Origin: Candidatus Latescibacterota bacterium
Lineage (GTDB): Bacteria; Latescibacterota; UBA2968; UBA8231
DNA: 64,000 nt
Direction of reading: 5' to 3'
Assembly (NCBI GenBank): GCA_965203355.1
Contig: OZ241889.1
Location: 1,856,001-1,920,000, forward strand
The notes under the pieces were generated by a model. It was not told the DNA's origin and did no database searches. It saw only the letters and a program-made list of their open reading frames with translations. Within the stretch, counting starts at the first letter, position 1; each line of letters begins with the position of its first letter. A program made the position numbers and the translations under genes. Positions 1-64,000 of the stretch are shown in pieces.

Positions 1-861
1 CGCATCCACGCTGTGCTTGCTACCTTGCATGGTCGTGCGCTGGACCAACCTCACGCGCTGCTGATTGAATATGAAGGAGGGGGCATTGGTATCGGCACTG
101 CCGTGCGGGGGCTCCGATCGCTTAAGAAGGGTGCGCTGCCGCCCGACAGTTCGGCCGCGGTTTTGGCTATTGAACGGTGGATTTTACCGGATTCCCTGCT
201 GGCGCTCGAAGCCCGTATGCAGGGGCGACACCAATGGCCTGCTATAGTTGCTTGGGCCGAGGGCCAGAAGCAGTCATTACTCGTGTCGCAATTGCGGTTA
301 GACGCGGTAGCGGGGCAGGTCTCAGTGACGGAAGCAGAGGTTCGGGATTACTACGAGCAGAACTTGGAGAACTACCGCTCTCTGCCCGGCGTCATCGAGA
401 TGACCGAGGTGCTGGTCAATACGCGTACCGAGGCCGAAGAGATTCTCACGTGGGCACGCACAGGGGAACAACTACTAGAGGAATTGGCCATTCGCCACTC
501 TGTGCGGCCCAGCATGAAGCCGGTGGGCGGCCACACTTTCGCCGACAGCGGTCGGGTTACTATCGAGTCGCTTTATCAGTCGCCGTACCGCACCTTCTTT
601 GGCGACAGCAATTCCAAAGACGTCGGGGTCCTACAAGGTCCGATGGAAGTCCAAGAGAAATACAGCGTGTTCCGCCTCGATCAGCCCTATGAGATGGCAT
701 TGCTGCCCTTTAAGCAGGTGCAGCGGCCCATTCGCGTTAATATCCGCAAGCGTCGCGAGGGGGTAATCTTCGACGCATTTCTCGACTCGCTGCGCCAAGC
801 GTATTCGGGTGAGGTACACATCAGCCAAGACGCCCTCGTCCGCTACACTACTGCCTTCTAA
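1..861 (+). CDS. Peptidyl-prolyl isomerase / SurA-PrsA-like foldase (5'-truncated by window edge)
   Basis: Frame is open from base 1. VTEAEVRDYYEQN helix, LEELAIRHS and GPM..YSVFRL segments are typical of PpiC/rotamase chaperones. Confidence 0.6.
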   Translation, partial: RIHAVLATLHGRALDQPHALLIEYEGGGIGIGTAVRGLRSLKKGALPPDSSAAVLAIERWILPDSLLALEARMQGRHQWPAIVAWAEGQKQSLLVSQLRLDAVAGQVSVTEAEVRDYYEQNLENYRSLPGVIEMTEVLVNTRTEAEEILTWARTGEQLLEELAIRHSVRPSMKPVGGHTFADSGRVTIESLYQSPYRTFFGDSNSKDVGVLQGPMEVQEKYSVFRLDQPYEMALLPFKQVQRPIRVNIRKRREGVIFDAFLDSLRQAYSGEVHISQDALVRYTTAF

Positions 862-863
862 AA

Positions 864-2882
864 ATGCGTGGTCGGCTCGCGGCACTGCTGCTCGGCTTGG
901 TTTTGGTCGCGCTCATTGAAGGGGGGTTGCGGCTGATTCCGGTGCTGGACCCGCCGCCATTTGCCATCCAACTAGCGGATGTCGAAGGCCGGGCACTCCA
1001 TGCGGTCAACCCGGACTATGCCCGCCGCTTCTTCGCCGACATGGCCGAGCCTATCCGGCGCGGCATCCGCATGACCCCACGCCCCTATCTCGAACCCGCG
1101 CCCGAAGGTGCATTGCGCGTACTTTTTGCCGGGGGGTCGACCGTACAGGGCTACCCCCATCCCAAGCGTTTGTCGGCCCCGTCTTATCTCCAAGCAATGC
1201 TCGGCGACCTCTTTCCAGAACGCCAGATCGAAGTCTTTAACGCTGGGATCACCGCTGCTTCAAGTTTTGCCGTGGCCCGCGCCGTAGAAGATGGTATCGC
1301 CGCACTCGGGGCGGACTTGGTCGTAGTTTATACAGGACACAATGAGTTATACGGGGTTTATGGAGCGGCCTCATTGGCCCAAGGAGGTCAAGCAGTGTGG
1401 ATGAAGCGGGTCCATTACGCGCTAGTGCAGTGGCGGTTGAGGTCCTTGGTCGGCAAGCTGATAGGGCCGTTGGGGAAAGAGTGGGCAGATGGGCCATTAA
1501 TCGAGGTGATGTCTAAGGCTGGCACGATCCCAGCGTCCGACCCGCGACGGGCGCAGGCAGCGGCCAATTTGGAGACCAATCTCCGCGACGTGACGGCCTT
1601 TTGCCGAGCGCAGCGCATTCCCTTGGTTCTTTGTACGGTGACTAGTAATGAACGCGGTTTCGCGCCAGCGCGCGTTGAGCCGCCTTTGCTGGATGGGGAA
1701 CGTACGCGCTATGTGGATTTTTTGGCGCAGGGCCATAGGGATCAAGCCTCGCCGGCAGCACTAATGGCCTTGGCGCAGGCCGAAGCACTCTATGCGGACG
1801 ATGCCTATTTGCACTTCTTACGCGGTTATCACTTAGAGCAGTTAGGTCGTGGAACTGAGGCGCGAGCGGCTTATGTGCAGGCGCGCGAGTTAGATCCCCG
1901 ACCTTGGCGGGCGACGGTATCTCTAAACGAGGTCGTGCGCCGAGTTGCGGCGGAAGAAGGAGTGTTGTTAGCCGATGTGGAGGCGCACTTCCGCGCCCAC
2001 AGTCCGGCGACCGGCGTGGGTTGGGAACTTATGGTCGATCACTTGCATCCGGCGGCGGCTGGCCAAGTGTTTTTGGCCCGAGCTATTGTTGCGGCACTGG
2101 AAGGAGCACCAGTCCCTTGGCAGGTCGCGTCCGGTGCTGCGGATCAGTTGGCGACAGCCGACGAATATCGCCGTAGGCTCGGCGACTTGCCCGTCGAGCG
2201 GTTAGCCGCGTTGCGCGCCATAGCCGTGCTCTTGGCCGCGCCTCCCTTGGATGCGGGAAACGAGAGGCGAGTACAGACCTTGCGGCAGCAGGCGGCGGCC
2301 CTGTGGGACGAACTGAGTGCTGGAGAGCAGCGTGGCGTCGAGCGCTGGCGAACGGGAACAGGGCCGGATCTATTGGTGCTGAACGTGGCTGACGCTTGTT
2401 ACGCCGCTCGGGAATACGAGTACGCACGGGCTTATTATAGCGCGGCCCGTTTGGAGGAGCCTTATACGATATGGGGCGATTTGTGGAGCACACTGCGCTA
2501 TGTTCGTTGCGGACAACTCGTGGGGGATGCTATTGGGGCGACCGAGCGCGTCGAGCTTTCTGCCTTGCTATATCGCTTGCGCTTCTTGAGCGAAGCCCCG
2601 GACTTTTCCTCGGGGTTACAGGACTTTATTCGCGGCTATGCCCACCATTTGCTCGGAGAGCATGACAAGGCGTTGACAGCACTAGAGCAGGCTGCGCAAG
2701 ACGCGCATATCCGCAAGACGTTTACAACGGACTTGCTAGCGTTGCTCGTCGCCGAGTTGATGACGGCGGGACGCTTGGCTGATGCCGAGCGGTACGCCGT
2801 GCAGATAGCTGCTGAGCAACAGCAAGAGGCGTTAGGTCGCGCCCTCGTCGAACAGATTAGGGTGAGCCAGAAGCCACGCTGA
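864..2882 (+). CDS. Membrane-anchored SGNH/GDSL-like hydrolase with TPR region
   Basis: N-terminal TM helix; GGSTVQG (block I Ser), YTGHNE (block III), DHLHP (block V); helical TPR-like C-terminus. Confidence 0.7.
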   Translation: MRGRLAALLLGLVLVALIEGGLRLIPVLDPPPFAIQLADVEGRALHAVNPDYARRFFADMAEPIRRGIRMTPRPYLEPAPEGALRVLFAGGSTVQGYPHPKRLSAPSYLQAMLGDLFPERQIEVFNAGITAASSFAVARAVEDGIAALGADLVVVYTGHNELYGVYGAASLAQGGQAVWMKRVHYALVQWRLRSLVGKLIGPLGKEWADGPLIEVMSKAGTIPASDPRRAQAAANLETNLRDVTAFCRAQRIPLVLCTVTSNERGFAPARVEPPLLDGERTRYVDFLAQGHRDQASPAALMALAQAEALYADDAYLHFLRGYHLEQLGRGTEARAAYVQARELDPRPWRATVSLNEVVRRVAAEEGVLLADVEAHFRAHSPATGVGWELMVDHLHPAAAGQVFLARAIVAALEGAPVPWQVASGAADQLATADEYRRRLGDLPVERLAALRAIAVLLAAPPLDAGNERRVQTLRQQAAALWDELSAGEQRGVERWRTGTGPDLLVLNVADACYAAREYEYARAYYSAARLEEPYTIWGDLWSTLRYVRCGQLVGDAIGATERVELSALLYRLRFLSEAPDFSSGLQDFIRGYAHHLLGEHDKALTALEQAAQDAHIRKTFTTDLLALLVAELMTAGRLADAERYAVQIAAEQQQEALGRALVEQIRVSQKPR

Positions 2883-4578
2883 CACCCTCGCCTTCGACGA
2901 GCGCGATGGCTTGGTTGGCGGCAAAGGGGCCGAATCGCTCCACGCGACCCGAAGGCCAGCGTATTTCTAATGCGTCAAGTTGCGGCCGTTTGCCTAGTCC
3001 CAAACAGATGCGAAGTTGGCTCTGCGATAGGTACGAGCGGCTGCCGCGCAGTTCTCTAGTCTGGCTCAAGTCTCCGCTGGTGGCCGTCAGCCGAGCACCG
3101 ATGCCATGCGGGTTGCCGCTGGCTCCCGATAGCCGAATGGTGATCCAGTGGTTGGTGCTGCCGTGGTCGTTGCGCAGCAAGCTGATCGGTTGTCCCGAAT
3201 TAAAAACTAGTAGATCGGGATCGCCGTCGCTGTCGTAGTCGCCGGTGGCACTGCCGCGGCTGACGCGCTCTAAGGCGAAGCCGGGGCCGGCTGTGGCGGA
3301 AATCTCGGCGAAGCGGGCGCCGTCGTTGCGGAAGAGCAAGTTGCGCTGTCCATAGCTGGTGGATTGGTCCATGCTGCGGACGTTGTCGAGGACGTGGCCA
3401 TTGACGGCAAACAGATCGAGATCGCCATCGAGGTCGGGATCGAAAAACTGGGTGCCAAATCCGAGCAAGGGCAGCGACGGCAAGCCCACCCCGGCGGCAA
3501 AGGTCGCCACCGAGAAGAAGCCACCTTCTCCCCGATAGAGCGCATTAGGCTCGGCTTGGAAGTTGGTGACCGTCAGATCGAGTACGCCGTCGCCGTTGTA
3601 GTCGCCCCAATCCACTCCCATACCTGCTTCCATCTGCCCGTCTTGGCCATAAGCCACTCCCATCAGTCCCGCTCGTTCGGCAAAGGTCCCGTCGTGGCTG
3701 TTGTGGTAGAGGAAATTGCGCACGGCGTCGTTGGCCACATAGATGTCGGGCCAACCGTCGCTGTCGTAGTCGCCAAAAACTACCCCTAGCCCCTTGCCGC
3801 TCGCGTCGGCGATACCGGCCGCTGCCGAGACATCAACGAAGTGCCCTGCGCCGTCGTTGCGGTAGAGCAGATCGGCTTGGCCTTGGAAGTTGTCGGGATG
3901 CGGATAGCCTACAGTTGCTTGGCCGCTATAGCTTTCGTAGCCGGCCATATAGGGCACTTGGTCGGCGCGTACCGCGGCCGGATCGTAGGCCACGTAGTTG
4001 GCGACATAGAGGTCGAGGTCGCCATCGCGGTCGTAATCGGCAAAAGCGCAACTGGTGCCCCAGCGCACATCGGCAACACCGGCCGGCCGGCCAATTTCGG
4101 CAAAGTGCCTGTCGTCGTTGCGAAAGAGTGCGTTGGGGCCAAAATTGGTCAGATAGAGGTCGAGGTCGCCATCGCTGTCATAGTCAGCTGTGGCAACCCC
4201 CATGCCGACGCCTAGATGGGCGACGCCGGCCGCGGCCGCGACAAAGTGCTGGCCCTCGTTGCGAAAGAGCTGGTTGACTGGGGCTGTATCCTGAGAATCG
4301 GCGGCGATAAAAGCACCATTTACAGCGTAAACATCCAGATCGCCATCGCCATCGTAGTCGAAGAATGCCCCCCCCCCGCCCATGGTTTCGGGGAAGTGGC
4401 GCTGGGGACTGCGGCCGTTTTCGTGCTGCCAGGTCAGACCGACGGCAGACGCTACTTCGACGAAGTGGAGAGACGAGGCTGTAGGCGCGGCGTACTGCAA
4501 CGGTGCCGGTGGTGTGGTCTCTTCGGTGGCACTACAGGCCAGGCAGAGCGAGCAGATGAGAAAAACTAGTATGGGCAT
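2857..4578 (-). CDS. CRTAC1-family FG-GAP repeat protein with ASPIC/UnbV C-terminus, probable lipoprotein
   Basis: Multiple DYDxDGDLD repeats; GSRSYLSQ and EIRWPSG (UnbV). Start reset to ATG 4578, just after the upstream stop, giving signal/lipobox CLAC. Confidence 0.85.
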   Translation of the reverse strand: MPILVFLICSLCLACSATEETTPPAPLQYAAPTASSLHFVEVASAVGLTWQHENGRSPQRHFPETMGGGGAFFDYDGDGDLDVYAVNGAFIAADSQDTAPVNQLFRNEGQHFVAAAAGVAHLGVGMGVATADYDSDGDLDLYLTNFGPNALFRNDDRHFAEIGRPAGVADVRWGTSCAFADYDRDGDLDLYVANYVAYDPAAVRADQVPYMAGYESYSGQATVGYPHPDNFQGQADLLYRNDGAGHFVDVSAAAGIADASGKGLGVVFGDYDSDGWPDIYVANDAVRNFLYHNSHDGTFAERAGLMGVAYGQDGQMEAGMGVDWGDYNGDGVLDLTVTNFQAEPNALYRGEGGFFSVATFAAGVGLPSLPLLGFGTQFFDPDLDGDLDLFAVNGHVLDNVRSMDQSTSYGQRNLLFRNDGARFAEISATAGPGFALERVSRGSATGDYDSDGDPDLLVFNSGQPISLLRNDHGSTNHWITIRLSGASGNPHGIGARLTATSGDLSQTRELRGSRSYLSQSQLRICLGLGKRPQLDALEIRWPSGRVERFGPFAANQAIALVEGEGVSVASGSP

Positions 4579-4579
4579 A

Positions 4580-6082
4580 TCAGGGGCTGGGCAGTTGGGC
4601 GAGCCGCTCGCGGGCTTGGCGCAAGAAGTCTGGGTCACCTTGCCACTTATTGATAAAGGCTTGGTAACAACGATGCGCTTCTGCGATCGCGCCTTGGGCT
4701 TGGTACACGGTTGCCAGCGCGTAGTAAGTCCGCGCAAAGGTCGAATCGGCGACAATGGCCGCCCGATAGGCGCGTCGCGCCCGGTCTAGTTGTCCCTTTT
4801 GCAAGAAGAGACTGCCGAGATTGTAGTGAGCATCGGCCAGCGTTGAGTCGGCGGCAATGGCCGATTCCAGCGCCCGTTGCGCCGCCGCTTCCTCGCCTAA
4901 ACTTAGCTGGACATGGCCGAGGTTGTTCCAAGCTGTGGCCGAGGAAGAGTCCAACGCTAGGGCGTGCTCGAAGGCTGTGCGGGCCTCTTGATACTGGTTG
5001 CGCTGCATATAGACATAGCCACGGGCGAAGTGGAGCTTGCTGGTGCGGACATCCTCTGGGTGCTGGGAGATGCCTCGGCGGCATAGTTCAAGCACTTCTT
5101 GGTCTGCTCCTCGAGCCGACAAAAGCCCGCTTAGCGAAATGAGTGCCTCTAAGTCGTTCGGGTCGGCCAATAGTACAGCCCGACAGTGGGCCAGGGCGTC
5201 GTCGTCCCGACCGAGTCGCCGATAGTGATGGGCTAGCTGCAAACGAGTCTCGCGATCGTCGGGGTTGGCGTCGAGCTGACGGCGCAAATGTGCGACTTGG
5301 GCTGCATCAGCGGCGAGCGTCTCAAAGCGCACCAGTGCTGCCTGCGCTTGGGTTGGCTGCTCCAGTGCCAAAAGTGCTGAAGAAAGGTTGTAGTGTGCCT
5401 CGATCAGGTGCGGGTCGAGCCCGAGCGCATGACGAAAGGCCGCCAAGGCCGCCGGGTAACGCCGCTCGGCTAGGTGTAGCAAGCCCAACAGACGGTGGCT
5501 TTCGGCGTGGGTCGCGTCTTGGGTGAGGGCTAGGTCGAGCGCGGCTCGGGCCTCGTCATAACGGCCTTGACGTAGGTAGAGCCGACCGAGTTGTTGCCGC
5601 ACGTCAAGATCTTCCCCGCCCACTGCTAGGGCCGTGTGCAGTCTTTTTTCGGCTAGGTCATAGTGCCCCTGTTTGGCGTAGAAGAGAGGTAGGGTGCGGA
5701 GGGCCGGGACGTAGGTCGGAATGTGTTCGAGTAACTCGATAGCCAGCGGCAGATGCCCCCGGTCGGCCTCAATTACCGCTAGGTTGTGCCGGGCGCGATG
5801 ATAGGTGGAGTCGGCTACGAGTGCCGCTTGGTAGGCCCGGATGGCCCGCTCTACGTGTCCGAGCCGGGCGTCGAGATCGCCCAACGCACAGTGCGCTGCG
5901 GCATTGAGTGAATCTAGGGTTAGTGCTTTTTCAAAGACGCGCCTCGCCTCGGCGTAGCGGTGTTCTTCGGCAAAGGCGAGTCCGGCCTGCACCCAGTGCT
6001 CGCCTTCTTCTGGCGGGCCAGAATTTACTTCGCAACCACTCAAAATCGCCCATAGTGCGGCGAGCGGGACTACCAGGCTCAT
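4580..6082 (-). CDS. TPR-repeat lipoprotein
   Basis: Lipobox LSGC; many TPR units (AHYNL, AWNNLG). Confidence 0.85.
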   Translation of the reverse strand: MSLVVPLAALWAILSGCEVNSGPPEEGEHWVQAGLAFAEEHRYAEARRVFEKALTLDSLNAAAHCALGDLDARLGHVERAIRAYQAALVADSTYHRARHNLAVIEADRGHLPLAIELLEHIPTYVPALRTLPLFYAKQGHYDLAEKRLHTALAVGGEDLDVRQQLGRLYLRQGRYDEARAALDLALTQDATHAESHRLLGLLHLAERRYPAALAAFRHALGLDPHLIEAHYNLSSALLALEQPTQAQAALVRFETLAADAAQVAHLRRQLDANPDDRETRLQLAHHYRRLGRDDDALAHCRAVLLADPNDLEALISLSGLLSARGADQEVLELCRRGISQHPEDVRTSKLHFARGYVYMQRNQYQEARTAFEHALALDSSSATAWNNLGHVQLSLGEEAAAQRALESAIAADSTLADAHYNLGSLFLQKGQLDRARRAYRAAIVADSTFARTYYALATVYQAQGAIAEAHRCYQAFINKWQGDPDFLRQARERLAQLPSP

Positions 6083-7413
6083 CGCGGTGTGTGCCCTTGC
6101 GCGGATAGCTGCTGTCGGGCCTCGTCGATTTTGGTCTGTAAGGTTTCACTGGCCGCCCCACCAGACGGAACGTTCTCCCAGAGCGCAATGGCCCGGGCAA
6201 ATTCGCCGCGGCGGGCGTGAACATCGCCGAGCAGTATGTGAGCACTATAGAGCTTTGCATTTAGTTCGATGGCCTGTTCGATAGCGGCCTGCGCTTGGTC
6301 GAGTTGATCCATTTCGAGGTAGGCGTTGCCGATATTGGAGTAGTAAAAACCCGTGGAGGGAGCAAGTCGCACGGCCCGCTCGTATTGTTTGAGAGCCTTT
6401 TCTAGTTCCCCCCGCTTGTGAAAGATCAAGCCCAGATTGTTGTGGCTTTCAGCCAAGGTCGAGTCGTGGCTCAGGGCTTCGAGGTAGTAGCGCGCGGCCA
6501 AATCGTCTTTGCCCCGACGCTGGAGCAGGGTTCCCAATCCTTGGTATCCGAGGCCATAGGTCGAGTCGATGAGGATGGAATGCCGGTAGTGTTCGATGGC
6601 CAGTTTGAGACGCCCAAAGCGGCTGTAGAGGGCGGCGAGGTTGGAGTGGGCTTGAGGTCGGTCGGGGTACTGGCGGACTGCGTCTTGGTGGGTTTTGAGT
6701 TGGGCGTTTTGTTCGTCCAAGACGCACGCGCGCTCAAGGGCACGCTGTCCCTCTGCGGCACGACCCATGCGCAACAGAGCTTGCCCGATTCCGAGAAACG
6801 CGGCCGGCTCGTGCGGGCTGAGGTGCGCGACTTGGCGCAGTTGACGCTCGGCCTCTTGGTGGTTGCCTAACTTCAGCTCCACTAGGCCTAGTTGCAGCCG
6901 AGCTTGGAGGTGTGTGGAGTCGTCTGCGGCGATGGCGGCGAAAATTTCGCGGGCCTCTTGTAGCTGGCCTTCGCGCTGGTGAATCGCGCCTAGCACGTAA
7001 CGCGCTTCAACAGCGTTGGGGGCGAGTTCCAATGCCTCGGTGAGAAGCTGGCGAGCTTCCTCTACTTTGCCGTGTACATCATAGAACATTTTGCCCAAGG
7101 CGATGCGCGGGCCGGCGTAGTCGGGTTTTAGTTCAAGTGCTTGCTCAAACTGAGTCTGCGCCTCGGCAAAACGACTCTGGGCGTGCAATACAACGCCGAG
7201 ATAGTAGTGGTATTGGGGGTTGTCCGGGGTTTGTTGCTGCGCTTGGCGGTAGGCTTGCTCTGCTTGGTCGAAGAGGCCGCGGGCTTGGTGGGCGCGTCCA
7301 GCGGCAAAGGTCTGAGCCGCTGAGTCAGTGGGTGGATCGGGCGCTTGAGGTGGATCGGTTGTTTCGCGGGCACAGGCGGTACACAAGACTAAAAAAAGCA
7401 GGACAAAACGCAT
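6079..7413 (-). CDS. TPR-repeat lipoprotein
   Basis: Start reset to ATG 7413 (MRFVLLFLVLCTAC lipobox); TPR units (SHNNLG, YYSNIG); 4-bp overlap with the next gene. Confidence 0.85.
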   Translation of the reverse strand: MRFVLLFLVLCTACARETTDPPQAPDPPTDSAAQTFAAGRAHQARGLFDQAEQAYRQAQQQTPDNPQYHYYLGVVLHAQSRFAEAQTQFEQALELKPDYAGPRIALGKMFYDVHGKVEEARQLLTEALELAPNAVEARYVLGAIHQREGQLQEAREIFAAIAADDSTHLQARLQLGLVELKLGNHQEAERQLRQVAHLSPHEPAAFLGIGQALLRMGRAAEGQRALERACVLDEQNAQLKTHQDAVRQYPDRPQAHSNLAALYSRFGRLKLAIEHYRHSILIDSTYGLGYQGLGTLLQRRGKDDLAARYYLEALSHDSTLAESHNNLGLIFHKRGELEKALKQYERAVRLAPSTGFYYSNIGNAYLEMDQLDQAQAAIEQAIELNAKLYSAHILLGDVHARRGEFARAIALWENVPSGGAASETLQTKIDEARQQLSAQGHTPR

Positions 7414-7417
7414 GGTT

Positions 7418-9049
7418 CTACTCCGGTGTGAGGCGATTAACACCCCGGTGAATAGTGTAGTGATGGTCGGCGGATACAGCGCGGAAGACTTGGCGTTCGC
7501 CGCTCGGCCACGCGACTTCGATATCGGCCTTAGAAACGGTCCCCAAGCCGAAGTGCAAGCGCGTATCGCTCTGGGCTTGAAAGCTAGAGCCGGTCAGCAC
7601 TTCGCGCATCTGGTGTAGGCCACCAGCACGGACCCACACACGTGCGCCGATGGCCTCGGTGGCTTCTTGGCGCAGCGTCAATAGCAGATAGTGGCCTTTG
7701 TCTGCGACATCGTTGCGCAAGAGGGAGGGAGAGGCGTCGAGATTGGCGACGAGGATGTCGAGGTCGCCGTCGTCATCGTAATCGCCGCAGGCTGCGCCGC
7801 GGCTGACCTGCTCGGTTGCGAGAGCCGGTTCGTTGGCGATTTCCCGAAAGCGCCCATCGCCCAAGTTGCGGTAGAGTTGGTTGCGCTGGCGGTAGCGGAG
7901 ACCTCCGCCCCCCCTTTCAATGGCCGGCATGAGGTGGCCGTTGGCGACGAAGAGGTCTTGCCAGCCGTCGTGGTCGTAGTCGAAGAAGAAGGTGCCCCAG
8001 CCCATAAAAGGGCGGCTGCTGCTGGCTAGGCCGGCGCGTCCGCTGATGTCGGCGAAAAACCCATCCCCTTCGTTGCGGTAGAGGGTGTTGTGGTCTTGGG
8101 AGAAGTTGGTCGCGAGAATGTCCACCTGTAGGTCATTGTCATAGTCAGCCAAGGCCACCCCCATGCCGGCTTGAGCGCGCCCATTGCCGCTATAGGCCGT
8201 GCCGGTCGCCAGCGAGACATTGACGAAGTGACCTCCATCATTGCGAAAGAAGCTATTGGGATGCCCATCGTTGGCGACATAGAGGTCGGAGTCGCCGTCG
8301 CCATCTAAGTCGGACCAAGCTACTCCCATGCCGTAGTAATTCGGGCCGCGAATTCCCGCTGATAAGCTGGCATCGGTAAAGGTGCCATCGCCTTCGTTGC
8401 GGTAGAGCAGGTCTGGTTGAGCTTGGGCACCGCTTGGGCCGCAGGCTGCGGGCACTCCGTTGTGCTGACACCAACGGTCGTAAAAGGGCGGGCCATCGAG
8501 TGCAAACGCTATGTAGTTGGCGACATAGAGGTCGAGGTCGCCGTCGCGGTCGTAGTCGGCAAAAGCCGCGCCGATTCCCCAGCCTGCCGAACCGAGGCCG
8601 GCCAGGGCCGTGGCGTCTCTGAAGGGGCCGTCGCTTTCGTTGGCCAAAAGCACATCTCGGCCCCAACGGGTGAGGTAGAGGTCGGGATCGCCGTCGCCGT
8701 CGTAGTCAGCAAAGGCCACGCCCATATTCCAGCCGCCTATCCCCGTGCCAGAGTTTGCTGTTTCGTCGCTAAATGCGCCATGGCCTATCCCACGGTAAAG
8801 CGCGGTGCCCGCTGTCGAGTCGGGGCGGACGCCGCTGGTGAGAAAGAGATCGAGTTGGCCGTCGCTGTCGTAGTCCCAAAAGCCGCCGCCGGCCGATTGG
8901 GTCTCGATGATGTACTTCTTGTCGGCTCCGCCGGACTGGTTGATGAAGGCAATGCCGGCTGCTTGGGTCACGTCGGTAAAAAGCGGCCCAGTACCGAAGA
9001 CCGGTGCCGCGCAAGCAAGCAGCAAAAGAGCTTGGAGGTAGCTAGACAA
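7418..9049 (-). CDS. CRTAC1-family FG-GAP / ASPIC-UnbV secreted protein
   Basis: Signal peptide; DYDxDGDxD repeats; GSSFQAQS..LHFGLG..WPSG; TTG start with AGGAAGG upstream. Paralogue of 2857-4578. Confidence 0.85.
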   Translation of the reverse strand: MSSYLQALLLLACAAPVFGTGPLFTDVTQAAGIAFINQSGGADKKYIIETQSAGGGFWDYDSDGQLDLFLTSGVRPDSTAGTALYRGIGHGAFSDETANSGTGIGGWNMGVAFADYDGDGDPDLYLTRWGRDVLLANESDGPFRDATALAGLGSAGWGIGAAFADYDRDGDLDLYVANYIAFALDGPPFYDRWCQHNGVPAACGPSGAQAQPDLLYRNEGDGTFTDASLSAGIRGPNYYGMGVAWSDLDGDGDSDLYVANDGHPNSFFRNDGGHFVNVSLATGTAYSGNGRAQAGMGVALADYDNDLQVDILATNFSQDHNTLYRNEGDGFFADISGRAGLASSSRPFMGWGTFFFDYDHDGWQDLFVANGHLMPAIERGGGGLRYRQRNQLYRNLGDGRFREIANEPALATEQVSRGAACGDYDDDGDLDILVANLDASPSLLRNDVADKGHYLLLTLRQEATEAIGARVWVRAGGLHQMREVLTGSSFQAQSDTRLHFGLGTVSKADIEVAWPSGERQVFRAVSADHHYTIHRGVNRLTPE

Positions 9050-9058
9050 AAAACCTTC

Positions 9059-11158
9059 CTATGGTGCTTTGAGCCGGCGATAGGCTTCGTCGAGCAGGTG
9101 CTGCGCGTGGGGGAAGGGGCCGCTCGCCAGCACTTGCCTCAGTCGGTCAATAGCCGCGGTATGATTTCCATTTTCCAGTTCGATGAGCGCGAGGTTGACG
9201 TGGACGTCCGGGTTGTCTGCATCCAGTTCTAGGGCTTGAAGAAAGTGCGTTCGCGCCGCTTGGGTTCGCCCGGCGAGCAGGTGCAGGGCGCCGATAGCGT
9301 TTAGGACTTCGGGCCGTCTTGCGAGAGACAGGGCTTGGTGGTATTGGCCCAGTGCGGCATCGGCTTGCCCGGCCCGCTGGAAGGCTCTTCCCAGTTCGTA
9401 GTGTAGCCAGAAGTTCTGAGGCTGCCAAGAAAGTGCCTGTTGCAAATGGGTTGCAGCCTCGGCATGGTGCCCTTGGCGGTAGAGTAGGCGACCGTAGTAG
9501 TAGTGAACCATGCCGGACTCTGGATCGCGTTCTAGAACGTGGCGCAAATGTGCTGCGGCTTGCTGTGGTTTATTGGTCGCTAGGTAAATTCGGCCTAGAA
9601 GAACGCGCGTGTCGGTGCGCCGGGGATTTTCCGCCAGGGTCTGAAGGGCCTCGCGTTCGCTTGCCCCATAGTGCTCTTGGTGGAAATACGCCACGGCTAG
9701 ATTGTGCCGGGCGTAATTATACTCTGGGTCCAATTCCAGGGCCCGGCGCGAGTAACGCGCAGACAGGGCGTAGTCTTGTTTGCGCAGGTGGACCTCGCCG
9801 AGGTCGAAGTAGAGCTGAGCGTCTTCTTCAGTCGGCGCGGCCTCGGCGAGGTTACACAGGACTAATAGGCCCCCGAGAGGAAGGGCAAGTACTGTAGTGC
9901 GGATATAGGCCCGGCGGCGCACACCTAAGTAGAGTTGAAAGGCGGCAAAAGCAGCAAAAGCGATCAACACTGGCACGACTGGCATGCGGTAGCGGGCTGC
10001 CGGAAAAAAGAGTACGATTGAAGCCGTGTACACGAGAGCGTAGAGCCGCAGCAAGGCAATCGGCGGCGTCCACTTTCCCCTCATGCTCAGCCCTAAGCCG
10101 AGCAAGCTCAGCGGGCCGATCAGGCCGAAGGGGAGCGACACGTGCCAGTCCCAGAGCAAGAGACTCAAAATTCGCGAGTGTTGGCGGGCGTAGTATATGT
10201 CTTGATTGCGCTTGGTCTCTGGGCCGCTCCAAAAGTGGAATACCTTTTTGCCGAGCAGGCCGAGATAATCGAGGGGCTGCGTGGTCATATAATCGAGAGA
10301 TTTGCCCAAGAAAAAGGCCGATTGGGCGGCTGCGGTCTTATGTCCAGAGTTTTCCGCCTCGGCGATCATGGTTTCCCACTGCATACCCGGACGCAGCGAG
10401 ACCGTGCGCTCGTAGTCTGCGTTGTTACCGATGTAGAAATTGACGCCGGCATTGGAAGAGATAAAGACGAGGTCCGATTCAATAGTCCAGTTGCGATAGG
10501 TAACGGGCAGAATAACCAAGGCTATGGGGATGATAAAAGAGAACAGGGAACGATAGGCCGATGTGCGCCGGTGCCATAGTTTCCAAGCGCAAAAGGCCGC
10601 GATAAAGAGCAAGATGTTGGGGCGAGTGAGAGCCGCAAGACCCGCGATGAGGCCGGTTAGTACCCAATAGCGTGCATGATCGCGTCTCCAGGCGATCAAC
10701 AGGCCGTATAGGAGCAGGAGATTGAGGAAGACCTCTACCGGCACGGCCAAAAGCTCACCCTCAAAGTAAAGTAGGGAACCGCATAAGGCTGTCATGACGC
10801 CGGCGATGCGGCCGACCTGCTCGCCAAAGGCGTGCCGGGCCAATGCGTACACCAATAAGCAGGAAAGAACGCCGAGGCCCACGTGTACGAGCCGGATGCC
10901 GACGAAGTAAGAAGCTGGCAGGAGCCAGCAAACGAGTGTCAGCAGGTAGATGTAGAGGGGGGATTGCCAATACGGTTCGTCCCCGCCCCAAAATGCACCG
11001 CCAGCAAGAAGGGCCTGTGCTTGTTTGAGAAAAGTCTGGGCGTCAACTATGGGCGCGTCGAAGAAGGGGCTGGCGCGATGTTCCCACAAATAGCCCAGCC
11101 GCAGTGCGAGGGCGACTAGTAGGAGCGCGATAAAAAAAAACTGGGGGCTGCGCGCCAT
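9059..11158 (-). CDS. GT-C fold glycosyltransferase family 39 (PMT/ArnT-like) with C-terminal TPRs
   Basis: About 11-12 hydrophobic segments; DA..F and P.Y.YLL loop motifs; LTRPN; RYRMPVVP; TPR tail. Confidence 0.8.
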   Translation of the reverse strand: MARSPQFFFIALLLVALALRLGYLWEHRASPFFDAPIVDAQTFLKQAQALLAGGAFWGGDEPYWQSPLYIYLLTLVCWLLPASYFVGIRLVHVGLGVLSCLLVYALARHAFGEQVGRIAGVMTALCGSLLYFEGELLAVPVEVFLNLLLLYGLLIAWRRDHARYWVLTGLIAGLAALTRPNILLFIAAFCAWKLWHRRTSAYRSLFSFIIPIALVILPVTYRNWTIESDLVFISSNAGVNFYIGNNADYERTVSLRPGMQWETMIAEAENSGHKTAAAQSAFFLGKSLDYMTTQPLDYLGLLGKKVFHFWSGPETKRNQDIYYARQHSRILSLLLWDWHVSLPFGLIGPLSLLGLGLSMRGKWTPPIALLRLYALVYTASIVLFFPAARYRMPVVPVLIAFAAFAAFQLYLGVRRRAYIRTTVLALPLGGLLVLCNLAEAAPTEEDAQLYFDLGEVHLRKQDYALSARYSRRALELDPEYNYARHNLAVAYFHQEHYGASEREALQTLAENPRRTDTRVLLGRIYLATNKPQQAAAHLRHVLERDPESGMVHYYYGRLLYRQGHHAEAATHLQQALSWQPQNFWLHYELGRAFQRAGQADAALGQYHQALSLARRPEVLNAIGALHLLAGRTQAARTHFLQALELDADNPDVHVNLALIELENGNHTAAIDRLRQVLASGPFPHAQHLLDEAYRRLKAP

Positions 11159-11196
11159 AGCGTTAGGATGATGAGGGAAAATTACGCAAGCGTTTT

Positions 11197-11244
11197 ACGA
11201 CGCGCCTTTGTCCGACTCTGAAGGAATGGGCAAAGGCGCGTCGT
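11197..11244. other. Perfect 14-bp inverted repeat (stem-loop) between the 884-aa gene and the GT39 gene
   Basis: ACGACGCGCCTTTG (11197-11210) / CAAAGGCGCGTCGT (11231-11244). No U-tract on the minus (sense) strand, so it may be an mRNA-stabilising or partial-termination hairpin. Confidence 0.65.
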
Positions 11245-11249
11245 TTTGG

Positions 11250-13904
11250 TCAATAGGCCAGCGATAAGGTTCCCGAACGCTCAGTCGAGACGTTGTCCAA
11301 GTCGATGGCGAGCCGATAGAGATAGATGCCCGGAGGGGCGACTTGACCTTGGTCATCGCGGCCATCCCACTCGACTTGGAAACTGCCCGCGGTTGAGCCG
11401 CCGGTCTGGACTTGGGCGATGAGGCGACCAGACAGGTCGTAGATTTCGAGTTGGACATCAACCTGATTGAGAACGAGAAAAAGGTCGAAGGAAAACGTGA
11501 CTTTGTCGTTAATGCCATCGCCATTGGGGGTAAAGGGATTTGGGGCGATGTGGGGAGCCCTGACGATTTGGTTGATCTCGTCGGCGACTACGAGGAGAGC
11601 ATTGGTGGCTATGTCGGGCGTGGCATCCCCATCCTCGGTCGGTTGCGGAATGAATTCGACATCGAAGCCGCCTTGGTCATTCCACACCGAGCTGGTGAAT
11701 TCTTCTGAGCCGCGAAAGAGCTTGGAACGGAAGACGATCTCGATGTTCTGGTCGAATCGGAAGTGCTCGGCACCCATCAGGGGCAGCTTAATATGCAGTT
11801 TGGACGACCCCGTGAGCGGATTTGTAACTATGCTCTGGGCAAATTGTCCTAAACTGTCAGTGCGGCCCTCTGCTGGGGCGAGACGGGTGGGATGAATATC
11901 GCTCAGAGGATCGGTCCCCGTACCAGCGGCGATTTCGGCCCAGTCTTGGCCATCGAAACGCAAGGTATCGATGCGCGTATCTGCGCTGGGAACGGCAATC
12001 TCGATCCGGTTGAAGGAGGTAGTCTCGCCGTTTTTGAAGAATGGCCGGACAAAGTAGCGGAAGGTCGTCTCCTCGCCCAAGGAGACTCGCGGGGGAAAGA
12101 TTTCGGCGACAATTCCCCCTGAGACCAGTGGCGCGTCATAGTCGAATTCGATGAAGTCCAATAGGGCCGCGCTATGCTGGGAGGAGTCAAAAAAGATGCG
12201 GAACTGGATGTAGCGAGTTCCCCCGGGCAAGGGCAGTTGGACGCCGGTGTTTTGCCATTCGGATTCGGGCAAGCTCTCGTCGATGAGGGCGTCTTCGAGC
12301 TTGAAAGGCGCCGACCAGAAGCTCCAGCCTAGGCGACCGTCGTCACCTAGGTCGACACCTAGCTCATTGTATTGAAGTTCGCGCTCGGGGACTCGGCCTT
12401 CGGGAAGCTTGATCCAGGAAAACAGATCGAGAAGATTGCCATTCTCGTCTTGGGTATCCGAAAGTCCCGGCCCCAAACGGCGGGCGTATATGTGGGTATC
12501 GAGGGTGTTGCCAACGCGGAACTGGATACGGACATCGCCATCGCGGCCGTTGCGTTTCCCACGCCAGCGCACCTTGCCCCAGTTGACTTGGTCCCCGACA
12601 ACATCGAGGGGAAACTGGTTTTCATAAGCCGTGCGCTCCGAGCCAGCGAACTGCTCTATCTCTCGGTCGTAGCGCCGAATGCGCGGAGTGGGTGTGCCCA
12701 CGTCGATGATGGCCGAGGTGTATCGCCCGTCGATGGCATAGCCGTCCCCGAAATAGCCAGCTTCGGCGGTCTCGACGTAGGTGCCTCTGGGATCGACCGA
12801 GACTACGTCGAGCCGGCCGGCGACAAAGGGCTGATCGAATTGGATATCCTTGATCACTGGGTTGAATTGACCTCGGACGGTCTGGACAAGCGTCCGGTCC
12901 GCTTGGATGGTCTCGGATCGGCTATTGATGGTGGTGTGGTCGCCGTAGCTGATGCGGTAGTTGGCGATGGTGCTGGCGGGCAAGGTCGGCCGCGGGCGAA
13001 AGACGATGCGGTTGAGATAGTAGTAGCCCATTAAGTTGATGCCGACGCCACCTCGGTTGTCGATGGCGGAGCCGTATGCCGTCTGTAGATTGCCGTCGAC
13101 AGATTTTTCTGCATCAACGCGGCCGACTACCTGTGCGGTCGCCCAGTGGTCGGCCGAAATCGGGTCGGCGATCTCACGACGAAAGCCGTATTCACTCGGC
13201 ACCACCATAAATGGACGCTGGGGATCTTTGCCGGGAATGATACCACCGAACTCACCGGCCTTGAAGCGCTGGTTGAGTAGATAGGCGAGGTTTCGCAGAC
13301 TGTCGAGACGCACCGGCCGTAGCCAAGTGGTGACATCTTGACCGTGCTCGGGTAATGGCGGGTCTTCGTCGATGAGTCCATCGCCATCGTCATCGCTTCC
13401 GTTGACAGGATCCTCGTTGAGTCGTCCGTCCCAATCGTCGTCAAAGGGAGTGTACAATCCGTCCTCATTGAGTTGACCGTCGCCGTCATTGTCGAATTGA
13501 GAATCTGGCCCGTCCTCGTCAATAAGTCCGTCGAGATCGTTATCGAAAAATTCCGGCGGGTCTTCGTCGATGAGTCCATCGCCATCGTCATCGCTTCCGT
13601 TGACAGGATCCTCATTGAGCTGACCATCTTCGTCGTTATCAACTTGCTCGTCAATGGGGTCCTCGTTGATCAGCGCATCGCCGTCATTGTCGACCAACTC
13701 GACGGGGTCTTCGTCGATGAGTCCGTCACCATCGTCATCGGCGATAAGTTCGACCGCCCAACTGCGACCAAGGTCGAGGCGACCGGTGACCGGCCGTAGA
13801 GTCCAAGGATGTACATCGTCGCCGATTCGCCACCGCTTGACTTCGGCATAGCCGTTGCAGAGTGCAAACGCGACACCGAGTACCGCTACTAATAACCTGA
13901 TCAT
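11250..13904 (-). CDS. Secreted protein with acidic DxDGDGxxxED metal-binding repeats and C-terminal CHU/FlgD-Ig (T9SS-like) domain
   Basis: Signal peptide; about 8 DxDxDGxxxED repeats; C-terminus APNPFTPNGDG...IYDLSGR...WDGRD..G...PPGIYLY. Confidence 0.8.
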   Translation of the reverse strand: MIRLLVAVLGVAFALCNGYAEVKRWRIGDDVHPWTLRPVTGRLDLGRSWAVELIADDDGDGLIDEDPVELVDNDGDALINEDPIDEQVDNDEDGQLNEDPVNGSDDDGDGLIDEDPPEFFDNDLDGLIDEDGPDSQFDNDGDGQLNEDGLYTPFDDDWDGRLNEDPVNGSDDDGDGLIDEDPPLPEHGQDVTTWLRPVRLDSLRNLAYLLNQRFKAGEFGGIIPGKDPQRPFMVVPSEYGFRREIADPISADHWATAQVVGRVDAEKSVDGNLQTAYGSAIDNRGGVGINLMGYYYLNRIVFRPRPTLPASTIANYRISYGDHTTINSRSETIQADRTLVQTVRGQFNPVIKDIQFDQPFVAGRLDVVSVDPRGTYVETAEAGYFGDGYAIDGRYTSAIIDVGTPTPRIRRYDREIEQFAGSERTAYENQFPLDVVGDQVNWGKVRWRGKRNGRDGDVRIQFRVGNTLDTHIYARRLGPGLSDTQDENGNLLDLFSWIKLPEGRVPERELQYNELGVDLGDDGRLGWSFWSAPFKLEDALIDESLPESEWQNTGVQLPLPGGTRYIQFRIFFDSSQHSAALLDFIEFDYDAPLVSGGIVAEIFPPRVSLGEETTFRYFVRPFFKNGETTSFNRIEIAVPSADTRIDTLRFDGQDWAEIAAGTGTDPLSDIHPTRLAPAEGRTDSLGQFAQSIVTNPLTGSSKLHIKLPLMGAEHFRFDQNIEIVFRSKLFRGSEEFTSSVWNDQGGFDVEFIPQPTEDGDATPDIATNALLVVADEINQIVRAPHIAPNPFTPNGDGINDKVTFSFDLFLVLNQVDVQLEIYDLSGRLIAQVQTGGSTAGSFQVEWDGRDDQGQVAPPGIYLYRLAIDLDNVSTERSGTLSLAY
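13357..13613. repeat. Identical 59-bp intragenic direct repeat (13357-13415 and 13555-13613)
   Basis: Both copies encode EDPVNGSDDDGDGLIDEDPP; the offset is 198 bp, which is in frame. Confidence 0.9.
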
Positions 13905-14038
13905 TGAATACCTCCGCGCAAGAATGTAAGCCCTTGGCTACCTACGACGAGTAGAACAAGAGTGCCGAGGGTAGTTATGCACACCAATCCAGTCCCATCG
14001 GCCGGTCTAATTACGCATTTTGGACGTTCTACTATTCT

Positions 14039-14067
14039 ATTATATAGTATAGTATTAAACATCTCAA
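14039..14067 (-). promoter_or_regulatory. Sigma70-type promoter for the leftward operon
   Basis: Minus strand reads TTGAGA-17 bp-TATAAT in the AT-rich intergenic region. Confidence 0.7.
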
Positions 14068-14261
14068 GATAGTCTAATCGGGCCGACGAGTGCTGAAAAA
14101 GAGGGGATTTTGTCGTCAATCGCTCAGATAATCACTGCGGTTGAGGTACAGATGAAGTAATTTGCAACGATTTACACGGGGTCTAAATAACCCTAACTCA
14201 CTGTTATTTATTGGACTTATCTGTCATGGATTCATTGTCTTACGGCTACCTCTAATATATC

Positions 14262-14290
14262 TTGACACGTCTTAGGCCATTGATTATCAT
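14262..14290 (+). promoter_or_regulatory. Sigma70-type promoter for the rightward operon
   Basis: TTGACA (14262-14267), 17-bp spacer, TATCAT (14285-14290). Confidence 0.7.
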
Positions 14291-14332
14291 ACAGCCTTAT
14301 ATATTGAAAGTCATCCAAAAACGAATAAAAGG

Positions 14333-15280
14333 TTGTTGGTTGAGGTGTTGGGGTCGCGTTTATTTTTTTTGACAATAGTGCTACAGATAACAGTAGGCTC
14401 GGCCAAACCGGTTTTGGGGCATTATCCCGAAGGAGTGGGCTACAGAGCCTTTCAATTTCCCGATCATTTGGTTCCCGTCATTGACGGCGATTTGAAGGAT
14501 TGGGAAGTTGTAGGCGACTCCTACGCCATATTAACGGGTCAATTTCACGACCTGATTAATCCAGAAGTTGAGGCGAGCGATTCGGATGATTTTGCTGCTC
14601 GTCTTATGGTAGGGTGGAATAAAGCGGAAAACAAGCTCTACATTGCCGCTCAGGTTCGCGATGATATCCACCAGATTGATCGTCTCGCCGGTAGTACTAC
14701 GATGCTTTTCCAAGACGACGCGATGGAATTGTTTATTGACGCGGACCACTCCGGTGGACAATTCGCTAATTTCACTGAGTTGAGCCAAGAAGAGCAACGG
14801 CGGCGCAATGGAGTTGAAGCCAACCACTTCGCTGTGGCTGGCCCGCCGCCTGACGAGGATTTTTTCGTCAATTTTTCTGCCGCTGCTTGGTACGCGCTAT
14901 CCGATGGTCCTTATACCGAGGCGGCGGTCGAGTTTATAGGTGTCTTGGGAGGAGAAGGAGTGACAAACTATGAAATCATGCTCATACCCTTTGACCGGGT
15001 CAATATTAATGCAGCCTTTCAAAGCGAAGAGCATGTCTTGCGGGAAAATGAAATCCTTGGTTTTAACATAGAGTTCAACGATTTTGACGTACATTCAGAG
15101 CTTTTTGATGCTAAGTGGTCGCTTTCGGGCCAACACAATTCGTATCGCTTTTCCGATCGCTTTGCTGACTTGATCTTGATGCCGCTAGAGGGTACATTTA
15201 CGGCCGTTGAGTCGATATCTTGGGGGCGCTTAAAAGCCTCTTTGCACACCGACCGGTACTACCGAGGAGTGTCAGAATGA
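14333..15280 (+). CDS. Secreted CBM9-like / sugar-binding-domain protein with C-terminal TAVESISWGRLK motif (start uncertain)
   Basis: PVIDGDLKDW, W....LYIAAQVRDD, DAMELFIDAD and GFNIEFNDFD are typical of the CBM9/DOMON-like fold; hydrophobic N-terminus. Confidence 0.65.
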   Translation: MLVEVLGSRLFFLTIVLQITVGSAKPVLGHYPEGVGYRAFQFPDHLVPVIDGDLKDWEVVGDSYAILTGQFHDLINPEVEASDSDDFAARLMVGWNKAENKLYIAAQVRDDIHQIDRLAGSTTMLFQDDAMELFIDADHSGGQFANFTELSQEEQRRRNGVEANHFAVAGPPPDEDFFVNFSAAAWYALSDGPYTEAAVEFIGVLGGEGVTNYEIMLIPFDRVNINAAFQSEEHVLRENEILGFNIEFNDFDVHSELFDAKWSLSGQHNSYRFSDRFADLILMPLEGTFTAVESISWGRLKASLHTDRYYRGVSE

Positions 15281-16023
15281 TGGGTTTTACGCGAGTATTA
15301 TTCTTGGCCTTGATTATCGGCTCGGGTGTGTTGGGCTGTGGATATAGCTATTACACGGGGCAGTTACAGCCCGGCCAAGATCAGGCCTCGTCTATCAGTG
15401 TGGCAGATGATGGGACGCTGACCTTTGTCCAGGATCGCTTTGAAGTGCGGCTCAAGCCTATGACTGACGAGGAGTTGAACCGCCAGTTTTTCAATAATTC
15501 CCAAGCGGGTCCTAAGTCCACAAACCCCTATACCTTTGGCAATACGGTATTTTGGGGGACCGACGAAGAAAAACAGCGCTTCACTGTCTTCCGCCTCGGC
15601 GTTAAGAATTACGCTTATCCTAAAGTCAAGATTGATCCGAGCAAAATCGTTGTCAAAGCGAGCAATAAGCGCGAGTATTGGAGCCTTAACTTTGCGCAAC
15701 TCGACACGTATTATCGCGCCTATGCCATAGGCTATAGAGGCAACGAATATGCTCGCTATCAGGAGCGTCGCGACTTGCTGCGGCGGACGATGCTCAAAGA
15801 CGAGGAAATCTTCAGCGGCCAAGAGTCGGAAGGCTTTGTTATTTTTCCCGTGCTCCACCCCGACGTGAGTGATATCGAAGTCCAAGTGCTCGATGTAGTC
15901 CTGAGATTTGACTTTCGCAATGAGCCGGTGGAGACCACCAATATTTCCTATAAATTCATCCGAGATATAGGTAAGATCTACAAGGACGGTACAGTCGTTC
16001 CTAAAGTCGCTAAGGCAAACTAG
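15277..16023 (+). CDS. Hypothetical lipoprotein
   Basis: ATGA overlap with the upstream stop, GAGGAG RBS, signal peptide ending VLGC. Confidence 0.7.
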   Translation: MMGFTRVLFLALIIGSGVLGCGYSYYTGQLQPGQDQASSISVADDGTLTFVQDRFEVRLKPMTDEELNRQFFNNSQAGPKSTNPYTFGNTVFWGTDEEKQRFTVFRLGVKNYAYPKVKIDPSKIVVKASNKREYWSLNFAQLDTYYRAYAIGYRGNEYARYQERRDLLRRTMLKDEEIFSGQESEGFVIFPVLHPDVSDIEVQVLDVVLRFDFRNEPVETTNISYKFIRDIGKIYKDGTVVPKVAKAN

Positions 16024-16057
16024 CCTTTAAGCGAGACTACCAAGGAGGAGTTGCATT

Positions 16058-16996
16058 ATGAAATCTCTGAAAATGCTTAGTGTTTTAGTCGGCGTGCTGT
16101 TCGTCGCCCAATCAAGCGAGGGGGTTGTCAACATTCAGAATATAGGCTCTGGTGCCCGTGCTCAGGGGTTGGGCAACAGCTTTGTGGCGGTGGCCGACAA
16201 CGCCGATGCGGTGTTCGCCAATCCGGCGGGGTTGGGTCAAGTTTCCCAGCGTCAGGTGGCCTACACCAATGTGTCGCTTTTGTATGCTGGCATTGAAGGG
16301 GACGATCTGGGTCAGCACGTGGTGTCCTATGCTCAGCCGTTGGGTGATCGGTTGGGCTTGGGCTTGGGCTATGAGCGGATTGGCTCGTCGCTGATGAGCG
16401 AGAATGGGGCGTTTGTCTCGCTGTCGTATCAGGTGGCGCGTCGGCTGCAGGTAGGTTTTTCGGCCAAGTATCTGTTTTGGAGTGTAGGGTCGATTCCCGA
16501 CGATCCGGTGAATGGACCGGATCCGGTGTCGAACAAGGTGGCGGGCAACGTTGGGGTTGATTTGGGCTTGCTGTGGCAGAGTCCGGTGTCGGGGGCGCAG
16601 GTGGGGGTGTTGTTGAAGAATATCAATCAGCCGAATGTGGCCTATGGGGAGGTGGCTGGCGATGCGGATGCGGGTGGGTTGCCGATGGATGTGCATGTGG
16701 GTGTGGGGTATCGTCTGAGCGGTGAGTCGTTGGTTTCGGTTGAGTATGTTCGTCGCGATTTGACGGGTGCTGGTTCGTCGGATGGGTTGGTGGTTGGTGG
16801 GGAGACGGAGTTGGTAGAGGGCTTGTTGTTGCGCGGCGGGGGTCGTCGTATGTTGTCGGAGGACGCTGGGGCAGGGTTGAATGCGGGGTTGGGGTATCAG
16901 TGGAACCAGTTGGTGTTTGATTATGCCTATGACATTGGTTTGGATTTGACGGAGACCAATGGCGCCCATCGCTTCTCATTCGCATACGAATTCTAA
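16058..16996 (+). CDS. PorV/PorQ-like (FadL-superfamily, UPF0164-like) outer-membrane beta-barrel
   Basis: Signal peptide; GARAQGLGNSFVAVADNADAVFANPAGL signature; amphipathic strands; FDYAY...HRFSFAYEF with terminal Phe; AGGAGG RBS. Confidence 0.8.
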   Translation: MKSLKMLSVLVGVLFVAQSSEGVVNIQNIGSGARAQGLGNSFVAVADNADAVFANPAGLGQVSQRQVAYTNVSLLYAGIEGDDLGQHVVSYAQPLGDRLGLGLGYERIGSSLMSENGAFVSLSYQVARRLQVGFSAKYLFWSVGSIPDDPVNGPDPVSNKVAGNVGVDLGLLWQSPVSGAQVGVLLKNINQPNVAYGEVAGDADAGGLPMDVHVGVGYRLSGESLVSVEYVRRDLTGAGSSDGLVVGGETELVEGLLLRGGGRRMLSEDAGAGLNAGLGYQWNQLVFDYAYDIGLDLTETNGAHRFSFAYEF

Positions 16997-17048
16997 AAAA
17001 CTTGATAAACTCCAAACGAGAAACCTAGGGTAACAAGGAGATACACAA

Positions 17049-20000
17049 ATGACGGTCTGGGCTGGACTTATCGCGCTGGGATTGGGGCTAGGAGCTAGCC
17101 TTTTCCTACCGGTGCCGCAAAATCTGAAGACCAGTTTTGACGCCGGACAATCTCTCTACGCCCTTGGCGAGTTTGAAGGGGCGATCATTGAGTATTCAAA
17201 GATCGTCAAGTTTGACAGTAAGGCCGTGCGTACCGACAGTGTGCGGGTAGTGTTTGGCAACGGCTTGGAATTGCCCGTAGTTGCGGCAGCTTGGTATCAG
17301 CTAGGCAACGCCTACAAAAAGAGCGGGCAACACGAAGAAGCGGTAGGATCCTATCGCCAAGTTCTCGACGTAGGCAGCGTCGCCGAGGATTTCAAGTCCT
17401 TGGTGCAGTTCCAAGTTGCTGAGACTCGCTTCCTCGCCAAAGAGTATGGCGAGGCCGCAAAGGAATACAAGCGATATGTCGAGTTGTTCCCCGATACGCC
17501 GGAAGCTGGCAAGGCGTATTTTTACGCGGGCTGGAGCGAGTTTAATACAAAAGAATACGACCAATCCATCGAAACGCTCAACGGCATGTTGGCGGCTTAT
17601 CCGCAAGATCGTTATGCGTCGGATTCGCAGTTCCGTATCGCCAGTTCCTTTTACGAGAAGGGCGAGTATGCCAAAGCCGTTGAGATGGCCCAGATAATCC
17701 TCGATAAGTATCCCAATAGTCCGGTTATTGCCCAGGCCCTTTATCTAGAGGCTAACGCCTACGACCAGATGGGGCGCGACGAGGAGGCAATTAAAGCCTA
17801 CCGCGATGTGCGCAATCTCTACGACCGGATGTTTGAACTCTTGCGCGGTTCGTTTCGCGAGGGTAAAAATGTCGATTTTGAAAACTATCGACAGCTTTTT
17901 GAGACTTCCTCGTTGCGCGTTGCTGAGATCTTCCGCAAAACAGACCAATTTGAGGAAGCCTACCAAGAGTTGATCGCCGCCCAAGAAACCGCTGAGGAAC
18001 GCTTTTATAAAGCCAAGGTGCAGATGAGAATCGGCGACAACTACATGGAGTGGGAGAAATTCGACGAGGCTTGGACTGCTTACAACCAAGTGATTGAACT
18101 CTACGGGGATACGCCTTATCCGCCGAACGCTCAGTATCAGAAAGGCGAAGCCAAGTACTTCGCCGGAGACTACGCTGCTGCCCGTGAAGACTACCTACAA
18201 CTGCTGGAGGACTACCCGGATAGCGATACGGGTTTGCGCTCCGCAGCACTCTATAGCGCAGGTTGGTCTGCCGAGAAACTCGGCGTGGTGGAGCTGGCTA
18301 TCGCAAGCTACACGCGGGCAGTGGACAACTTTCCCCGCTCCGACCAGGCACCATTGTGCTTATTGCGCATCGCTCGTCTAAACTACGAGCAGCAGAAAGT
18401 TGAGGAGGCCATTGAAGCCTATAAGGCTATAACGGAAAGCTATCAGGATACGCGGCACATAGCTGATGCTTACTATGGCCTTGGTATTCTCTACCGAGAC
18501 GAAGATCGGAAAGACGAAGCCATCGTTGCTTTTTCCAAGGTTGACCGCGATGCCCGCGAGACGTACATCGCTGCGCTGATTGAGGCGGCTAATCTCTACA
18601 TTTCTCAAGATCGCATCGCCGAGGGGCGTAAGCTGCTCAATCAACTGCTAGAAGGTGTGACCGGCGACCGCGATTTGGAGGCTAGAGCCCATTTCCAGAT
18701 GGCCCAACTCGATCTCAATAATAAAAATTACGTTGATGCAGTCGAGCGCTATACTATGGTACTTGAAGAGTACCCAGAAAGCGATGTCATTCGCGACACC
18801 CGCTACGGACGTGCATTGGCCTATCACTATTCGGGCCGTTATGACCGTGCGTTGCTTGATTACAAATGGCTATTGGACACTAAAGTTCCCCCAGCTATGC
18901 AGCTAAAGGTCTCCTTCTCGATGGCACTGTCGTACTCGGCGGAAGGCAATGACGACGAAGCGGAGAAACTGCTGAACGAGGTCGTTGCTTCAGGAGACGA
19001 GAGCTTGGTGCGTTCGGCGCGGCTGCAGCTAATCTCAATGGCCGAGAAGAAGGGCAATCCAGAGGAAGCGGTGCGCATCTATGAAGAGATGTTGGCTACT
19101 ACTACCTCGAGTGAAGACCGGGAGCGTTTACTAATTCGCTTGGCCAATGCCTACTTCAAACTGGATAAGTTCCAACAGAGTATTGAAGCAGCCCAGGCAC
19201 TCATTGACTTGGCCATCAATGCTGAGAGTATTGCCAATGCGCTCTTTGTCCAAGGCAACTGTTTCTACCGATCCGAGCAGTTCGTCCAAGCGATTGCCAC
19301 GTATAACACCATCATCGAAAATTACCCGCAGATTGCTTGGGCCAGAAATGCCCAATTCCAAATAGGCGTAGCTTATAACAAACTATCGGCTAACGGCAAT
19401 GTTGACGTGCTACCAGCAATGTCCCAAGCGTTTAATACTTACTACACCCAATATCCTGACGACGAGCGCGCTGTGCATGCCTACTACTACGATGCTTGGG
19501 CGCATTATCGGATGGGTAAATGGCGCGATGCCAGCGATATTTTTGCTAACCTAGCAGATAAATATCCGCAGTCTCGCTATGCGTCTGAGGCGCTTTTTCG
19601 TGCTGGCGATGCTCTGTTCAACATGACCAATAGAAGCGGCGTGGAGAACAAAAACCAGCACTACCTAGATGCCATGGGCTACTACGACCGAATCATTGGG
19701 CGCTATTCTCAGTCGGCCCATGTGGACGATGCTCTCTACAACAAGGCTTGGTGTCTGATCAACCTTGACCGCAAGGAAGAAGCGGTGCCAATCTTCGAGA
19801 GAATAGTTGCTGAACATCCCAACGGTACGTATGGGCCCCGTAGCCAGTTTACGCTCGGAGATTACTATTACGGCCTCAAGGATTACGAAAAGGCCACCGA
19901 AAGCTACCAGACTTTCTTGGATCGCTTTCCCGCTGACAAGTTGATTGCCCAAGACCGGGCACTGCCGAACAAGGCAAGGACTCTGCTCGGACATTTGGCT

Positions 20001-20294
20001 GAGATCGATGCCTACAATCTTTATGCAACAGGCGAACAGCTTTTGGCCGAGAAAAATTACGACGAGGCCGTGGCGATCTTCAAGGAAGTGCAGCAGAAGT
20101 ATCCCACGAGCGATCAGGCTGTCAATTCACTAGTCAACATCGGTGCCGCCTATATGGCCCAGGAGGAATTCCGTTTGGCTGGTGCCGTCTTTCAGGAAGT
20201 CGTCGACAAATATGGCGACAACTCCAAATACGTACCGCAGGTGGACTATGCCAGAGAACAGCTACAGGTAATGCAAGAAGCTCGCGTCCTTTAA
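17049..20294 (+). CDS. 1081-aa TPR protein (BamD/YfiO/CpoB-like TPR_6 repeats), N-terminally anchored
   Basis: N-terminal hydrophobic segment; long run of TPR pairs with repeated YP.S..A..A.(F/Y) turns. Confidence 0.85.
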   Translation: MTVWAGLIALGLGLGASLFLPVPQNLKTSFDAGQSLYALGEFEGAIIEYSKIVKFDSKAVRTDSVRVVFGNGLELPVVAAAWYQLGNAYKKSGQHEEAVGSYRQVLDVGSVAEDFKSLVQFQVAETRFLAKEYGEAAKEYKRYVELFPDTPEAGKAYFYAGWSEFNTKEYDQSIETLNGMLAAYPQDRYASDSQFRIASSFYEKGEYAKAVEMAQIILDKYPNSPVIAQALYLEANAYDQMGRDEEAIKAYRDVRNLYDRMFELLRGSFREGKNVDFENYRQLFETSSLRVAEIFRKTDQFEEAYQELIAAQETAEERFYKAKVQMRIGDNYMEWEKFDEAWTAYNQVIELYGDTPYPPNAQYQKGEAKYFAGDYAAAREDYLQLLEDYPDSDTGLRSAALYSAGWSAEKLGVVELAIASYTRAVDNFPRSDQAPLCLLRIARLNYEQQKVEEAIEAYKAITESYQDTRHIADAYYGLGILYRDEDRKDEAIVAFSKVDRDARETYIAALIEAANLYISQDRIAEGRKLLNQLLEGVTGDRDLEARAHFQMAQLDLNNKNYVDAVERYTMVLEEYPESDVIRDTRYGRALAYHYSGRYDRALLDYKWLLDTKVPPAMQLKVSFSMALSYSAEGNDDEAEKLLNEVVASGDESLVRSARLQLISMAEKKGNPEEAVRIYEEMLATTTSSEDRERLLIRLANAYFKLDKFQQSIEAAQALIDLAINAESIANALFVQGNCFYRSEQFVQAIATYNTIIENYPQIAWARNAQFQIGVAYNKLSANGNVDVLPAMSQAFNTYYTQYPDDERAVHAYYYDAWAHYRMGKWRDASDIFANLADKYPQSRYASEALFRAGDALFNMTNRSGVENKNQHYLDAMGYYDRIIGRYSQSAHVDDALYNKAWCLINLDRKEEAVPIFERIVAEHPNGTYGPRSQFTLGDYYYGLKDYEKATESYQTFLDRFPADKLIAQDRALPNKARTLLGHLAEIDAYNLYATGEQLLAEKNYDEAVAIFKEVQQKYPTSDQAVNSLVNIGAAYMAQEEFRLAGAVFQEVVDKYGDNSKYVPQVDYAREQLQVMQEARVL

Positions 20295-20337
20295 CTTTTG
20301 CTTTTTTTGCGTCTTAACTCTTAAGGAGGGAAAAGAA

Positions 20338-20991
20338 ATGATTGAACTTTTTCGCGAAGGCGGACCTTTTATGTGGCCTTTGGCACTCTGGTCTATGCTT
20401 TCTATTGCGTTCTTTCTCGAGCGTATTTATACGTATGCACGGCTGCGCTCCGAGGACCAATTGGCCGAAATCACCAATGATATCAACGCGCGTATAGATT
20501 CGGGTGCATCCATTGACCAACTCAAGGAATACTGCACCGAAGTTAGCAAACTAGAAGGCGAGGTGTACGGCGAGGGACTTGAGCGCTTTGAACACTTGTC
20601 GCGCGAGCAGCGCACGATGGAGGAGATGCGCGAGGAAATGAACGGTACGGTTGAACGGGCCGCTTTGGGGTATCTCGAACGGTATTTAGCCGTTATCGAC
20701 TTCGTTTCCAAGTCCGTGGTGTTGCTTGGTCTGCTGGGCACGGTCAACGGTATGATCAACGCGTTTGAAGGTATTGCGGAAAAGGGGCTTGGTGAACCGA
20801 CGATCGTAGCCGCAGGTATTTCCGAAGCACTAATCACTACAGTTACCGGTCTGGTGATCGCCGTGCCTTCAATCGCTATCTTCACGTATTTTAGCAACCG
20901 TGCCACGGGCAAGTCTGTTCAGTTTGAAGCATATGGCCACGGTTTTGTGGACGCTCTGCTACGTCGTTGGCAAGGTACGCAAGCTGCCTAA
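20338..20991 (+). CDS. exbB: MotA/TolQ/ExbB proton-channel protein
   Basis: GGPFMWPL; LLGLLGTVNGMI; GISEALITTVTGLVIAVP. Confidence 0.9.
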   Translation: MIELFREGGPFMWPLALWSMLSIAFFLERIYTYARLRSEDQLAEITNDINARIDSGASIDQLKEYCTEVSKLEGEVYGEGLERFEHLSREQRTMEEMREEMNGTVERAALGYLERYLAVIDFVSKSVVLLGLLGTVNGMINAFEGIAEKGLGEPTIVAAGISEALITTVTGLVIAVPSIAIFTYFSNRATGKSVQFEAYGHGFVDALLRRWQGTQAA

Positions 20992-21020
20992 GGCAGCTCT
21001 TCTTAGGAGGCATGAGATAG

Positions 21021-21428
21021 ATGGCTGAGAGAGTAGAAAAAAAAGAACTGACCATGCCCGATCTGACTCCGATGATTGACGTGGTCTTTCAGCTACTCAT
21101 CTTCTTTATGGTAACCGCTGTGTTCGCCATTACTCCGGGTTTGGATATTAAATTGCCCGAGGCCGAAGAGGCCCAGGCCCCGGAGAAGGAGAACCTCTTT
21201 ATCGTCGTGGATCAGGACGGCAACATGAAGTTGAACCACAAGTCGGTGACCTTTGCAACTCTCAAAGAGGAATTGCAAGCGAAGAGACAGCTGTTGGACA
21301 ACACCACGATGATTATCATCCAAGGAGACGAGCGCTCCACGCATGGGCAAATCGTCCAGATCATGGACATTGCCCGCCAAGTGGGCGTCGTTGATCAGGT
21401 CATCGCCACGGAACCGCAACGCAACTGA
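21021..21428 (+). CDS. exbD: ExbD/TolR biopolymer transport protein
   Basis: DLTPMIDVVFQLLIFFMV with the conserved TM Asp; IKLP; IQGD...HG.IVQIMD. Confidence 0.92.
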   Translation: MAERVEKKELTMPDLTPMIDVVFQLLIFFMVTAVFAITPGLDIKLPEAEEAQAPEKENLFIVVDQDGNMKLNHKSVTFATLKEELQAKRQLLDNTTMIIIQGDERSTHGQIVQIMDIARQVGVVDQVIATEPQRN

Positions 21429-21468
21429 ATGAGGTTTCTAGGCCCTGTTAGTAATAGGGAGAAGAACT

Positions 21469-22830
21469 GTGGTAGACGAGTATAAAAAATCAGTACAAGC
21501 CCGGCGCCAAAAAACGGTCTATATGGCTGTCGGTGCGGCTCTTCTCATTCACGTACTCTTCATCCTGTCCAAATGGGTGGTAATCGCCGCCGGTTTGGCA
21601 GGTGCTGGAGTACTGTTGTACGCCTTATATACGGCTACCACCGGCCGTCGGATGAGCATGGGAGTGGCCTTTTTTCTCTCGGTAGCCATCCACGCTGGCG
21701 TCTTCGTTTACGACTATCTCTTTGGCATTGGCGAAGAACAGGAAAAGGAGCAGCTGATTATTTTTCGTGCTCCTCCGCCCATTCTCGAAAAGAATTTCGA
21801 CTTAGCCAAGCGACCTGAGATATCCGAAGTGCAGATGGAGATGATACAGTCGATGGCACCTCCGGATTTGCCGCAGGATATATCGGCGATAGCCGATGTT
21901 AGCGCGGTAGGTAGCGACCTGCTGAGCTCGGTCTTACCCGGTTCGCAGGTCTTGGGTGCCTTTTCGGGGGCCAAGGCCGAAGAGTTGGCCTTCGACGAGG
22001 TCGCGATGATCGAACTGGCGGAAACGTCGGCACCAGTGCAAGAGGCGATGAGCCTGAGGCACGAATTGCTCAATGTCGGCGACTTAGACATCGGTCGCTA
22101 TCAAGCGATCTTGATTCATGATCCCGACAATAAACGCAATATCCGTGGCTTCTTTAACATGACAGTCATTGACTATGATATCGCAGACAAGAATAGCGAT
22201 CGGTTCCCAACTGCGGTAGAGGAGTTGATGCGCTATATGCGCGATCATACCCAAATTAATGCCCGAATCGAGGGCACGACTTTGGAATTTTCGGATCCGC
22301 GCATCATGGAAGCTCCCATGATTTATGTGACGGGCAACGACGCTGTCTTGCAAATCAGCGATACAGAGAAAACCAACCTAGGCGACTATCTCAAAAACGG
22401 TGGTTTTCTCTATGCCGAGGAAATTCGCCAAAGCGACGCTGAGAACGGACTTGAAGGCAAAGAAGCCGGAGTTTCGGGTACGCCGTTTGACCGCCAGTTC
22501 AAAGCCCTAATGAAAGATCCGCTAGTGTTGGGTAGCGACGGCTCCAAGTGGCAGAAAATGCCCAAGAGCCACGATCTCTACTACAGCTTCTGGGATTTTC
22601 CCGATGGTCCGCCTATGGGCGGCGCACCGGCTGGCAATGTGTTCGACTTGGAGATGCTGGAACTGCGCGGTAGGGTTGCGGTGGTCTTCAGCGACTTAAA
22701 TATTAGCTGGTACTGGGGAGACCCGCTAGCCGATGCACGCGAGCGCGGGTTACAGTTCGGGGTCAACCTAATCGTCTATGCGTTGACTCAGCCGGGTGGC
22801 ATCGCCAACGTGACCCAGTTCACTCAATAA
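21469..22830 (+). CDS. TonB/TolA-like membrane-anchored protein with C-terminal DUF4159-like domain
   Basis: TM helix with S-x3-H (SVAIH); acidic/Pro-containing linker; C-terminal PMIYVTG, NLGDYLKNGGFLY and FGVNLIVYALT resemble DUF4159. Confidence 0.7.
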   Translation: MVDEYKKSVQARRQKTVYMAVGAALLIHVLFILSKWVVIAAGLAGAGVLLYALYTATTGRRMSMGVAFFLSVAIHAGVFVYDYLFGIGEEQEKEQLIIFRAPPPILEKNFDLAKRPEISEVQMEMIQSMAPPDLPQDISAIADVSAVGSDLLSSVLPGSQVLGAFSGAKAEELAFDEVAMIELAETSAPVQEAMSLRHELLNVGDLDIGRYQAILIHDPDNKRNIRGFFNMTVIDYDIADKNSDRFPTAVEELMRYMRDHTQINARIEGTTLEFSDPRIMEAPMIYVTGNDAVLQISDTEKTNLGDYLKNGGFLYAEEIRQSDAENGLEGKEAGVSGTPFDRQFKALMKDPLVLGSDGSKWQKMPKSHDLYYSFWDFPDGPPMGGAPAGNVFDLEMLELRGRVAVVFSDLNISWYWGDPLADARERGLQFGVNLIVYALTQPGGIANVTQFTQ

Positions 22831-22856
22831 GCACCCTTAGAATAGCAAGAAGTTCG

Positions 22857-22898
22857 GATGCCCTACTGGTAAATCGACCGGTAGGGCATCTTTATTTT
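22857..22898 (+). terminator. Rho-independent terminator ending the rightward operon
   Basis: GATGCCCTACTGGT / ACCGGTAGGGCATC 14-bp stem (one G-U pair) followed by TTTATTTT. Confidence 0.85.
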
Positions 22899-22914
22899 GA
22901 CCATTCCCTTCCAC

Positions 22915-24204
22915 TCACACCGATCCCCTTATCTGATCCCAGACATCGAAGTATGTCGGAAAAGTTTTGCCGACGCATCCTGGATCATTGATGTGGATTC
23001 CGGGCACTCGCAATCCGACTAGAGCAAAACTCATAGCTACTCGGTGATCCTTATAGGTGTCGATGCTGCTGCTTTTGGGGGTAGAAGGCGCGATAGTAGC
23101 ACCATCCTGGTGTTCTTCTACTTCTACGCCGAGCCGGCGCAGTTGGGCGACCATAGCGGCAATCCGGTCCGTTTCCTGCCAGCGCGTATGCTCGATGTTG
23201 CGGATACGCACTGGATCCTTGGCAAAAGGAGCGATCGCGGCCAGCGTCAATGAGGTGTCTGATAGGGCCTTCATATCGACGTCTATGCCTCTGAGTTGAT
23301 CCGGCCCGATCACCTCAACGCCGCGGGCGTAACGGTTGACCGTGCAGCCCATCTTCTCGAGCACATCAACGAAGTGGATATCGCCTTGGGCTGAGTCGGC
23401 GGCAATATCGGCTACGCGTACCCGACCACCGGTGAGCGCAGCGGCGGCAAAGAAGTACGAGGCGTTGGAAGCATCTGGCTCAATGGCGTAGGCACGGGGC
23501 GTATAGCATTGGCCGCCAGCGACGCGAAAGCGCTGGTATTCGTCGTGCTCGACCTCGACCCCAAATGCCTGCATTACCGCCATAGTGATGTCGATATATT
23601 CTGTCTTGAACTCGCTGACTATTTCGATTTCTAAGCCGTTGTCGGCGTAGGGAGCGACGAGCAGCAGCGAAGTGAGGAACTGGCTGCTCTTGCTGGCGTC
23701 GAGCCGGGTTTTTCCACCTCTGAACCCCTTGGCTTGCACCTCTATGGGTAGGCAGTCATTGGCGAAGCGCGAACGAGCGTCGACACCGAGTTGGCCGAGT
23801 GCATCGAGCAGATCCGCCATCGGGCGGTGCTGGCGCATGGGCGCGTCGCCGTCGATGACGAAGGTCCCATTGCCAAGCGCAACATAGCTTGTGATCGACC
23901 GCGAAGTGGTGCCCGAATTGCCGATATACAGTTCGGCACCATCAACGGGAATCCGTCCTCCATTGCCTGTAACCACGAAGCTGGCCGCCTGTGGATCGGC
24001 CTGTATGGAGACACCGAGCTTGCGCAGTGCTTGGGCCATGTAGTCGGTATCGTCGCTAAAGAGTGCGCCCGTAAGGTGCGATTCTCCGTTGGCTAGTGCT
24101 GCGACTAGCAGTGCCCGGTTGGTATAGCTTTTGGATCCGGGAACGGAGACTTCGGCGTCGAGCGGTTTTTGCAGGGGTTGTATTTCGAGTGAATCAGCGT
24201 TCAT
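22915..24204 (-). CDS. aroA: 3-phosphoshikimate 1-carboxyvinyltransferase (EPSP synthase)
   Basis: PGSKSYTNRAL, GNSGT, SSQFLTSLL, EPDASNASYF, ETDRI, DHRVAM, KTFP. Confidence 0.97.
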   Translation of the reverse strand: MNADSLEIQPLQKPLDAEVSVPGSKSYTNRALLVAALANGESHLTGALFSDDTDYMAQALRKLGVSIQADPQAASFVVTGNGGRIPVDGAELYIGNSGTTSRSITSYVALGNGTFVIDGDAPMRQHRPMADLLDALGQLGVDARSRFANDCLPIEVQAKGFRGGKTRLDASKSSQFLTSLLLVAPYADNGLEIEIVSEFKTEYIDITMAVMQAFGVEVEHDEYQRFRVAGGQCYTPRAYAIEPDASNASYFFAAAALTGGRVRVADIAADSAQGDIHFVDVLEKMGCTVNRYARGVEVIGPDQLRGIDVDMKALSDTSLTLAAIAPFAKDPVRIRNIEHTRWQETDRIAAMVAQLRRLGVEVEEHQDGATIAPSTPKSSSIDTYKDHRVAMSFALVGLRVPGIHINDPGCVGKTFPTYFDVWDQIRGSV

Positions 24205-24357
24205 GTTTAGTTAAACGTGAGATGGCATGATGCAAGTGGATCGAGACCAGGCATAATTTGGTATCTCGCGGTGTTCTAGGCAATGCCTGCTTGGGAGGTC
24301 TTGGGCTGGAGGACGCTGGTGTTTTCCTCTACATTTATTCGCGAAAGGAATGCGTCA

Positions 24358-25254
24358 ATGCCATCAGTCAAGCAGCCGGACGAGATTAAAAATTTACTCG
24401 AAGGTCCGGTCAACTCCATCCCCACCACATTTTTGCCCAACGGCCAACTAGATTGGGAGGGCATCGGCCGCATAATCGACATCGGCATCGCTAGCGGCAG
24501 TAAGGTCAGCTTGCTGACCTACGGGGATAGCCAGTTCGAATTCCTCAGCGATGAAGAAGTCGCCCAACTCACCCGCTTTTTGGTTGACCGGGTCGCCGGA
24601 CGAGTGCTGACGGTGGCGGCCACTCGGCGCTGGCCAGACGATCGGGCGGTCCAATTCGCCGAGTATTGCCGCAGTTGGGGAGCCGACGTGCTGATGGTGT
24701 TGCCGCCGGAACAAGCCCAGCCGCAGGGCAAGATCGTTCAATACCGCAAAGTCGCCCAAGTCATGCCCTTGATGTTGGTGGGGTGTCCGCCCTATGAAAT
24801 TCTCGATGCGCTCCTCGACGCGCCCAACATTTGCGCCTTCAAAGAAGACGGCACACTCGAATACGCGAAGACGACTATGCGCCGCTATGGAGATCGATGG
24901 AAGTTCATGACCGGCGGCGGTCTATGGCGCAATTTCGCACAATGGCCCTGCGGCATTCGCGCCTTCTTTTGTTATCCATCTTCGTTTGCGCCCCACGTAA
25001 CACAAAGCTACTGGCGGGCCTTCCAAGCCGGCGACGCCAAAACGGCCCAGACCATCATCACCCAAATCGAAGAACCCTTCTGGGGAGTGGCCACCGATGT
25101 GGTAGGCGGCGGTCAGGCTGTGTGGCGCACCGCGCTTGAACTCAACGGCATTGCCTCGCGCTGGTTGCGTCCGCCCATGGTCACGGCCGCGGACGAGGAG
25201 GTGGAGAAAATCGCTGCCGTTTTGGATGCTATCGGGCTGATAAATCCCCTCTGA
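24358..25254 (+). CDS. Dihydrodipicolinate synthase / N-acetylneuraminate lyase family (class I aldolase)
   Basis: IPTTF...G.LD, GAD.LMVLPP, Schiff-base Lys in AFKED, LRPPM; start reset to ATG 24358 after AAGGA. Confidence 0.8.
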   Translation: MPSVKQPDEIKNLLEGPVNSIPTTFLPNGQLDWEGIGRIIDIGIASGSKVSLLTYGDSQFEFLSDEEVAQLTRFLVDRVAGRVLTVAATRRWPDDRAVQFAEYCRSWGADVLMVLPPEQAQPQGKIVQYRKVAQVMPLMLVGCPPYEILDALLDAPNICAFKEDGTLEYAKTTMRRYGDRWKFMTGGGLWRNFAQWPCGIRAFFCYPSSFAPHVTQSYWRAFQAGDAKTAQTIITQIEEPFWGVATDVVGGGQAVWRTALELNGIASRWLRPPMVTAADEEVEKIAAVLDAIGLINPL

Positions 25255-25342
25255 GACGAGCGATTCTTCTAAGAATCGAGAATAGCTATTCTATGTGGCA
25301 CCGTGCCGGAGATGCTGAAGGCTAATTGATGCGGAGGAAATC

Positions 25343-25804
25343 ATGGCCAGTCATCTTGAGGATGTCGAATACAAAGACGGTAAAAAACACGGCCCTTGGG
25401 TGCTGTACTACGCCGACGGTGGCAAGCGGCGCGAAGGTACCTTTGACATGGGCAAGAAGACGGGCAAATGGATCGAGTACCACAGAAATGGCAAACCCGC
25501 CAGCATCAATCACTACCAAGAAAATCAGCTCACCGGCGACCACGTAGCTTACTATGAAAACGGCAACCGGAAACAGACCGGGCAATTCAACGAATACCGC
25601 GGCAAAAGCACAGACGGGCGCAAGAAGGGCATTTGGACTTTTTACGCCGCGGATGGCGAGACGGTCTGGCGGCGTATTACCTATAAAGACGGCCGCCGCT
25701 GCCGCGAGGACGATCATCCCCTCGGCTTGTGCCCGGATTGCGACAAGCCGGTAGAATCGCCCGCGTGGGAACACTGCCCCCGCTGCGACGCTGAGTTGAT
25801 CTAA
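25343..25804 (+). CDS. MORN-variant (YwqK-like) repeat protein with C-terminal zinc ribbon
   Basis: G.W..Y..(N/D)G repeats; CPDC...CPRC tail; GGAGG RBS. Confidence 0.75.
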   Translation: MASHLEDVEYKDGKKHGPWVLYYADGGKRREGTFDMGKKTGKWIEYHRNGKPASINHYQENQLTGDHVAYYENGNRKQTGQFNEYRGKSTDGRKKGIWTFYAADGETVWRRITYKDGRRCREDDHPLGLCPDCDKPVESPAWEHCPRCDAELI

Positions 25805-26079
25805 AGGTTCATTTGCAAACCGACCCGCAATTATAGGAGAACGCCGCCCGTTCCCATGACCGCAGGGCAGAAGTTTTTCTTGCCTTCTGTGCTGTCTGAG
25901 GCGGAAATCGCAAGGGTACGATGGTGTTAAAAAGGGCTACCTCAACCACGAAAGCCGCCCACGTGCCGCTTGCCGCTTCGCGGCACGTGGCAAATAGGTG
26001 GCGATAATCGTTCCGTTTGACGCGCCGTGATTTTGCTTTTGCGGGTCCTGCTCTTGCTGCCGAGCCAAATTGGAGAACT

Positions 26080-26793
26080 GTGAACCTACTGCGAAAATGC
26101 GCGGCTGAATTCATCGGCGCGTTTGCCATTGTCTTTGCCGGCTGCGGGGCCGTGGCCATTGACCAGATTTCCGGCGGGGCCGTGAGCCATGTGGGGGTTG
26201 CCGCCACGTTTGGGCTGGTCATTATGGCGATGATCTACGCTACCGGCCACATTTCCGGGGCGCATTTCAATCCGGCCGTGACCCTTGCGTTCGCCTTGAC
26301 GCGGCATTTCCCTAAAAGGGAGATCGCGCCCTATGTCGTGGCCCAGTGCGCCGGGGCTGTGGTGGCCAGCTATGTGCATGTGACGAGTTTGTCGTCGGTT
26401 TTGGTCGCCACGCAATCTGGACGGGTGCTGAACTTGGGGGCCACTCTGCCGGTGGACGGTCGGTTCACCACGGCCTTCGTGTGGGAGTTCATGCTGACCT
26501 TTTTGTTGATGCTGGTCATTATGAGCATGGCGACCGATTTTCGCGCTGTGGGGCCAGCGGCCGGTCTAGCTATTGGCGGCACTGTGGGGCTGGAGGCCAT
26601 GTTCGCCGGACCGTTGTGCGGGGCCTCAATGAATCCTGCCCGCAGCTTAGGTCCAGCCCTGATGGCCGGCGAATGGACGGCTTTTGCTGCATACGTCGTC
26701 GGTCCGGTGCTCGGGGCTGCGGCTGGTGCGCTGTTCTACGAATTCATTCGCTGTCAGGCGTCTTCCGACCAAGAGGTGAAGGGCTGTTGCTGA
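26080..26793 (+). CDS. MIP-family aquaporin (NIP/AqpN-like)
   Basis: AEFIG, HISGAHFNPAVT, GASMNPARS; GTG start after GGAGA; ends KGCC. Confidence 0.92.
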   Translation: MNLLRKCAAEFIGAFAIVFAGCGAVAIDQISGGAVSHVGVAATFGLVIMAMIYATGHISGAHFNPAVTLAFALTRHFPKREIAPYVVAQCAGAVVASYVHVTSLSSVLVATQSGRVLNLGATLPVDGRFTTAFVWEFMLTFLLMLVIMSMATDFRAVGPAAGLAIGGTVGLEAMFAGPLCGASMNPARSLGPALMAGEWTAFAAYVVGPVLGAAAGALFYEFIRCQASSDQEVKGCC

Positions 26794-26829
26794 ATCCGCA
26801 GAAAGCCCAAGCGTCCGTCTCGTTGATCG

Positions 26830-26935
26830 GACCCGGACCAAGCCGTATGTCCCTGCAAAGCCAACGAGCATCCGAATCGAACTTGCCAGTGTCGATCAAC
26901 TCGCCGAGTTCAAGGGACGCCCCGGGGTTGATAAA
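26830..26935 (+). pseudogene. Possible remnant of an M55 (DppA) D-aminopeptidase C-terminus
   Basis: Start-less frame reads TKPYVPAKPTSIRIELASVDQLAEFKGRPGVD, which resembles M55 C-terminal segments from memory. Confidence 0.35.
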
Positions 26936-27055
26936 CCGGGCCGCTTGCTGTTGAAAGCCGCGCAGCAGACTGGATGGCTGCGTGGAATCAATGCTGGCCC
27001 TACGCTTAAATGCGTGGATTCGGAAAACCGCTCCTCGTCGGTTGGCTCCGGGGCC

Positions 27056-28042
27056 TTACCGAGGTAACGGCAGCGCGATTTTTGCGTTGTTCTGCTGCTG
27101 CGATTGCAGGCAGGCGATCATCATTTCCACAACAGTCAGACCGTCTCGGCCGGTACACGACAGCTCGCTTTGGCCGTCGAGTGCCCGCACGAGTTCGCGT
27201 ACGCCCGCTTCGATTCCTTCGACCTCCCACGGACGCGGTTTAACCAACTCCCGCTCTCCGTCCCGCTCAATGTAGGCATCGCCTTCCCGCTCGATGAAAA
27301 TGCTCCCCGCGGTGCCCGACACGGTGAAGTCGAGTCGGTTGGGGGTCTGTTTTTCACCGAGGTAAATTCCACGTACGCCGTTGGCAAAGTGGATGTAGGC
27401 GTTGGCACTCGGCTCGGTGGCCGGGTCGTGTCCGCCGTCGCCGCGATACTCGCTGTAATCTGCGTAGCCATCCTCCAACTCGGCGACGAGCCACGCTGGG
27501 GTGCTGCCGGCGAACCACATGATGGCGTCGAGCAGGTGGGTGCCGTTGCGAAACAGCATCGACCGCGTACCGTAGTGTTCGCACAAGACTGCTCTCACGG
27601 CGCCAATCTCGCCTGCGGCCACCAGTTCTTGGCAGCGATGCCAGACGGGAAACCAGTGCCGGGTGTGGTCAACTGATAACAAGGCGTTGTGGTTTTCTGC
27701 GGCCGCGACCATGCGGTCGGCGTCCTCCACGCTGGTGGCGAGCGGCTTTTCGCAGAAAATCCCCTTGGCGCCGGCTTCGGCCGCAGCTACGACTAAATCG
27801 GCGTGCCGATTGTCGCCGGTGGCCACTGTGACGATGTCGAGCCGAGCCTTTTCCAGCATCTCTCGATAGTCGTCGTACATCGCTAGTCCGGGATTGGTCG
27901 CCTTGAACTGCGCGGCAAATTCATCGCGTTGCTCCAGCACGAGGTCGCAACCGGCCACGATCTCGGCGTTTTCTAGGCCCTCGGCCCCTTGGGCATGCCG
28001 ATGGCCAATACCTCTACAGCCGATGACTCCTACTCTGTACAT
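27056..28042 (-). CDS. Gfo/Idh/MocA family oxidoreductase
   Basis: VGVIGCRGIG, CEKPLA, NGTHLLD; start 28042 after AGGAGG. Confidence 0.92.
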   Translation of the reverse strand: MYRVGVIGCRGIGHRHAQGAEGLENAEIVAGCDLVLEQRDEFAAQFKATNPGLAMYDDYREMLEKARLDIVTVATGDNRHADLVVAAAEAGAKGIFCEKPLATSVEDADRMVAAAENHNALLSVDHTRHWFPVWHRCQELVAAGEIGAVRAVLCEHYGTRSMLFRNGTHLLDAIMWFAGSTPAWLVAELEDGYADYSEYRGDGGHDPATEPSANAYIHFANGVRGIYLGEKQTPNRLDFTVSGTAGSIFIEREGDAYIERDGERELVKPRPWEVEGIEAGVRELVRALDGQSELSCTGRDGLTVVEMMIACLQSQQQNNAKIALPLPR

Positions 28043-28162
28043 GATGCCTCCTTTGAGCAATTTAAGAATTACCCCTTCGCATTGGCGTGGGGATAAGGCC
28101 GTTTGGGCGGCGGATAAAATAGCCCTATATTGGACCGACTTCAAGCAAGAGCAACGGCTCCC

Positions 28163-28939
28163 ATGACCTTAAAAATCACCGATGATGTATTCTTAGATCC
28201 GGCGGGTCACCCGCGCCGGATCCGCGGCGTCACTATCAACAGTGCCTCGCCCCTGCTCGTCTCGCTGGCGGCGCAAGTCGGTTTTGAAGCGGTGTGGATC
28301 GAAAGCGAACACGGCCCGGTCGGCTTTGAACGGGCCGAGACCTTGTGCTTGGCGGCGGAGGCTGGCGGGATTTTCCCGCTCATCCGCTTGCCCGATGGCG
28401 AGCGACACCACGTGCTGCGAGCACTCGAGATCGGTGCGCGGATCATTCTCGTCCCCATGGTAGATGATGCGGCTTACGCCCGTCGCATTGTCGAGGTGGG
28501 CAAGTACCCGCCGTTGGGTCGGCGCGGCTTCAACGTGCGTACGCGCGGCATGGGCTTTGGCTTGGAAGACCTACACGACGCTCTAGCCCGGGCCAATGCG
28601 CGCACCCACCTCTTTGTCCAGATCGAAACCGCGGCGGCCGTGGCGAATGTCGATGAAATAATCGCCGTGGAAGGTCTCTCTGGGATCTTCATGGGGCCGG
28701 GGGATCTGGCGGTCGATATGGGTTGCACCGGACAGATGGGCGATCCCGGTCTGCGCGAGGCCGTGCTCTCGTGTTTAGCCAAAGCAAAGAGCGCCGGCAA
28801 GTTGAGTGGCATCTTCACCTTGCCCGGGCCCCTGCTTACCGCCGCGATGGACGCGGGCTGCGACTTGGTTATCTGCGGCGGGGACGTGATGAACTTGGGC
28901 ACGGCTTGGAGCGAGTTGCTGCGCCAGATACCGGCCTAG
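28163..28939 (+). CDS. HpcH/HpaI aldolase family
   Basis: WIESEHG, YPPLGRRG, VQIET, FMGPGDL. Confidence 0.9.
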   Translation: MTLKITDDVFLDPAGHPRRIRGVTINSASPLLVSLAAQVGFEAVWIESEHGPVGFERAETLCLAAEAGGIFPLIRLPDGERHHVLRALEIGARIILVPMVDDAAYARRIVEVGKYPPLGRRGFNVRTRGMGFGLEDLHDALARANARTHLFVQIETAAAVANVDEIIAVEGLSGIFMGPGDLAVDMGCTGQMGDPGLREAVLSCLAKAKSAGKLSGIFTLPGPLLTAAMDAGCDLVICGGDVMNLGTAWSELLRQIPA

Positions 28940-28956
28940 CGCGGGCGAAAGCGCAG

Positions 28957-29688
28957 TCAATCGGAGCGCACCGGCAAGCCCGCCAACAAGCCGCTCTGGT
29001 GCATGTCGATCCACTCGTCCACAAAGGTCTTGTTCCACTGCGTGGTCAGCGGGTGATCCATCATGTCGCGGTACACCGTCCACATGGTGACTAATTCGTC
29101 GGCCCCGTCGCGGAAGGCGGCGTACGCGGTTTCCACCGAGCGGATGAGGGCGGCCATGATGAAGGGACGCTGACCCCAGCCGCCGAACATCTGGGCGCAC
29201 TCGCGGATCAGCTTGGTCGGGTCGCCGCCCACTTCCTTGATCGGCTCGCAGAACGGCAGGATGTGGTCCACCCCGGCTTGGGCGACGGCCACAGCTTGCG
29301 TCAGCGAAAACACCGTGGTGCAGAAGGTCTCGACGCCTCGGTCTTTGAGGATGCTAAACGCCTTGAGTCCGTTTATGTTGCAGGGGATCTTGAGGATGAT
29401 CTGCTCCGACATGTTGGTAAAAACTTGCCCGACTTCTAGCAATTCTTCAACGCAGTGCCCGTCGATTTCCATCACCACGGGCTTGTCGGTGATCTTGAGA
29501 TATTGCTCTATCAGGCGGATGACCGAGCCGTATGGTTTGGCGTACTGGTTGAGCACCACCGTGTTGGTGACGATCCCGGCGATCCCGAGGGGCATCCACT
29601 CCTTTAGCTCATCGGGCGAGCCAGCCAGCCAGATGGTGGGGCCGCGGCCTTGGGCGCGGGCGGTGGGAACAGGTCCACTTGCTGCCAT
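28957..29688 (-). CDS. Short transaldolase / fructose-6-phosphate aldolase family
   Basis: GIVTN, ILKIP (Schiff-base Lys), TTVFSLTQA, HPLT; start 29688 after AGGAGA. Confidence 0.85.
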   Translation of the reverse strand: MAASGPVPTARAQGRGPTIWLAGSPDELKEWMPLGIAGIVTNTVVLNQYAKPYGSVIRLIEQYLKITDKPVVMEIDGHCVEELLEVGQVFTNMSEQIILKIPCNINGLKAFSILKDRGVETFCTTVFSLTQAVAVAQAGVDHILPFCEPIKEVGGDPTKLIRECAQMFGGWGQRPFIMAALIRSVETAYAAFRDGADELVTMWTVYRDMMDHPLTTQWNKTFVDEWIDMHQSGLLAGLPVRSD

Positions 29689-29784
29689 AACAGGTCTCCT
29701 GTGGTCTTGCAATGGGCGTTGGCAAGTGGGCGAATATAGAAAAAACGCACTGCGAAAGCGAACAGGTAGAAGAGAGGATAATCC

Positions 29785-30942
29785 GTGCAATTCGACTCCA
29801 ATCAGACCAAGGCCGCTCTGCTCGGGGGCGCGACGGTAGAAGTAGTAGAAATCAACCGGATCTTCGACCCGGTTGTAGTCGAGCTGGCGGCGCAAGCAGG
29901 CTTTGGCTGCGTCTGGATCGACATGGAGCATTCCCATCTTGGGCTAGCCGGGCTGTCGCATTTGATTTTGGCGGCGCGGGCTACGGGGGTCGATACGGTG
30001 GTCCGCATTCCCAAGGGGCCGTACAATCAGGTGATTAAGCCGCTGGAATTAGGGGCTGGGGGCTTGGTTTGGCCCCATTGCAAGAGTGCCGACGAAGCGA
30101 GGGCCTTCGTGCAAATGGCCAAGTTCCGGCCGCTGGGTTTACGCGGCTTGGGCTGTGGCCGGGATTCGGCCTATGGGGCGCTGAACTTCGCCGAGTACAT
30201 GGGCCGGGCCGATGCCGAGACCATACTGGGCGTGATGATCGAAGACGCCGAGGGCGTGGAAGAAGTAGAGGCGATTGCCGCGATCGAAGGCATTGACTTG
30301 CTCTTTGTGGGACCAAGCGATTTGGCGCATAGCTACGGCGTCGAGCGCGAGGGCGTCCCACCCCTAGACCACGACCGCGTACTAGCGGCCTTTGACCGCG
30401 TGGGGATGGCTTGTGCTGCCAGCGGCAAGGCTATGGGCACGGCTGTCGGCCCGGGCGAGTCCATGCGCCGCGTGGTCGCCAAAGGCGTGCGCTGGCTCAA
30501 CTGCTGCCACGACATATCAGCCCTCACCAGCGGCTTGCGCCGCGCCCGACAAGCAACCCTTGGGGCGAAGCAACGCACGATTACCCAGCAGTTGTTGGCA
30601 TTGTATCACACGGGAGCGTTGGATCTCGACGATGTATCCGGCACTGCAAAGCGGTACAACTTTAGCCGGAGCATGGTCAAACACTTGGCCAACTTTGTCA
30701 TTCAAAAGGCAAAGTGCGTCGAAGCCTTGCCCGAAATGGCTCGGTTCGTCGAGCGCATGGAGCAAGCCTTGGTGGATGGCCGGCGCGGCTTGGCCTTGAC
30801 CGACGCCTATTACGTCTGCTTGGCGGTGCAAAGCCTGCCCAAAGAGCGTTGGCAAGCCGCACTGCAAGCGGCGTTTGATCGTTGGGAACACGCCGCTTCG
30901 GGTTCCTTTAAGACGTTCTTTGACGAGGTTAAAGCTGAATAG
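29785..30942 (+). CDS. HpcH/HpaI aldolase with ~125-aa unknown C-terminal extension
   Basis: WIDMEH, FRPLGLRG, VMIED, FVGPSDL; the aldolase domain ends near residue 260. Confidence 0.85.
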   Translation: MQFDSNQTKAALLGGATVEVVEINRIFDPVVVELAAQAGFGCVWIDMEHSHLGLAGLSHLILAARATGVDTVVRIPKGPYNQVIKPLELGAGGLVWPHCKSADEARAFVQMAKFRPLGLRGLGCGRDSAYGALNFAEYMGRADAETILGVMIEDAEGVEEVEAIAAIEGIDLLFVGPSDLAHSYGVEREGVPPLDHDRVLAAFDRVGMACAASGKAMGTAVGPGESMRRVVAKGVRWLNCCHDISALTSGLRRARQATLGAKQRTITQQLLALYHTGALDLDDVSGTAKRYNFSRSMVKHLANFVIQKAKCVEALPEMARFVERMEQALVDGRRGLALTDAYYVCLAVQSLPKERWQAALQAAFDRWEHAASGSFKTFFDEVKAE

Positions 30943-31009
30943 GCATGGCACCGGTCCCGAGCCGGATCGCGATCCCCAAGAAAGCGGTGCTGATGGCCGC
31001 GCTCAGCGG

Positions 31010-31939
31010 TTAGGGCTTGCTGTGCGCGGCGCGGATTTCGTCGATGGCCTTGCAGTGCCGTAATCCCACGGATTTGGCTGGCGTTTGATAGCCCTTCCAA
31101 GCGTAGGGGTCGATACCGGCCACGGGCACGATGGCCCGCTGGTCGGCGCGGGCGGGTGACTCGCCTTCTTCAATGCGCCAAGGCAACAGGCTCCAGGCGT
31201 TGCAGTAGTGATTGACCAAGACGCGGCGATAGGTGTCGCTGCGGTTTTTGTACGAGCGGTGGAGGAGATAGCCGTTGAAGAACACGAGGCCCCCGGCTTC
31301 CACTGCAACCGGGATTTCAACGCGCTCGTCAAAGCCGTAGCTTTCCGGCGCGAAGTCGAACTCGTCCGGGTTTTCGTGGGGCCGCTGCGGGTAGAGGTAC
31401 CCGGGCTGATGCGACTTGGGAATGATGTACAGGCAGCCGTTTTCCACCGTAGCATCGTCCACGGCGATCCACGCGCCGATCAGCGAGCGATCCCGCGTGG
31501 GGATGTAGATCTCGTCTTGGTGCCAAGCCTGCCCTTGGAAGTTGGGCGGCTTGACGAAGTACATAGACTGCATGCACTTGACGCTGCCGTCCCAAAAGGG
31601 CAGGTGCGCGGCGGTGAGCTGGCTCAGAGCACCGCAGATCTTGGGGTGGCGCACGTACTTTTCGATGACCGGACTGACGTAGTGCGGCTGGTGGATGCAG
31701 AGGATGCGCTCCAGTACCGCTTGATCGCTCATGGCCGGATCGACCGGCTCGATGTTATCGCACTCGTAGCGGCCGCGCGCCACCGCTATGAGGTCGCGTT
31801 TGAGTTCGTCGAGCTCGGCTGCTTCCATCAGGCCCGGCACGACGAGATAGCCGTCGCTGATAAAGGATTGCACTTGGGCGGCGGTGAGCGGCTTGGGAAC
31901 CTCAATCGCCGAGCTAGGTTCCATTTTGATTGCTTCCAT
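31010..31939 (-). CDS. Phytanoyl-CoA dioxygenase (PhyH) family Fe(II)/2-oxoglutarate dioxygenase (start uncertain)
   Basis: WHQD (HxD), WIAVDDATVENGCL..IPKSH, LLHRS..N.S...RR. Confidence 0.92.
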   Translation of the reverse strand: MEAIKMEPSSAIEVPKPLTAAQVQSFISDGYLVVPGLMEAAELDELKRDLIAVARGRYECDNIEPVDPAMSDQAVLERILCIHQPHYVSPVIEKYVRHPKICGALSQLTAAHLPFWDGSVKCMQSMYFVKPPNFQGQAWHQDEIYIPTRDRSLIGAWIAVDDATVENGCLYIIPKSHQPGYLYPQRPHENPDEFDFAPESYGFDERVEIPVAVEAGGLVFFNGYLLHRSYKNRSDTYRRVLVNHYCNAWSLLPWRIEEGESPARADQRAIVPVAGIDPYAWKGYQTPAKSVGLRHCKAIDEIRAAHSKP

Positions 31940-31981
31940 AATTCTCACTTGCTTTGTTTAGTTGGTTGGCATGTAGCCGAT

Positions 31982-32010
31982 ATTTTGATACCCTTACCCC
32001 GCTTTGTCAA
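31982..32010 (-). promoter_or_regulatory. Candidate sigma70 promoter for the PhyH gene
   Basis: Minus strand reads TTGACA-17 bp-CAAAAT. Confidence 0.45.
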
Positions 32011-32036
32011 ATAAACATAGCAAAGGAGCGCACAGC

Positions 32037-32876
32037 GTGGATCTGACGTATATCGCATTTACCAAACACTTAGCGGGCCTCAATGTCCCGCAACTCATCG
32101 ACGCCTTGCAGGCTATGGGCGTGCAGGGCGCCGACTTGTGTGTGCGCGACGGCTACCCGGTCAATCCCGACAATGTAGCCACAGCACTGCCAGCGGCCGC
32201 GCGCCGCTTTGCCGACGCCGGCCTTTGCATTCCCTTGGTCACCGCTCCGGGGGACTTCAACCGCCCGGACATCGACTATGCGGAAAGGTATTACGCGGCT
32301 TTGAGCGAGGCTGGCGTGGCCCATGTCAAGCTCGGCTACTGGCATTGGCTGCCGGACGAGCCGTACTGGACGCGGTTAGACGAGGTGCGTGGCTTTATGG
32401 AGGGGTTCCAAGCGCTGTCGGAAAGATACGGCGTCAAAACCGTCATTCACAATCACTCGGGCGCGTCTATGGGCCTCAATGCCTGCGCCGCGATGAACAT
32501 CGTCAGGGCCTGCGACCCGCAATACGTAGGTGTTTTCGCTGACCCCGGGCATTTGTCACTGTGCGGGGAGCCGATTGCCATGGCTCTCGACATCGTGCGC
32601 TCGCATTTGTGTCTGCTCGCTCTTAAGGATCTGGTTCACCAACGGCCCTTGAGCATGGCCCGGCAGGGCGCGCCGACCACCAGCGTCGTGCGGATGGGGC
32701 AGGGCTTTGTCGATTGGCCGGCGGTGATTGCGACTTTGAAGCGGCTGAACTTTGCTGGTCCGGTCAGCTTTCACAGTGAGTACAGCGGCGAGCCGGTGGA
32801 AAGCGTCATTGACTTGGCGCGCCTTGATGTGCGCTTTTTTACGGCTTTGTGTGAAAAGGAGGACGATCGTGCTTAA
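32037..32876 (+). CDS. Sugar phosphate isomerase/epimerase (xylose-isomerase-like TIM barrel)
   Basis: HNHSG, DPGH, LKD, G.G.VDW, SFHSEY; GTG start after AGGAG. Confidence 0.85.
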   Translation: MDLTYIAFTKHLAGLNVPQLIDALQAMGVQGADLCVRDGYPVNPDNVATALPAAARRFADAGLCIPLVTAPGDFNRPDIDYAERYYAALSEAGVAHVKLGYWHWLPDEPYWTRLDEVRGFMEGFQALSERYGVKTVIHNHSGASMGLNACAAMNIVRACDPQYVGVFADPGHLSLCGEPIAMALDIVRSHLCLLALKDLVHQRPLSMARQGAPTTSVVRMGQGFVDWPAVIATLKRLNFAGPVSFHSEYSGEPVESVIDLARLDVRFFTALCEKEDDRA

Positions 32877-33834
32877 AGCGGGATTTATCGGCGCCGGGGG
32901 CCGCAGCCAGAGTGCCCACTACCCAGCGGTCCATCGCCTCGCCGACCGCGTGGAAATGGCGGCGGTTTGCGAGTTGGACGAGGCGCGCCTCAATCAAGTG
33001 GTCGCAAAGTATGGTTTTACGCGCGTGTACCAAGACCACCGCGCCATGCTCGACGAGATCGACCCGGACCTTGTCTATTGCGTGATGAATGAGAAATGGC
33101 TCCTACAGCCGGCCCTCGACTGCATCGCCGCGGGCAAGCACCTGTTTATCGAAAAGCCGCCCGGGGCCAACAGCGACGAGACGCGGGCGATTTTGGCGGC
33201 GGCCGAGCGCCAAGGCGTCTGGGTGATGGTCGGTCTCCAGCGCCGCTACACCGCGGTCACCCGCGAGGCCACGCGCCTAGTGAAGGCCAAAGGCCCGGTG
33301 TCGCTGGCGACGACGACCTTCAACAAACAGCTCCCGCAACGCGCCGACGCATTCACTACCACCTTGTGGAACGACTTGGTCCACATCGTCGATCTGTTGC
33401 GCTACATGGCTGGCGGCGAGCCGGTGGAAGTCACCGCCTATCAGGATAAATTCGGCGGCGAGGGCTTCGACCACTACGCGGCACTGGTGCGCTTTGACAA
33501 CCGCGCGACCGGCGTAATGCTCGGCAATCGCGCCTCTGGCGGGCGGGTACTGCGCTCGGAGCTACACGGCGTGGGCATTGGTTGCTACATGAAAATTCCC
33601 AGCGAGATCGAAATCCACGAGGACGATCAAGTGCGCACGCTGGGCGGCTGGGAAATCGACGGCGTACCCCAAGACGACGTGCCCCGCTACGAGGGGCTGC
33701 TGACCATGCACGAGCACTTCCTCGATTGCGTGGTTGCAAACCGACAGCCGATCTCCGACATCCGCGACGTGATTCACTCGATCGCGCTAGTGGATCAGAT
33801 TGAGGCGGCTGAGATTATGGCGGCGAGAGCGTAA
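32869..33834 (+). CDS. Gfo/Idh/MocA family oxidoreductase
   Basis: GFIGAGG, IEKPPG, QRRY, DLVHIVD; GTG start after AGGAGG. Confidence 0.9.
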   Translation: MLKAGFIGAGGRSQSAHYPAVHRLADRVEMAAVCELDEARLNQVVAKYGFTRVYQDHRAMLDEIDPDLVYCVMNEKWLLQPALDCIAAGKHLFIEKPPGANSDETRAILAAAERQGVWVMVGLQRRYTAVTREATRLVKAKGPVSLATTTFNKQLPQRADAFTTTLWNDLVHIVDLLRYMAGGEPVEVTAYQDKFGGEGFDHYAALVRFDNRATGVMLGNRASGGRVLRSELHGVGIGCYMKIPSEIEIHEDDQVRTLGGWEIDGVPQDDVPRYEGLLTMHEHFLDCVVANRQPISDIRDVIHSIALVDQIEAAEIMAARA

Positions 33835-33919
33835 GTCTTGGGTGAAAGGAATGAGCGAAACGTATTGTCTGGATGTCTTGTGACTGAAACAGGCTTTTTT
33901 CCTTTAAAACACCCGCGCC

Positions 33920-35059
33920 TTAAAACTCTACATATGGTTCAGACTCAATCGGCGTGAACGATTTCGGCGGGTGTTGTTCCATAACATCCTCGCGCAACGC
34001 TACGCCCCAACCCGGCCCTGCTGGTGGCACACAGTATCCGTCGATTACTTCGATGGGTTGCGTAAGCACCTTGTTGTATAGATCAATAGACGACACGAAA
34101 ATTTCCTGCATCAAACTGTTGTGAATGCACAGATCCAAGTGCAGGCTGGCGATTGTTGAAATCGGCCCATTGGAATTGTGTGGGGCGACTGTCGCGTAAT
34201 ACGTCTCAGCCATGGCCGCAATTTTCTTTAATTCAGTGATGCCGCCCGCATGACAAATATCCGGCTGAATAATTCCGACCGCATTCAGCTCCAACAACGC
34301 ACGAAAATCCCAGCGAGTGTACAATTGCTCTCCGGTCGCAATGGGCACATTTACTTCGCGAGCAAATTGCGCTAACGCCTCTGGATTATCCCACAAAATT
34401 GGCTCTTCCATCCACGCAATGTTATAGGGTTCTAATTCCTGCGCCACTCTTCTTGCGCTCCATATGTTTAGTCGTGCGCGAATGTCGATTCCTATTTCGA
34501 TTTGCGACCCGGCCGCTTTTCGCACCGCCTCCACGAGTGCAACGCCTTGCTGAATCCGCTCTATTTTTGCTACTTGTGCGCCGCGAAAAGGGTAGAACTT
34601 CAACGCCTCATAGCCCTGGTCCACCACTCGTTTTACGCCCTCGGCGATTCCTTCGGGTGTGTTGTTCTTGCGCGGCCAGCCATTGGCGTACATGCGAATT
34701 TTGTCGTGTGACTTTCCACCCAACAATTCATACACCGGGACGCCCAGGGCTTTGCCTTTAATGTCCCACAACGCCAAGTCGATTGCACTGATCGCACTCG
34801 TCGTCACCGGTCCGCCCGACCACGTCACGCGCCGATACAGCGAGGTCCAAATCCGCTCGATTTCAAACGGATCCTTGCCTATCAGAAAACGCTTGAACGC
34901 AGCAAATTCGCCCATTAATCCGTCGTCTTTGAACTGCAAGCTCGCCTCGCCCCAGCCGTGAATACCGGCGTCGGTCTCGATTTTGACAAACATCCAATTG
35001 TTGCTACCTTCTGATCCCATCCGCATGACGTGAAGGTCGGTGATTTTTAATGAGGTCAT
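33920..35059 (-). CDS. Mandelate racemase / galactonate dehydratase (DgoD-like) enolase-superfamily enzyme, in frame with an upstream AT-rich ORF
   Basis: GIHGWGE, SAIDLALWDIKGK..G.PVYELLGG, WMEEP, ATGE, QPD.CHAGG, APHN. Confidence 0.9.
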   Translation of the reverse strand: MTSLKITDLHVMRMGSEGSNNWMFVKIETDAGIHGWGEASLQFKDDGLMGEFAAFKRFLIGKDPFEIERIWTSLYRRVTWSGGPVTTSAISAIDLALWDIKGKALGVPVYELLGGKSHDKIRMYANGWPRKNNTPEGIAEGVKRVVDQGYEALKFYPFRGAQVAKIERIQQGVALVEAVRKAAGSQIEIGIDIRARLNIWSARRVAQELEPYNIAWMEEPILWDNPEALAQFAREVNVPIATGEQLYTRWDFRALLELNAVGIIQPDICHAGGITELKKIAAMAETYYATVAPHNSNGPISTIASLHLDLCIHNSLMQEIFVSSIDLYNKVLTQPIEVIDGYCVPPAGPGWGVALREDVMEQHPPKSFTPIESEPYVEF

Positions 35060-35590
35060 TGGCTGGCGCACTTTCTCGCTATTCTCTGTTAAATGAGGTG
35101 TGAACCATTCAATGTTTTTTAGTTTTTTCAATGTATCGGAGTTCACGGCAGCTTCTCGAAGTTGGGACATTAGATTCTCGAGTTTTTCCTCGTAAGGTTC
35201 CTGAAGTTTATTTTCTAGAGAATCTGGATTATTTCTATTTTTAAATAGAGCAGTAATCTCACCTTTACCACTTGCTATATATCCGATGTATCTTTGGTTT
35301 GCATCGCTCAGGTTCAAGAATGGGAGTGATTGGTTTTTTATAGAATCAAATTTCTTGAGATGAGAATGAGATACGCCAATTCTTTCAGCTAATATCTCAT
35401 TATCTCTACAAGAACAGTCAAACTTCAAGTAGTGATATAAACCTATTTTTTGGAATAGGTCGGGCACCTTCTTTTGTATTTTTACTACCTGCGGCACAAT
35501 CTCATCGTCCCAAATGATGGAGATGATGTCCTCGCAATTTTTGGAGTAATGAGACTTAGCGATAATGTCGAGAATCTGACCTAGCTTCAT
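35060..35590 (-). CDS. AT-rich 177-codon unknown segment fused in frame to the dehydratase
   Basis: ATG at 35590 with AAGGA upstream; no stop before the dehydratase ATG; visibly lower GC. Confidence 0.5.
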
Positions 35591-35663
35591 AACAACGAAT
35601 CCTTTCGCGAGCAGATAGGTTTGGGAATGTCGAACTGTAATAATCCGCTCGTGTTATTACGGT

Positions 35664-36893
35664 TCAAATGACGCGCCACCACGGCGCGGCGAGCACATGA
35701 TCGGTGAGCCAAAATGTTTCTTCGCCATCGTAGAGAACGATCCCACGCTGCGCCATGTCGGAATACTCATTGAGGAACGTATGCAGATGTCGCACATCGC
35801 TGGGACGAACCCTCGCGGTGGTCTTCACTTCTATGGGCAGCAGACGCCGACCTGTTTCAATGACAAAATCGACCTCGGCCCCCTTGGTCGTCCGCCAAAA
35901 GAGAATCTCCGTTTTTTCGAGGCGAGTAGCGGCCCAAGCGAGCAGGTCGCAGAGCACCATGTTCTCTAGGTGTGCGCCGCGGGGATGTGCTTCGCCCGCT
36001 AAGTGCAAAGCCAACCCGGTATCGCCCCAGTAGAGTTTGGATGACTTGACCAGCCGTTTAGTCCTGTTGACAGAATAAGATGGCAGTCGCACCAGTTGGA
36101 ACGACACCGCTAGCAAGTTGAGATATCGCTGCACTGTGGAGGGGGCAAGATGTACGTCCCGGGCTAGGTCTGCTTGATTTAATAGCCCGCCAACGCGCAG
36201 ACAGGCTGCCGTCATCAGCCGCCGCAGATCGGTGATGCCCGCAATGGCGGATAGACGTGGGATGTCCCGTTCCAAGTAGGTAGCCGCGTACCCTTCGAAC
36301 CATAGCCGTCGGTCGTCATCGTCGATCAGCTCATGGGCCGGGCCGGGATAACCGCCGCGTCGAACAAGGTCCGTCCACGGCTCGGCTGCGGCTGGCTCCG
36401 CGAGCAGTACGTCCCGCCATGCAGCCGGAGGCGCGTCTAAAAGCTCCGTCCATAGACCAGGCCGAGCCAACCCGAGTTGCTCGCGACGGGTCATGGGCCA
36501 GAGCGTCAAGTAGCTAGCGCGGCCAGCCAACGTTTCGCCCACTTCCTTCATCAGCAACAGATTTGCCGACCCGGTCAAGAGGAAACGGCCAGCAACCCGA
36601 TTTTCGTCGACGAGTCGCTTGATGGCGAGTAGCATATGCGGCACCCGTTGCACTTCATCAAGCGTGATCGGCGCGGCCCGAGCAGCAAGAGCATCCGGTT
36701 CACGTTGGGCCTGCTCGAGGACGCCGTAATCGTCTAGGGTGAAGTAAGCTCGATCTATCCCGATGGGATGCATGCGGGCGAGGGTGCTCTTGCCGGTCTG
36801 TCGCGCCCCAGTGAGAATGGTCACGGGCATGACCCTCAAGGCCCGCTTCACGCGCGCGGAAGCAAATCGAGGTAAGAGTTGATTCGCGTTCAT
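35664..36893 (-). CDS. AAA_14 ATPase with DUF4143 and C-terminal PD-(D/E)xK-like motif
   Basis: GARQTGKST, LDEVQ, LLTGS, GGYP, KLYWGDTGL, EVDFV...IEVK. Confidence 0.92.
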   Translation of the reverse strand: MNANQLLPRFASARVKRALRVMPVTILTGARQTGKSTLARMHPIGIDRAYFTLDDYGVLEQAQREPDALAARAAPITLDEVQRVPHMLLAIKRLVDENRVAGRFLLTGSANLLLMKEVGETLAGRASYLTLWPMTRREQLGLARPGLWTELLDAPPAAWRDVLLAEPAAAEPWTDLVRRGGYPGPAHELIDDDDRRLWFEGYAATYLERDIPRLSAIAGITDLRRLMTAACLRVGGLLNQADLARDVHLAPSTVQRYLNLLAVSFQLVRLPSYSVNRTKRLVKSSKLYWGDTGLALHLAGEAHPRGAHLENMVLCDLLAWAATRLEKTEILFWRTTKGAEVDFVIETGRRLLPIEVKTTARVRPSDVRHLHTFLNEYSDMAQRGIVLYDGEETFWLTDHVLAAPWWRVI

Positions 36894-36941
36894 ATTCCCA
36901 CGATATGGGTGAAAATCACCCACGTCAAGGGTGATATTCAC

Positions 36942-37215
36942 CTATACGCCAGCGGCCCAGCCATTGCCCCCGGCACGCACCTTGCCCTCGCTTTTAAGCA
37001 CCTCAGCACCGTGCGCACCGGCGGCCACCTCTGCTCGTACCAGCATCCGATGGCCCATTTCCCGCAGGGTTTGCACAATGGCTGGGTCAATGCCGCGCTT
37101 TAGTTCGAGGGGTTCTTGCGCTTCGGCGTTGAGGCGGTGGCGTTGAAGTCGATAATGCGCTGGCCGAGTTGGGCACCGACGCTGATGATACGGCGGCCGC
37201 CGGGTAGGCCGATCG
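36942..37215 (-). pseudogene. Frameshifted remnant of a gamma-glutamyltransferase C-terminus
   Basis: One frame reads GLPGGRRIISVGAQLGQRIIDF; another continues EAQEPLEL...LREMGH...RAGGNGWAAGV-stop. Confidence 0.6.
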
Positions 37216-37358
37216 ACCTGCTTGGGGAATTGTCGCAGAGTTTCGACGCGACTGGCCGCGTAGTCCTTACCGAGCACAGCGCTCCACCGGCCCATCGACG
37301 AAAGCTGGCTGCTGAGCGGACACAGCGCCGCTGTCGGCTCGTACTTGGTGTCCCTCGA

Positions 37359-38402
37359 TCATGGTTGCCGTGCGAAGCGCATGCCCGTCGGGATAATCCC
37401 CACGTTCTCCCCGCGCTGCATGGCCTCAGCCGCGTTGAGGATGCTCGCCAGGTCGTGCTTGGGTTCAAAACCCAACTTTTGCTTGATGTTCGTCAAATCC
37501 AACTCGAAGTAATTCCAATCCGGTCGCCGCGCATCGACGTAGCCCAGACCAAAGCGCTCGGCGAGATAGGGCACGGCCTCGCTCCAATCGAACAGCGCGG
37601 CCCCGCCCAGATTGAATACCTCGCCCACGGCCTCGTTCCGCTCCAGTGCCAACACCAGCCCTTGGACGATGTCGCGCACATCGGCAAACGCCTGCCGATA
37701 GGGCCGTCCGTCTGGATTCCGCGCGAGCAAGAACTGCTCCTCGCCCGTCCACAGCGTCTTGATTTGCTCGGCAAAGGCCCCGGCTTGGTCTTTGCACCGC
37801 TCGTACACCGGCCCGAGCAAAAACAGATGCGGTAAGCCGTTTGCGTCGAGGAATTCTCCCGGCTCAATAATCGAGGCAAAGCGCGTGGTCACGGACGGCA
37901 GCCCGAACTGCAAGTGATAGCTCATCACTAGTTCCTCGCCGATCCACTTGGTCAGGAAATAGGGCATCGTTTGGTAGCGGGCGACCTGATCTTCGCGGAT
38001 TGGCTCTTCAAAGCAGCGGCCCTTGTAGGGATTCTCCCAGTAAATGGCCTCGGTGGAAGCATAGACCAAGCGGTGCAGATTGGGCGTCAGCGCGCGAATT
38101 GACTCTAGCACGTTGATGGTGCCCATGCCGTTGATTTCGAGGTATTCGCGGTTGTCAAAGGGGCCGGCAAAGGCGGCGGCCAGGTGGTACACCGCATCGA
38201 CTCCTTCGACGGCTCGGCGCACATCGGCGAGCTGGCGCAAATCGCCTTCGATGGTTTCGACGCGGTCAAAGCCGTCGAGTTTGTGGGCGCGGCTTTGGTC
38301 GCCGGGATAGACAAACGAGCGGATGTCGTGCCCTTTGTCGAGCAGGGCTTTTGCCAGGTTGGCGCCGACGCGGCCGGTGCCGCCAGTGATTAGGATTTTC
38401 AC
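37359..38402 (-). CDS. NAD-dependent epimerase/dehydratase (extended SDR)
   Basis: ITGGTGRVG, HLAA, YFLTK (YxxxK); GTG start after GAGG. Confidence 0.9.
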   Translation of the reverse strand: MKILITGGTGRVGANLAKALLDKGHDIRSFVYPGDQSRAHKLDGFDRVETIEGDLRQLADVRRAVEGVDAVYHLAAAFAGPFDNREYLEINGMGTINVLESIRALTPNLHRLVYASTEAIYWENPYKGRCFEEPIREDQVARYQTMPYFLTKWIGEELVMSYHLQFGLPSVTTRFASIIEPGEFLDANGLPHLFLLGPVYERCKDQAGAFAEQIKTLWTGEEQFLLARNPDGRPYRQAFADVRDIVQGLVLALERNEAVGEVFNLGGAALFDWSEAVPYLAERFGLGYVDARRPDWNYFELDLTNIKQKLGFEPKHDLASILNAAEAMQRGENVGIIPTGMRFARQP

Positions 38403-38431
38403 GTTGCACCTCTTTGCTAGGGATGAATGGT

Positions 38432-39922
38432 TTAGTTGGCGTTGGGCAGGGCGCTGGCCAAGAGTTTTTCCGGCGTGGCCTCGGCCCGCGTGTACTCGGC
38501 GGCGATCCGTCCGGTGCGCATCACGTACACTCGGTCGCACAGCCCGAGAATTTCGGGCATTTCCGAGGAGAGGACCACTAGGGCCAACCCTTGACGCGCC
38601 AGTCCGTCCAGCAATTGATAAATCTCGGCCTTAGCGCCGATGTCGATTCCTCGGGTCGGCTCATCGACGAGCAGCACCCGCAGGTTTTCCTTGAGCAGCC
38701 AGCGGGCCAGCAGTGCCTTTTGCTGATTGCCGCCGCTGAGCCGCGCAATGGTCTGCTCTTGGTCCGGGGGACGCAGGCGCAGGCGGGCGACGAGTGCGCC
38801 GACTTGCTGCCGCTCTATGCCTACCTGTACGCGACCGGCGCGACAGAACTGCTCTAAGGCCGCGACGCTCGCGTTGGCGCGGACGCTTTGTTGGGCGAAA
38901 AGGCCGTCGGCTCGGCGATCTTCTGGTACTAATCCTAACCCGAGCGTGCGCGCTCGGGGCGGCGAATTCGCTGGTACGGCTGCTCCGCCGATGGTAATGA
39001 TGCCAGCGCGGCGGTGATCGGCGCCCATTACGGCGCGCGCTAGTGCAGTTCGCCCCGCGCCCATTAGGCCGGAGAAGCCGACGATTTCCCCAGCGCACAC
39101 CCGGAAGGAAATGTCCCGCACCCGGTCCGTGGTCAGCCCCTCCACCTCCAGCGCGCACGGCCCCGGCGGGCGATCGGCCGCGGGAAAACCTGGCCCCAAC
39201 GCCCGCCCGACCATCAGGGCGATAAGTTGCTCTTCGTCGAGGTCGGCCGCCTGTTCGCAGGCGACGCGCTCGCCATCGCGCAAGACCGTCACTCGGTCGG
39301 CCAGTGCCATGACCTCGGCGAGCTTGTGCGATACATAGACCACGCCGACGCCCCGGGCCTTGAGCCGGGCAATGAGCGCGAAGAGCTTGTCGGTCTCGCG
39401 CGTACTCAGGGCCGAGGTCGGCTCATCCATGATGATAACTCGGGCGTCGCTCGCCAGTGCCCTCGCGATCTCGATCAATTGCTGGGCGGCAACGCCGAGG
39501 TGGCCGACCTTGGTCTGCGGATCGACCGCCAGCCCGACCTCGGCCAATAGCGTTGTCGAAGCGTCGTGGAGCGCGTTCCACCGGACGCGCCCACCGCGCC
39601 CGTGCGGCAGCCGACCGAAGAACAGATTCTCGGCAACGGACAGCGAGGGGACTAACTCCAACTCTTGGTAAACGACCGCTAGGCCGTGATCGATGGCTTG
39701 GCGCGGATGGCGTATATCTACGGGCTGGCCGGCGATCTGGTAGCGGCCCCGGTCGCGGCTATACACGCCGGCCGCAATTTTGATCAAGGTGCTCTTGCCC
39801 GCGCCGTTTTCGCCGACTAGGCCGTGGACTTCGCCCGCCTGCACGGCAAAGTCAACGCCCTTGAGCGCATAGACGCCGGGGAAGTGCTTGTGGATGTCTT
39901 CTAGGGATAAAAGCGGCGTCAT
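38432..39922 (-). CDS. Monosaccharide (CUT2, RbsA-like) ABC transporter ATP-binding protein
   Basis: GENGAGKST, MDEPT, LSGGNQQK, DEPTRGID; two ABC domains. Confidence 0.95.
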   Translation of the reverse strand: MTPLLSLEDIHKHFPGVYALKGVDFAVQAGEVHGLVGENGAGKSTLIKIAAGVYSRDRGRYQIAGQPVDIRHPRQAIDHGLAVVYQELELVPSLSVAENLFFGRLPHGRGGRVRWNALHDASTTLLAEVGLAVDPQTKVGHLGVAAQQLIEIARALASDARVIIMDEPTSALSTRETDKLFALIARLKARGVGVVYVSHKLAEVMALADRVTVLRDGERVACEQAADLDEEQLIALMVGRALGPGFPAADRPPGPCALEVEGLTTDRVRDISFRVCAGEIVGFSGLMGAGRTALARAVMGADHRRAGIITIGGAAVPANSPPRARTLGLGLVPEDRRADGLFAQQSVRANASVAALEQFCRAGRVQVGIERQQVGALVARLRLRPPDQEQTIARLSGGNQQKALLARWLLKENLRVLLVDEPTRGIDIGAKAEIYQLLDGLARQGLALVVLSSEMPEILGLCDRVYVMRTGRIAAEYTRAEATPEKLLASALPNAN

Positions 39923-40890
39923 GTCGGCGGGGCGAGGAGGCGCCGTAGGAGGCTTTGTTTGCGCCGGGTGTCTAGGTACACGGCGAGGATAATTACCGCC
40001 CCGCGCGCCATGTCGTGGTAGAAGGACGACACGTTTAATAGCACCAAGCCGTTGGAGAGCACCGTCAGAATCAGGACGCCGATAAACGCACCGCCGAGCG
40101 TGCCCACGCCGCCCGTCAAACTGATGCCGCCCAAGATCACGGCGGCGATCACCTGCAACTCAAACCCCAAGCCGGCATTCGGTTGCCCGGAGTTGAGGCG
40201 CGAGGCCAAGATAAAAGCGCTCAGCGCCGCTAGTATGCCGCCGAGGACAAAGACCAAGACGCGCGTACGGTCGACGGCCAAGCCCGCGAGCCGCGCCGCT
40301 TGGATGTTGCCGCCGATAGCGTAGATGTAGCGGCCGAGGATGGTGTGGTGGAGGACGTAGTAAAACAGCCCCAAGAGGACAAAGGTCACTAGCACTGGAA
40401 TCGGGAACGGCCCCCAATGTCCGGTTCCCACTTCGATGAAGCCTGCTACTTTTCCTTGGATCGATACCGCTTGGGTGCTGACCATGGCCGCGCCGCGCAA
40501 GATCGCCATCATGCCCAAGGTTGCGATCAGAGAATTGATGCCGGCCTTGGTGACCAACAGTCCGTTGCACAAGCCGACGAGGGCCCCAGCGGCGAGTGCG
40601 GCGACGAGGGCCAGCGTCGTGCTTTCAAACTGGTTGAGCACGGCCACGGCGATGATACCGGCCACCGCTTGGGTCGAGCCGACGCTGAGGTCGATCTCGC
40701 CGAGCAGGATGATCATCACCATGCCGATGCCGGCGATGGCCACTAGCGAGGCGTCGCGCAGCACGTTCTTGATGTTGACCGCCGTAAAGAAAACCGGCGT
40801 CAGCAGAGCAATCCCCACGCAGAGCAAGACCAGTGCCAGCAACAGCCCGGCCTGCTCGCTGTGGAACACCCGCGAGAGCAAGCGGCTCAT
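39919..40890 (-). CDS. Monosaccharide ABC permease (RbsC-like)
   Basis: EIDLSVG, GRYIYAIGGN..AARLAG, ELQVIAAVILGG. Confidence 0.95.
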   Translation of the reverse strand: MSRLLSRVFHSEQAGLLLALVLLCVGIALLTPVFFTAVNIKNVLRDASLVAIAGIGMVMIILLGEIDLSVGSTQAVAGIIAVAVLNQFESTTLALVAALAAGALVGLCNGLLVTKAGINSLIATLGMMAILRGAAMVSTQAVSIQGKVAGFIEVGTGHWGPFPIPVLVTFVLLGLFYYVLHHTILGRYIYAIGGNIQAARLAGLAVDRTRVLVFVLGGILAALSAFILASRLNSGQPNAGLGFELQVIAAVILGGISLTGGVGTLGGAFIGVLILTVLSNGLVLLNVSSFYHDMARGAVIILAVYLDTRRKQSLLRRLLAPPT

Positions 40891-41873
40891 TGCGGCATCA
40901 AGGCCCGCACCGCATCCACCTTGAGCGGGAAGGGCGGCTCGGTGCTCGTGTCGTAGAAGCGGCTGAGGTTGTCGCGGGTGACGACAATGGTTGGGGTCTC
41001 ATAGTGGGCGGGGAGTGGCTCGCCCCGCGCTAGTTGTACCGCCGCATCGATGAGCGCACTCCCGACGAAATTCGGAAACATCGCTAGGGCCGCCGCGTAG
41101 GGCGTGTCGCCGGTAAGGGCCGTCTGTCCTACGGTGCCTTCAAAGCCGAAGCCGATTGCCGTCAGGGCTGCTTCGTCTAATCCGGCCGCCTTGTAGGCTG
41201 CCATGCCGCCGGTCGTCGAGTCGTCGTTGATGCCGTAGATCGCGTTGATCTGGGGGTTGGCCGTCAGCGCGTCCTGTGCCACCTTGAATGCTTTTTCCTT
41301 GAGGCCCTGTCCATCGACCTCTTGGACGATTTGGTAGGTCAGCCCTGAAGCCGCGAGCGCGTCTTTGAAGCCATCGACTCGCTGGCGGCAGTCCTCGAAG
41401 TTGGGGAAGCCGATGATGAGGATTTTGGGGTCGAGGCCCTTGGCGGCGGCGTGACTGGCAAACCACGCACCGGCCTTGCCTCCGCCCGCGTAGTTGTCGA
41501 TCCCCACGTAACTGGCGGCCTCGGGCACGGGATTGGATTCGGTAATTACCTTGGCCCCGGCGGCCTTGGCTTGCCGCACTATCGGCCCCATGGCCTTGGC
41601 ATCAACGGGCGACAGCATCAGCACCTCGACGCCTTGGGCGAGCAGGTTTTCGGCTTTGGAGATTTGCGCGGCCACGTCGAGGTTGGCATCGGCGACGATC
41701 AGCTCGACATCCAACTCGGCCGCGCGCGCTATCGCTGATTTGCTGATGTTTTGATACCACTCGTGCGACATGAAGTTGATGACGTAGCCGATCTTGAGTT
41801 TGTCGGGCGCGTCGTCCGGCGGCCCACAGGCGACCCAGAGGACGCACAGCAGCCAGGTTTTAATTTTGCTCAT
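40887..41873 (-). CDS. Monosaccharide ABC substrate-binding lipoprotein (RbsB-like)
   Basis: Lipobox WVAC; VGIDN, RVDGF, IYGIND. Confidence 0.92.
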   Translation of the reverse strand: MSKIKTWLLCVLWVACGPPDDAPDKLKIGYVINFMSHEWYQNISKSAIARAAELDVELIVADANLDVAAQISKAENLLAQGVEVLMLSPVDAKAMGPIVRQAKAAGAKVITESNPVPEAASYVGIDNYAGGGKAGAWFASHAAAKGLDPKILIIGFPNFEDCRQRVDGFKDALAASGLTYQIVQEVDGQGLKEKAFKVAQDALTANPQINAIYGINDDSTTGGMAAYKAAGLDEAALTAIGFGFEGTVGQTALTGDTPYAAALAMFPNFVGSALIDAAVQLARGEPLPAHYETPTIVVTRDNLSRFYDTSTEPPFPLKVDAVRALMPQ

Positions 41874-41881
41874 TGGTTCTC

Positions 41882-42721
41882 CTATCCCTTTACGGCCCCA
41901 GCCGTCAATCCTTGGACAAAATACCGCTGCAATCCGACAAAGAGCGCGATGGGCGGTAGGCTAAAGATCAAGGATGCGGCGAATAGCTGGTCGTATTTGT
42001 TGACGTATTGGCCTAAAAACGCAGCACGCAACCCCACCGGAATGGTCAGGGCCTGCGATTTGGTGAATACAAAAGCGAACAAGAATTCATTCCACGAAAG
42101 CAAAAAGGCAAAGGTCCCCACCGCCACGATCGCGGGTGCGGCCAGCGGCAGGACGATTCGGTAGAGTAGCTGGAGGCGGTTGCAGCCGTCGATGAGCGCG
42201 GCCTGCTCCAGATCGGTGGGGATGGCGCGGAAATAGCCGTTGAGCAGCCAAGTGCAAAACGGGATGGCAAAGCCGGTGTAGATCAGCACCATGCCCACGT
42301 GCGTGTCGAGCAAGCCGAGCGAGCGAATCACCTGAAAGAGCGGGATGAGGATCGAAGAGCCAGGTAGCATTTGCGACATCACCACTACCATCAGCAACAA
42401 GGTGTTGCCGCGAAAGCGAAAGCGGGCAAACGCATACGCCGCGCAGACGCTAAACCCGAGGGCGATCAGAGCGGTGGAAAGGGAAATCGCCATGCTGTTG
42501 GCAAAGTACTTTACAAACGGCCCGGTGTCCCACATTTCGACGTACGCGCGGAAGGTGAGAGAGCGAGGGAAAACCAGCGGTGGGGTGCGGGTCATCTCGG
42601 ACAGGGGGCGCATGGACGTGGTCACCACCCAAATCAGCGGCATCACCAGCGTGCATACGAAAACCGAGCCTAAGCCGTAGGCGAGATAGGCGCGGACCTT
42701 TTCTTGGGTTTTAATTCGCAT
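41882..42721 (-). CDS. Carbohydrate (CUT1, MalG-like) ABC permease
   Basis: AAYAFAR, LEQAALIDG (EAA loop), SWNEF, GLTAGAVKG. Confidence 0.95.
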   Translation of the reverse strand: MRIKTQEKVRAYLAYGLGSVFVCTLVMPLIWVVTTSMRPLSEMTRTPPLVFPRSLTFRAYVEMWDTGPFVKYFANSMAISLSTALIALGFSVCAAYAFARFRFRGNTLLLMVVVMSQMLPGSSILIPLFQVIRSLGLLDTHVGMVLIYTGFAIPFCTWLLNGYFRAIPTDLEQAALIDGCNRLQLLYRIVLPLAAPAIVAVGTFAFLLSWNEFLFAFVFTKSQALTIPVGLRAAFLGQYVNKYDQLFAASLIFSLPPIALFVGLQRYFVQGLTAGAVKG

Positions 42722-43095
42722 GGCTTTGCATGGGGGCATTGAGAAGGGGTTGGTCGCTCAATGGCATCTCTGATAGTTTGTTCACCCTCGTTGAGGAAGG
42801 ACATTGAAAGATTGTTCCCGTCCAGAGCATAGCACGGCTCATCGGGGTCGTCAATCGCGTTGTTCGGAGAGTATGCACGGGCCACGCCGTGATCTCCGAA
42901 AAAGACTTGGCCATTTGGGCGATACTGGTCGGACTTTTGACATGTTCGGCGACCGCATGGCCAGGATTGCACGATCGGAACTAGGGCTGGCCGCATCATG
43001 GCTAGAGCGGCGGTTTGACCGGGAATGGTTGATACGATACGTTGAGTACGATGGCCTTCTTGGATGAGGCGGCAATGATAGATGGGGACACGTGA

Positions 43096-43413
43096 ATGGA
43101 TATCCGGGACATCATTCGAGCTATAGATTCGCAAAACTATCGCATCACTAGTCATGGAGATGAAGAAGCAGAGAATGATCAACTGGGTTTTGAAGAGATA
43201 TTCTATTCCGTACGCAATGGCGAAATTATCGAAAATTATCCATCAGATCAGCGGCCATTTCCAAGCTGCTTGATATATGGGACAAATGTATATGGAGAGC
43301 CAATCCACAGTGTTTGGGCTTACGATGCAGAGAATCAACGGGCATTTCTCATTACCGTCTATCGCCCCGATCCAACCCGTTGGATCAACTGGCGTGAAAG
43401 GAGGAAAAAGTGA
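43096..43413 (+). CDS. DUF4258-domain protein (putative TA toxin)
   Basis: T.HG.EE...D, GEIIENYP.D..PFPSCLIYG...PIHSVWAY......LITVYRPDP..W. Confidence 0.88.
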   Translation: MDIRDIIRAIDSQNYRITSHGDEEAENDQLGFEEIFYSVRNGEIIENYPSDQRPFPSCLIYGTNVYGEPIHSVWAYDAENQRAFLITVYRPDPTRWINWRERRKK

Positions 43414-44519
43414 TGCTTGACAAATGTCCAGTATGTGGAGGCGGGATTGTCAAAAAGCAAGTCAATAAGGTTTTGCGTGAAGGCAATCTCACGGAGAAGG
43501 TAAAAATTCAAGCAGACGTTTGCCTCTGTTGTGGCGAACGCTTTTACGAGCCAGAGGTCATAAAACGCTGCGAAAAGGTTAGAGCAAAACTAGAAAAAAT
43601 GGTTGATTCCCAGACTACATCACGGGAAGGGCTTTTGTGCAAGTTGAGCTATGAGCGCTGGATCCTCAATTTTCTAGAGGAACGCTATGATAGTCCCGAC
43701 AGGAACGTAATCAAGATCACGAGCGGCCAGCCGCCTACTACTATCTCAGATGGTGACACAGAATACGTTTTTACGGACCCAACTTCCTTGGACAAGATAA
43801 TGCCTCTCACTGTCATCGTTTCCTTTAAAGTACTGGATATGATTTTTGAGTGGATGCTCGAAGAGAATAACAAAAGCGTTCCTCGAGGTTTTGGTGAAAA
43901 ACTAAAAGAACTGGGAGAACTGGAGAAGGAATCCGACCGCCAACTTCCGCCTCTCTTCGCAATTCAACCATACCTTTACAACTACTCAAAGGCACTTTTT
44001 TGTAAACTGCTGCCATATCGCAACGAGATCGTGCGTAAGAATGATTTTTCAGTCTTTGAGAACACATTAATTCTATCGAGCTCTAGGTACGGTACCAGTC
44101 TAACCTTGAGCAGCAAACAAGTGGCTTGTCTTGTGCGTTTTGTGAATGCGCTCATTCGTGCGCTGTCGGGAGAAATGGTCGTCAGTGGTTACAAGAACAA
44201 GATGCTTCAGCATTATCTCGACATCCTCGCCTCGGTGCATGAGCAACCGACTTTCAGCCAACAAGAGCCGTGTTTCGTACAGGTCAAATTCGAGGCACCT
44301 AAGTGTGGGGCAGGCTTTCCAGTCGATCTGAAACAAGTACGGGATAGGCTTGAGTCCAAATTCCCGCAACAAGAAGTGATTTTCGACCTTAAAGTGCGAG
44401 CAGTAGAGGACGAGAATCCCATCGCAGAATGGTACTTCGCACCCGAGGAAGTGCCAGATTTGGACTTGATGATCTTGTACGAAGAGTCGCACAAGAAGAA
44501 CCGAGTGTCCTTAGTTTGA
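43410..44519 (+). CDS. YgiT-type zinc finger fused to a ~300-aa HEPN-like domain
   Basis: CPVCGG...VCLCCGERFY; GTGA overlap with DUF4258; downstream RNEIVR resembles the HEPN Rx4H motif with His replaced. Confidence 0.65.
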   Translation: MMLDKCPVCGGGIVKKQVNKVLREGNLTEKVKIQADVCLCCGERFYEPEVIKRCEKVRAKLEKMVDSQTTSREGLLCKLSYERWILNFLEERYDSPDRNVIKITSGQPPTTISDGDTEYVFTDPTSLDKIMPLTVIVSFKVLDMIFEWMLEENNKSVPRGFGEKLKELGELEKESDRQLPPLFAIQPYLYNYSKALFCKLLPYRNEIVRKNDFSVFENTLILSSSRYGTSLTLSSKQVACLVRFVNALIRALSGEMVVSGYKNKMLQHYLDILASVHEQPTFSQQEPCFVQVKFEAPKCGAGFPVDLKQVRDRLESKFPQQEVIFDLKVRAVEDENPIAEWYFAPEEVPDLDLMILYEESHKKNRVSLV

Positions 44520-44686
44520 TTATGTCGCTGGTGAAGGTATTGGCGAACATCCTTCAAAGCCAAGCTGTCTTCTGAAGACCTACATCAGCATCGTCGAGGG
44601 ACGTCCAGCGAGCTCTGAAGGCAAGACTCCCTCCTTTCGAGATTTTTCATTCGCTCAATTGACAGCCCCCAGAATTTTCCCGCTTC

Positions 44687-45592
44687 TCAATTCGCATCCC
44701 CGCTCCTCCTCTCGGCGCGGAAGAGTACGCGAATGAAGACCATACTCAGCGTCAGCAAAAAGAGCAGCAGAATGAGTGCTGCGGCCGCGCCCTTGCCGAG
44801 CCGCAGGTGTTCAAAGGCGATGCGATAGACCGTGATCGGCACCACTTGCGTGGCCTTGGCCGGGCCGCCCTCGGTCATTATGAAGATCAGCGCGAAGTCG
44901 TTGACCATCCAGATGGTGGCGAAGAGAAAGACCACCCCGATCACGTGTTTGAGCTGCGGCAGCGTCACGTGGAAGAAGCGCTCGAACACGTTGGCCCCAT
45001 CAACGTGCGCGGCTTCGTACAGCTCGGCGGACACGCCCTGCAAACCGGCGAGCAGCATGATGGTGATATAGGGCATGAAGCGCCAGACGTTGGCCACCAC
45101 CACCGCGCCCATAGCCGCGTCGGGTTGCGCCAGCCACGGGACATTGGCGTCGATGAAGCCGAGGCTCCTGAGCGCGTGATTGACGAGGCCGAAGCTGTCG
45201 TGGAAAAGCCAGCGCCACATGTAGCCGGTTACGACCGGAGCGATGGCCCAGGGGATGAGCAGAAAGCCGGTAAAGACGGGCCGATACTTCTTGATCTCGT
45301 TGAAGATCAGCACCATTCCCAAGCCTAGAACGAAGGCCACCGGCAGGGAGTACAGCGTAAAGCGCATCGAGCTCCAGATGCTGTTGACGAAGGTGCGGCT
45401 GCCGAAGAGCTTGGCGTAGTGGGTCAGGCCGATGAACTCGTCGCCAGCACCGCGGAAGAGCTTCACCTTGTACAAGCTCACGATCAGGTTGCTGAACACC
45501 GGGTAGAGAATGACGACCGCCAAGACCAGCATGGCCGGCAGCAAGAAATAGTACGGCGTCAGGTTTTTGCGCCATGCACCGCTAGTAATCAC
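44687..45592 (-). CDS. Carbohydrate (CUT1, MalF-like) ABC permease
   Basis: LLPA....ILYP, FIGL.HY, LYEAAHVDGA, MTEGGP. Confidence 0.95.
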   Translation of the reverse strand: MITSGAWRKNLTPYYFLLPAMLVLAVVILYPVFSNLIVSLYKVKLFRGAGDEFIGLTHYAKLFGSRTFVNSIWSSMRFTLYSLPVAFVLGLGMVLIFNEIKKYRPVFTGFLLIPWAIAPVVTGYMWRWLFHDSFGLVNHALRSLGFIDANVPWLAQPDAAMGAVVVANVWRFMPYITIMLLAGLQGVSAELYEAAHVDGANVFERFFHVTLPQLKHVIGVVFLFATIWMVNDFALIFIMTEGGPAKATQVVPITVYRIAFEHLRLGKGAAAALILLLFLLTLSMVFIRVLFRAERRSGDAN

Positions 45593-46847
45593 GCAGCACC
45601 TCGTTTACTTCTTCGGCGGCAAAATCTAGGGCCTCCTTATGGCTTAGCGAGCCGGTCAGCGCCATATTGACCGCGTCGGCCAGGTGCCGCTGGACTTGGG
45701 TAATCGCCGGATGCCCCGGCCAGCCCAGCCCATTGGCCCCGGCCGTGGCGAGCTGGTCTAGGTCGATGTAATCGGACTGAACGCCTTCGGCATAGGCCGC
45801 CTTTAGCGTGGGAATGCCGCCCATGGTTGGGTTGGGGTTGCGCCAGACCGGATGGTCCAAGTTGAGCGCTTTGACCACTTCCCAGGCTTCGTTGGGCACT
45901 TGGGTGTAGCCGGTGATGGCGATCATAATTACGTCGAGCAACGTCCGCGATGGATGGGGTTCCAGCGGCTCGGCCGGGCCGGGCACTTGCGCCAGCGCCA
46001 GATTGTTTAGATCGAAGTCGTAGTTGCCGTGGACGATATCCTGCCACCACGGCCCTTCAATCGACAGCGCGGCCTTGCCGGTCGACCAGTGCGCGGCATT
46101 CTCGTCGAAGCGATAGGCCGCGCTGCCAGCCGGTAAATAGCCCTTGTTTTTCATCTCCACTAAAAACTCCAGCGCGGCCTGCCCGGCCGGGCCGTTAAAG
46201 GCCGCAGCCGACCAGTCCTCGTTCAAGACGCGCCCGCCCGCTTTGTACAGCAGCGGCAAGAAGCGGTAGGCCGTGTCCAGATTGACGCCTCCAGGGATGG
46301 TAAAAGGCTCGATCCCGGCCCCCGCGAATCTTGGCCCGAGTGCCAGCATTTCGTCCCAAGTCGTGGGCACTTCGAGGCCCAGCCGCTCCATAATTTCGGT
46401 GTTGACCGCCAGGACGAAAGGCAGCATGGTCACGGGCAGGCCGTAGTGTTGGCCGTCGTATTGGACCAGCTCCCAGACGTTGTCGAGGACGCGCTCTTTG
46501 ACTTGGGGAAAGTCAGGGAAATTCTCCAGCGCGTACAAGCCGCCCAACTCGCCGAACTCCACCGAGTACTTGTGATGTACGCGCACGATATCCGGCCCAG
46601 CGCCGACGATGGTGGTGCTGATCAAGCTCTCGCGCTGGGTCGCCCAGTCGCGAAATTCCAACTCGATTTGGATGTTGCGGCGCGTGGCGTTGAAGTCGGC
46701 CACGGCCTGCTGCACCCATTCGCGCAGACCCGGCACCCCGCCGAACTCCCACAACACCACCGTGGTTGGCTCGCCGGGACGCGGGCGGTCGTCGCCGCCG
46801 CAGGCGATCAGGCCCACGAGGAGGGGAACTAGTATTCTTTTGTACAT
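45582..46847 (-). CDS. Extracellular solute-binding lipoprotein, family 1 (sugar ABC)
   Basis: Start reset to ATG 46847, lipobox LIAC; GPDI, YGLP, PTTWDE, GKAAL..EGPW. Confidence 0.9.
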   Translation of the reverse strand: MYKRILVPLLVGLIACGGDDRPRPGEPTTVVLWEFGGVPGLREWVQQAVADFNATRRNIQIELEFRDWATQRESLISTTIVGAGPDIVRVHHKYSVEFGELGGLYALENFPDFPQVKERVLDNVWELVQYDGQHYGLPVTMLPFVLAVNTEIMERLGLEVPTTWDEMLALGPRFAGAGIEPFTIPGGVNLDTAYRFLPLLYKAGGRVLNEDWSAAAFNGPAGQAALEFLVEMKNKGYLPAGSAAYRFDENAAHWSTGKAALSIEGPWWQDIVHGNYDFDLNNLALAQVPGPAEPLEPHPSRTLLDVIMIAITGYTQVPNEAWEVVKALNLDHPVWRNPNPTMGGIPTLKAAYAEGVQSDYIDLDQLATAGANGLGWPGHPAITQVQRHLADAVNMALTGSLSHKEALDFAAEEVNEVLRDY

Positions 46848-46854
46848 ACGAACA

Positions 46855-46869
46855 GCATATGCAATATGC
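46855..46869. promoter_or_regulatory. Candidate operator (6-3-6 inverted repeat GCATAT-gca-ATATGC)
   Basis: Lies 7 bp upstream of the binding-protein start, in the divergent intergenic region. Confidence 0.35.
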
Positions 46870-47020
46870 AGGTCAATAATCCGCCGAAATTTTGGCCACT
46901 TGGTCGGCCGCCAGTTTATAGTAGCCAAAGCACGAATGGCCCACAATACGGGCCGCGCCGGCTGGACATGGCTGGCCGTATTCATTACTAATGAAAGCCA
47001 ACCCTCATCCAATAAGGCTT

Positions 47021-47767
47021 ATGCAAAATATCCTCGTCACCGGGGCTACGGGTCTGATCGGCACGGCCGCTGTCGCCAGCCTACGCACTCGTTATACCGT
47101 ACGCGCCCTCAACCGTCGCCCGCTTCGGCACATCGACTGCCACCAAGCCGACATCGCCGATATCGACGCCATCCGCCCGGCCTTTGCCGGGATCGACGCG
47201 GTCGTCCATCTCGCCGCTCAGATCGACAACGATATGGCGGCGATTTTCCGCGCCAACTTGCAGGGGACCAGCAATGTCTTTGCCGCGGCCTGCGAGGCTG
47301 GGGTGCGCCGTGTGCTCTTCGCCAGCAGCGGGTCGGTCATGGGCGGCTATGCCGCGCGCTCCCCCTACCAGGAACTGCTGGCTGGCGAGTACGACCAAGT
47401 GCCCGCCGAGTGGCCGCTGCTGACCGCGCAGTCGCCCCTGCGGCCAACGGGCCTGTACGCGGCCAGCAAGGTCTGGGGCGAGGAGTTGGGCCGCGAGTAC
47501 GCTTTGGCCCATGGCCTGTCCGTCCTCTGTCTGCGCTTTGGCCGCGTCAACCCGGAAAACCGCCCGACCCATTCCCGCGAGTACTGCGTCTGGTGTAGCC
47601 AGCGCGACGCCGTGCAGATGATCGAAAAGTGCCTTGCCGCTCCCCTCGACTTATCCTTTGATACTTTCTTCGTCAACTCGGACAACAAATGGGGCTACCG
47701 CGACTTAGAACACGCGCGCCAAACGGTGGGCTTTGTGCCCGCGGACCGAGCCGAAGACTACCGCTGA
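47021..47767 (+). CDS. NAD-dependent epimerase/dehydratase (uronate-dehydrogenase-like SDR)
   Basis: VTGATGLIG, HLAA, FASS, YAASK, WCS.RD. Confidence 0.88.
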   Translation: MQNILVTGATGLIGTAAVASLRTRYTVRALNRRPLRHIDCHQADIADIDAIRPAFAGIDAVVHLAAQIDNDMAAIFRANLQGTSNVFAAACEAGVRRVLFASSGSVMGGYAARSPYQELLAGEYDQVPAEWPLLTAQSPLRPTGLYAASKVWGEELGREYALAHGLSVLCLRFGRVNPENRPTHSREYCVWCSQRDAVQMIEKCLAAPLDLSFDTFFVNSDNKWGYRDLEHARQTVGFVPADRAEDYR

Positions 47768-47778
47768 GGAGAAAATTC

Positions 47779-48600
47779 ATGCTGCTTTTTGCTCTGGGCG
47801 CGATTTGGTTTGCGGCCTCTGCCGCCTACGCGGACATGCCCATCAACGCCCCCTTGCTGGAGACGGCCCCGACCATTGACGGCGATCTCGCCGAGTGGAA
47901 GGACCGCGCCCACAACGACGGCGTCTGGGACATGCGCCGCATCAGCGAGGCTAGCTTCTACCGCCTCGATCGCGGTGCGCGCAACCGCCTCACCGATCAC
48001 GGGGGTGAGCCGCACCTCGAAGACGACTTGCGCGCCCGCTATTACATTGCTTGGGACGCGCAAAATTTCTACTTCGGGGCCGAGGTCTGGGACAATGTCA
48101 ACGACCTCGACGACCCCGAGCCGGCGGACAAACGCTGGTATTTCAAGGATGCGATTTGCTGGTTTATGGAAGGCCCGCGCGACCGAGCCAATGAGCGTTT
48201 TGGCCAAGGCGACAACGCCTTCTGCTTTGTGGCCGACCCGCAGCGCACGCCGCAGAACGCTTGGTGGCGGCACGGTGCGCCCGGCCGGAGCTACATTGAA
48301 GAGCCGATCCCCGAGGCCGCTTGCGACTACGTCGTGCGCCTGGATCCTTGGGGACGGAGCGCGGCTGATTTCATTTTGGAGGCCCGCGTGGATATGCACG
48401 CGACTTTTGCTCAGAGTGACCCCCGCTGGCAGCCGCCGCAAGTGGGCGACGAATACAGCATGGAAATCGTCCACACCGACCCAGACGGCGGCGCGTACGG
48501 CGGGCACTTCATGATTTACGGCAACGGCGACGACGACAACACGTGGGGCCGGATGATTTTGGTCGGTCCGCGAATGCCGATTGGGCGGCGCGCCGAGTAG
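47779..48600 (+). CDS. Secreted CBM9-like sugar-binding-domain protein
   Basis: Signal peptide AYA-D; PTIDGDLAEW; AWD..NFYFGAEVWD; GAGGAG RBS. Confidence 0.65.
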   Translation: MLLFALGAIWFAASAAYADMPINAPLLETAPTIDGDLAEWKDRAHNDGVWDMRRISEASFYRLDRGARNRLTDHGGEPHLEDDLRARYYIAWDAQNFYFGAEVWDNVNDLDDPEPADKRWYFKDAICWFMEGPRDRANERFGQGDNAFCFVADPQRTPQNAWWRHGAPGRSYIEEPIPEAACDYVVRLDPWGRSAADFILEARVDMHATFAQSDPRWQPPQVGDEYSMEIVHTDPDGGAYGGHFMIYGNGDDDNTWGRMILVGPRMPIGRRAE

Positions 48601-48668
48601 GCGAGATTTTGGCCGCAGGTCGATGCTGATTTTTTGCACCTCTTGATTAAGGAAAAGGAGTTTCCGCC

Positions 48669-49166
48669 ATGAAAATGAAGCATATCGCCTCGTTGCCGCT
48701 GGCTGTCGTCTTTGCCGGGTTGCTCGTTCCAGACGCATCCCTTGCCTGTAGCTGTGAAACGCTGGAATCCGCGCTGGAAGCGTTGGCGTATCACGATGCT
48801 GTATTCACCGGGAGGGTCGTGGAGGTCGCAGAAGCCCCGGAAGATGATTTGTATGTTTTGTTCAAACTATCCGCCGTGTGGAAGGGAGAGCTTCGAGAGG
48901 ATGTTGCCATCCGAACCTACCGAGACGAAGCCGGCTGCGGCTACTACTTTGAGGTGGGTGGCGAGTACCTCGTGTACTCTTCCCTCCACAAGGGCACGCT
49001 CTACACGTCAATCTGTACTCGCACGAATCGTCTCGCCGCGGCAACCGACGACGTAGAGCAACTTGGGGAGCCCATGTTCCGCAGGGTTGCGACCTCGGTT
49101 GACCGCATGAGTTGGGGAGGCGTAAAACGGGGTCTCCTCTTGGCAACCCTGAAGGTCTTAAAGTAG
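48669..49166 (+). CDS. Secreted TIMP/NTR-like protein with C-terminal SWGxVK motif
   Basis: Signal peptide then A-CSC; AVFTGRV; VWKG; CGYYF.VGGEYLVY; SICTRT. Confidence 0.75.
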   Translation: MKMKHIASLPLAVVFAGLLVPDASLACSCETLESALEALAYHDAVFTGRVVEVAEAPEDDLYVLFKLSAVWKGELREDVAIRTYRDEAGCGYYFEVGGEYLVYSSLHKGTLYTSICTRTNRLAAATDDVEQLGEPMFRRVATSVDRMSWGGVKRGLLLATLKVLK

Positions 49167-49610
49167 ATTTCGAATTGTTTTGAGTCGGCCAGCAGGATGC
49201 CCTAATCACAAGGAGCATGGGCAAGCCTAAGCCAAGAAAATTGCGGCGAGACTAACTTGGTGCGCCCGTGCTGCAAAGGAACGCGCCCGCAGGTGAAGTT
49301 CGTCGCGCTAAGGCAGGGCAATAGAAGACGATATTGATGCGGACGAGACGATTCACTGTGCGCGCTAGTGTGAGTGTTGGACAGCTTTTGCGATTATAGT
49401 CGGACAGCGTGCGTCAAAGTGCTGGGCCAGCGCCCATTTATCTTTGAGGACAAAGCACTCTTGGCTAACACGTCTGCACAACTACCAGCACGAGAAAGGG
49501 CGAAAAGGCCGGTGCTTCTAACGCTTGGTTGTTTGCCATGCGACCGATGCCGAAAGAGTCGCGTTCTACGCGCGCTCGCGTTTCAAAGGCTTATTCGTTG
49601 GTGTGGGTGT

Positions 49611-49871
49611 TCATGGAAGAGGCACTCTTTTCTTTTTCGGCTCGTGAGCAACACCGAGCAAGCCGTCAATAGACAGGTCTTCGTCGAGCAGAGGCCAGTG
49701 AATACCGTAGCCCGAAGGAGAGATTTCAAAGCGGTTTTTTTCTTTTTTTGCCGCGTTTTGCAGGACGGGGGATATTTCACTCACTCGAAAGGTTTTTTCT
49801 CGGCCATTGATAGTCAGAATCATGCAATCTCCGTCGAAGTGCAGTCCGGTCACTTGATAATGTTTTTTCAT
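49611..49871 (-). CDS. DUF2442-domain protein (TA-associated)
   Basis: SPVLQNA......FEISPSGYGIHWPLLDEDLSIDGLLG. Confidence 0.88.
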   Translation of the reverse strand: MKKHYQVTGLHFDGDCMILTINGREKTFRVSEISPVLQNAAKKEKNRFEISPSGYGIHWPLLDEDLSIDGLLGVAHEPKKKRVPLP

Positions 49872-50053
49872 TACTGACGCCTCCGCTGAAATTCTTCCCA
49901 TTGCTGTTCAAAAATTACCTTCTTGATTTCTCGTCTATCCCGTGGAGACACATTATAAGCGTAGGCTTCTTCGAGATCAAAATTTTCCCGATCAAGCCAG
50001 TACTTACATTCCCTCTCCCCCTTTTGACAGTGAATATGAATGGGTTCATTCAC
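49871..50053 (-). pseudogene. N-terminally truncated DUF4160-domain protein
   Basis: NEPIHIHC.KG..ECKYWL is present but the usual MPT...FFFY N-terminus is absent; coupled to DUF2442. Confidence 0.7.
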
Positions 50054-50140
50054 AAATTCTTTCGTCGCTAGGCTGGCTCGACAGACCGCCTTGGGAGGGC
50101 GATATTGAGCGCGCCCCCTCTTTTTTTAAGGAGTAACAGT

Positions 50141-51748
50141 ATGAGTAAGGTAGAAAAGATCGGCTGGCACGCCGAGAGCAAAACCGGCGTCATCGCCGCT
50201 GGCGGTGCCGGTGCCGTGGCCGCTGGCCTTGAAATCCTCGGCGCGGGCGGCAATGCGGCCGATGCGGCCGCCGCCGCGATTTTCGCGCTCAACGTCACCG
50301 ATCACGGAGCCTGTTCTATCGGCGGGGAAGTGCCGGTGCTCGTCTGGGACGGCAAGGCCGTTAAGTCGCTGTCCGGCCAAGGGCGTGCGCCGCTGTCGCC
50401 GGAGGCCATTGCTTGGTACATGGAACGCGGCATCCCGGACCACGACATCAAGATGGCTCCGGTGCCCTCGGTCGTGGATTTGTGCATGACCCTTTTGCAG
50501 CAATACGGTACGCAGAGCTTTGCCGCGATTGTCGCGCCGACCTTGGCCTTGCTCGACAAAGGCGAGGAGGCGTGGCATCCAGACCTGGCGCGGACGCTGC
50601 GGCGCATGGTGGCGGAGGAACACCGCGCCACCGGCAATCGCCAAGAGAAGCTGCAAGCGGCTTGCGATCACTTCTATGGTCGCCGCGCCGAGCAGGGCGA
50701 TATAGCCGAGGACTTAGAGGCATTTTACCTAGAGCAGGGCGGGTTCTTGCGCCGCGCGGATCTGGCTGCCCATAGGACTTTGATCGAGGAGCCGGTGGTC
50801 GTTGATTACCGGGGCTACCAAGTGTACAAGTGCGGCCCGTGGACCCAAGGCCCTTATCTGTGCCAAGCCTTGCGCCTGCTCGAAGGGTTTGATCTCAAAA
50901 GCATGGGGCATGGCTCGGCCGACTACATCCACGCGGTCACCGAAGCGATGAAACTGGCCATGGCCGACCGCGACGCGCACTACGGCGACCCCTTGTTCGT
51001 GGATGTGCCGATGAACGCTTTGCTGTCCGATCAATATACCCAACTCCGGCGGCCCCTGATCGACATGGAGCAAGCCGCGCTAGACGCCCGCCCCGGCGAC
51101 CCGCACGGCATGAAGGTGGTGCAGGAAGGGGGGGCGTTTCGGCCCGGCGTCGGCGGCACCACCACGTGCGTGGTGGCCGACCGCTGGGGCATGGTCGTAT
51201 CGGCCACGCCGAGCGCGAATGTCTATCACGCTGGCGGCACCGGCCGTACGGGCGTCTCGTATGGCAACCGGTTGCGCAGCCTCAACACGACGCCCGGACA
51301 CCCCAATTGTATCGCGCCGGGCAAGCGACCCCGCATCACCCTGACCCCTACGCTGGTGCTCGAGGATGGCGCGCCCGTGTTGGCCATCAGCGTGGCGGGC
51401 GGCGACTTGCAAGATCAGGCGACTTTGAACCTGTTGCTCGACTTTGTGGAGTTTGGGATGCGGCCAGCCGAAGCGGTCGTTGCGCCGCGCTTTGCCACGG
51501 ACCACTACGAGGACTCGTTTGATCCCAATCCAGTGCGCGCGCAGACGTTTGTACAGGCATGCTCGCTGGCCATCAGCTCGGCTGTCGATGCAGAGGTCCG
51601 CGACGAACTGGCGCGGCGCGGCCATCAGGTCGAGGCCCGCAACGGCCCCATTGCCGCTCCGGTCATGCTGTGGGCCGACGCGGGCGCGTACTACGCGGCG
51701 GGCGATCCAGCGGCGGGTCGCCACGCGGCCGGGTTGGATGGGGACTAG
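50141..51748 (+). CDS. ggt: Gamma-glutamyltransferase family Ntn-hydrolase (cytoplasmic)
   Basis: GGNAADAA, SIGGE, ADRD..YGDP, catalytic Thr in GTTTCVVAD, PGKRP..TLTP, GGDLQDQ; AAGGAG RBS. Confidence 0.9.
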   Translation: MSKVEKIGWHAESKTGVIAAGGAGAVAAGLEILGAGGNAADAAAAAIFALNVTDHGACSIGGEVPVLVWDGKAVKSLSGQGRAPLSPEAIAWYMERGIPDHDIKMAPVPSVVDLCMTLLQQYGTQSFAAIVAPTLALLDKGEEAWHPDLARTLRRMVAEEHRATGNRQEKLQAACDHFYGRRAEQGDIAEDLEAFYLEQGGFLRRADLAAHRTLIEEPVVVDYRGYQVYKCGPWTQGPYLCQALRLLEGFDLKSMGHGSADYIHAVTEAMKLAMADRDAHYGDPLFVDVPMNALLSDQYTQLRRPLIDMEQAALDARPGDPHGMKVVQEGGAFRPGVGGTTTCVVADRWGMVVSATPSANVYHAGGTGRTGVSYGNRLRSLNTTPGHPNCIAPGKRPRITLTPTLVLEDGAPVLAISVAGGDLQDQATLNLLLDFVEFGMRPAEAVVAPRFATDHYEDSFDPNPVRAQTFVQACSLAISSAVDAEVRDELARRGHQVEARNGPIAAPVMLWADAGAYYAAGDPAAGRHAAGLDGD

Positions 51749-51833
51749 CGCGCCGGCATTGCGGATGCGCTGGGCTGGGGCCATATTGTCCGCGTTTGCA
51801 TCCCGCTAGCATCGCTTCTGAAGTTGGTTTTTG

Positions 51834-53819
51834 ATGACGTCCCCGACATATCGAGAAGAGCCTGTTTGCCCAGGCGTGGCCAGCGGCCTCACGCTCCGCT
51901 CCTTGGTGCTCGGCGTCGTCCAAGTCCTCGTGGTGTGTTTGGGCGCGCCCTACGCCATTTGGGTCTTGGGGTCATCCGAGATCACCTGGTCGTTCTTTCC
52001 GATTGCCGTCGGCTTTTCGTTCTGCTGCCTCATTCTGCTCAACATCCTACTTAAGACGATCAACCCGGGCTGGGCTTTGCGGCCGGCCGAGATGATCACG
52101 GTAGTAGTCATGGGCTTGGTGACCACCGGCATCCCCATCTTCATGATGGGCTATGTGCTGTCGATCCCCACCACGCCCTATTACTTTGCCTCGGCTGAAA
52201 ACCAGTGGGGCACGTATGTGTTGCCCTATCTGCCGACGTGGCTGGTGCCGAGCAACGATGGTTTGGCCATGACGTGGTTTTTCGAGGGGTTGCCACTCGG
52301 CGAGCCCATGCCTTGGGGCACTCTGCTCGATGCGTGGGCCATGCCGCTGTTTTGGTGGCTGAGCTTTGTCTGGACTTTGTACGCGGTTTGTTTTTGCCTC
52401 GTCGTCATTTTGCGCAAGCAGTGGGTCGAGCGCGAGCGGTTGGCCTATCCGCTGATGGAGGTGCCGCAAGCCCTCGTCGCAGATGCCGATGGCCCGGCGC
52501 GCGTACCGGCTGTCTTGCGGAATAAGGTCTTTTGGCTGGGCGCGGCGATCCCCCTGTGCATTGTCTTGTGGAACATCGTCGGCTTTTTCTTTCACTTCTT
52601 TCCCAAGATCGAATGGCACCATCCCATCCAAATCGCGCACGGCTTTCCCACCATCAACATCCGCTTCTACTTCCCGGTGGTGGGCTTCATGTATTTCGCC
52701 AATCTCAATGTGACCTTTAGCATCTGGTTTTTCTATTTGTTGCTGCTGGTCGAAGAGGGCCTGTTCAACCGCTTTGGCGTTGGCGTGACCGAAGCCGACA
52801 ACTTCGTGTGGGGCTTGCCTTCGACGTCTTGGCAGTGCTGGGGGGCGTTTGTGGTGCTGGTGTTGTGGGGCTTGTGGATGGCGCGGGATCACCTGAAAGA
52901 CGTGGCGCGCAAAGCGTGGAATCCCGCGCATCCGGTTGACGACAGCCGCGAGCTGATGTCCTATCGCAGCGCGGTCGTCGGCCTGTTGGTCGGGGTCGTC
53001 TATATGCTGGCGTGGCTGAACAAGGCCGGCATGGAAATAGCGGTGGCGGCGTTTTTCTTGGGCGGTGTGCTCATCGCCTATTTGGGTATCACCCGCTTGG
53101 TGGTGCAGGCCGGCGTCTTTTACCTGACCACGCCGGTGGTCAGCCAAGCTATGACCATGATGACCTTTGGCACGAGTGCGATTTCGCCGACGGGCTTGGT
53201 GGCCTTGGGGCTGAGCTATGGGTTCTTCAGCGACGTGCAGTCGATTTTTATGCCGTCGGCGGCCCATGCCACCCGGCTACACGACGCGATGCGCATGAGC
53301 CGTCGCGGCCTGTGCTTGGCTATTGCACTGGCCCTGTTGGTCGGATTTGTCGCCGCTATTGTGTACGTCATTACCATGGCCTACGAGCAGGGAGCCTCCA
53401 ACTTCAACTCTTGGTTTTTCCGCGTCTCCTCAGGCGCGGGCGTGCGCTCCTTTGAAGACGCGATGAGCAAGATAAAAACGCCGGCCGATTTTCACGCGCA
53501 GAAGTTGGGCTTCTTCGGCCTGGGCGCGGCGGCGATGTCCGTTTTGACGTTTATGCAGTATCGCTTTCCGTGGTGGCCCCTGCACCCGGTGGGTTTGGCC
53601 ATTTCCGCGATCTGGATGGTGCGCAATCAAGCACCGGCGATTTTTGTGTCTTGGGCGGCCAAGAGCCTGATCATGCGCTTTGGCGGCATTGAGCTATACC
53701 GCAAGGCCGCGCCGTTTTTCATCGGCCTGATTCTCGGGCACTTCTTCGGGGTGGGAATCTCGTTTATCGTCGATATGATTTTCTTCCCCGGCAACGGCCA
53801 TCCCATCCTGCACGGCTGA
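51834..53819 (+). CDS. DUF6785/DUF6784-like polytopic membrane protein (putative peptide/OPT-like transporter)
   Basis: More than 15 hydrophobic segments; LRKQW...ERL.YPL, WWPLHPVG, GG..LYRKA.PFF.GLILG. Confidence 0.7.
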   Translation: MTSPTYREEPVCPGVASGLTLRSLVLGVVQVLVVCLGAPYAIWVLGSSEITWSFFPIAVGFSFCCLILLNILLKTINPGWALRPAEMITVVVMGLVTTGIPIFMMGYVLSIPTTPYYFASAENQWGTYVLPYLPTWLVPSNDGLAMTWFFEGLPLGEPMPWGTLLDAWAMPLFWWLSFVWTLYAVCFCLVVILRKQWVERERLAYPLMEVPQALVADADGPARVPAVLRNKVFWLGAAIPLCIVLWNIVGFFFHFFPKIEWHHPIQIAHGFPTINIRFYFPVVGFMYFANLNVTFSIWFFYLLLLVEEGLFNRFGVGVTEADNFVWGLPSTSWQCWGAFVVLVLWGLWMARDHLKDVARKAWNPAHPVDDSRELMSYRSAVVGLLVGVVYMLAWLNKAGMEIAVAAFFLGGVLIAYLGITRLVVQAGVFYLTTPVVSQAMTMMTFGTSAISPTGLVALGLSYGFFSDVQSIFMPSAAHATRLHDAMRMSRRGLCLAIALALLVGFVAAIVYVITMAYEQGASNFNSWFFRVSSGAGVRSFEDAMSKIKTPADFHAQKLGFFGLGAAAMSVLTFMQYRFPWWPLHPVGLAISAIWMVRNQAPAIFVSWAAKSLIMRFGGIELYRKAAPFFIGLILGHFFGVGISFIVDMIFFPGNGHPILHG

Positions 53820-54009
53820 CGCGGCGTTGTCAGTCAGCAACCTCCGAATTGGGCTATATATGGGCTGTATAACCAAATAACTCAGGGTGTTCGCATCTTG
53901 CATTCTTAGGGCATGGAGGCAAGCGAAGAAGATTGGGAACCGCAGCGGGACGTTAAACGTTTTGCCTTGTAGCTGATGCCCAGCTATCTAAGGAAAGGAA
54001 GAAGATGCG

Positions 54010-56676
54010 ATGAAAAGTCAATGGTTTTTGCTCAGCGCCGCAGGTCCCGTACTTGCGGCATTTTTCTGGATCGTCGGCCCGGCGTTTGGCCAAGCATCCG
54101 ATGCCCGCGACCCCTACTTTGCCCGCGACCGCGTGCTCGATGTGGCCATTGAGATGGCGGCTGAGGATTGGGATCGCCTGCGCGCCCAGACGCGGACCTA
54201 CACGGGCATATTCGGTGGAGCCGACTGCCTCGACAGCCCCCCCAAGGACGTGTTCTCTTGGTTTGAGGCGACGGTAACGGTGGATGGCGCAAGCCACACC
54301 CAAGTTGGCGTCCGCAAGAAAGGGTTCTACGGGTCGCTGAGCAAAGTCAAGCCCTCGCTCAAGGTCCGCTTCGACAAGTTCGTCGATGGCCAGCTCCTCG
54401 GCGGCGTGATGAAGCGCCTGACCCTGAACAATGCCGTGCAAGACCTGTCCATGATCAATACCTGCATGGCCTACCACGTCTTTGCCGCGGCCGGCCTGCC
54501 GACGCCGCGCTGCAACTTTGCTACTGTGGCGGTGAACGGCGAAAACCTGGGCTTATACGTGCATGTGGAGAGCATGAAAACCGCGTTTTTAGAACGCAAT
54601 TTCTCCGATTCAAGCGGCAATTTCTACGAAGGCACCTTCAGCGATTTCCGGCCCGAGTGGCGCGGTTCTTTAGAAAAGAAAAACAACGAGGCGGCCGCAG
54701 ACTGGTCGGATATCGACGCGGTCGTCGCCGCGCTGCAAGACTCTTCCCCGGCCGGGCTTGAAGCCCTCGCCGAGATCGTCGACCTCGACCGCTTCCTCAC
54801 CTTCTGGGCAACCGAAGTGCTCATCGGGCATTGGGATGGGTATGCCGGCCACCTCAATAACTTCTACATCTACCGCGAGCCGGGCGAGCCGTTTGTGTTC
54901 ATGCCTTGGGGTGCCGATTCAGGGTTTGCGTCGTTAGATACCCCCGAAGACGACTTTGAGTCGCCGGTCTCGGTGCTGGCCAACGGGGCCATCGCGCATC
55001 GCCTGTACCACGACGACGCCATGCGCGCCGCCTATGTAGGCCGCCTCAAGCACCTGCTCGACGCGGTCTGGAACGAAGCAGTGCTATTGCAACGAGTCGA
55101 CGAAATGGCCGCTCTGGTCCAAGAACATGCGCTGGCCGAAAGTCGCGCCGATGCCGCCAGAGACGCAGACCGGGTGCGCCGCTTCATCCGCGAGCAGCGG
55201 GCCGAGATCCTCGCTGAACTCGACCCAGAGCCGCCGGAGTGGCCTTGGTCGCCGCAGTCTAAGGCCGACATGTGTATGCCGGAAAGAGGCTCTTTTGATC
55301 TGGTCTTTGAGACGACTTGGGGGTCGAGTGACAGCGAGGATCCACTCGCGAAAGGGACCGTCGCGTTTACCCATTATCGGTTGGACGGCAAAGAGCAGCG
55401 CTTTGAGCACTCGGGGGCCACGGCCGGAATCGACAGAAATAGGGCAGCAAGCTGGGATGAAGGGTTGGGTGCGCTCGACGCGGCCGGCGATGGCCTCGTC
55501 GACCAAGAAGACTACGATGCAGCCCTGGCCCGAGGCATTGAAGACCTGCCGCGGTGGGAGGACCTGCTCACCTTAGATACCAACGGCGACGATGCCATAG
55601 ATCGGGAAGAGTTTGAAGCGGTCGTGGGCGTGGGAAGCGCGGAAGCGGGAGAAGAAGGCCAGGCGTCCATAACCATCTCCAGCGCCAGCGATGGGCCGGA
55701 CTCTTCCACTTACGTACTGAATGCGACGATGCCAATACATGCAATAGTCAGCGACACCACCTTGGCTTTCGAGTTGGATGCGCTCAATGGCTATTACTTT
55801 GCCACGGCCACGGACCAGTTTGGTCTAATCGGCCAAGGAGGGATTGAGTTCGACGCGGCCAGCACCGAACCGGGGGGGAAAATCTCGGGCCGGCTCTATG
55901 GCACTATATTCGGCCATGGCGGAGGCGTGGCTCCAGCCGCTGAAGACGACAAAGAGTCGGCAAAAACCGAACTGGTTATCAACGAGGTCGCCGCGCAAGG
56001 CGATCCTCTCGACTGGTTTGAACTCTACAATGCCTCGGCTAGCCCGATAGATCTGGCCGACTTTGTGCTGGCCGACGATCTGACGGACGCCGACAAGCGC
56101 GTTCCTTTTCCGGCCGGCACGGTCATCGCAGCGGGTGCATTTTTGCAGATTCAGCTCGACAAAGAAGAGTGGCCCGGCTTTGCCCTGGGCCGCGACGAAG
56201 AGCTGGGCATTTGGACGGCCGATGGCCGGTTGATGGCCCAGATCGACTGGGACAAGGGACAGGCCGACGAGGGAACGAGCTGGGCGCGCATACCGGACAT
56301 CACGGGCGATTTTCAGACCGTAAGCCCGCCTACGCCGGGTGCGCGCAACCAGATCGAGACAGCGGTCGCCGAGCAGGCCGCCGGCGCGCCCGAGGCGTTT
56401 CGGCTGCGCGGCAACTGGCCCAACCCATTCAACGCCAACACGATCATTGCCTTTGACTTGCCGCAGACCGCCCCGGTGTATCTGGTGGTGTACGACGTGC
56501 TCGGCCGCCGCGTTTGCGCCCTGCACCGCGGGAATGCGCTGTCGGCCGGCCACCATCGCACCGCTTGGAATGGCCGCGACGATGAGGGCCGCCCCGTTGC
56601 CAGCGGTGTGTATCTGTACCAACTCGCGGTTGGGGGCGGCTTTACCGCGGTGGGACGGATGGCCTTGATACGGTAA
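54010..56676 (+). CDS. Secreted CotH-kinase-family protein with EF-hand-like insert, lamin-tail domain and T9SS type A/FlgD-Ig C-terminal domain
   Basis: VGVRKKG, KPSLKVRFDKF, GLYVHVE, HWDGY...NNFYIY, MPWGAD (CotH); VINEV...DWFELYN (LTD); NWPNPFN...YDVLGR...WNGRD..G..VASGVYLY. Confidence 0.88.
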   Translation: MKSQWFLLSAAGPVLAAFFWIVGPAFGQASDARDPYFARDRVLDVAIEMAAEDWDRLRAQTRTYTGIFGGADCLDSPPKDVFSWFEATVTVDGASHTQVGVRKKGFYGSLSKVKPSLKVRFDKFVDGQLLGGVMKRLTLNNAVQDLSMINTCMAYHVFAAAGLPTPRCNFATVAVNGENLGLYVHVESMKTAFLERNFSDSSGNFYEGTFSDFRPEWRGSLEKKNNEAAADWSDIDAVVAALQDSSPAGLEALAEIVDLDRFLTFWATEVLIGHWDGYAGHLNNFYIYREPGEPFVFMPWGADSGFASLDTPEDDFESPVSVLANGAIAHRLYHDDAMRAAYVGRLKHLLDAVWNEAVLLQRVDEMAALVQEHALAESRADAARDADRVRRFIREQRAEILAELDPEPPEWPWSPQSKADMCMPERGSFDLVFETTWGSSDSEDPLAKGTVAFTHYRLDGKEQRFEHSGATAGIDRNRAASWDEGLGALDAAGDGLVDQEDYDAALARGIEDLPRWEDLLTLDTNGDDAIDREEFEAVVGVGSAEAGEEGQASITISSASDGPDSSTYVLNATMPIHAIVSDTTLAFELDALNGYYFATATDQFGLIGQGGIEFDAASTEPGGKISGRLYGTIFGHGGGVAPAAEDDKESAKTELVINEVAAQGDPLDWFELYNASASPIDLADFVLADDLTDADKRVPFPAGTVIAAGAFLQIQLDKEEWPGFALGRDEELGIWTADGRLMAQIDWDKGQADEGTSWARIPDITGDFQTVSPPTPGARNQIETAVAEQAAGAPEAFRLRGNWPNPFNANTIIAFDLPQTAPVYLVVYDVLGRRVCALHRGNALSAGHHRTAWNGRDDEGRPVASGVYLYQLAVGGGFTAVGRMALIR

Positions 56677-56756
56677 GATCGCCGCTCCTCGTCGATGCGG
56701 TAACAAATAGCCTGGGCGCTGGTGTTCAAATTGGTAACTCAATAGCTTCTAAAGCT

Positions 56757-59054
56757 ATGTTGAACCAGGCGAAAACGTACATTTTGGTGGCGGCTGCGAT
56801 GGCCGCCACCAATAGTGCTCCTTCCGCCCAGTCTCCATCCACCGGCACTGTTAGCGGATTCATCCGCGACAAAAGCGATGGCGAGCACTTGCCCACTGCC
56901 GCGGTCTCCATCGCCGTGGCAGACCGCACAATGGGTGCGCTGAGCAATATGGAAGGCTATTATGCCATCCCGGACATCCCGGCCGGGGCCTGGGTCGTCA
57001 CCGCGTCCTACATTGGCTACGCAACCTACCGCGACACGCTGGTGTTGGCCGCTGGTCAGGTCCTGCGCTGGGACATCGAACTCGCTCGACAAGCCCTAGA
57101 AATGGGGGAAGTGGTCGTGGAGGCCGAGGCGGCCGCAGTGGAGAGCGAAGTGAACCAGCGGCCGAGCGTTGTCGCCTTACCAGCAAAAGACTTACAACAG
57201 ATGGCGGCCATGGTCGAGCCGGATTTGCTGCGCAGCTTGCAACTTTTGCCGGGGGTGCAAGCCGCATCGGATCTTAGCAGTGGACTCTATGTGCGCGGGG
57301 GCGGCCCCGACCAGACGGGTATCCTGCTCGATCAAATGCGGCTCTACAACCCGTCGCACGCCTTCGGCTTCTTCTCCACCTTCAACCCAGACGCCATCAA
57401 GGATGTCGCCTTCTACAAGGGGGTCTATCCGGCCCAATACGGCGGTAGCCTAAGCGCCATCCTCGACGTGCAAAACCGCGATGGCAACCGCCGGAACGCT
57501 AGCACCAAAGGGGGCGTTAGCTTGATCTCCAGCCGGTTGATGAGCGAAGGGCCGCTCGGCCAAGGCTCTTGGATGGTGGCCGGCCGGCGCACGTACCTCG
57601 ATCCCATGTTCCGAGCAATCCGGCGGTACACCGACGAACTCGAGGGCCTCGGCTACTGGTTTTACGATGTCAACGCCAAGGTGAATACCCAACTTACTCC
57701 CAACGACCACTTGGCGATCAGCGCATACGGAGGCGACGATCATCTCGACATCAGCGTCCGCGGTAACAGCACCTCCAGCGACAGCGCCAACGTCCTTTCC
57801 TTTGGCAATAACTGGGGCAACAAGGCACTGACCGGGCGCTGGACGCACGTGTTTTCGCCGGCGCTTTTCGGGCGCATGATGGCCCTGTACTCTAAATACC
57901 AAAGCGACATCAGCCTCGATTTGTTCGGTACGTCCATTGCCGTGCACAATCGCGTACAGGAGGTCTCTTTCAAAAGCGGCCTCGATTACTTTGCCACGGC
58001 CAACCACACCCTGCGCACCGGAGTTGATCTTGCGTTCTTCCGCTTTGATTACGGGGTGCGCTTTGATCAGTATGAGAACGACCAAGTCGTCAAGCCCTAT
58101 CTCTTGTCGGCCTATCTCCAAGACGACTGGCAAGTAACGCCGCTAACCCAAGCCCGGCTGGGCCTGCGCGGGACGTATTACGAAGAGGGCGGGCACCTGT
58201 CGCTCAATCCGCGCTTTTCGCTTAGTCGCGTACTGCAAGAAGGCTGGCGCGTCAAACTGGCCGGGGGCAGCTACCGGCAATACTTGCAGTTGGTTTCGTC
58301 CGAAGGCTTCAGTGGCGGCGACCTGTGGTTGCCTCTCGACAAAACGGTCGAGCCGGGGCACTCCTATCAGGCGGTGTCGGGCTTGGAGTGGGAGCCTTCT
58401 ACCAGCTATCGGTTCAGCCTCGAGACCTACTATACGGACTTAATTAACCTCGTCGTCCTCGACGAGGAGCGGGGAGAAAACGTCGAGCAGGAAACCTCGG
58501 AGGATGTGTTCAAAACCGGCGGTAGCGGCTATGCGACCGGTGTGGAGTTGTTTGCCGAGAAGCGCCGCGGGCGTCTCAGCGGTTGGCTGGGCTACACCCT
58601 CGGCTGGACGCGGCGGACGTTTCCAGATATTGATGCTGGCCGCACTTTTGCGCCCAAATACGACCGCCGCCACGACGTGTCGTTGACCGCGACGTACCGC
58701 TTAGACCGCTGGACTTGGACCGCCAATTTCGCGTACGGAACCGGCCAAGCCTACACGCCAGCCGCCGCCCGCTACACCCTGCGCGACCCGGCCTCCGGCC
58801 TCCGCGTCAACCGGCTGCTGGCGGCCCGGCGCAACACCGCTCGGCTGTTGCCCTATCACCGCTTGGATGTTGGGCTGCGGAGTGCGTTTGGGCTTTTGGG
58901 TGCGGATGCCGAGTTCTACTTGCAAGTTTTCAATGCGTACAATCGCCGCAACGAATGGTTTATCGAGTACGAGCCCGACGATTTCACCGAGCAACCGATT
59001 GTGGTGCGGATGCTGCCCATCGTGCCGACCTTCGGCGTTGACTTCAAGTTTTAA
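56757..59054 (+). CDS. TonB-dependent receptor with N-terminal carboxypeptidase-regulatory-like domain
   Basis: SYIGY; DLLRSLQLLPGV, YVRGG..DQ, FSTFN.DAI, YGG.LS (plug); YHRLD; terminal Phe. Confidence 0.92.
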   Translation: MLNQAKTYILVAAAMAATNSAPSAQSPSTGTVSGFIRDKSDGEHLPTAAVSIAVADRTMGALSNMEGYYAIPDIPAGAWVVTASYIGYATYRDTLVLAAGQVLRWDIELARQALEMGEVVVEAEAAAVESEVNQRPSVVALPAKDLQQMAAMVEPDLLRSLQLLPGVQAASDLSSGLYVRGGGPDQTGILLDQMRLYNPSHAFGFFSTFNPDAIKDVAFYKGVYPAQYGGSLSAILDVQNRDGNRRNASTKGGVSLISSRLMSEGPLGQGSWMVAGRRTYLDPMFRAIRRYTDELEGLGYWFYDVNAKVNTQLTPNDHLAISAYGGDDHLDISVRGNSTSSDSANVLSFGNNWGNKALTGRWTHVFSPALFGRMMALYSKYQSDISLDLFGTSIAVHNRVQEVSFKSGLDYFATANHTLRTGVDLAFFRFDYGVRFDQYENDQVVKPYLLSAYLQDDWQVTPLTQARLGLRGTYYEEGGHLSLNPRFSLSRVLQEGWRVKLAGGSYRQYLQLVSSEGFSGGDLWLPLDKTVEPGHSYQAVSGLEWEPSTSYRFSLETYYTDLINLVVLDEERGENVEQETSEDVFKTGGSGYATGVELFAEKRRGRLSGWLGYTLGWTRRTFPDIDAGRTFAPKYDRRHDVSLTATYRLDRWTWTANFAYGTGQAYTPAAARYTLRDPASGLRVNRLLAARRNTARLLPYHRLDVGLRSAFGLLGADAEFYLQVFNAYNRRNEWFIEYEPDDFTEQPIVVRMLPIVPTFGVDFKF

Positions 59055-59057
59055 GCC

Positions 59058-59993
59058 ATGTATCGCTATCTCCTGCTGCTACCGCTGCTGCTCGCGTGCC
59101 AGGCGCCCGGGCCGCTAGCGGCCAACCGCGACCCGGCCGAGTTGTTCGGCCCCAGCGAGGCCGGCCTCATCGTCGTTGATGCCGTTCTCATCGTCGATGC
59201 GCCGCTGGCCCCGGTCGTCTTGCGGCGCACGGTGGCCCCCGGTACTCCCTATTCGGAGCGTGGTGCGGCCTTAGCGGGCGCGCGCGTTGCCATACACAGC
59301 GGCGACGCCGCGTTCAACTATCGCCCCGATCCGGCCGCGAAGGGGCACTACTTACCGCCGGACGACGCGCCGCTAGTCGAACCCAATCGCCTATACGAGT
59401 TGCGCGTCAACATTGAGGGCGGTTTGGCGGTACGCGCTCAGACCCAGACGCCAGCGCGGGTGTGCATTGATTCGCTGCTGCTTTTGGCCGATGACGCAGA
59501 GACCGCGCTGCGGCCGCTCAAGCTGTTTGCGGAGCTTGGCGACGCGGTCTATCAGGCCGCGGAAAACCAGTTGCGGTACGGCAAAGGGGTGCTCTGGGCC
59601 CAGTTTCAGGAGAATCGTCCGGCCGCTTCCTACCAGATACGCATAGAAAATCTAGAGGATTCCAGTGCGCTGCTGATCGACTGGATTGAGGAGGACTTTG
59701 AAGATCTTGATTTTGATTTCGAGCGCGTGGAAACGTCCACGCTGCTGAATCTGCAAAGCGGCGAACTCTACCTACCTTGGGACGGTATTTACTATGCCGG
59801 GCGCTACAAGATCAAACTCTTCGCGGTCGATCAGAATTGGTTTGACTTGGTCCGCACCGACAATGTAGATGCCGACCGGAGCAGCGGCGAGGCTGGCCAG
59901 AGTTTTCAACGGCCGCTTTTCCACGTCGAAAACGGGATCGGTCTCTTCGCTTCGGCGGCCGTGGATTCCTTCGGCTTCTCCGTCCGACCATAG
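59058..59993 (+). CDS. DUF4249-like lipoprotein
   Basis: Lipobox LLAC; IVVDAVL, YELRV, HVENGIGLFAS; directly follows the receptor gene. Confidence 0.7.
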   Translation: MYRYLLLLPLLLACQAPGPLAANRDPAELFGPSEAGLIVVDAVLIVDAPLAPVVLRRTVAPGTPYSERGAALAGARVAIHSGDAAFNYRPDPAAKGHYLPPDDAPLVEPNRLYELRVNIEGGLAVRAQTQTPARVCIDSLLLLADDAETALRPLKLFAELGDAVYQAAENQLRYGKGVLWAQFQENRPAASYQIRIENLEDSSALLIDWIEEDFEDLDFDFERVETSTLLNLQSGELYLPWDGIYYAGRYKIKLFAVDQNWFDLVRTDNVDADRSSGEAGQSFQRPLFHVENGIGLFASAAVDSFGFSVRP

Positions 59994-59997
59994 GCAC

Positions 59998-61650
59998 ATG
60001 TGGATTTTAGCGAACGACACCTTCCGGCGTGCGCTTGCTTTGTTGCGGTCTCCCGTACTCGTTTTTGCCGCCAGCCTATTGGGCGGATCGAGGCTGCTCG
60101 GCGAAGCGGTCGAGCCGAGCGCGAAACTCACTTTCGAGCCATACGAGATCGCCATCGGCTCGGCGAAACGCCAGACCGTTTTGACGGGATTCCTGCTCGG
60201 CGGCGCGGTCGCAGATCTGGCTGTGGTGAGCCGCGACCGCTTGCGCGTCTACGGGTTCGGCGACAGCACTTGGGCACCGCTACTCGACGCAACGTTGCGT
60301 CCCGAGGTATTGTTCGTCGATGTGGCCCATATCGGCGGACGCGACCGCTTGATTGCGTACGAACCCGGTCGCCTGAACTGGTTCGATCCTGAGACGGCGA
60401 CGGAACGCGCACTGGTGGCGGTGACGGCTCATTTCAATCCGCCTCGCCGCGGCGAAATCCCCCATGTAGATGTTACGCGAGACGTGAACGGCGATGCGCG
60501 CGACGACCTAGTCGTGCCGGGCGTCGATGGCTTTTTGGTGTTCGTCCAGATGAGCGATGGCGCGTTTGCCGAGCCGGTGGCGATCGGCCCTCCCATTGAT
60601 ATGAGTAGGATCTACGGAGCGGATGGATATCGATACGATCCTTGGTCGCAAAGCCGCGTCCACGAGATAGACTACAACCGAGACGGTCGCCGCGACTTAG
60701 TGTTCTGGAACGAGGACCACTTTGCGGTACATCGCCAAAACGAGCGCGGGTTGTTTGCGTCGGTGGCCGAGACTTTCGCGACCGATGTAGCATTCGACTC
60801 GGATCATTTTTCCGCGCTCGCCACCGGCGCCATGACCGGGAAGGTGCTGCACTCGTTAAGCGACCTGAACGGCGACGGCGTTGCCGATTTGGTCGTATTC
60901 TCGCTACAGGGCCGACGCACTTCCAGCAAGCGTTCCACTTATGAGGTGCATCTTGGCGCACCAACAGCCGATAGCAGCATCGCGTTCGCACCGGACGTCG
61001 ATATGGCCTTTAAGTCGGACGGCAGAATCCAACTCGGAATGGAGCGGCGCGACTTGGATCGCGACGGTCGCGCCGACTTGATGTTCACAACCATTGCGGT
61101 CCAGTACCTCGAAAGCAGCCTTTGGAAAAAATTCAAGGGGTTCATGGGCGATGACATCTGGCTGCATCTTGAGTTCTACCGCATGGAAGCCGGCCTCTAT
61201 CGCGACAAACCCAACGCCATCGGCAGAATCCAGTTGGACGGCGTGCCCAGCTATCAGGAGCCGGGATGGGTGCCGTTGGACGTCGCGCTTCGAGGGGCAA
61301 CGCACGTAAGCCGCAAGTCGCAAAAACGCTACTTGCGCGCGTTCAACAGGACCTTGCTCATTGGGGATGTGACCGGCGACGGTCGCGCCGATCTGCTCGT
61401 CGAGGGGATCCATAAGGAACTGCGCGTTTTTGTCGGCGTACCGGGGCCAGACCTGTTTGCCCAGCGGCCGCAGAAGGTGGCGGTCGCCTTACCCCACGAC
61501 GCGGAATACACCTCGCTCGCAGACCTCAACGGAGACGGCAAACAGGACATCCTCATGCACGATCCGTTCCCGCTGCGCGATGTCCACGGTGGGCCGAAAC
61601 GCCCGCCCGGGACTGAGGCGCAGCGGGTGACGATACTGATCGCTCGCTAA
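59998..61650 (+). CDS. FG-GAP/VCBS repeat protein
   Basis: Repeated DxNGDGxxDL motifs; start reset to ATG 59998. Confidence 0.8.
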   Translation: MWILANDTFRRALALLRSPVLVFAASLLGGSRLLGEAVEPSAKLTFEPYEIAIGSAKRQTVLTGFLLGGAVADLAVVSRDRLRVYGFGDSTWAPLLDATLRPEVLFVDVAHIGGRDRLIAYEPGRLNWFDPETATERALVAVTAHFNPPRRGEIPHVDVTRDVNGDARDDLVVPGVDGFLVFVQMSDGAFAEPVAIGPPIDMSRIYGADGYRYDPWSQSRVHEIDYNRDGRRDLVFWNEDHFAVHRQNERGLFASVAETFATDVAFDSDHFSALATGAMTGKVLHSLSDLNGDGVADLVVFSLQGRRTSSKRSTYEVHLGAPTADSSIAFAPDVDMAFKSDGRIQLGMERRDLDRDGRADLMFTTIAVQYLESSLWKKFKGFMGDDIWLHLEFYRMEAGLYRDKPNAIGRIQLDGVPSYQEPGWVPLDVALRGATHVSRKSQKRYLRAFNRTLLIGDVTGDGRADLLVEGIHKELRVFVGVPGPDLFAQRPQKVAVALPHDAEYTSLADLNGDGKQDILMHDPFPLRDVHGGPKRPPGTEAQRVTILIAR

Positions 61651-62855
61651 GGCCGCACCACGCTGCCGTCGGCGCGGCGATCCTCGGCCGCGTAAAAGGC
61701 GCGCACCTGATCGCCGACCAACAGATTTTTCGCCTGCTCTTCGTCGATGTCGATTCCCAGCCCCGGCTGGTCGTTGGGATACATGTATCCCCCTTCCATC
61801 GTGGCATGCCCGGGAAACGCCTCCAGTTCTTCTGGCCGAAAACCGTTCTCCTCTTGGATCCCGAAACTGTAGCTCGCCATATCGAGGTGCATGGCGGCCG
61901 CTTGGTTGACCGGATCGTTGTCCCCGCCTTCCTGCCAAGCCGTCTGCACGCCGTAAAACTCGCAGAGCGCGGCGATTTTGCGGCAGGGGGTGATGCCGCC
62001 GCCTTTGGCCACCCGGATGCGGATGTAGTCAATGAGGCGCTCGCTGATCAGCGGCAAGTATTCGTTGACGTGGACGAATAGCTCGCCCATGGCCTGCGGC
62101 GTGGTGCATTGCTGGCGCATGAGCCGGTACCAGCCGATTTGCTCCGGTGCCAGCGCGTCTTCGAGGAAAAACAGCCGGTAGGGTTCTAGCCGCTTGGCCA
62201 GTGCCACGGCGATTTGCGGTTTGAGGTGTTCGTGGACGTCGTGGGTGAGCTTGGGGCCAAACCCCAGCTTGTTGCGCAGGTACTCGAACATCGCGGGAAT
62301 AGCCTCCAGATAGGCTTCGTCGTCAAAGGCCGGTGCCGCCGACCAAGCATTGCGCGGCTTGAGGGCGTTTTCCACGAAACCGCCGCCGCCATAGCCGCCG
62401 AGTTGGCAGCGGATTACCGGCCAGCCCTCGTCGATGTAGCGCTGGACGTCATCGGCGAGGGCTGCGTGATCTCGGCCGCCGGCGTGGGCGTAGCAGGGCA
62501 CGGCCGCCCGGCAGGCCCCGCCCAGCAGTTCGTACACCGGCAGGCCGGCTTCCTTGCCTTTGATGTCCCATAGAGCCATGTCGATGCCGCCTAACGCGGC
62601 GTTGAGGATGGAGCCGCTGCGCCAGTAGCCGCTGTTGTACACGCATTGCCAGATGTCCTCGATGCGGCTGGCCTCGCGGCCAATAAGCAGCGGTCCCAAG
62701 CTCTCTTGGAGGGCCGTGGCGACGGTGGCGGCGTGGTTGTGCTCGCTGGCCGAGCCGATGCCGTAGAGGCCGGGTTGGTCGGTGATGATTTTGACGATGA
62801 CCCAAGTGCCGTTTTGGCGAGTGCGGATGCAGCGGACTTCTTTGATCTTGGCCAT
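61647..62855 (-). CDS. Enolase-superfamily acid-sugar dehydratase (RspA / D-mannonate dehydratase-like)
   Basis: YWRSG..LNAALGGIDMALWDIKGK, IRCQLGGYGG, HDVHE, FLED, MGELF, IQE; AGGAG RBS. Confidence 0.9.
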   Translation of the reverse strand: MAKIKEVRCIRTRQNGTWVIVKIITDQPGLYGIGSASEHNHAATVATALQESLGPLLIGREASRIEDIWQCVYNSGYWRSGSILNAALGGIDMALWDIKGKEAGLPVYELLGGACRAAVPCYAHAGGRDHAALADDVQRYIDEGWPVIRCQLGGYGGGGFVENALKPRNAWSAAPAFDDEAYLEAIPAMFEYLRNKLGFGPKLTHDVHEHLKPQIAVALAKRLEPYRLFFLEDALAPEQIGWYRLMRQQCTTPQAMGELFVHVNEYLPLISERLIDYIRIRVAKGGGITPCRKIAALCEFYGVQTAWQEGGDNDPVNQAAAMHLDMASYSFGIQEENGFRPEELEAFPGHATMEGGYMYPNDQPGLGIDIDEEQAKNLLVGDQVRAFYAAEDRRADGSVVRP

Positions 62856-62937
62856 GCGTGTCTCCTTGTATAGGTTTGCCATGCAAAATAAGCTCTATGC
62901 GCTGAATGAAAAACCGCTTTTTACCGCGAGGATACCT

Positions 62938-63702
62938 ATGCGCGCCTTTCAACCCTACGCCTCTTTGGAACGCTACATGGGCCGCCGCCTCTTGGCGCTA
63001 CTGGCCGCGCTGGCCCTAACCGACGTCGTCATTGTGCTGAGCGCGGCGCTGAGTACCGCTTTGGTGGGCACGGCGTCCGGAGGCGAGGTGGTCCGCGCCC
63101 GCGTCCTTGAAATCCTCAACGACGCGGGGCAACCCGTGCTCGTAGCTACGGCTGACGAGCGCCAGAACGGTGCTTTGTGGGTCGGGGCTGGTAATGGCTT
63201 GGGCGGGGTTCGCCTCAGCACCGACGCGCTGGGCCACGGCTTGTTGGTGGTCCAGACGGCGACTGGTGCGCCGCTGATTTCGATTGTGAGCAGCGATCAA
63301 GAGGGCGGTGCGTTGCAAGTGGACAGCGCGGCGGGTGTGCCGTTGGCGTACTTCGGCGCGAGCGAGGTCGGCAGCGGCCACTTGGCCCTGCGGAGCGCGG
63401 CCGGTGGTTTGCTAGTCGCGGCCGGCGAAGACCAGGGCAGTGGCTTGCTGATGGCCAACAATGGCGAGGGCGTCAACATTTTCCTCGCCGGTGCGGATTC
63501 GTCGCAAAACGGCGGCCTGTTGCTCAATAGCCGCACCGGCGACAACCTGATCTACGCGGGTGCCGGTGCCGCTGGCAACGGCGGCTTGCACGTCAACGCC
63601 GCCAATGGAACGCACCTCGTCTTCTTGGGGGCCGATGGGCAGCGCAACGGTGCGGTGGGGATTTGGGACCGCCATGGCGCGGGCCGGGTCTTGCCGAAGT
63701 AG
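62938..63702 (+). CDS. Membrane-anchored hypothetical protein with ~23-aa Gly-rich beta repeats
   Basis: Hydrophobic N-terminus; about 8 repeats of G.L.(V/L)....G..L...G. Confidence 0.65.
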   Translation: MRAFQPYASLERYMGRRLLALLAALALTDVVIVLSAALSTALVGTASGGEVVRARVLEILNDAGQPVLVATADERQNGALWVGAGNGLGGVRLSTDALGHGLLVVQTATGAPLISIVSSDQEGGALQVDSAAGVPLAYFGASEVGSGHLALRSAAGGLLVAAGEDQGSGLLMANNGEGVNIFLAGADSSQNGGLLLNSRTGDNLIYAGAGAAGNGGLHVNAANGTHLVFLGADGQRNGAVGIWDRHGAGRVLPK

Positions 63703-63738
63703 CGTTTGAATCTACTCCGTGCCAGAGCAAGGCAAATC

Positions 63739-64000
63739 ATGGACTCGAGCGACCGATGCTTTAGACGATTCGTCTCGTGCTTGTGTGGGGTTGTCTGCGC
63801 CTTTTTTGCTGAGCCTGCGGGCAGTGCCGACGAAATGCGCTTTGCCACCCGCCGCGACTGGCAGGCTTGGCCGCTGCCCGGCACGGTTGAGCTGACGCCG
63901 CAAGGTTCCCTTAAGCCCGTCGCGGTTCGGCGCGACATTAATGCGTCCCTCAATGCCGCAGCTTTTGGCGGCGGCATCCGCCGTGCGGGTTCCAATCGAC
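63739..64000 (+). CDS. Probable secreted protein, 3'-truncated by the window edge
   Basis: ATG 63739 is open to the end: MDSSDRCFRRFVSCLCGVVCAFFAEPAGSADEMRFATRRDWQAWPLPGTVEL...; signal-like N-terminus. Confidence 0.6.
   Translation, partial: MDSSDRCFRRFVSCLCGVVCAFFAEPAGSADEMRFATRRDWQAWPLPGTVELTPQGSLKPVAVRRDINASLNAAAFGGGIRRAGSNR

Follow-up and report, generated by a model that had tools for sequence, protein, structure and literature searches.

Introduction

In Bacteroidota, type IX secretion (T9SS) is driven by the GldLM motor. At the outer membrane, the account drawn on here describes T9SS sub-complexes made by PorE-PorP with a protein whose C-terminal domain (CTD) is of type B and by SprF with SprB (Gorasia et al. 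2022, PMC9143113). The Myxococcus core complex is presented, in the sections used here of Luciano et al. (2011, PMC3169522), as aglRQS together with gltD, gltE, gltG and gltC, with GltG as the TonB-like partner of the Agl motor; outside the myxobacteria, with a single representative of the Fibrobacteres among the carriers, the same aglRQS-glt core is clustered and has no known function. The closest published system to the one described below is the sister class of vWA-headed force transducers, found next to TPR-tolQ-tolR genes by comparative genomics in 2025 (PMC12204202). The portion of that study consulted lists them from Proteobacteria, PVC, Bacteroidetes and Rhodothermaeota, and not from Latescibacterota.

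Here we describe an operon of seven genes from a Latescibacterota bacterium not yet in culture, lying within a 64,000-nucleotide stretch of DNA (the window) to which all coordinates refer. A first-pass annotation had called the system a candidate undescribed machine, a label that is correct only in part, the vWA-headed sister class being already in print (PMC12204202, as consulted).

Results

The operon is real and conserved. An ORF survey places seven co-oriented genes, g1-g7, on the + strand within 14333-22830; g1 and g2 overlap by 4 nt, and the remaining intergenic gaps are 29-52 nt. Upstream of g1 lies a sigma-70-like promoter site, TTGACA-17-TATCAT (14262..14290, +), which matches at 11/12 positions and is the top-scoring + strand promoter-like site within 13900-23000. 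Beyond g7, an intrinsic-terminator-like hairpin of 15 pairs, 8 of them G-C, is followed by a T run, TTATTTTG (22856..22899, +). As classes, neither promoter-like sites (10 observed vs 7.9 +/- 2.9 in shuffles) nor terminator-like sites (14 vs 8.3 +/- 3.5) are above chance; on the + strand no site of either class is stronger than these two, which stand at opposite ends of the operon. RNA-library contigs of relatives from three studies span all seven genes, with carried-over DNA possible and a single transcript unproven. In run X13, depths sum to 200-960 within 14152-22983, compared with 0.3-73 on the upstream side and 17-53 on the downstream side. Genes, promoter-like site and terminator all lie where the first-pass annotation had put them, with the exception of the start of g2, which had to be corrected. 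Its view that the locus fits neither classical Ton nor Tol-Pal agrees with family profile searches of the operon genes, which found no TonB-dependent receptor, no TolB and no Pal; the same searches found no peptidoglycan-binding domain in the seven proteins.

Gene g1 (14333..15280, +; start codon uncertain) specifies a secreted CBM9-like protein of 315 aa with a hydrophobic N-terminus (CBM9_1, 26.7 bits; cut-off 23.4). Gene g2 (15277..16023, +) specifies a conserved lipoprotein of 248 aa, for which 15277 rather than 15220 is the most likely start, because a stop codon interrupts the upstream extension in the L012 ortholog and the lipobox (...VLG followed by C) is common to all orthologs. The g2 sequence has no Pfam, NCBIfam or PDB match, and its model (pLDDT 88) predicts an Ig-like beta-sandwich with generic fold matches only (YcdA/YjhA/MPT63-like, Z 7-8). 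Gene g3 (16058..16996, +) specifies an outer-membrane beta-barrel of 312 aa, with a signal peptide at its start and the C-terminal end ...FAYEF. What had been annotated as a PorV-like barrel does belong to the PorV/PorQ/PorP superfamily; by profile search, however, it misses every T9SS barrel cut-off (PorV_fam, the PorV/PorQ family, 77.8 bits, cut-off 90; PorQ 45.2; PorP/SprF 43.5, cut-off 90.55). A distant ortholog, L074:220-1188, clears the Pfam PorP_SprF cut-off (23.5 vs 22.3).

Gene g4 (17049..20294, +) encodes a periplasmic TPR protein of 1081 aa with a single N-terminal hydrophobic segment. Its repeats are of YbgF/CpoB type in 11 stretches, accompanied by BamD-type repeats, and it matches PorW/SprE at 113 bits, below the cut-off of 250; paralogs of 1038-1090 aa occur in two more systems of the closed relative G001. 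The stator subunits are encoded by g5 (ExbB/TolQ-type, 217 aa; 20338..20991, +; MotA_ExbB 82.8 bits) and g6 (ExbD/TolR-type, 135 aa; 21021..21428, +; ExbD 98.6 bits). With NCBIfam-type profiles g6 scores higher as TolR (67.9 bits) than as ExbD (51.6), and g5 higher as TolQ (79.9) than as ExbB (53.5), neither g5 score reaching its equivalog cut-off. The membrane helix of g6 bears an Asp (..MIDVVF..).

Gene g7 (21469..22830, +) encodes a TonB/TolA-like transducer composed of membrane helices, a disordered linker and a DUF4159 head (88.5 bits, residues 234-439). The last membrane helix (62-84) is hydrophobic and holds the motif S71-x3-H75; the linker covers about 86-200 and the head 205-445. In the structural model helices occupy 2-58 and 64-85, pLDDT is < 50 over 119-198, and the head exceeds 90. 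The membrane-helix His is present in 27/28 g7-family sequences, as is S or A four residues before it, and the family, which comprises 761 clusters (E <= 1e-3), has a basic, Pro-containing linker motif. These features and the family matches bear out the earlier description of an ExbB/ExbD pair with a TonB-like anchor and a DUF4159 head. The best structural match of the head is 4i66 (TM 0.78), likewise a DUF4159 structure, followed by ThuA-like, DJ-1 and IFT52-N structures; it is a DUF4159 domain with a predicted ThuA/DJ-1-like (class I glutamine-amidotransferase-like) fold. Two other identities for the head were rejected: no vWA entry is among the 50 structural matches listed, and family profiles find no TonB_C in g7.

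For synteny, 80 loci were kept, 67 of them with a g7 match reaching the anchor or linker, and only loci with upstream room were counted. The order barrel-TPR-ExbB-ExbD-DUF4159 is kept in nearly all relatives, the nearest being G001 (locus L001; g7 98% identical). Presence in the downstream half is 62/66 for ExbD, 58/62 for ExbB and 42/44 for the TPR protein; in the upstream half it is 33/37 for the barrel, 27/34 for g2 and 25/33 for g1, the lowest of all members. The first-pass annotation had named a GldKLMN motor elsewhere, combined with non-conserved gene order, as speaking against its proposal; no such motor was found, by models that had no positive control, and the order is conserved. The g1-g7 set is held together across Latescibacterota, with rearranged versions in at least two other phyla, and over a third of the 150 Latescibacterota genomes sampled lack the operon. 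Distant versions (L074 in G006, L079 in G007, L080 in G005) encode a PorP-like barrel, an SlpA_C-like outer-membrane protein of 877-909 aa, a TPR protein, ExbB, ExbD, two tandem TM-DUF4159 proteins, a g2-like lipoprotein and then CTD cargo. L076 encodes a fusion of a g2-like protein with a TonB_C domain, and the close relative has, at L105, a separate canonical TPR-ExbB-ExbD-ExbD-TonB(TonB_C) cluster.

Divergently transcribed from the operon is the gene for CTD884 (11250..13904, -), an 884-aa CTD-bearing surface protein (FlgD_ig 45.1 bits, CHU_C 38 bits) whose tail scores 23.7 against NCBIfam type A (cut-off 23) and 28.9 against type B, below 35. Family profiles identify a second CTD-bearing protein of the window at 54010-56676 (+); the first pass had noted FlgD/CHU-CTD proteins in the window. 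CTD884 is found upstream of g1 in close relatives and in L037, and not in L016, L031, L033, L052 or L053. It is the probable cargo partner of g1/g2/g3. The g2 family occurs in 91/150 genomes, and its copy number in a single genome can reach 17 or more. In G001, where CTD genes are very numerous (91 matches), 13/13 g2-family copies have a CTD884-like gene no more than 10 kb away; such territory makes up 17.9% of the genome, and 0 of 200,000 random placements reached this proximity. Five or more of these loci take the form of cassettes in which a g1-like gene, the g2-like gene that follows it and 1-3 CTD-protein genes share one orientation, often along with a PpiC-type PPIase. The CTD884 passenger family is present in 69/150 genomes, all 69 among the 91 that are g2-positive, a pattern within one clade that relatedness alone could explain. 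The cargo link via the g2 family is statistically genuine, in partial support of the first-pass reading, and rests on neighbourhood in one genome and co-occurrence within one clade.

Discussion

On balance, and with moderate confidence, we favor a pmf-driven, envelope-spanning module of the Ton/Tol/Agl class that acts on CTD surface proteins as an accessory and does not energise SprA. Judging by their families, g5 (ExbB) and g6 (ExbD) would form an inner-membrane stator on which the g7 membrane helix, with its conserved His, would dock in the fashion of TonB or TolA. The ~110-residue disordered linker of g7 would cross the periplasm, placing a non-catalytic DUF4159 head where it may engage the outer-membrane-side partners g4, g2 and g3, a choice of partners that is a guess. 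Gene neighbourhoods suggest that the substrates would be surface proteins with T9SS C-terminal domains of the CTD884 family. The work performed could be anchoring, release or movement on the PorP-like barrel, if PorE-PorP-type B cargo and SprF-SprB are taken as models. Such an accessory module occurs in one part of the phylum and would not serve as the central power source for SprA.

The first-pass annotation had proposed a T9SS-related system with a different motor, coupled through a TPR scaffold to the PorV-like barrel. On this reading the operon would replace GldL/GldM where these are lacking, and would drive the SprA translocon by way of g4 and g3. Superfamily membership of the barrel, the weak PorW/SprE likeness of the TPR protein and the conserved gene order are in keeping with this. 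So is the near-universal SprA (above cut-off in 144/150 genomes of Latescibacterota and 61/61 of a second phylum) beside GldM at 0/150 and 0/61, by a profile that had no positive control. In five genomes GldM_1st and GldN were each 0/5, GldL was 0/5 over cut-off and GldK gave just FGE-sulfatase paralogs below cut-off, again with models lacking a positive control. Against it, because 53/54 Latescibacterota genomes lacking any g7 match (E <= 1e-10) still carry SprA, and the full-length TM-DUF4159 arm occurs in 1/61 second-phylum genomes, the operon is probably a cargo-linked accessory motor, neither a GldLM replacement nor a general T9SS motor. Furthermore, in five closed g7-negative genomes all DUF4159 proteins are short and unanchored in the membrane, the loci inspected in three closed g7-negative genomes contain no ExbBD, TPR or barrel and no such operon, and 59/150 genomes lack the g2 family. 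G001 also encodes a PorV-family protein above cut-off (168 bits) away from the operon, and sprA, rather than adjoining the operon, adjoins lptF/lptG or, in G005 and G006, a different, canonical ExbB-ExbD-TonB set. We therefore regard a replacement motor as improbable.

A functional analogue of Tol-Pal, in which the motor, acting via the DUF4159 arm of g7 and the CpoB-like g4, tethers the outer membrane to the wall and aids constriction at division, would suit the TolQ/TolR preference of g5/g6, the repeats of g4 and the large SlpA_C-like protein of the distant versions. It would also suit G001, the closest closed relative, which has no Pal match at E <= 1e-5, TolB matches that are merely propeller repeats inside proteins > 1000 aa, and three ExbB-type loci all without TolB and Pal. 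Nevertheless, the TolQ/TolR scores are all far below equivalog cut-offs, the seven proteins have no domain for binding peptidoglycan, and absence from so much of the phylum is unexpected for a housekeeping envelope function. G004 has, besides the operon ortholog L057, a canonical TolQ...TolB-Pal cluster (TolB 406 bits, Pal 133.7 bits), and therefore the two systems coexist there; an analogue of Tol-Pal is unlikely. A Glt/Nfs-like machine, putatively related or analogous to the Agl-Glt core of Myxococcus, would move or assemble material at the cell surface, for example in gliding or in building a coat; it overlaps the accessory-module explanation in mechanism. Its parts list agrees with the description consulted in PMC3169522, and paralogous systems within one genome recall Myxococcus. 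GltG, on the other hand, bears a TonB-like motif and not DUF4159, and among the NCBIfam matches of g1-g7 (E <= 0.01) there is no gliding family except a weak Tgl TPR match; this kinship, too, is improbable. Least probable is uptake, with a FadL-like barrel importing a hydrophobic or glycan substrate caught by CBM9-like g1 using Ton-style energy. The barrel superfamily is related to FadL (L074 has a weak Toluene_X match), g1 has a carbohydrate-binding-like domain, and ExbBD with a TonB-like arm is classical import logic. Yet the operon has no plug-domain receptor, periplasmic binding protein or inner-membrane permease; g1/g2 recur near secreted CTD proteins and PPIase chaperones, not transporters, and g1 is the least conserved member.

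The accessory module we favor can be placed among known machines. With the Ton system it shares ExbB/ExbD family proteins, a His-bearing anchor helix and a periplasm-spanning linker, but g7 lacks TonB_C. With Tol-Pal it shares a motor scoring best as TolQ/TolR, CpoB/YbgF-type repeats and a TolA-like three-part arm, whereas TolB and Pal are missing from the operon. In the Bacteroidota T9SS the motor is GldLM rather than ExbBD with a DUF4159 arm. The PorE-PorP and SprF-SprB complexes, as described in the account consulted, resemble it in combining a barrel of the PorP/PorV superfamily with a TPR protein of the periplasm and a neighbouring CTD protein (CHU_C/FlgD_ig); unlike PorE-PorP, the barrel here is below every family cut-off and the TPR protein has neither the propeller nor the OmpA domain of PorE. 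Barrel, TPR protein, CTD protein and proton-driven motor share one neighbourhood here. Agl-Glt/Nfs, compared by published description in part, likewise has a TolQR-type motor, TonB-like transducer, giant TPR protein and outer-membrane barrels, clustered and multi-copy, with a different transducer head. To our knowledge, no gliding is known for Latescibacterota-type bacteria such as those studied here. The vWA-headed transducers come nearest: in the text consulted they too have an SHLS-type His helix, a disordered or Pro-containing linker ~100 residues long and a globular head other than TonB, have their genes placed downstream of those for a TPR protein and a tolQ/tolR-like motor, and, as with our operon, have no assigned function. 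The system described here differs from them in its DUF4159 head, in having one ExbD gene vs two, and in adding a PorV/PorP-like barrel, the lipoprotein g2 and its association with CTD cargo.

The operon and its parts

Seven co-oriented open reading frames, g1 to g7, lie on the + strand between 14333 and 22830, as the first-pass annotation had claimed. They encode a CBM9-like protein (g1, 26.7 bits), a lipoprotein matching no family (g2), a barrel (g3), a 1081-aa TPR protein made up mostly of YbgF/CpoB- and BamD-type repeats (g4), an ExbB/TolQ protein (g5; PF01618, 82.8 bits), an ExbD/TolR protein (g6; PF02472, 98.6 bits) and a 453-aa protein (g7, hereafter the arm), whose residues 234-439 match DUF4159 (PF13709) at 88.5 bits against a gathering cut-off of 25.9. 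The start of g2 is most likely at 15277, giving a lipoprotein signal (VLG followed by Cys), because at locus L012 of a relative the upstream extension of the ortholog is interrupted by a stop codon, and the Cys is common to 10/10 aligned relatives. A start at 15277 makes g1 and g2 overlap by 4 nt; the other intergenic gaps measure 29-52 nt. The description of g3 as PorV-like holds at the level of the superfamily, but not of either curated family: g3 scores 77.8 bits with PorV/PorQ (NF033709, cut-off 90), 45.2 with PorQ and 43.5 with PorP/SprF (TIGR03519, cut-off 90.55).

The gene set is flanked, as had been annotated, by a promoter-like site (TTGACA-17-TATCAT, 14262-14290) at its upstream end and by a hairpin of 15 pairs followed by a T run (22856-22891) at its downstream end; as classes, such promoter-like and terminator-like sites are no more frequent in the window than in shuffled sequence. 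The G+C content of the operon region (14001-22000) is 0.47-0.55, against ~0.60 in most of the window. In a relative's RNA-library contig (X19 record 27), 1758 extra letters between the end of g7 and aroA (window 22841-22923) are an insertion at the terminator region.

A transmembrane arm with a DUF4159 head

A membrane helix with a His, a disordered linker and a globular head constitute the layout of TonB and TolA, and the arm follows it. Its AlphaFold2 model, built from 84 sequences (mean pLDDT 78.5), has helices at residues 2-58 and 64-85, a linker with pLDDT <50 at 119-198 and a head with pLDDT >90 at ~205-445. The first 60 residues form an extra helical hairpin found in close relatives only; distant orthologs match from residue 58-65 onwards, and many family members are 400-430 aa long and align from about residue 60 to the C-terminus. 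The helix His, H75, is kept in 27 of 28 aligned members (alignment A1) and in 56 of 61 (A3). Among the 28, S (11 members) or A (16 members) precedes it by four residues, and the helix is followed by a basic, Pro-containing stretch with the consensus KPLTTQFVKRxPRLTKPLELKKRP. An exhaustive profile-free search placed 761 clusters in the g7 family at E <= 1e-3, of which 321 remain at <= 1e-10 and 44 at <= 1e-30; a homolog search with P0296 and cluster look-ups returned no organism names beyond Latescibacterota for this wide family.

In structure the head comes closest to an uncharacterised Haliangium protein, 4i66 (TM 0.78 on the target, rmsd 3.8, E 5.9e-9), which the DUF4159 sequence profile also matches in the PDB at E 9e-26; ThuA-like, DJ-1 and IFT52-N structures come next. 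There is no vWA entry among the best 50 structural matches, and no Pfam family other than DUF4159, VWA included, matches g7 at E <= 0.01. A catalytic glutamine-amidotransferase role for the head is unlikely, because no Cys is invariant in the g7 alignments. Full-text literature searches found only the Pfam database paper for the term DUF4159 and nothing for the solved homolog Hoch_4089. Judged by this literature, a stator of known type is joined here to an arm whose DUF4159 head has never been studied.

Conservation and probable transcription in relatives

Related loci and homologs are labelled Candidatus Latescibacterota, and genome-wide questions were answered through relatives' genomes, above all the closed genome G001, whose locus L001 is 98% identical in g7. 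Runs labelled sponge metagenome contain at least 60% of the operon's sampled words. The carriers include abundant sponge-associated bacteria, whose huge surface-protein families may mediate host contact.

Conservation was counted in the best 80 of 200 confirmed loci, drawn from contigs of one genome per species; 67 of these have a g7 match that reaches the anchor or the linker, and each partner was scored only at loci with enough upstream DNA. The gene order is conserved: ExbD is kept in 62/66 loci, ExbB in 58/62, the TPR protein in 42/44, the barrel in 33/37, g2 in 27/34 and g1 in 25/33. Partners are missing at L073 and L078, two paralogs set in a different context, at L079, where the contig is cut, and at L076; the barrel is missing at L060 and L080.

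A rearranged, larger version is found at three distant loci: L074 in G006, L079 in G007 and L080 in G005, the last labelled Zhuqueibacterota. It has a barrel similar to PorP/SprF, a protein of 877-909 aa that includes an SlpA_C-like barrel region, a TPR protein of ~1040 aa, ExbB, ExbD and two TM-DUF4159 genes in tandem, along with two lipoproteins, one g2-like and one CsgG-like, and a HEAT-repeat protein; the next genes downstream encode CTD-bearing GHL10 and Golvesin_C proteins.

All seven genes are covered by metatranscriptome contigs that come from four libraries in three studies and are 88-99% identical to the window. Some of these contigs span gene junctions (for example X16 at 16736-18786 and 20908-23197, and X19 at 14383-16452), and in run X13 the summed depth is 200-960 across 14152-22983, against 0.3-73 upstream and 17-53 downstream. 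The operon is probably transcribed in relatives; contigs alone establish neither a single transcript nor a DNA-free library.

Paralogous motors and the Tol-Pal system

G001 has three ExbB-type motor loci: the operon, L105 with a canonical TPR-ExbB-ExbD-ExbD-TonB (TonB_C) set, and a paralogous system at L117/L106. The last encodes proteins of 1005 and 1020 aa, a CBM9-like protein, a CTD protein, a g3-like barrel, two g2-like lipoproteins, a 1090-aa TPR protein, ExbB, two ExbD, a PPIase and an FGE-sulfatase protein. Its TPR protein is 24% identical to g4 over the full length (E 5e-73) and its ExbB 37% identical to that of the operon. A fourth locus, L116, lacks ExbB; besides a g2-like lipoprotein it encodes a 469-aa DUF4159 protein, a 1038-aa TPR protein and a protein of 891 aa. 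The paralogous cluster also includes a 661-aa polytopic protein without a Pfam match (L106:11009-12994); the window encodes a 662-aa DUF6785/DUF6784 membrane protein at 51831-53819, and the two may be related.

The operon is not simply this lineage's Tol-Pal system, because G004 possesses both an operon ortholog and, adjoining a TolQ-type gene, the canonical TolB (406 bits) and Pal (133.7 bits). With models whose controls were over cut-off in two genomes each for TolB and Pal, no Pal match at E <= 1e-5 was found in G001 or G014. Part of the phylum may lack Tol-Pal, and in genomes without Pal the operon may have taken over some of its role.

The operon and type IX secretion

The first-pass annotation had proposed that the operon powers a T9SS-related system in place of GldLM. 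SprA, one of the families it pointed to, is over cut-off in 5/5 genomes first tested (628.5 bits in G001, a 2117-aa protein), in 144/150 Latescibacterota and in 61/61 genomes of a second phylum, that of G006. In G001, G004 and G005 sprA adjoins lptF/lptG, and elsewhere in G001 a PorV-family protein over cut-off (168.4 bits) is encoded beside a CTD protein. The searches for GldKLMN gave no match over cut-off, but with models of unproven sensitivity that have no positive control and were also without a match in 14 control genomes, none of them Bacteroidota: GldM is over cut-off in 0/5, 0/150 and 0/61 genomes; GldL, GldM_1st and GldN are likewise over cut-off in 0/5 genomes, and so is GldK (cut-off 350), for which matches do not exceed 128 bits. 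All of these weak GldK matches proved to be to the FGE-sulfatase domain, and the protein behind a weak GldL match in G001 (20.5 bits) is a type II Zorya ZorA2. This anti-phage system occupies L090:9014-12439 in G001 (C1, ~3939-3942 kb), where ZorA2, ZorB2 and ZorE score 408, 292 and 263 bits, all under their equivalog cut-offs. Two sources of a positive control for the Gld models were considered, G006's phylum (the G006 record is labelled Cytophagia) and the L076 genome, but GldM is carried by neither.

The distribution of the arm argues against the operon replacing GldLM, as do the PorV-family protein elsewhere in G001 and the position of sprA beside lptF/lptG. A g7 query matches 96/150 Latescibacterota genomes at E <= 1e-10 (66/150 with a best match at E <= 1e-100, by our own count), and SprA is retained in 53 of the 54 genomes without a match; in G006's phylum the full-length arm occurs in G006 only (1/61), with domain-sized matches only in 56 genomes and none in 4. 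Five closed g7-negative genomes possess only two short DUF4159 proteins each, and at three inspected loci of g7-negative genomes no ExbBD, TPR protein or barrel is encoded near these short genes. We therefore set aside the operon as the T9SS motor. A better candidate for a Ton-type energiser of the T9SS is the canonical Ton set found at sprA: in G005 (L092, C4:90001-110000, at 2550-11576) SprA, an M28-like peptidase, ExbB, ExbD and a TonB with TonB_C follow in order, and in G006 (C11:76224-83692) sprA has an ExbB gene on its own strand at a distance of 2 kb.

SprA is near-universal in these two FCB phyla and GldM, searched for without a positive control, is found in 0/211 genomes, which raises the question of what powers the T9SS there. 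A literature search for Latescibacteria together with type IX secretion found nothing, and on T9SS outside Bacteroidota it turned up no more than general remarks that one may exist in other FCB phyla.

A lipoprotein family tied to CTD-bearing surface proteins

Divergent to the operon lies the gene of an 884-aa CTD-bearing surface protein, CTD884 (11250-13904, - strand), a probable cargo partner. The g2 family is present by profile in 91/150 Latescibacterota genomes, with as many as 17 scored copies in a genome, and in the 4.5-Mb genome of G001 there are 13 copies and 91 matches to CTD884. All 13 g2-like genes lie 1.9-9.1 kb from such a match; 17.9% of the genome is within 10 kb of one, and 13/13 was reached in 0/200,000 random placements. 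At least five loci (L108, L110, L112, L114, L115) are co-oriented cassettes of a g1-like gene, a g2-like lipoprotein gene and one to three genes for CTD884-like proteins with CHU_C/FlgD_ig and, in some, F5/8 type C domains; variant cassettes are found at L107, L109, L111 and L113. In L107, L108, L109 and L113 a gene next to the g2-like one is annotated as encoding a PpiC-type PPIase of 555-594 aa. The neighbourhood link between g2 and CTD cargo is real. Across genomes, 69/150 have the CTD884 passenger region (residues 250-790), and a comparison of the two tables places all 69 among the 91 g2-positive and none among the 59 g2-negative genomes, a pattern that shared descent could also produce.

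The CTD884-like family is hugely expanded in G001, partly in tandem arrays (seven around 4458-4473 kb, for example), with up to 205 candidates at first look in other genomes. The passenger's relatives in the Atlas (scores 0.86-0.88) are all unnamed clusters, some of which have F5/8 type C domains. The model of g2 (pLDDT 88, pTM 0.82) comprises an Ig-like sandwich and a helical hairpin; its fold neighbours (Foldseek, VIA-align) are only generic Ig-like sandwiches, the best being 4r4g (Z 8.2, rmsd 4.3 over 125 residues), and offer no clue to its function. There were no sequence-profile matches to g2 in the PDB, and the Atlas gave only unnamed lipoprotein clusters and weak DUF4352 and LssY_C leads at 0.79-0.82. 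One g2-like lipoprotein, at L076:5766-6905, carries a C-terminal TonB_C domain. This fusion gene adjoins a TM-DUF4159 gene and a 1091-aa TPR gene; no ExbB or ExbD was recognised near it in the part of the contig examined.

Proposed mechanism and comparison with known systems

To our knowledge, Ton, Tol-Pal, Agl-Glt and GldLM are the only machines that take proton-motive energy at the inner membrane and deliver it to the outer envelope. In this lineage the large DUF4159 arm family is found next to a T9SS-type barrel and to lipoproteins of a family linked with secreted surface proteins. Our model builds on a conserved gene set, a three-part arm with a conserved His, a head of DUF4159 fold and the link between g2 and its CTD neighbours. 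By family knowledge, ExbB and ExbD would form a proton-driven stator, to which the His helix of g7 would bind, its linker spanning the periplasm. Context suggests that the head may meet g2, g4 or g3 at the outer membrane, and that the force may serve the anchoring, release or movement of CTD884-type surface proteins on a PorP-like barrel, for which PorE-PorP-PG1035 and SprF-SprB, as outlined in PMC9143113, offer an analogy. We lean slightly towards the whole of this model, in which stator, arm, outer-membrane partners and CTD cargo all work together; its motor and transducer stand on much firmer ground than its cargo.

Bolder, and in our estimation unlikely, is a reading in which the g2-like lipoproteins are cargo-specific outer-membrane adaptors that share a few ExbBD motors through DUF4159-tipped arms, the proton-motive force releasing, anchoring or moving cargo of the T9SS on PorP-like barrels in phyla where no GldLM motor is detected for that system. 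One genome has 13 g2-like lipoproteins, each beside its own CTD-bearing surface proteins. Many TonB-dependent receptors sharing one TonB would be the analogy, but the adaptors would work in the opposite direction, outwards.

As the first-pass annotation had stated, the operon fits neither the classical Ton system nor Tol-Pal. It shares with Ton the adjacent genes for ExbB and ExbD (g5, g6), and with TonB and TolA an N-terminal membrane helix bearing the conserved His of the SHLS motif (H75). However, a Ton transducer ends in the TonB C-terminal domain (PF03544), whereas the head of g7 is DUF4159, folding like 4i66 and ThuA, and the plug-domain TonB-dependent receptor that is the client of Ton is not among g1-g7. 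A Plug protein at 56757-59054 is 34 kb from the operon; the surrounding region (54010-59993) encodes in turn a CotH-kinase/lamin-tail protein with an FlgD_ig CTD, a CarboxypepD_reg and Plug outer-membrane receptor and a DUF4249 protein. Tol-Pal encodes TolB and Pal with its motor, whereas the operon has neither, and the operon's proteins fall below the TolQ and TolR equivalog cut-offs (TIGR02796, 79.9 against 221 bits; TIGR02801, 67.9 against 127.3).

The Agl-Glt/Nfs core complex (GltD/E/G/C, AglR/Q/S) resembles the operon at the level of its description in PMC3169522. In section 8 of PMC12204202, Williams-Jones et al. reasoned from the TonB/TolA layout to vWA-headed force transducers encoded beside TPR-tolQ-tolR genes. 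As that section presents them, these proteins have a His helix, a disordered linker and motor and TPR genes upstream, as g7 does, but their C-terminal head is a von Willebrand factor A fold where g7 has DUF4159. Within these accounts, the vWA-headed transducers are the closest described kind, from which the operon differs in the fold of the head and in its outer-membrane partners.
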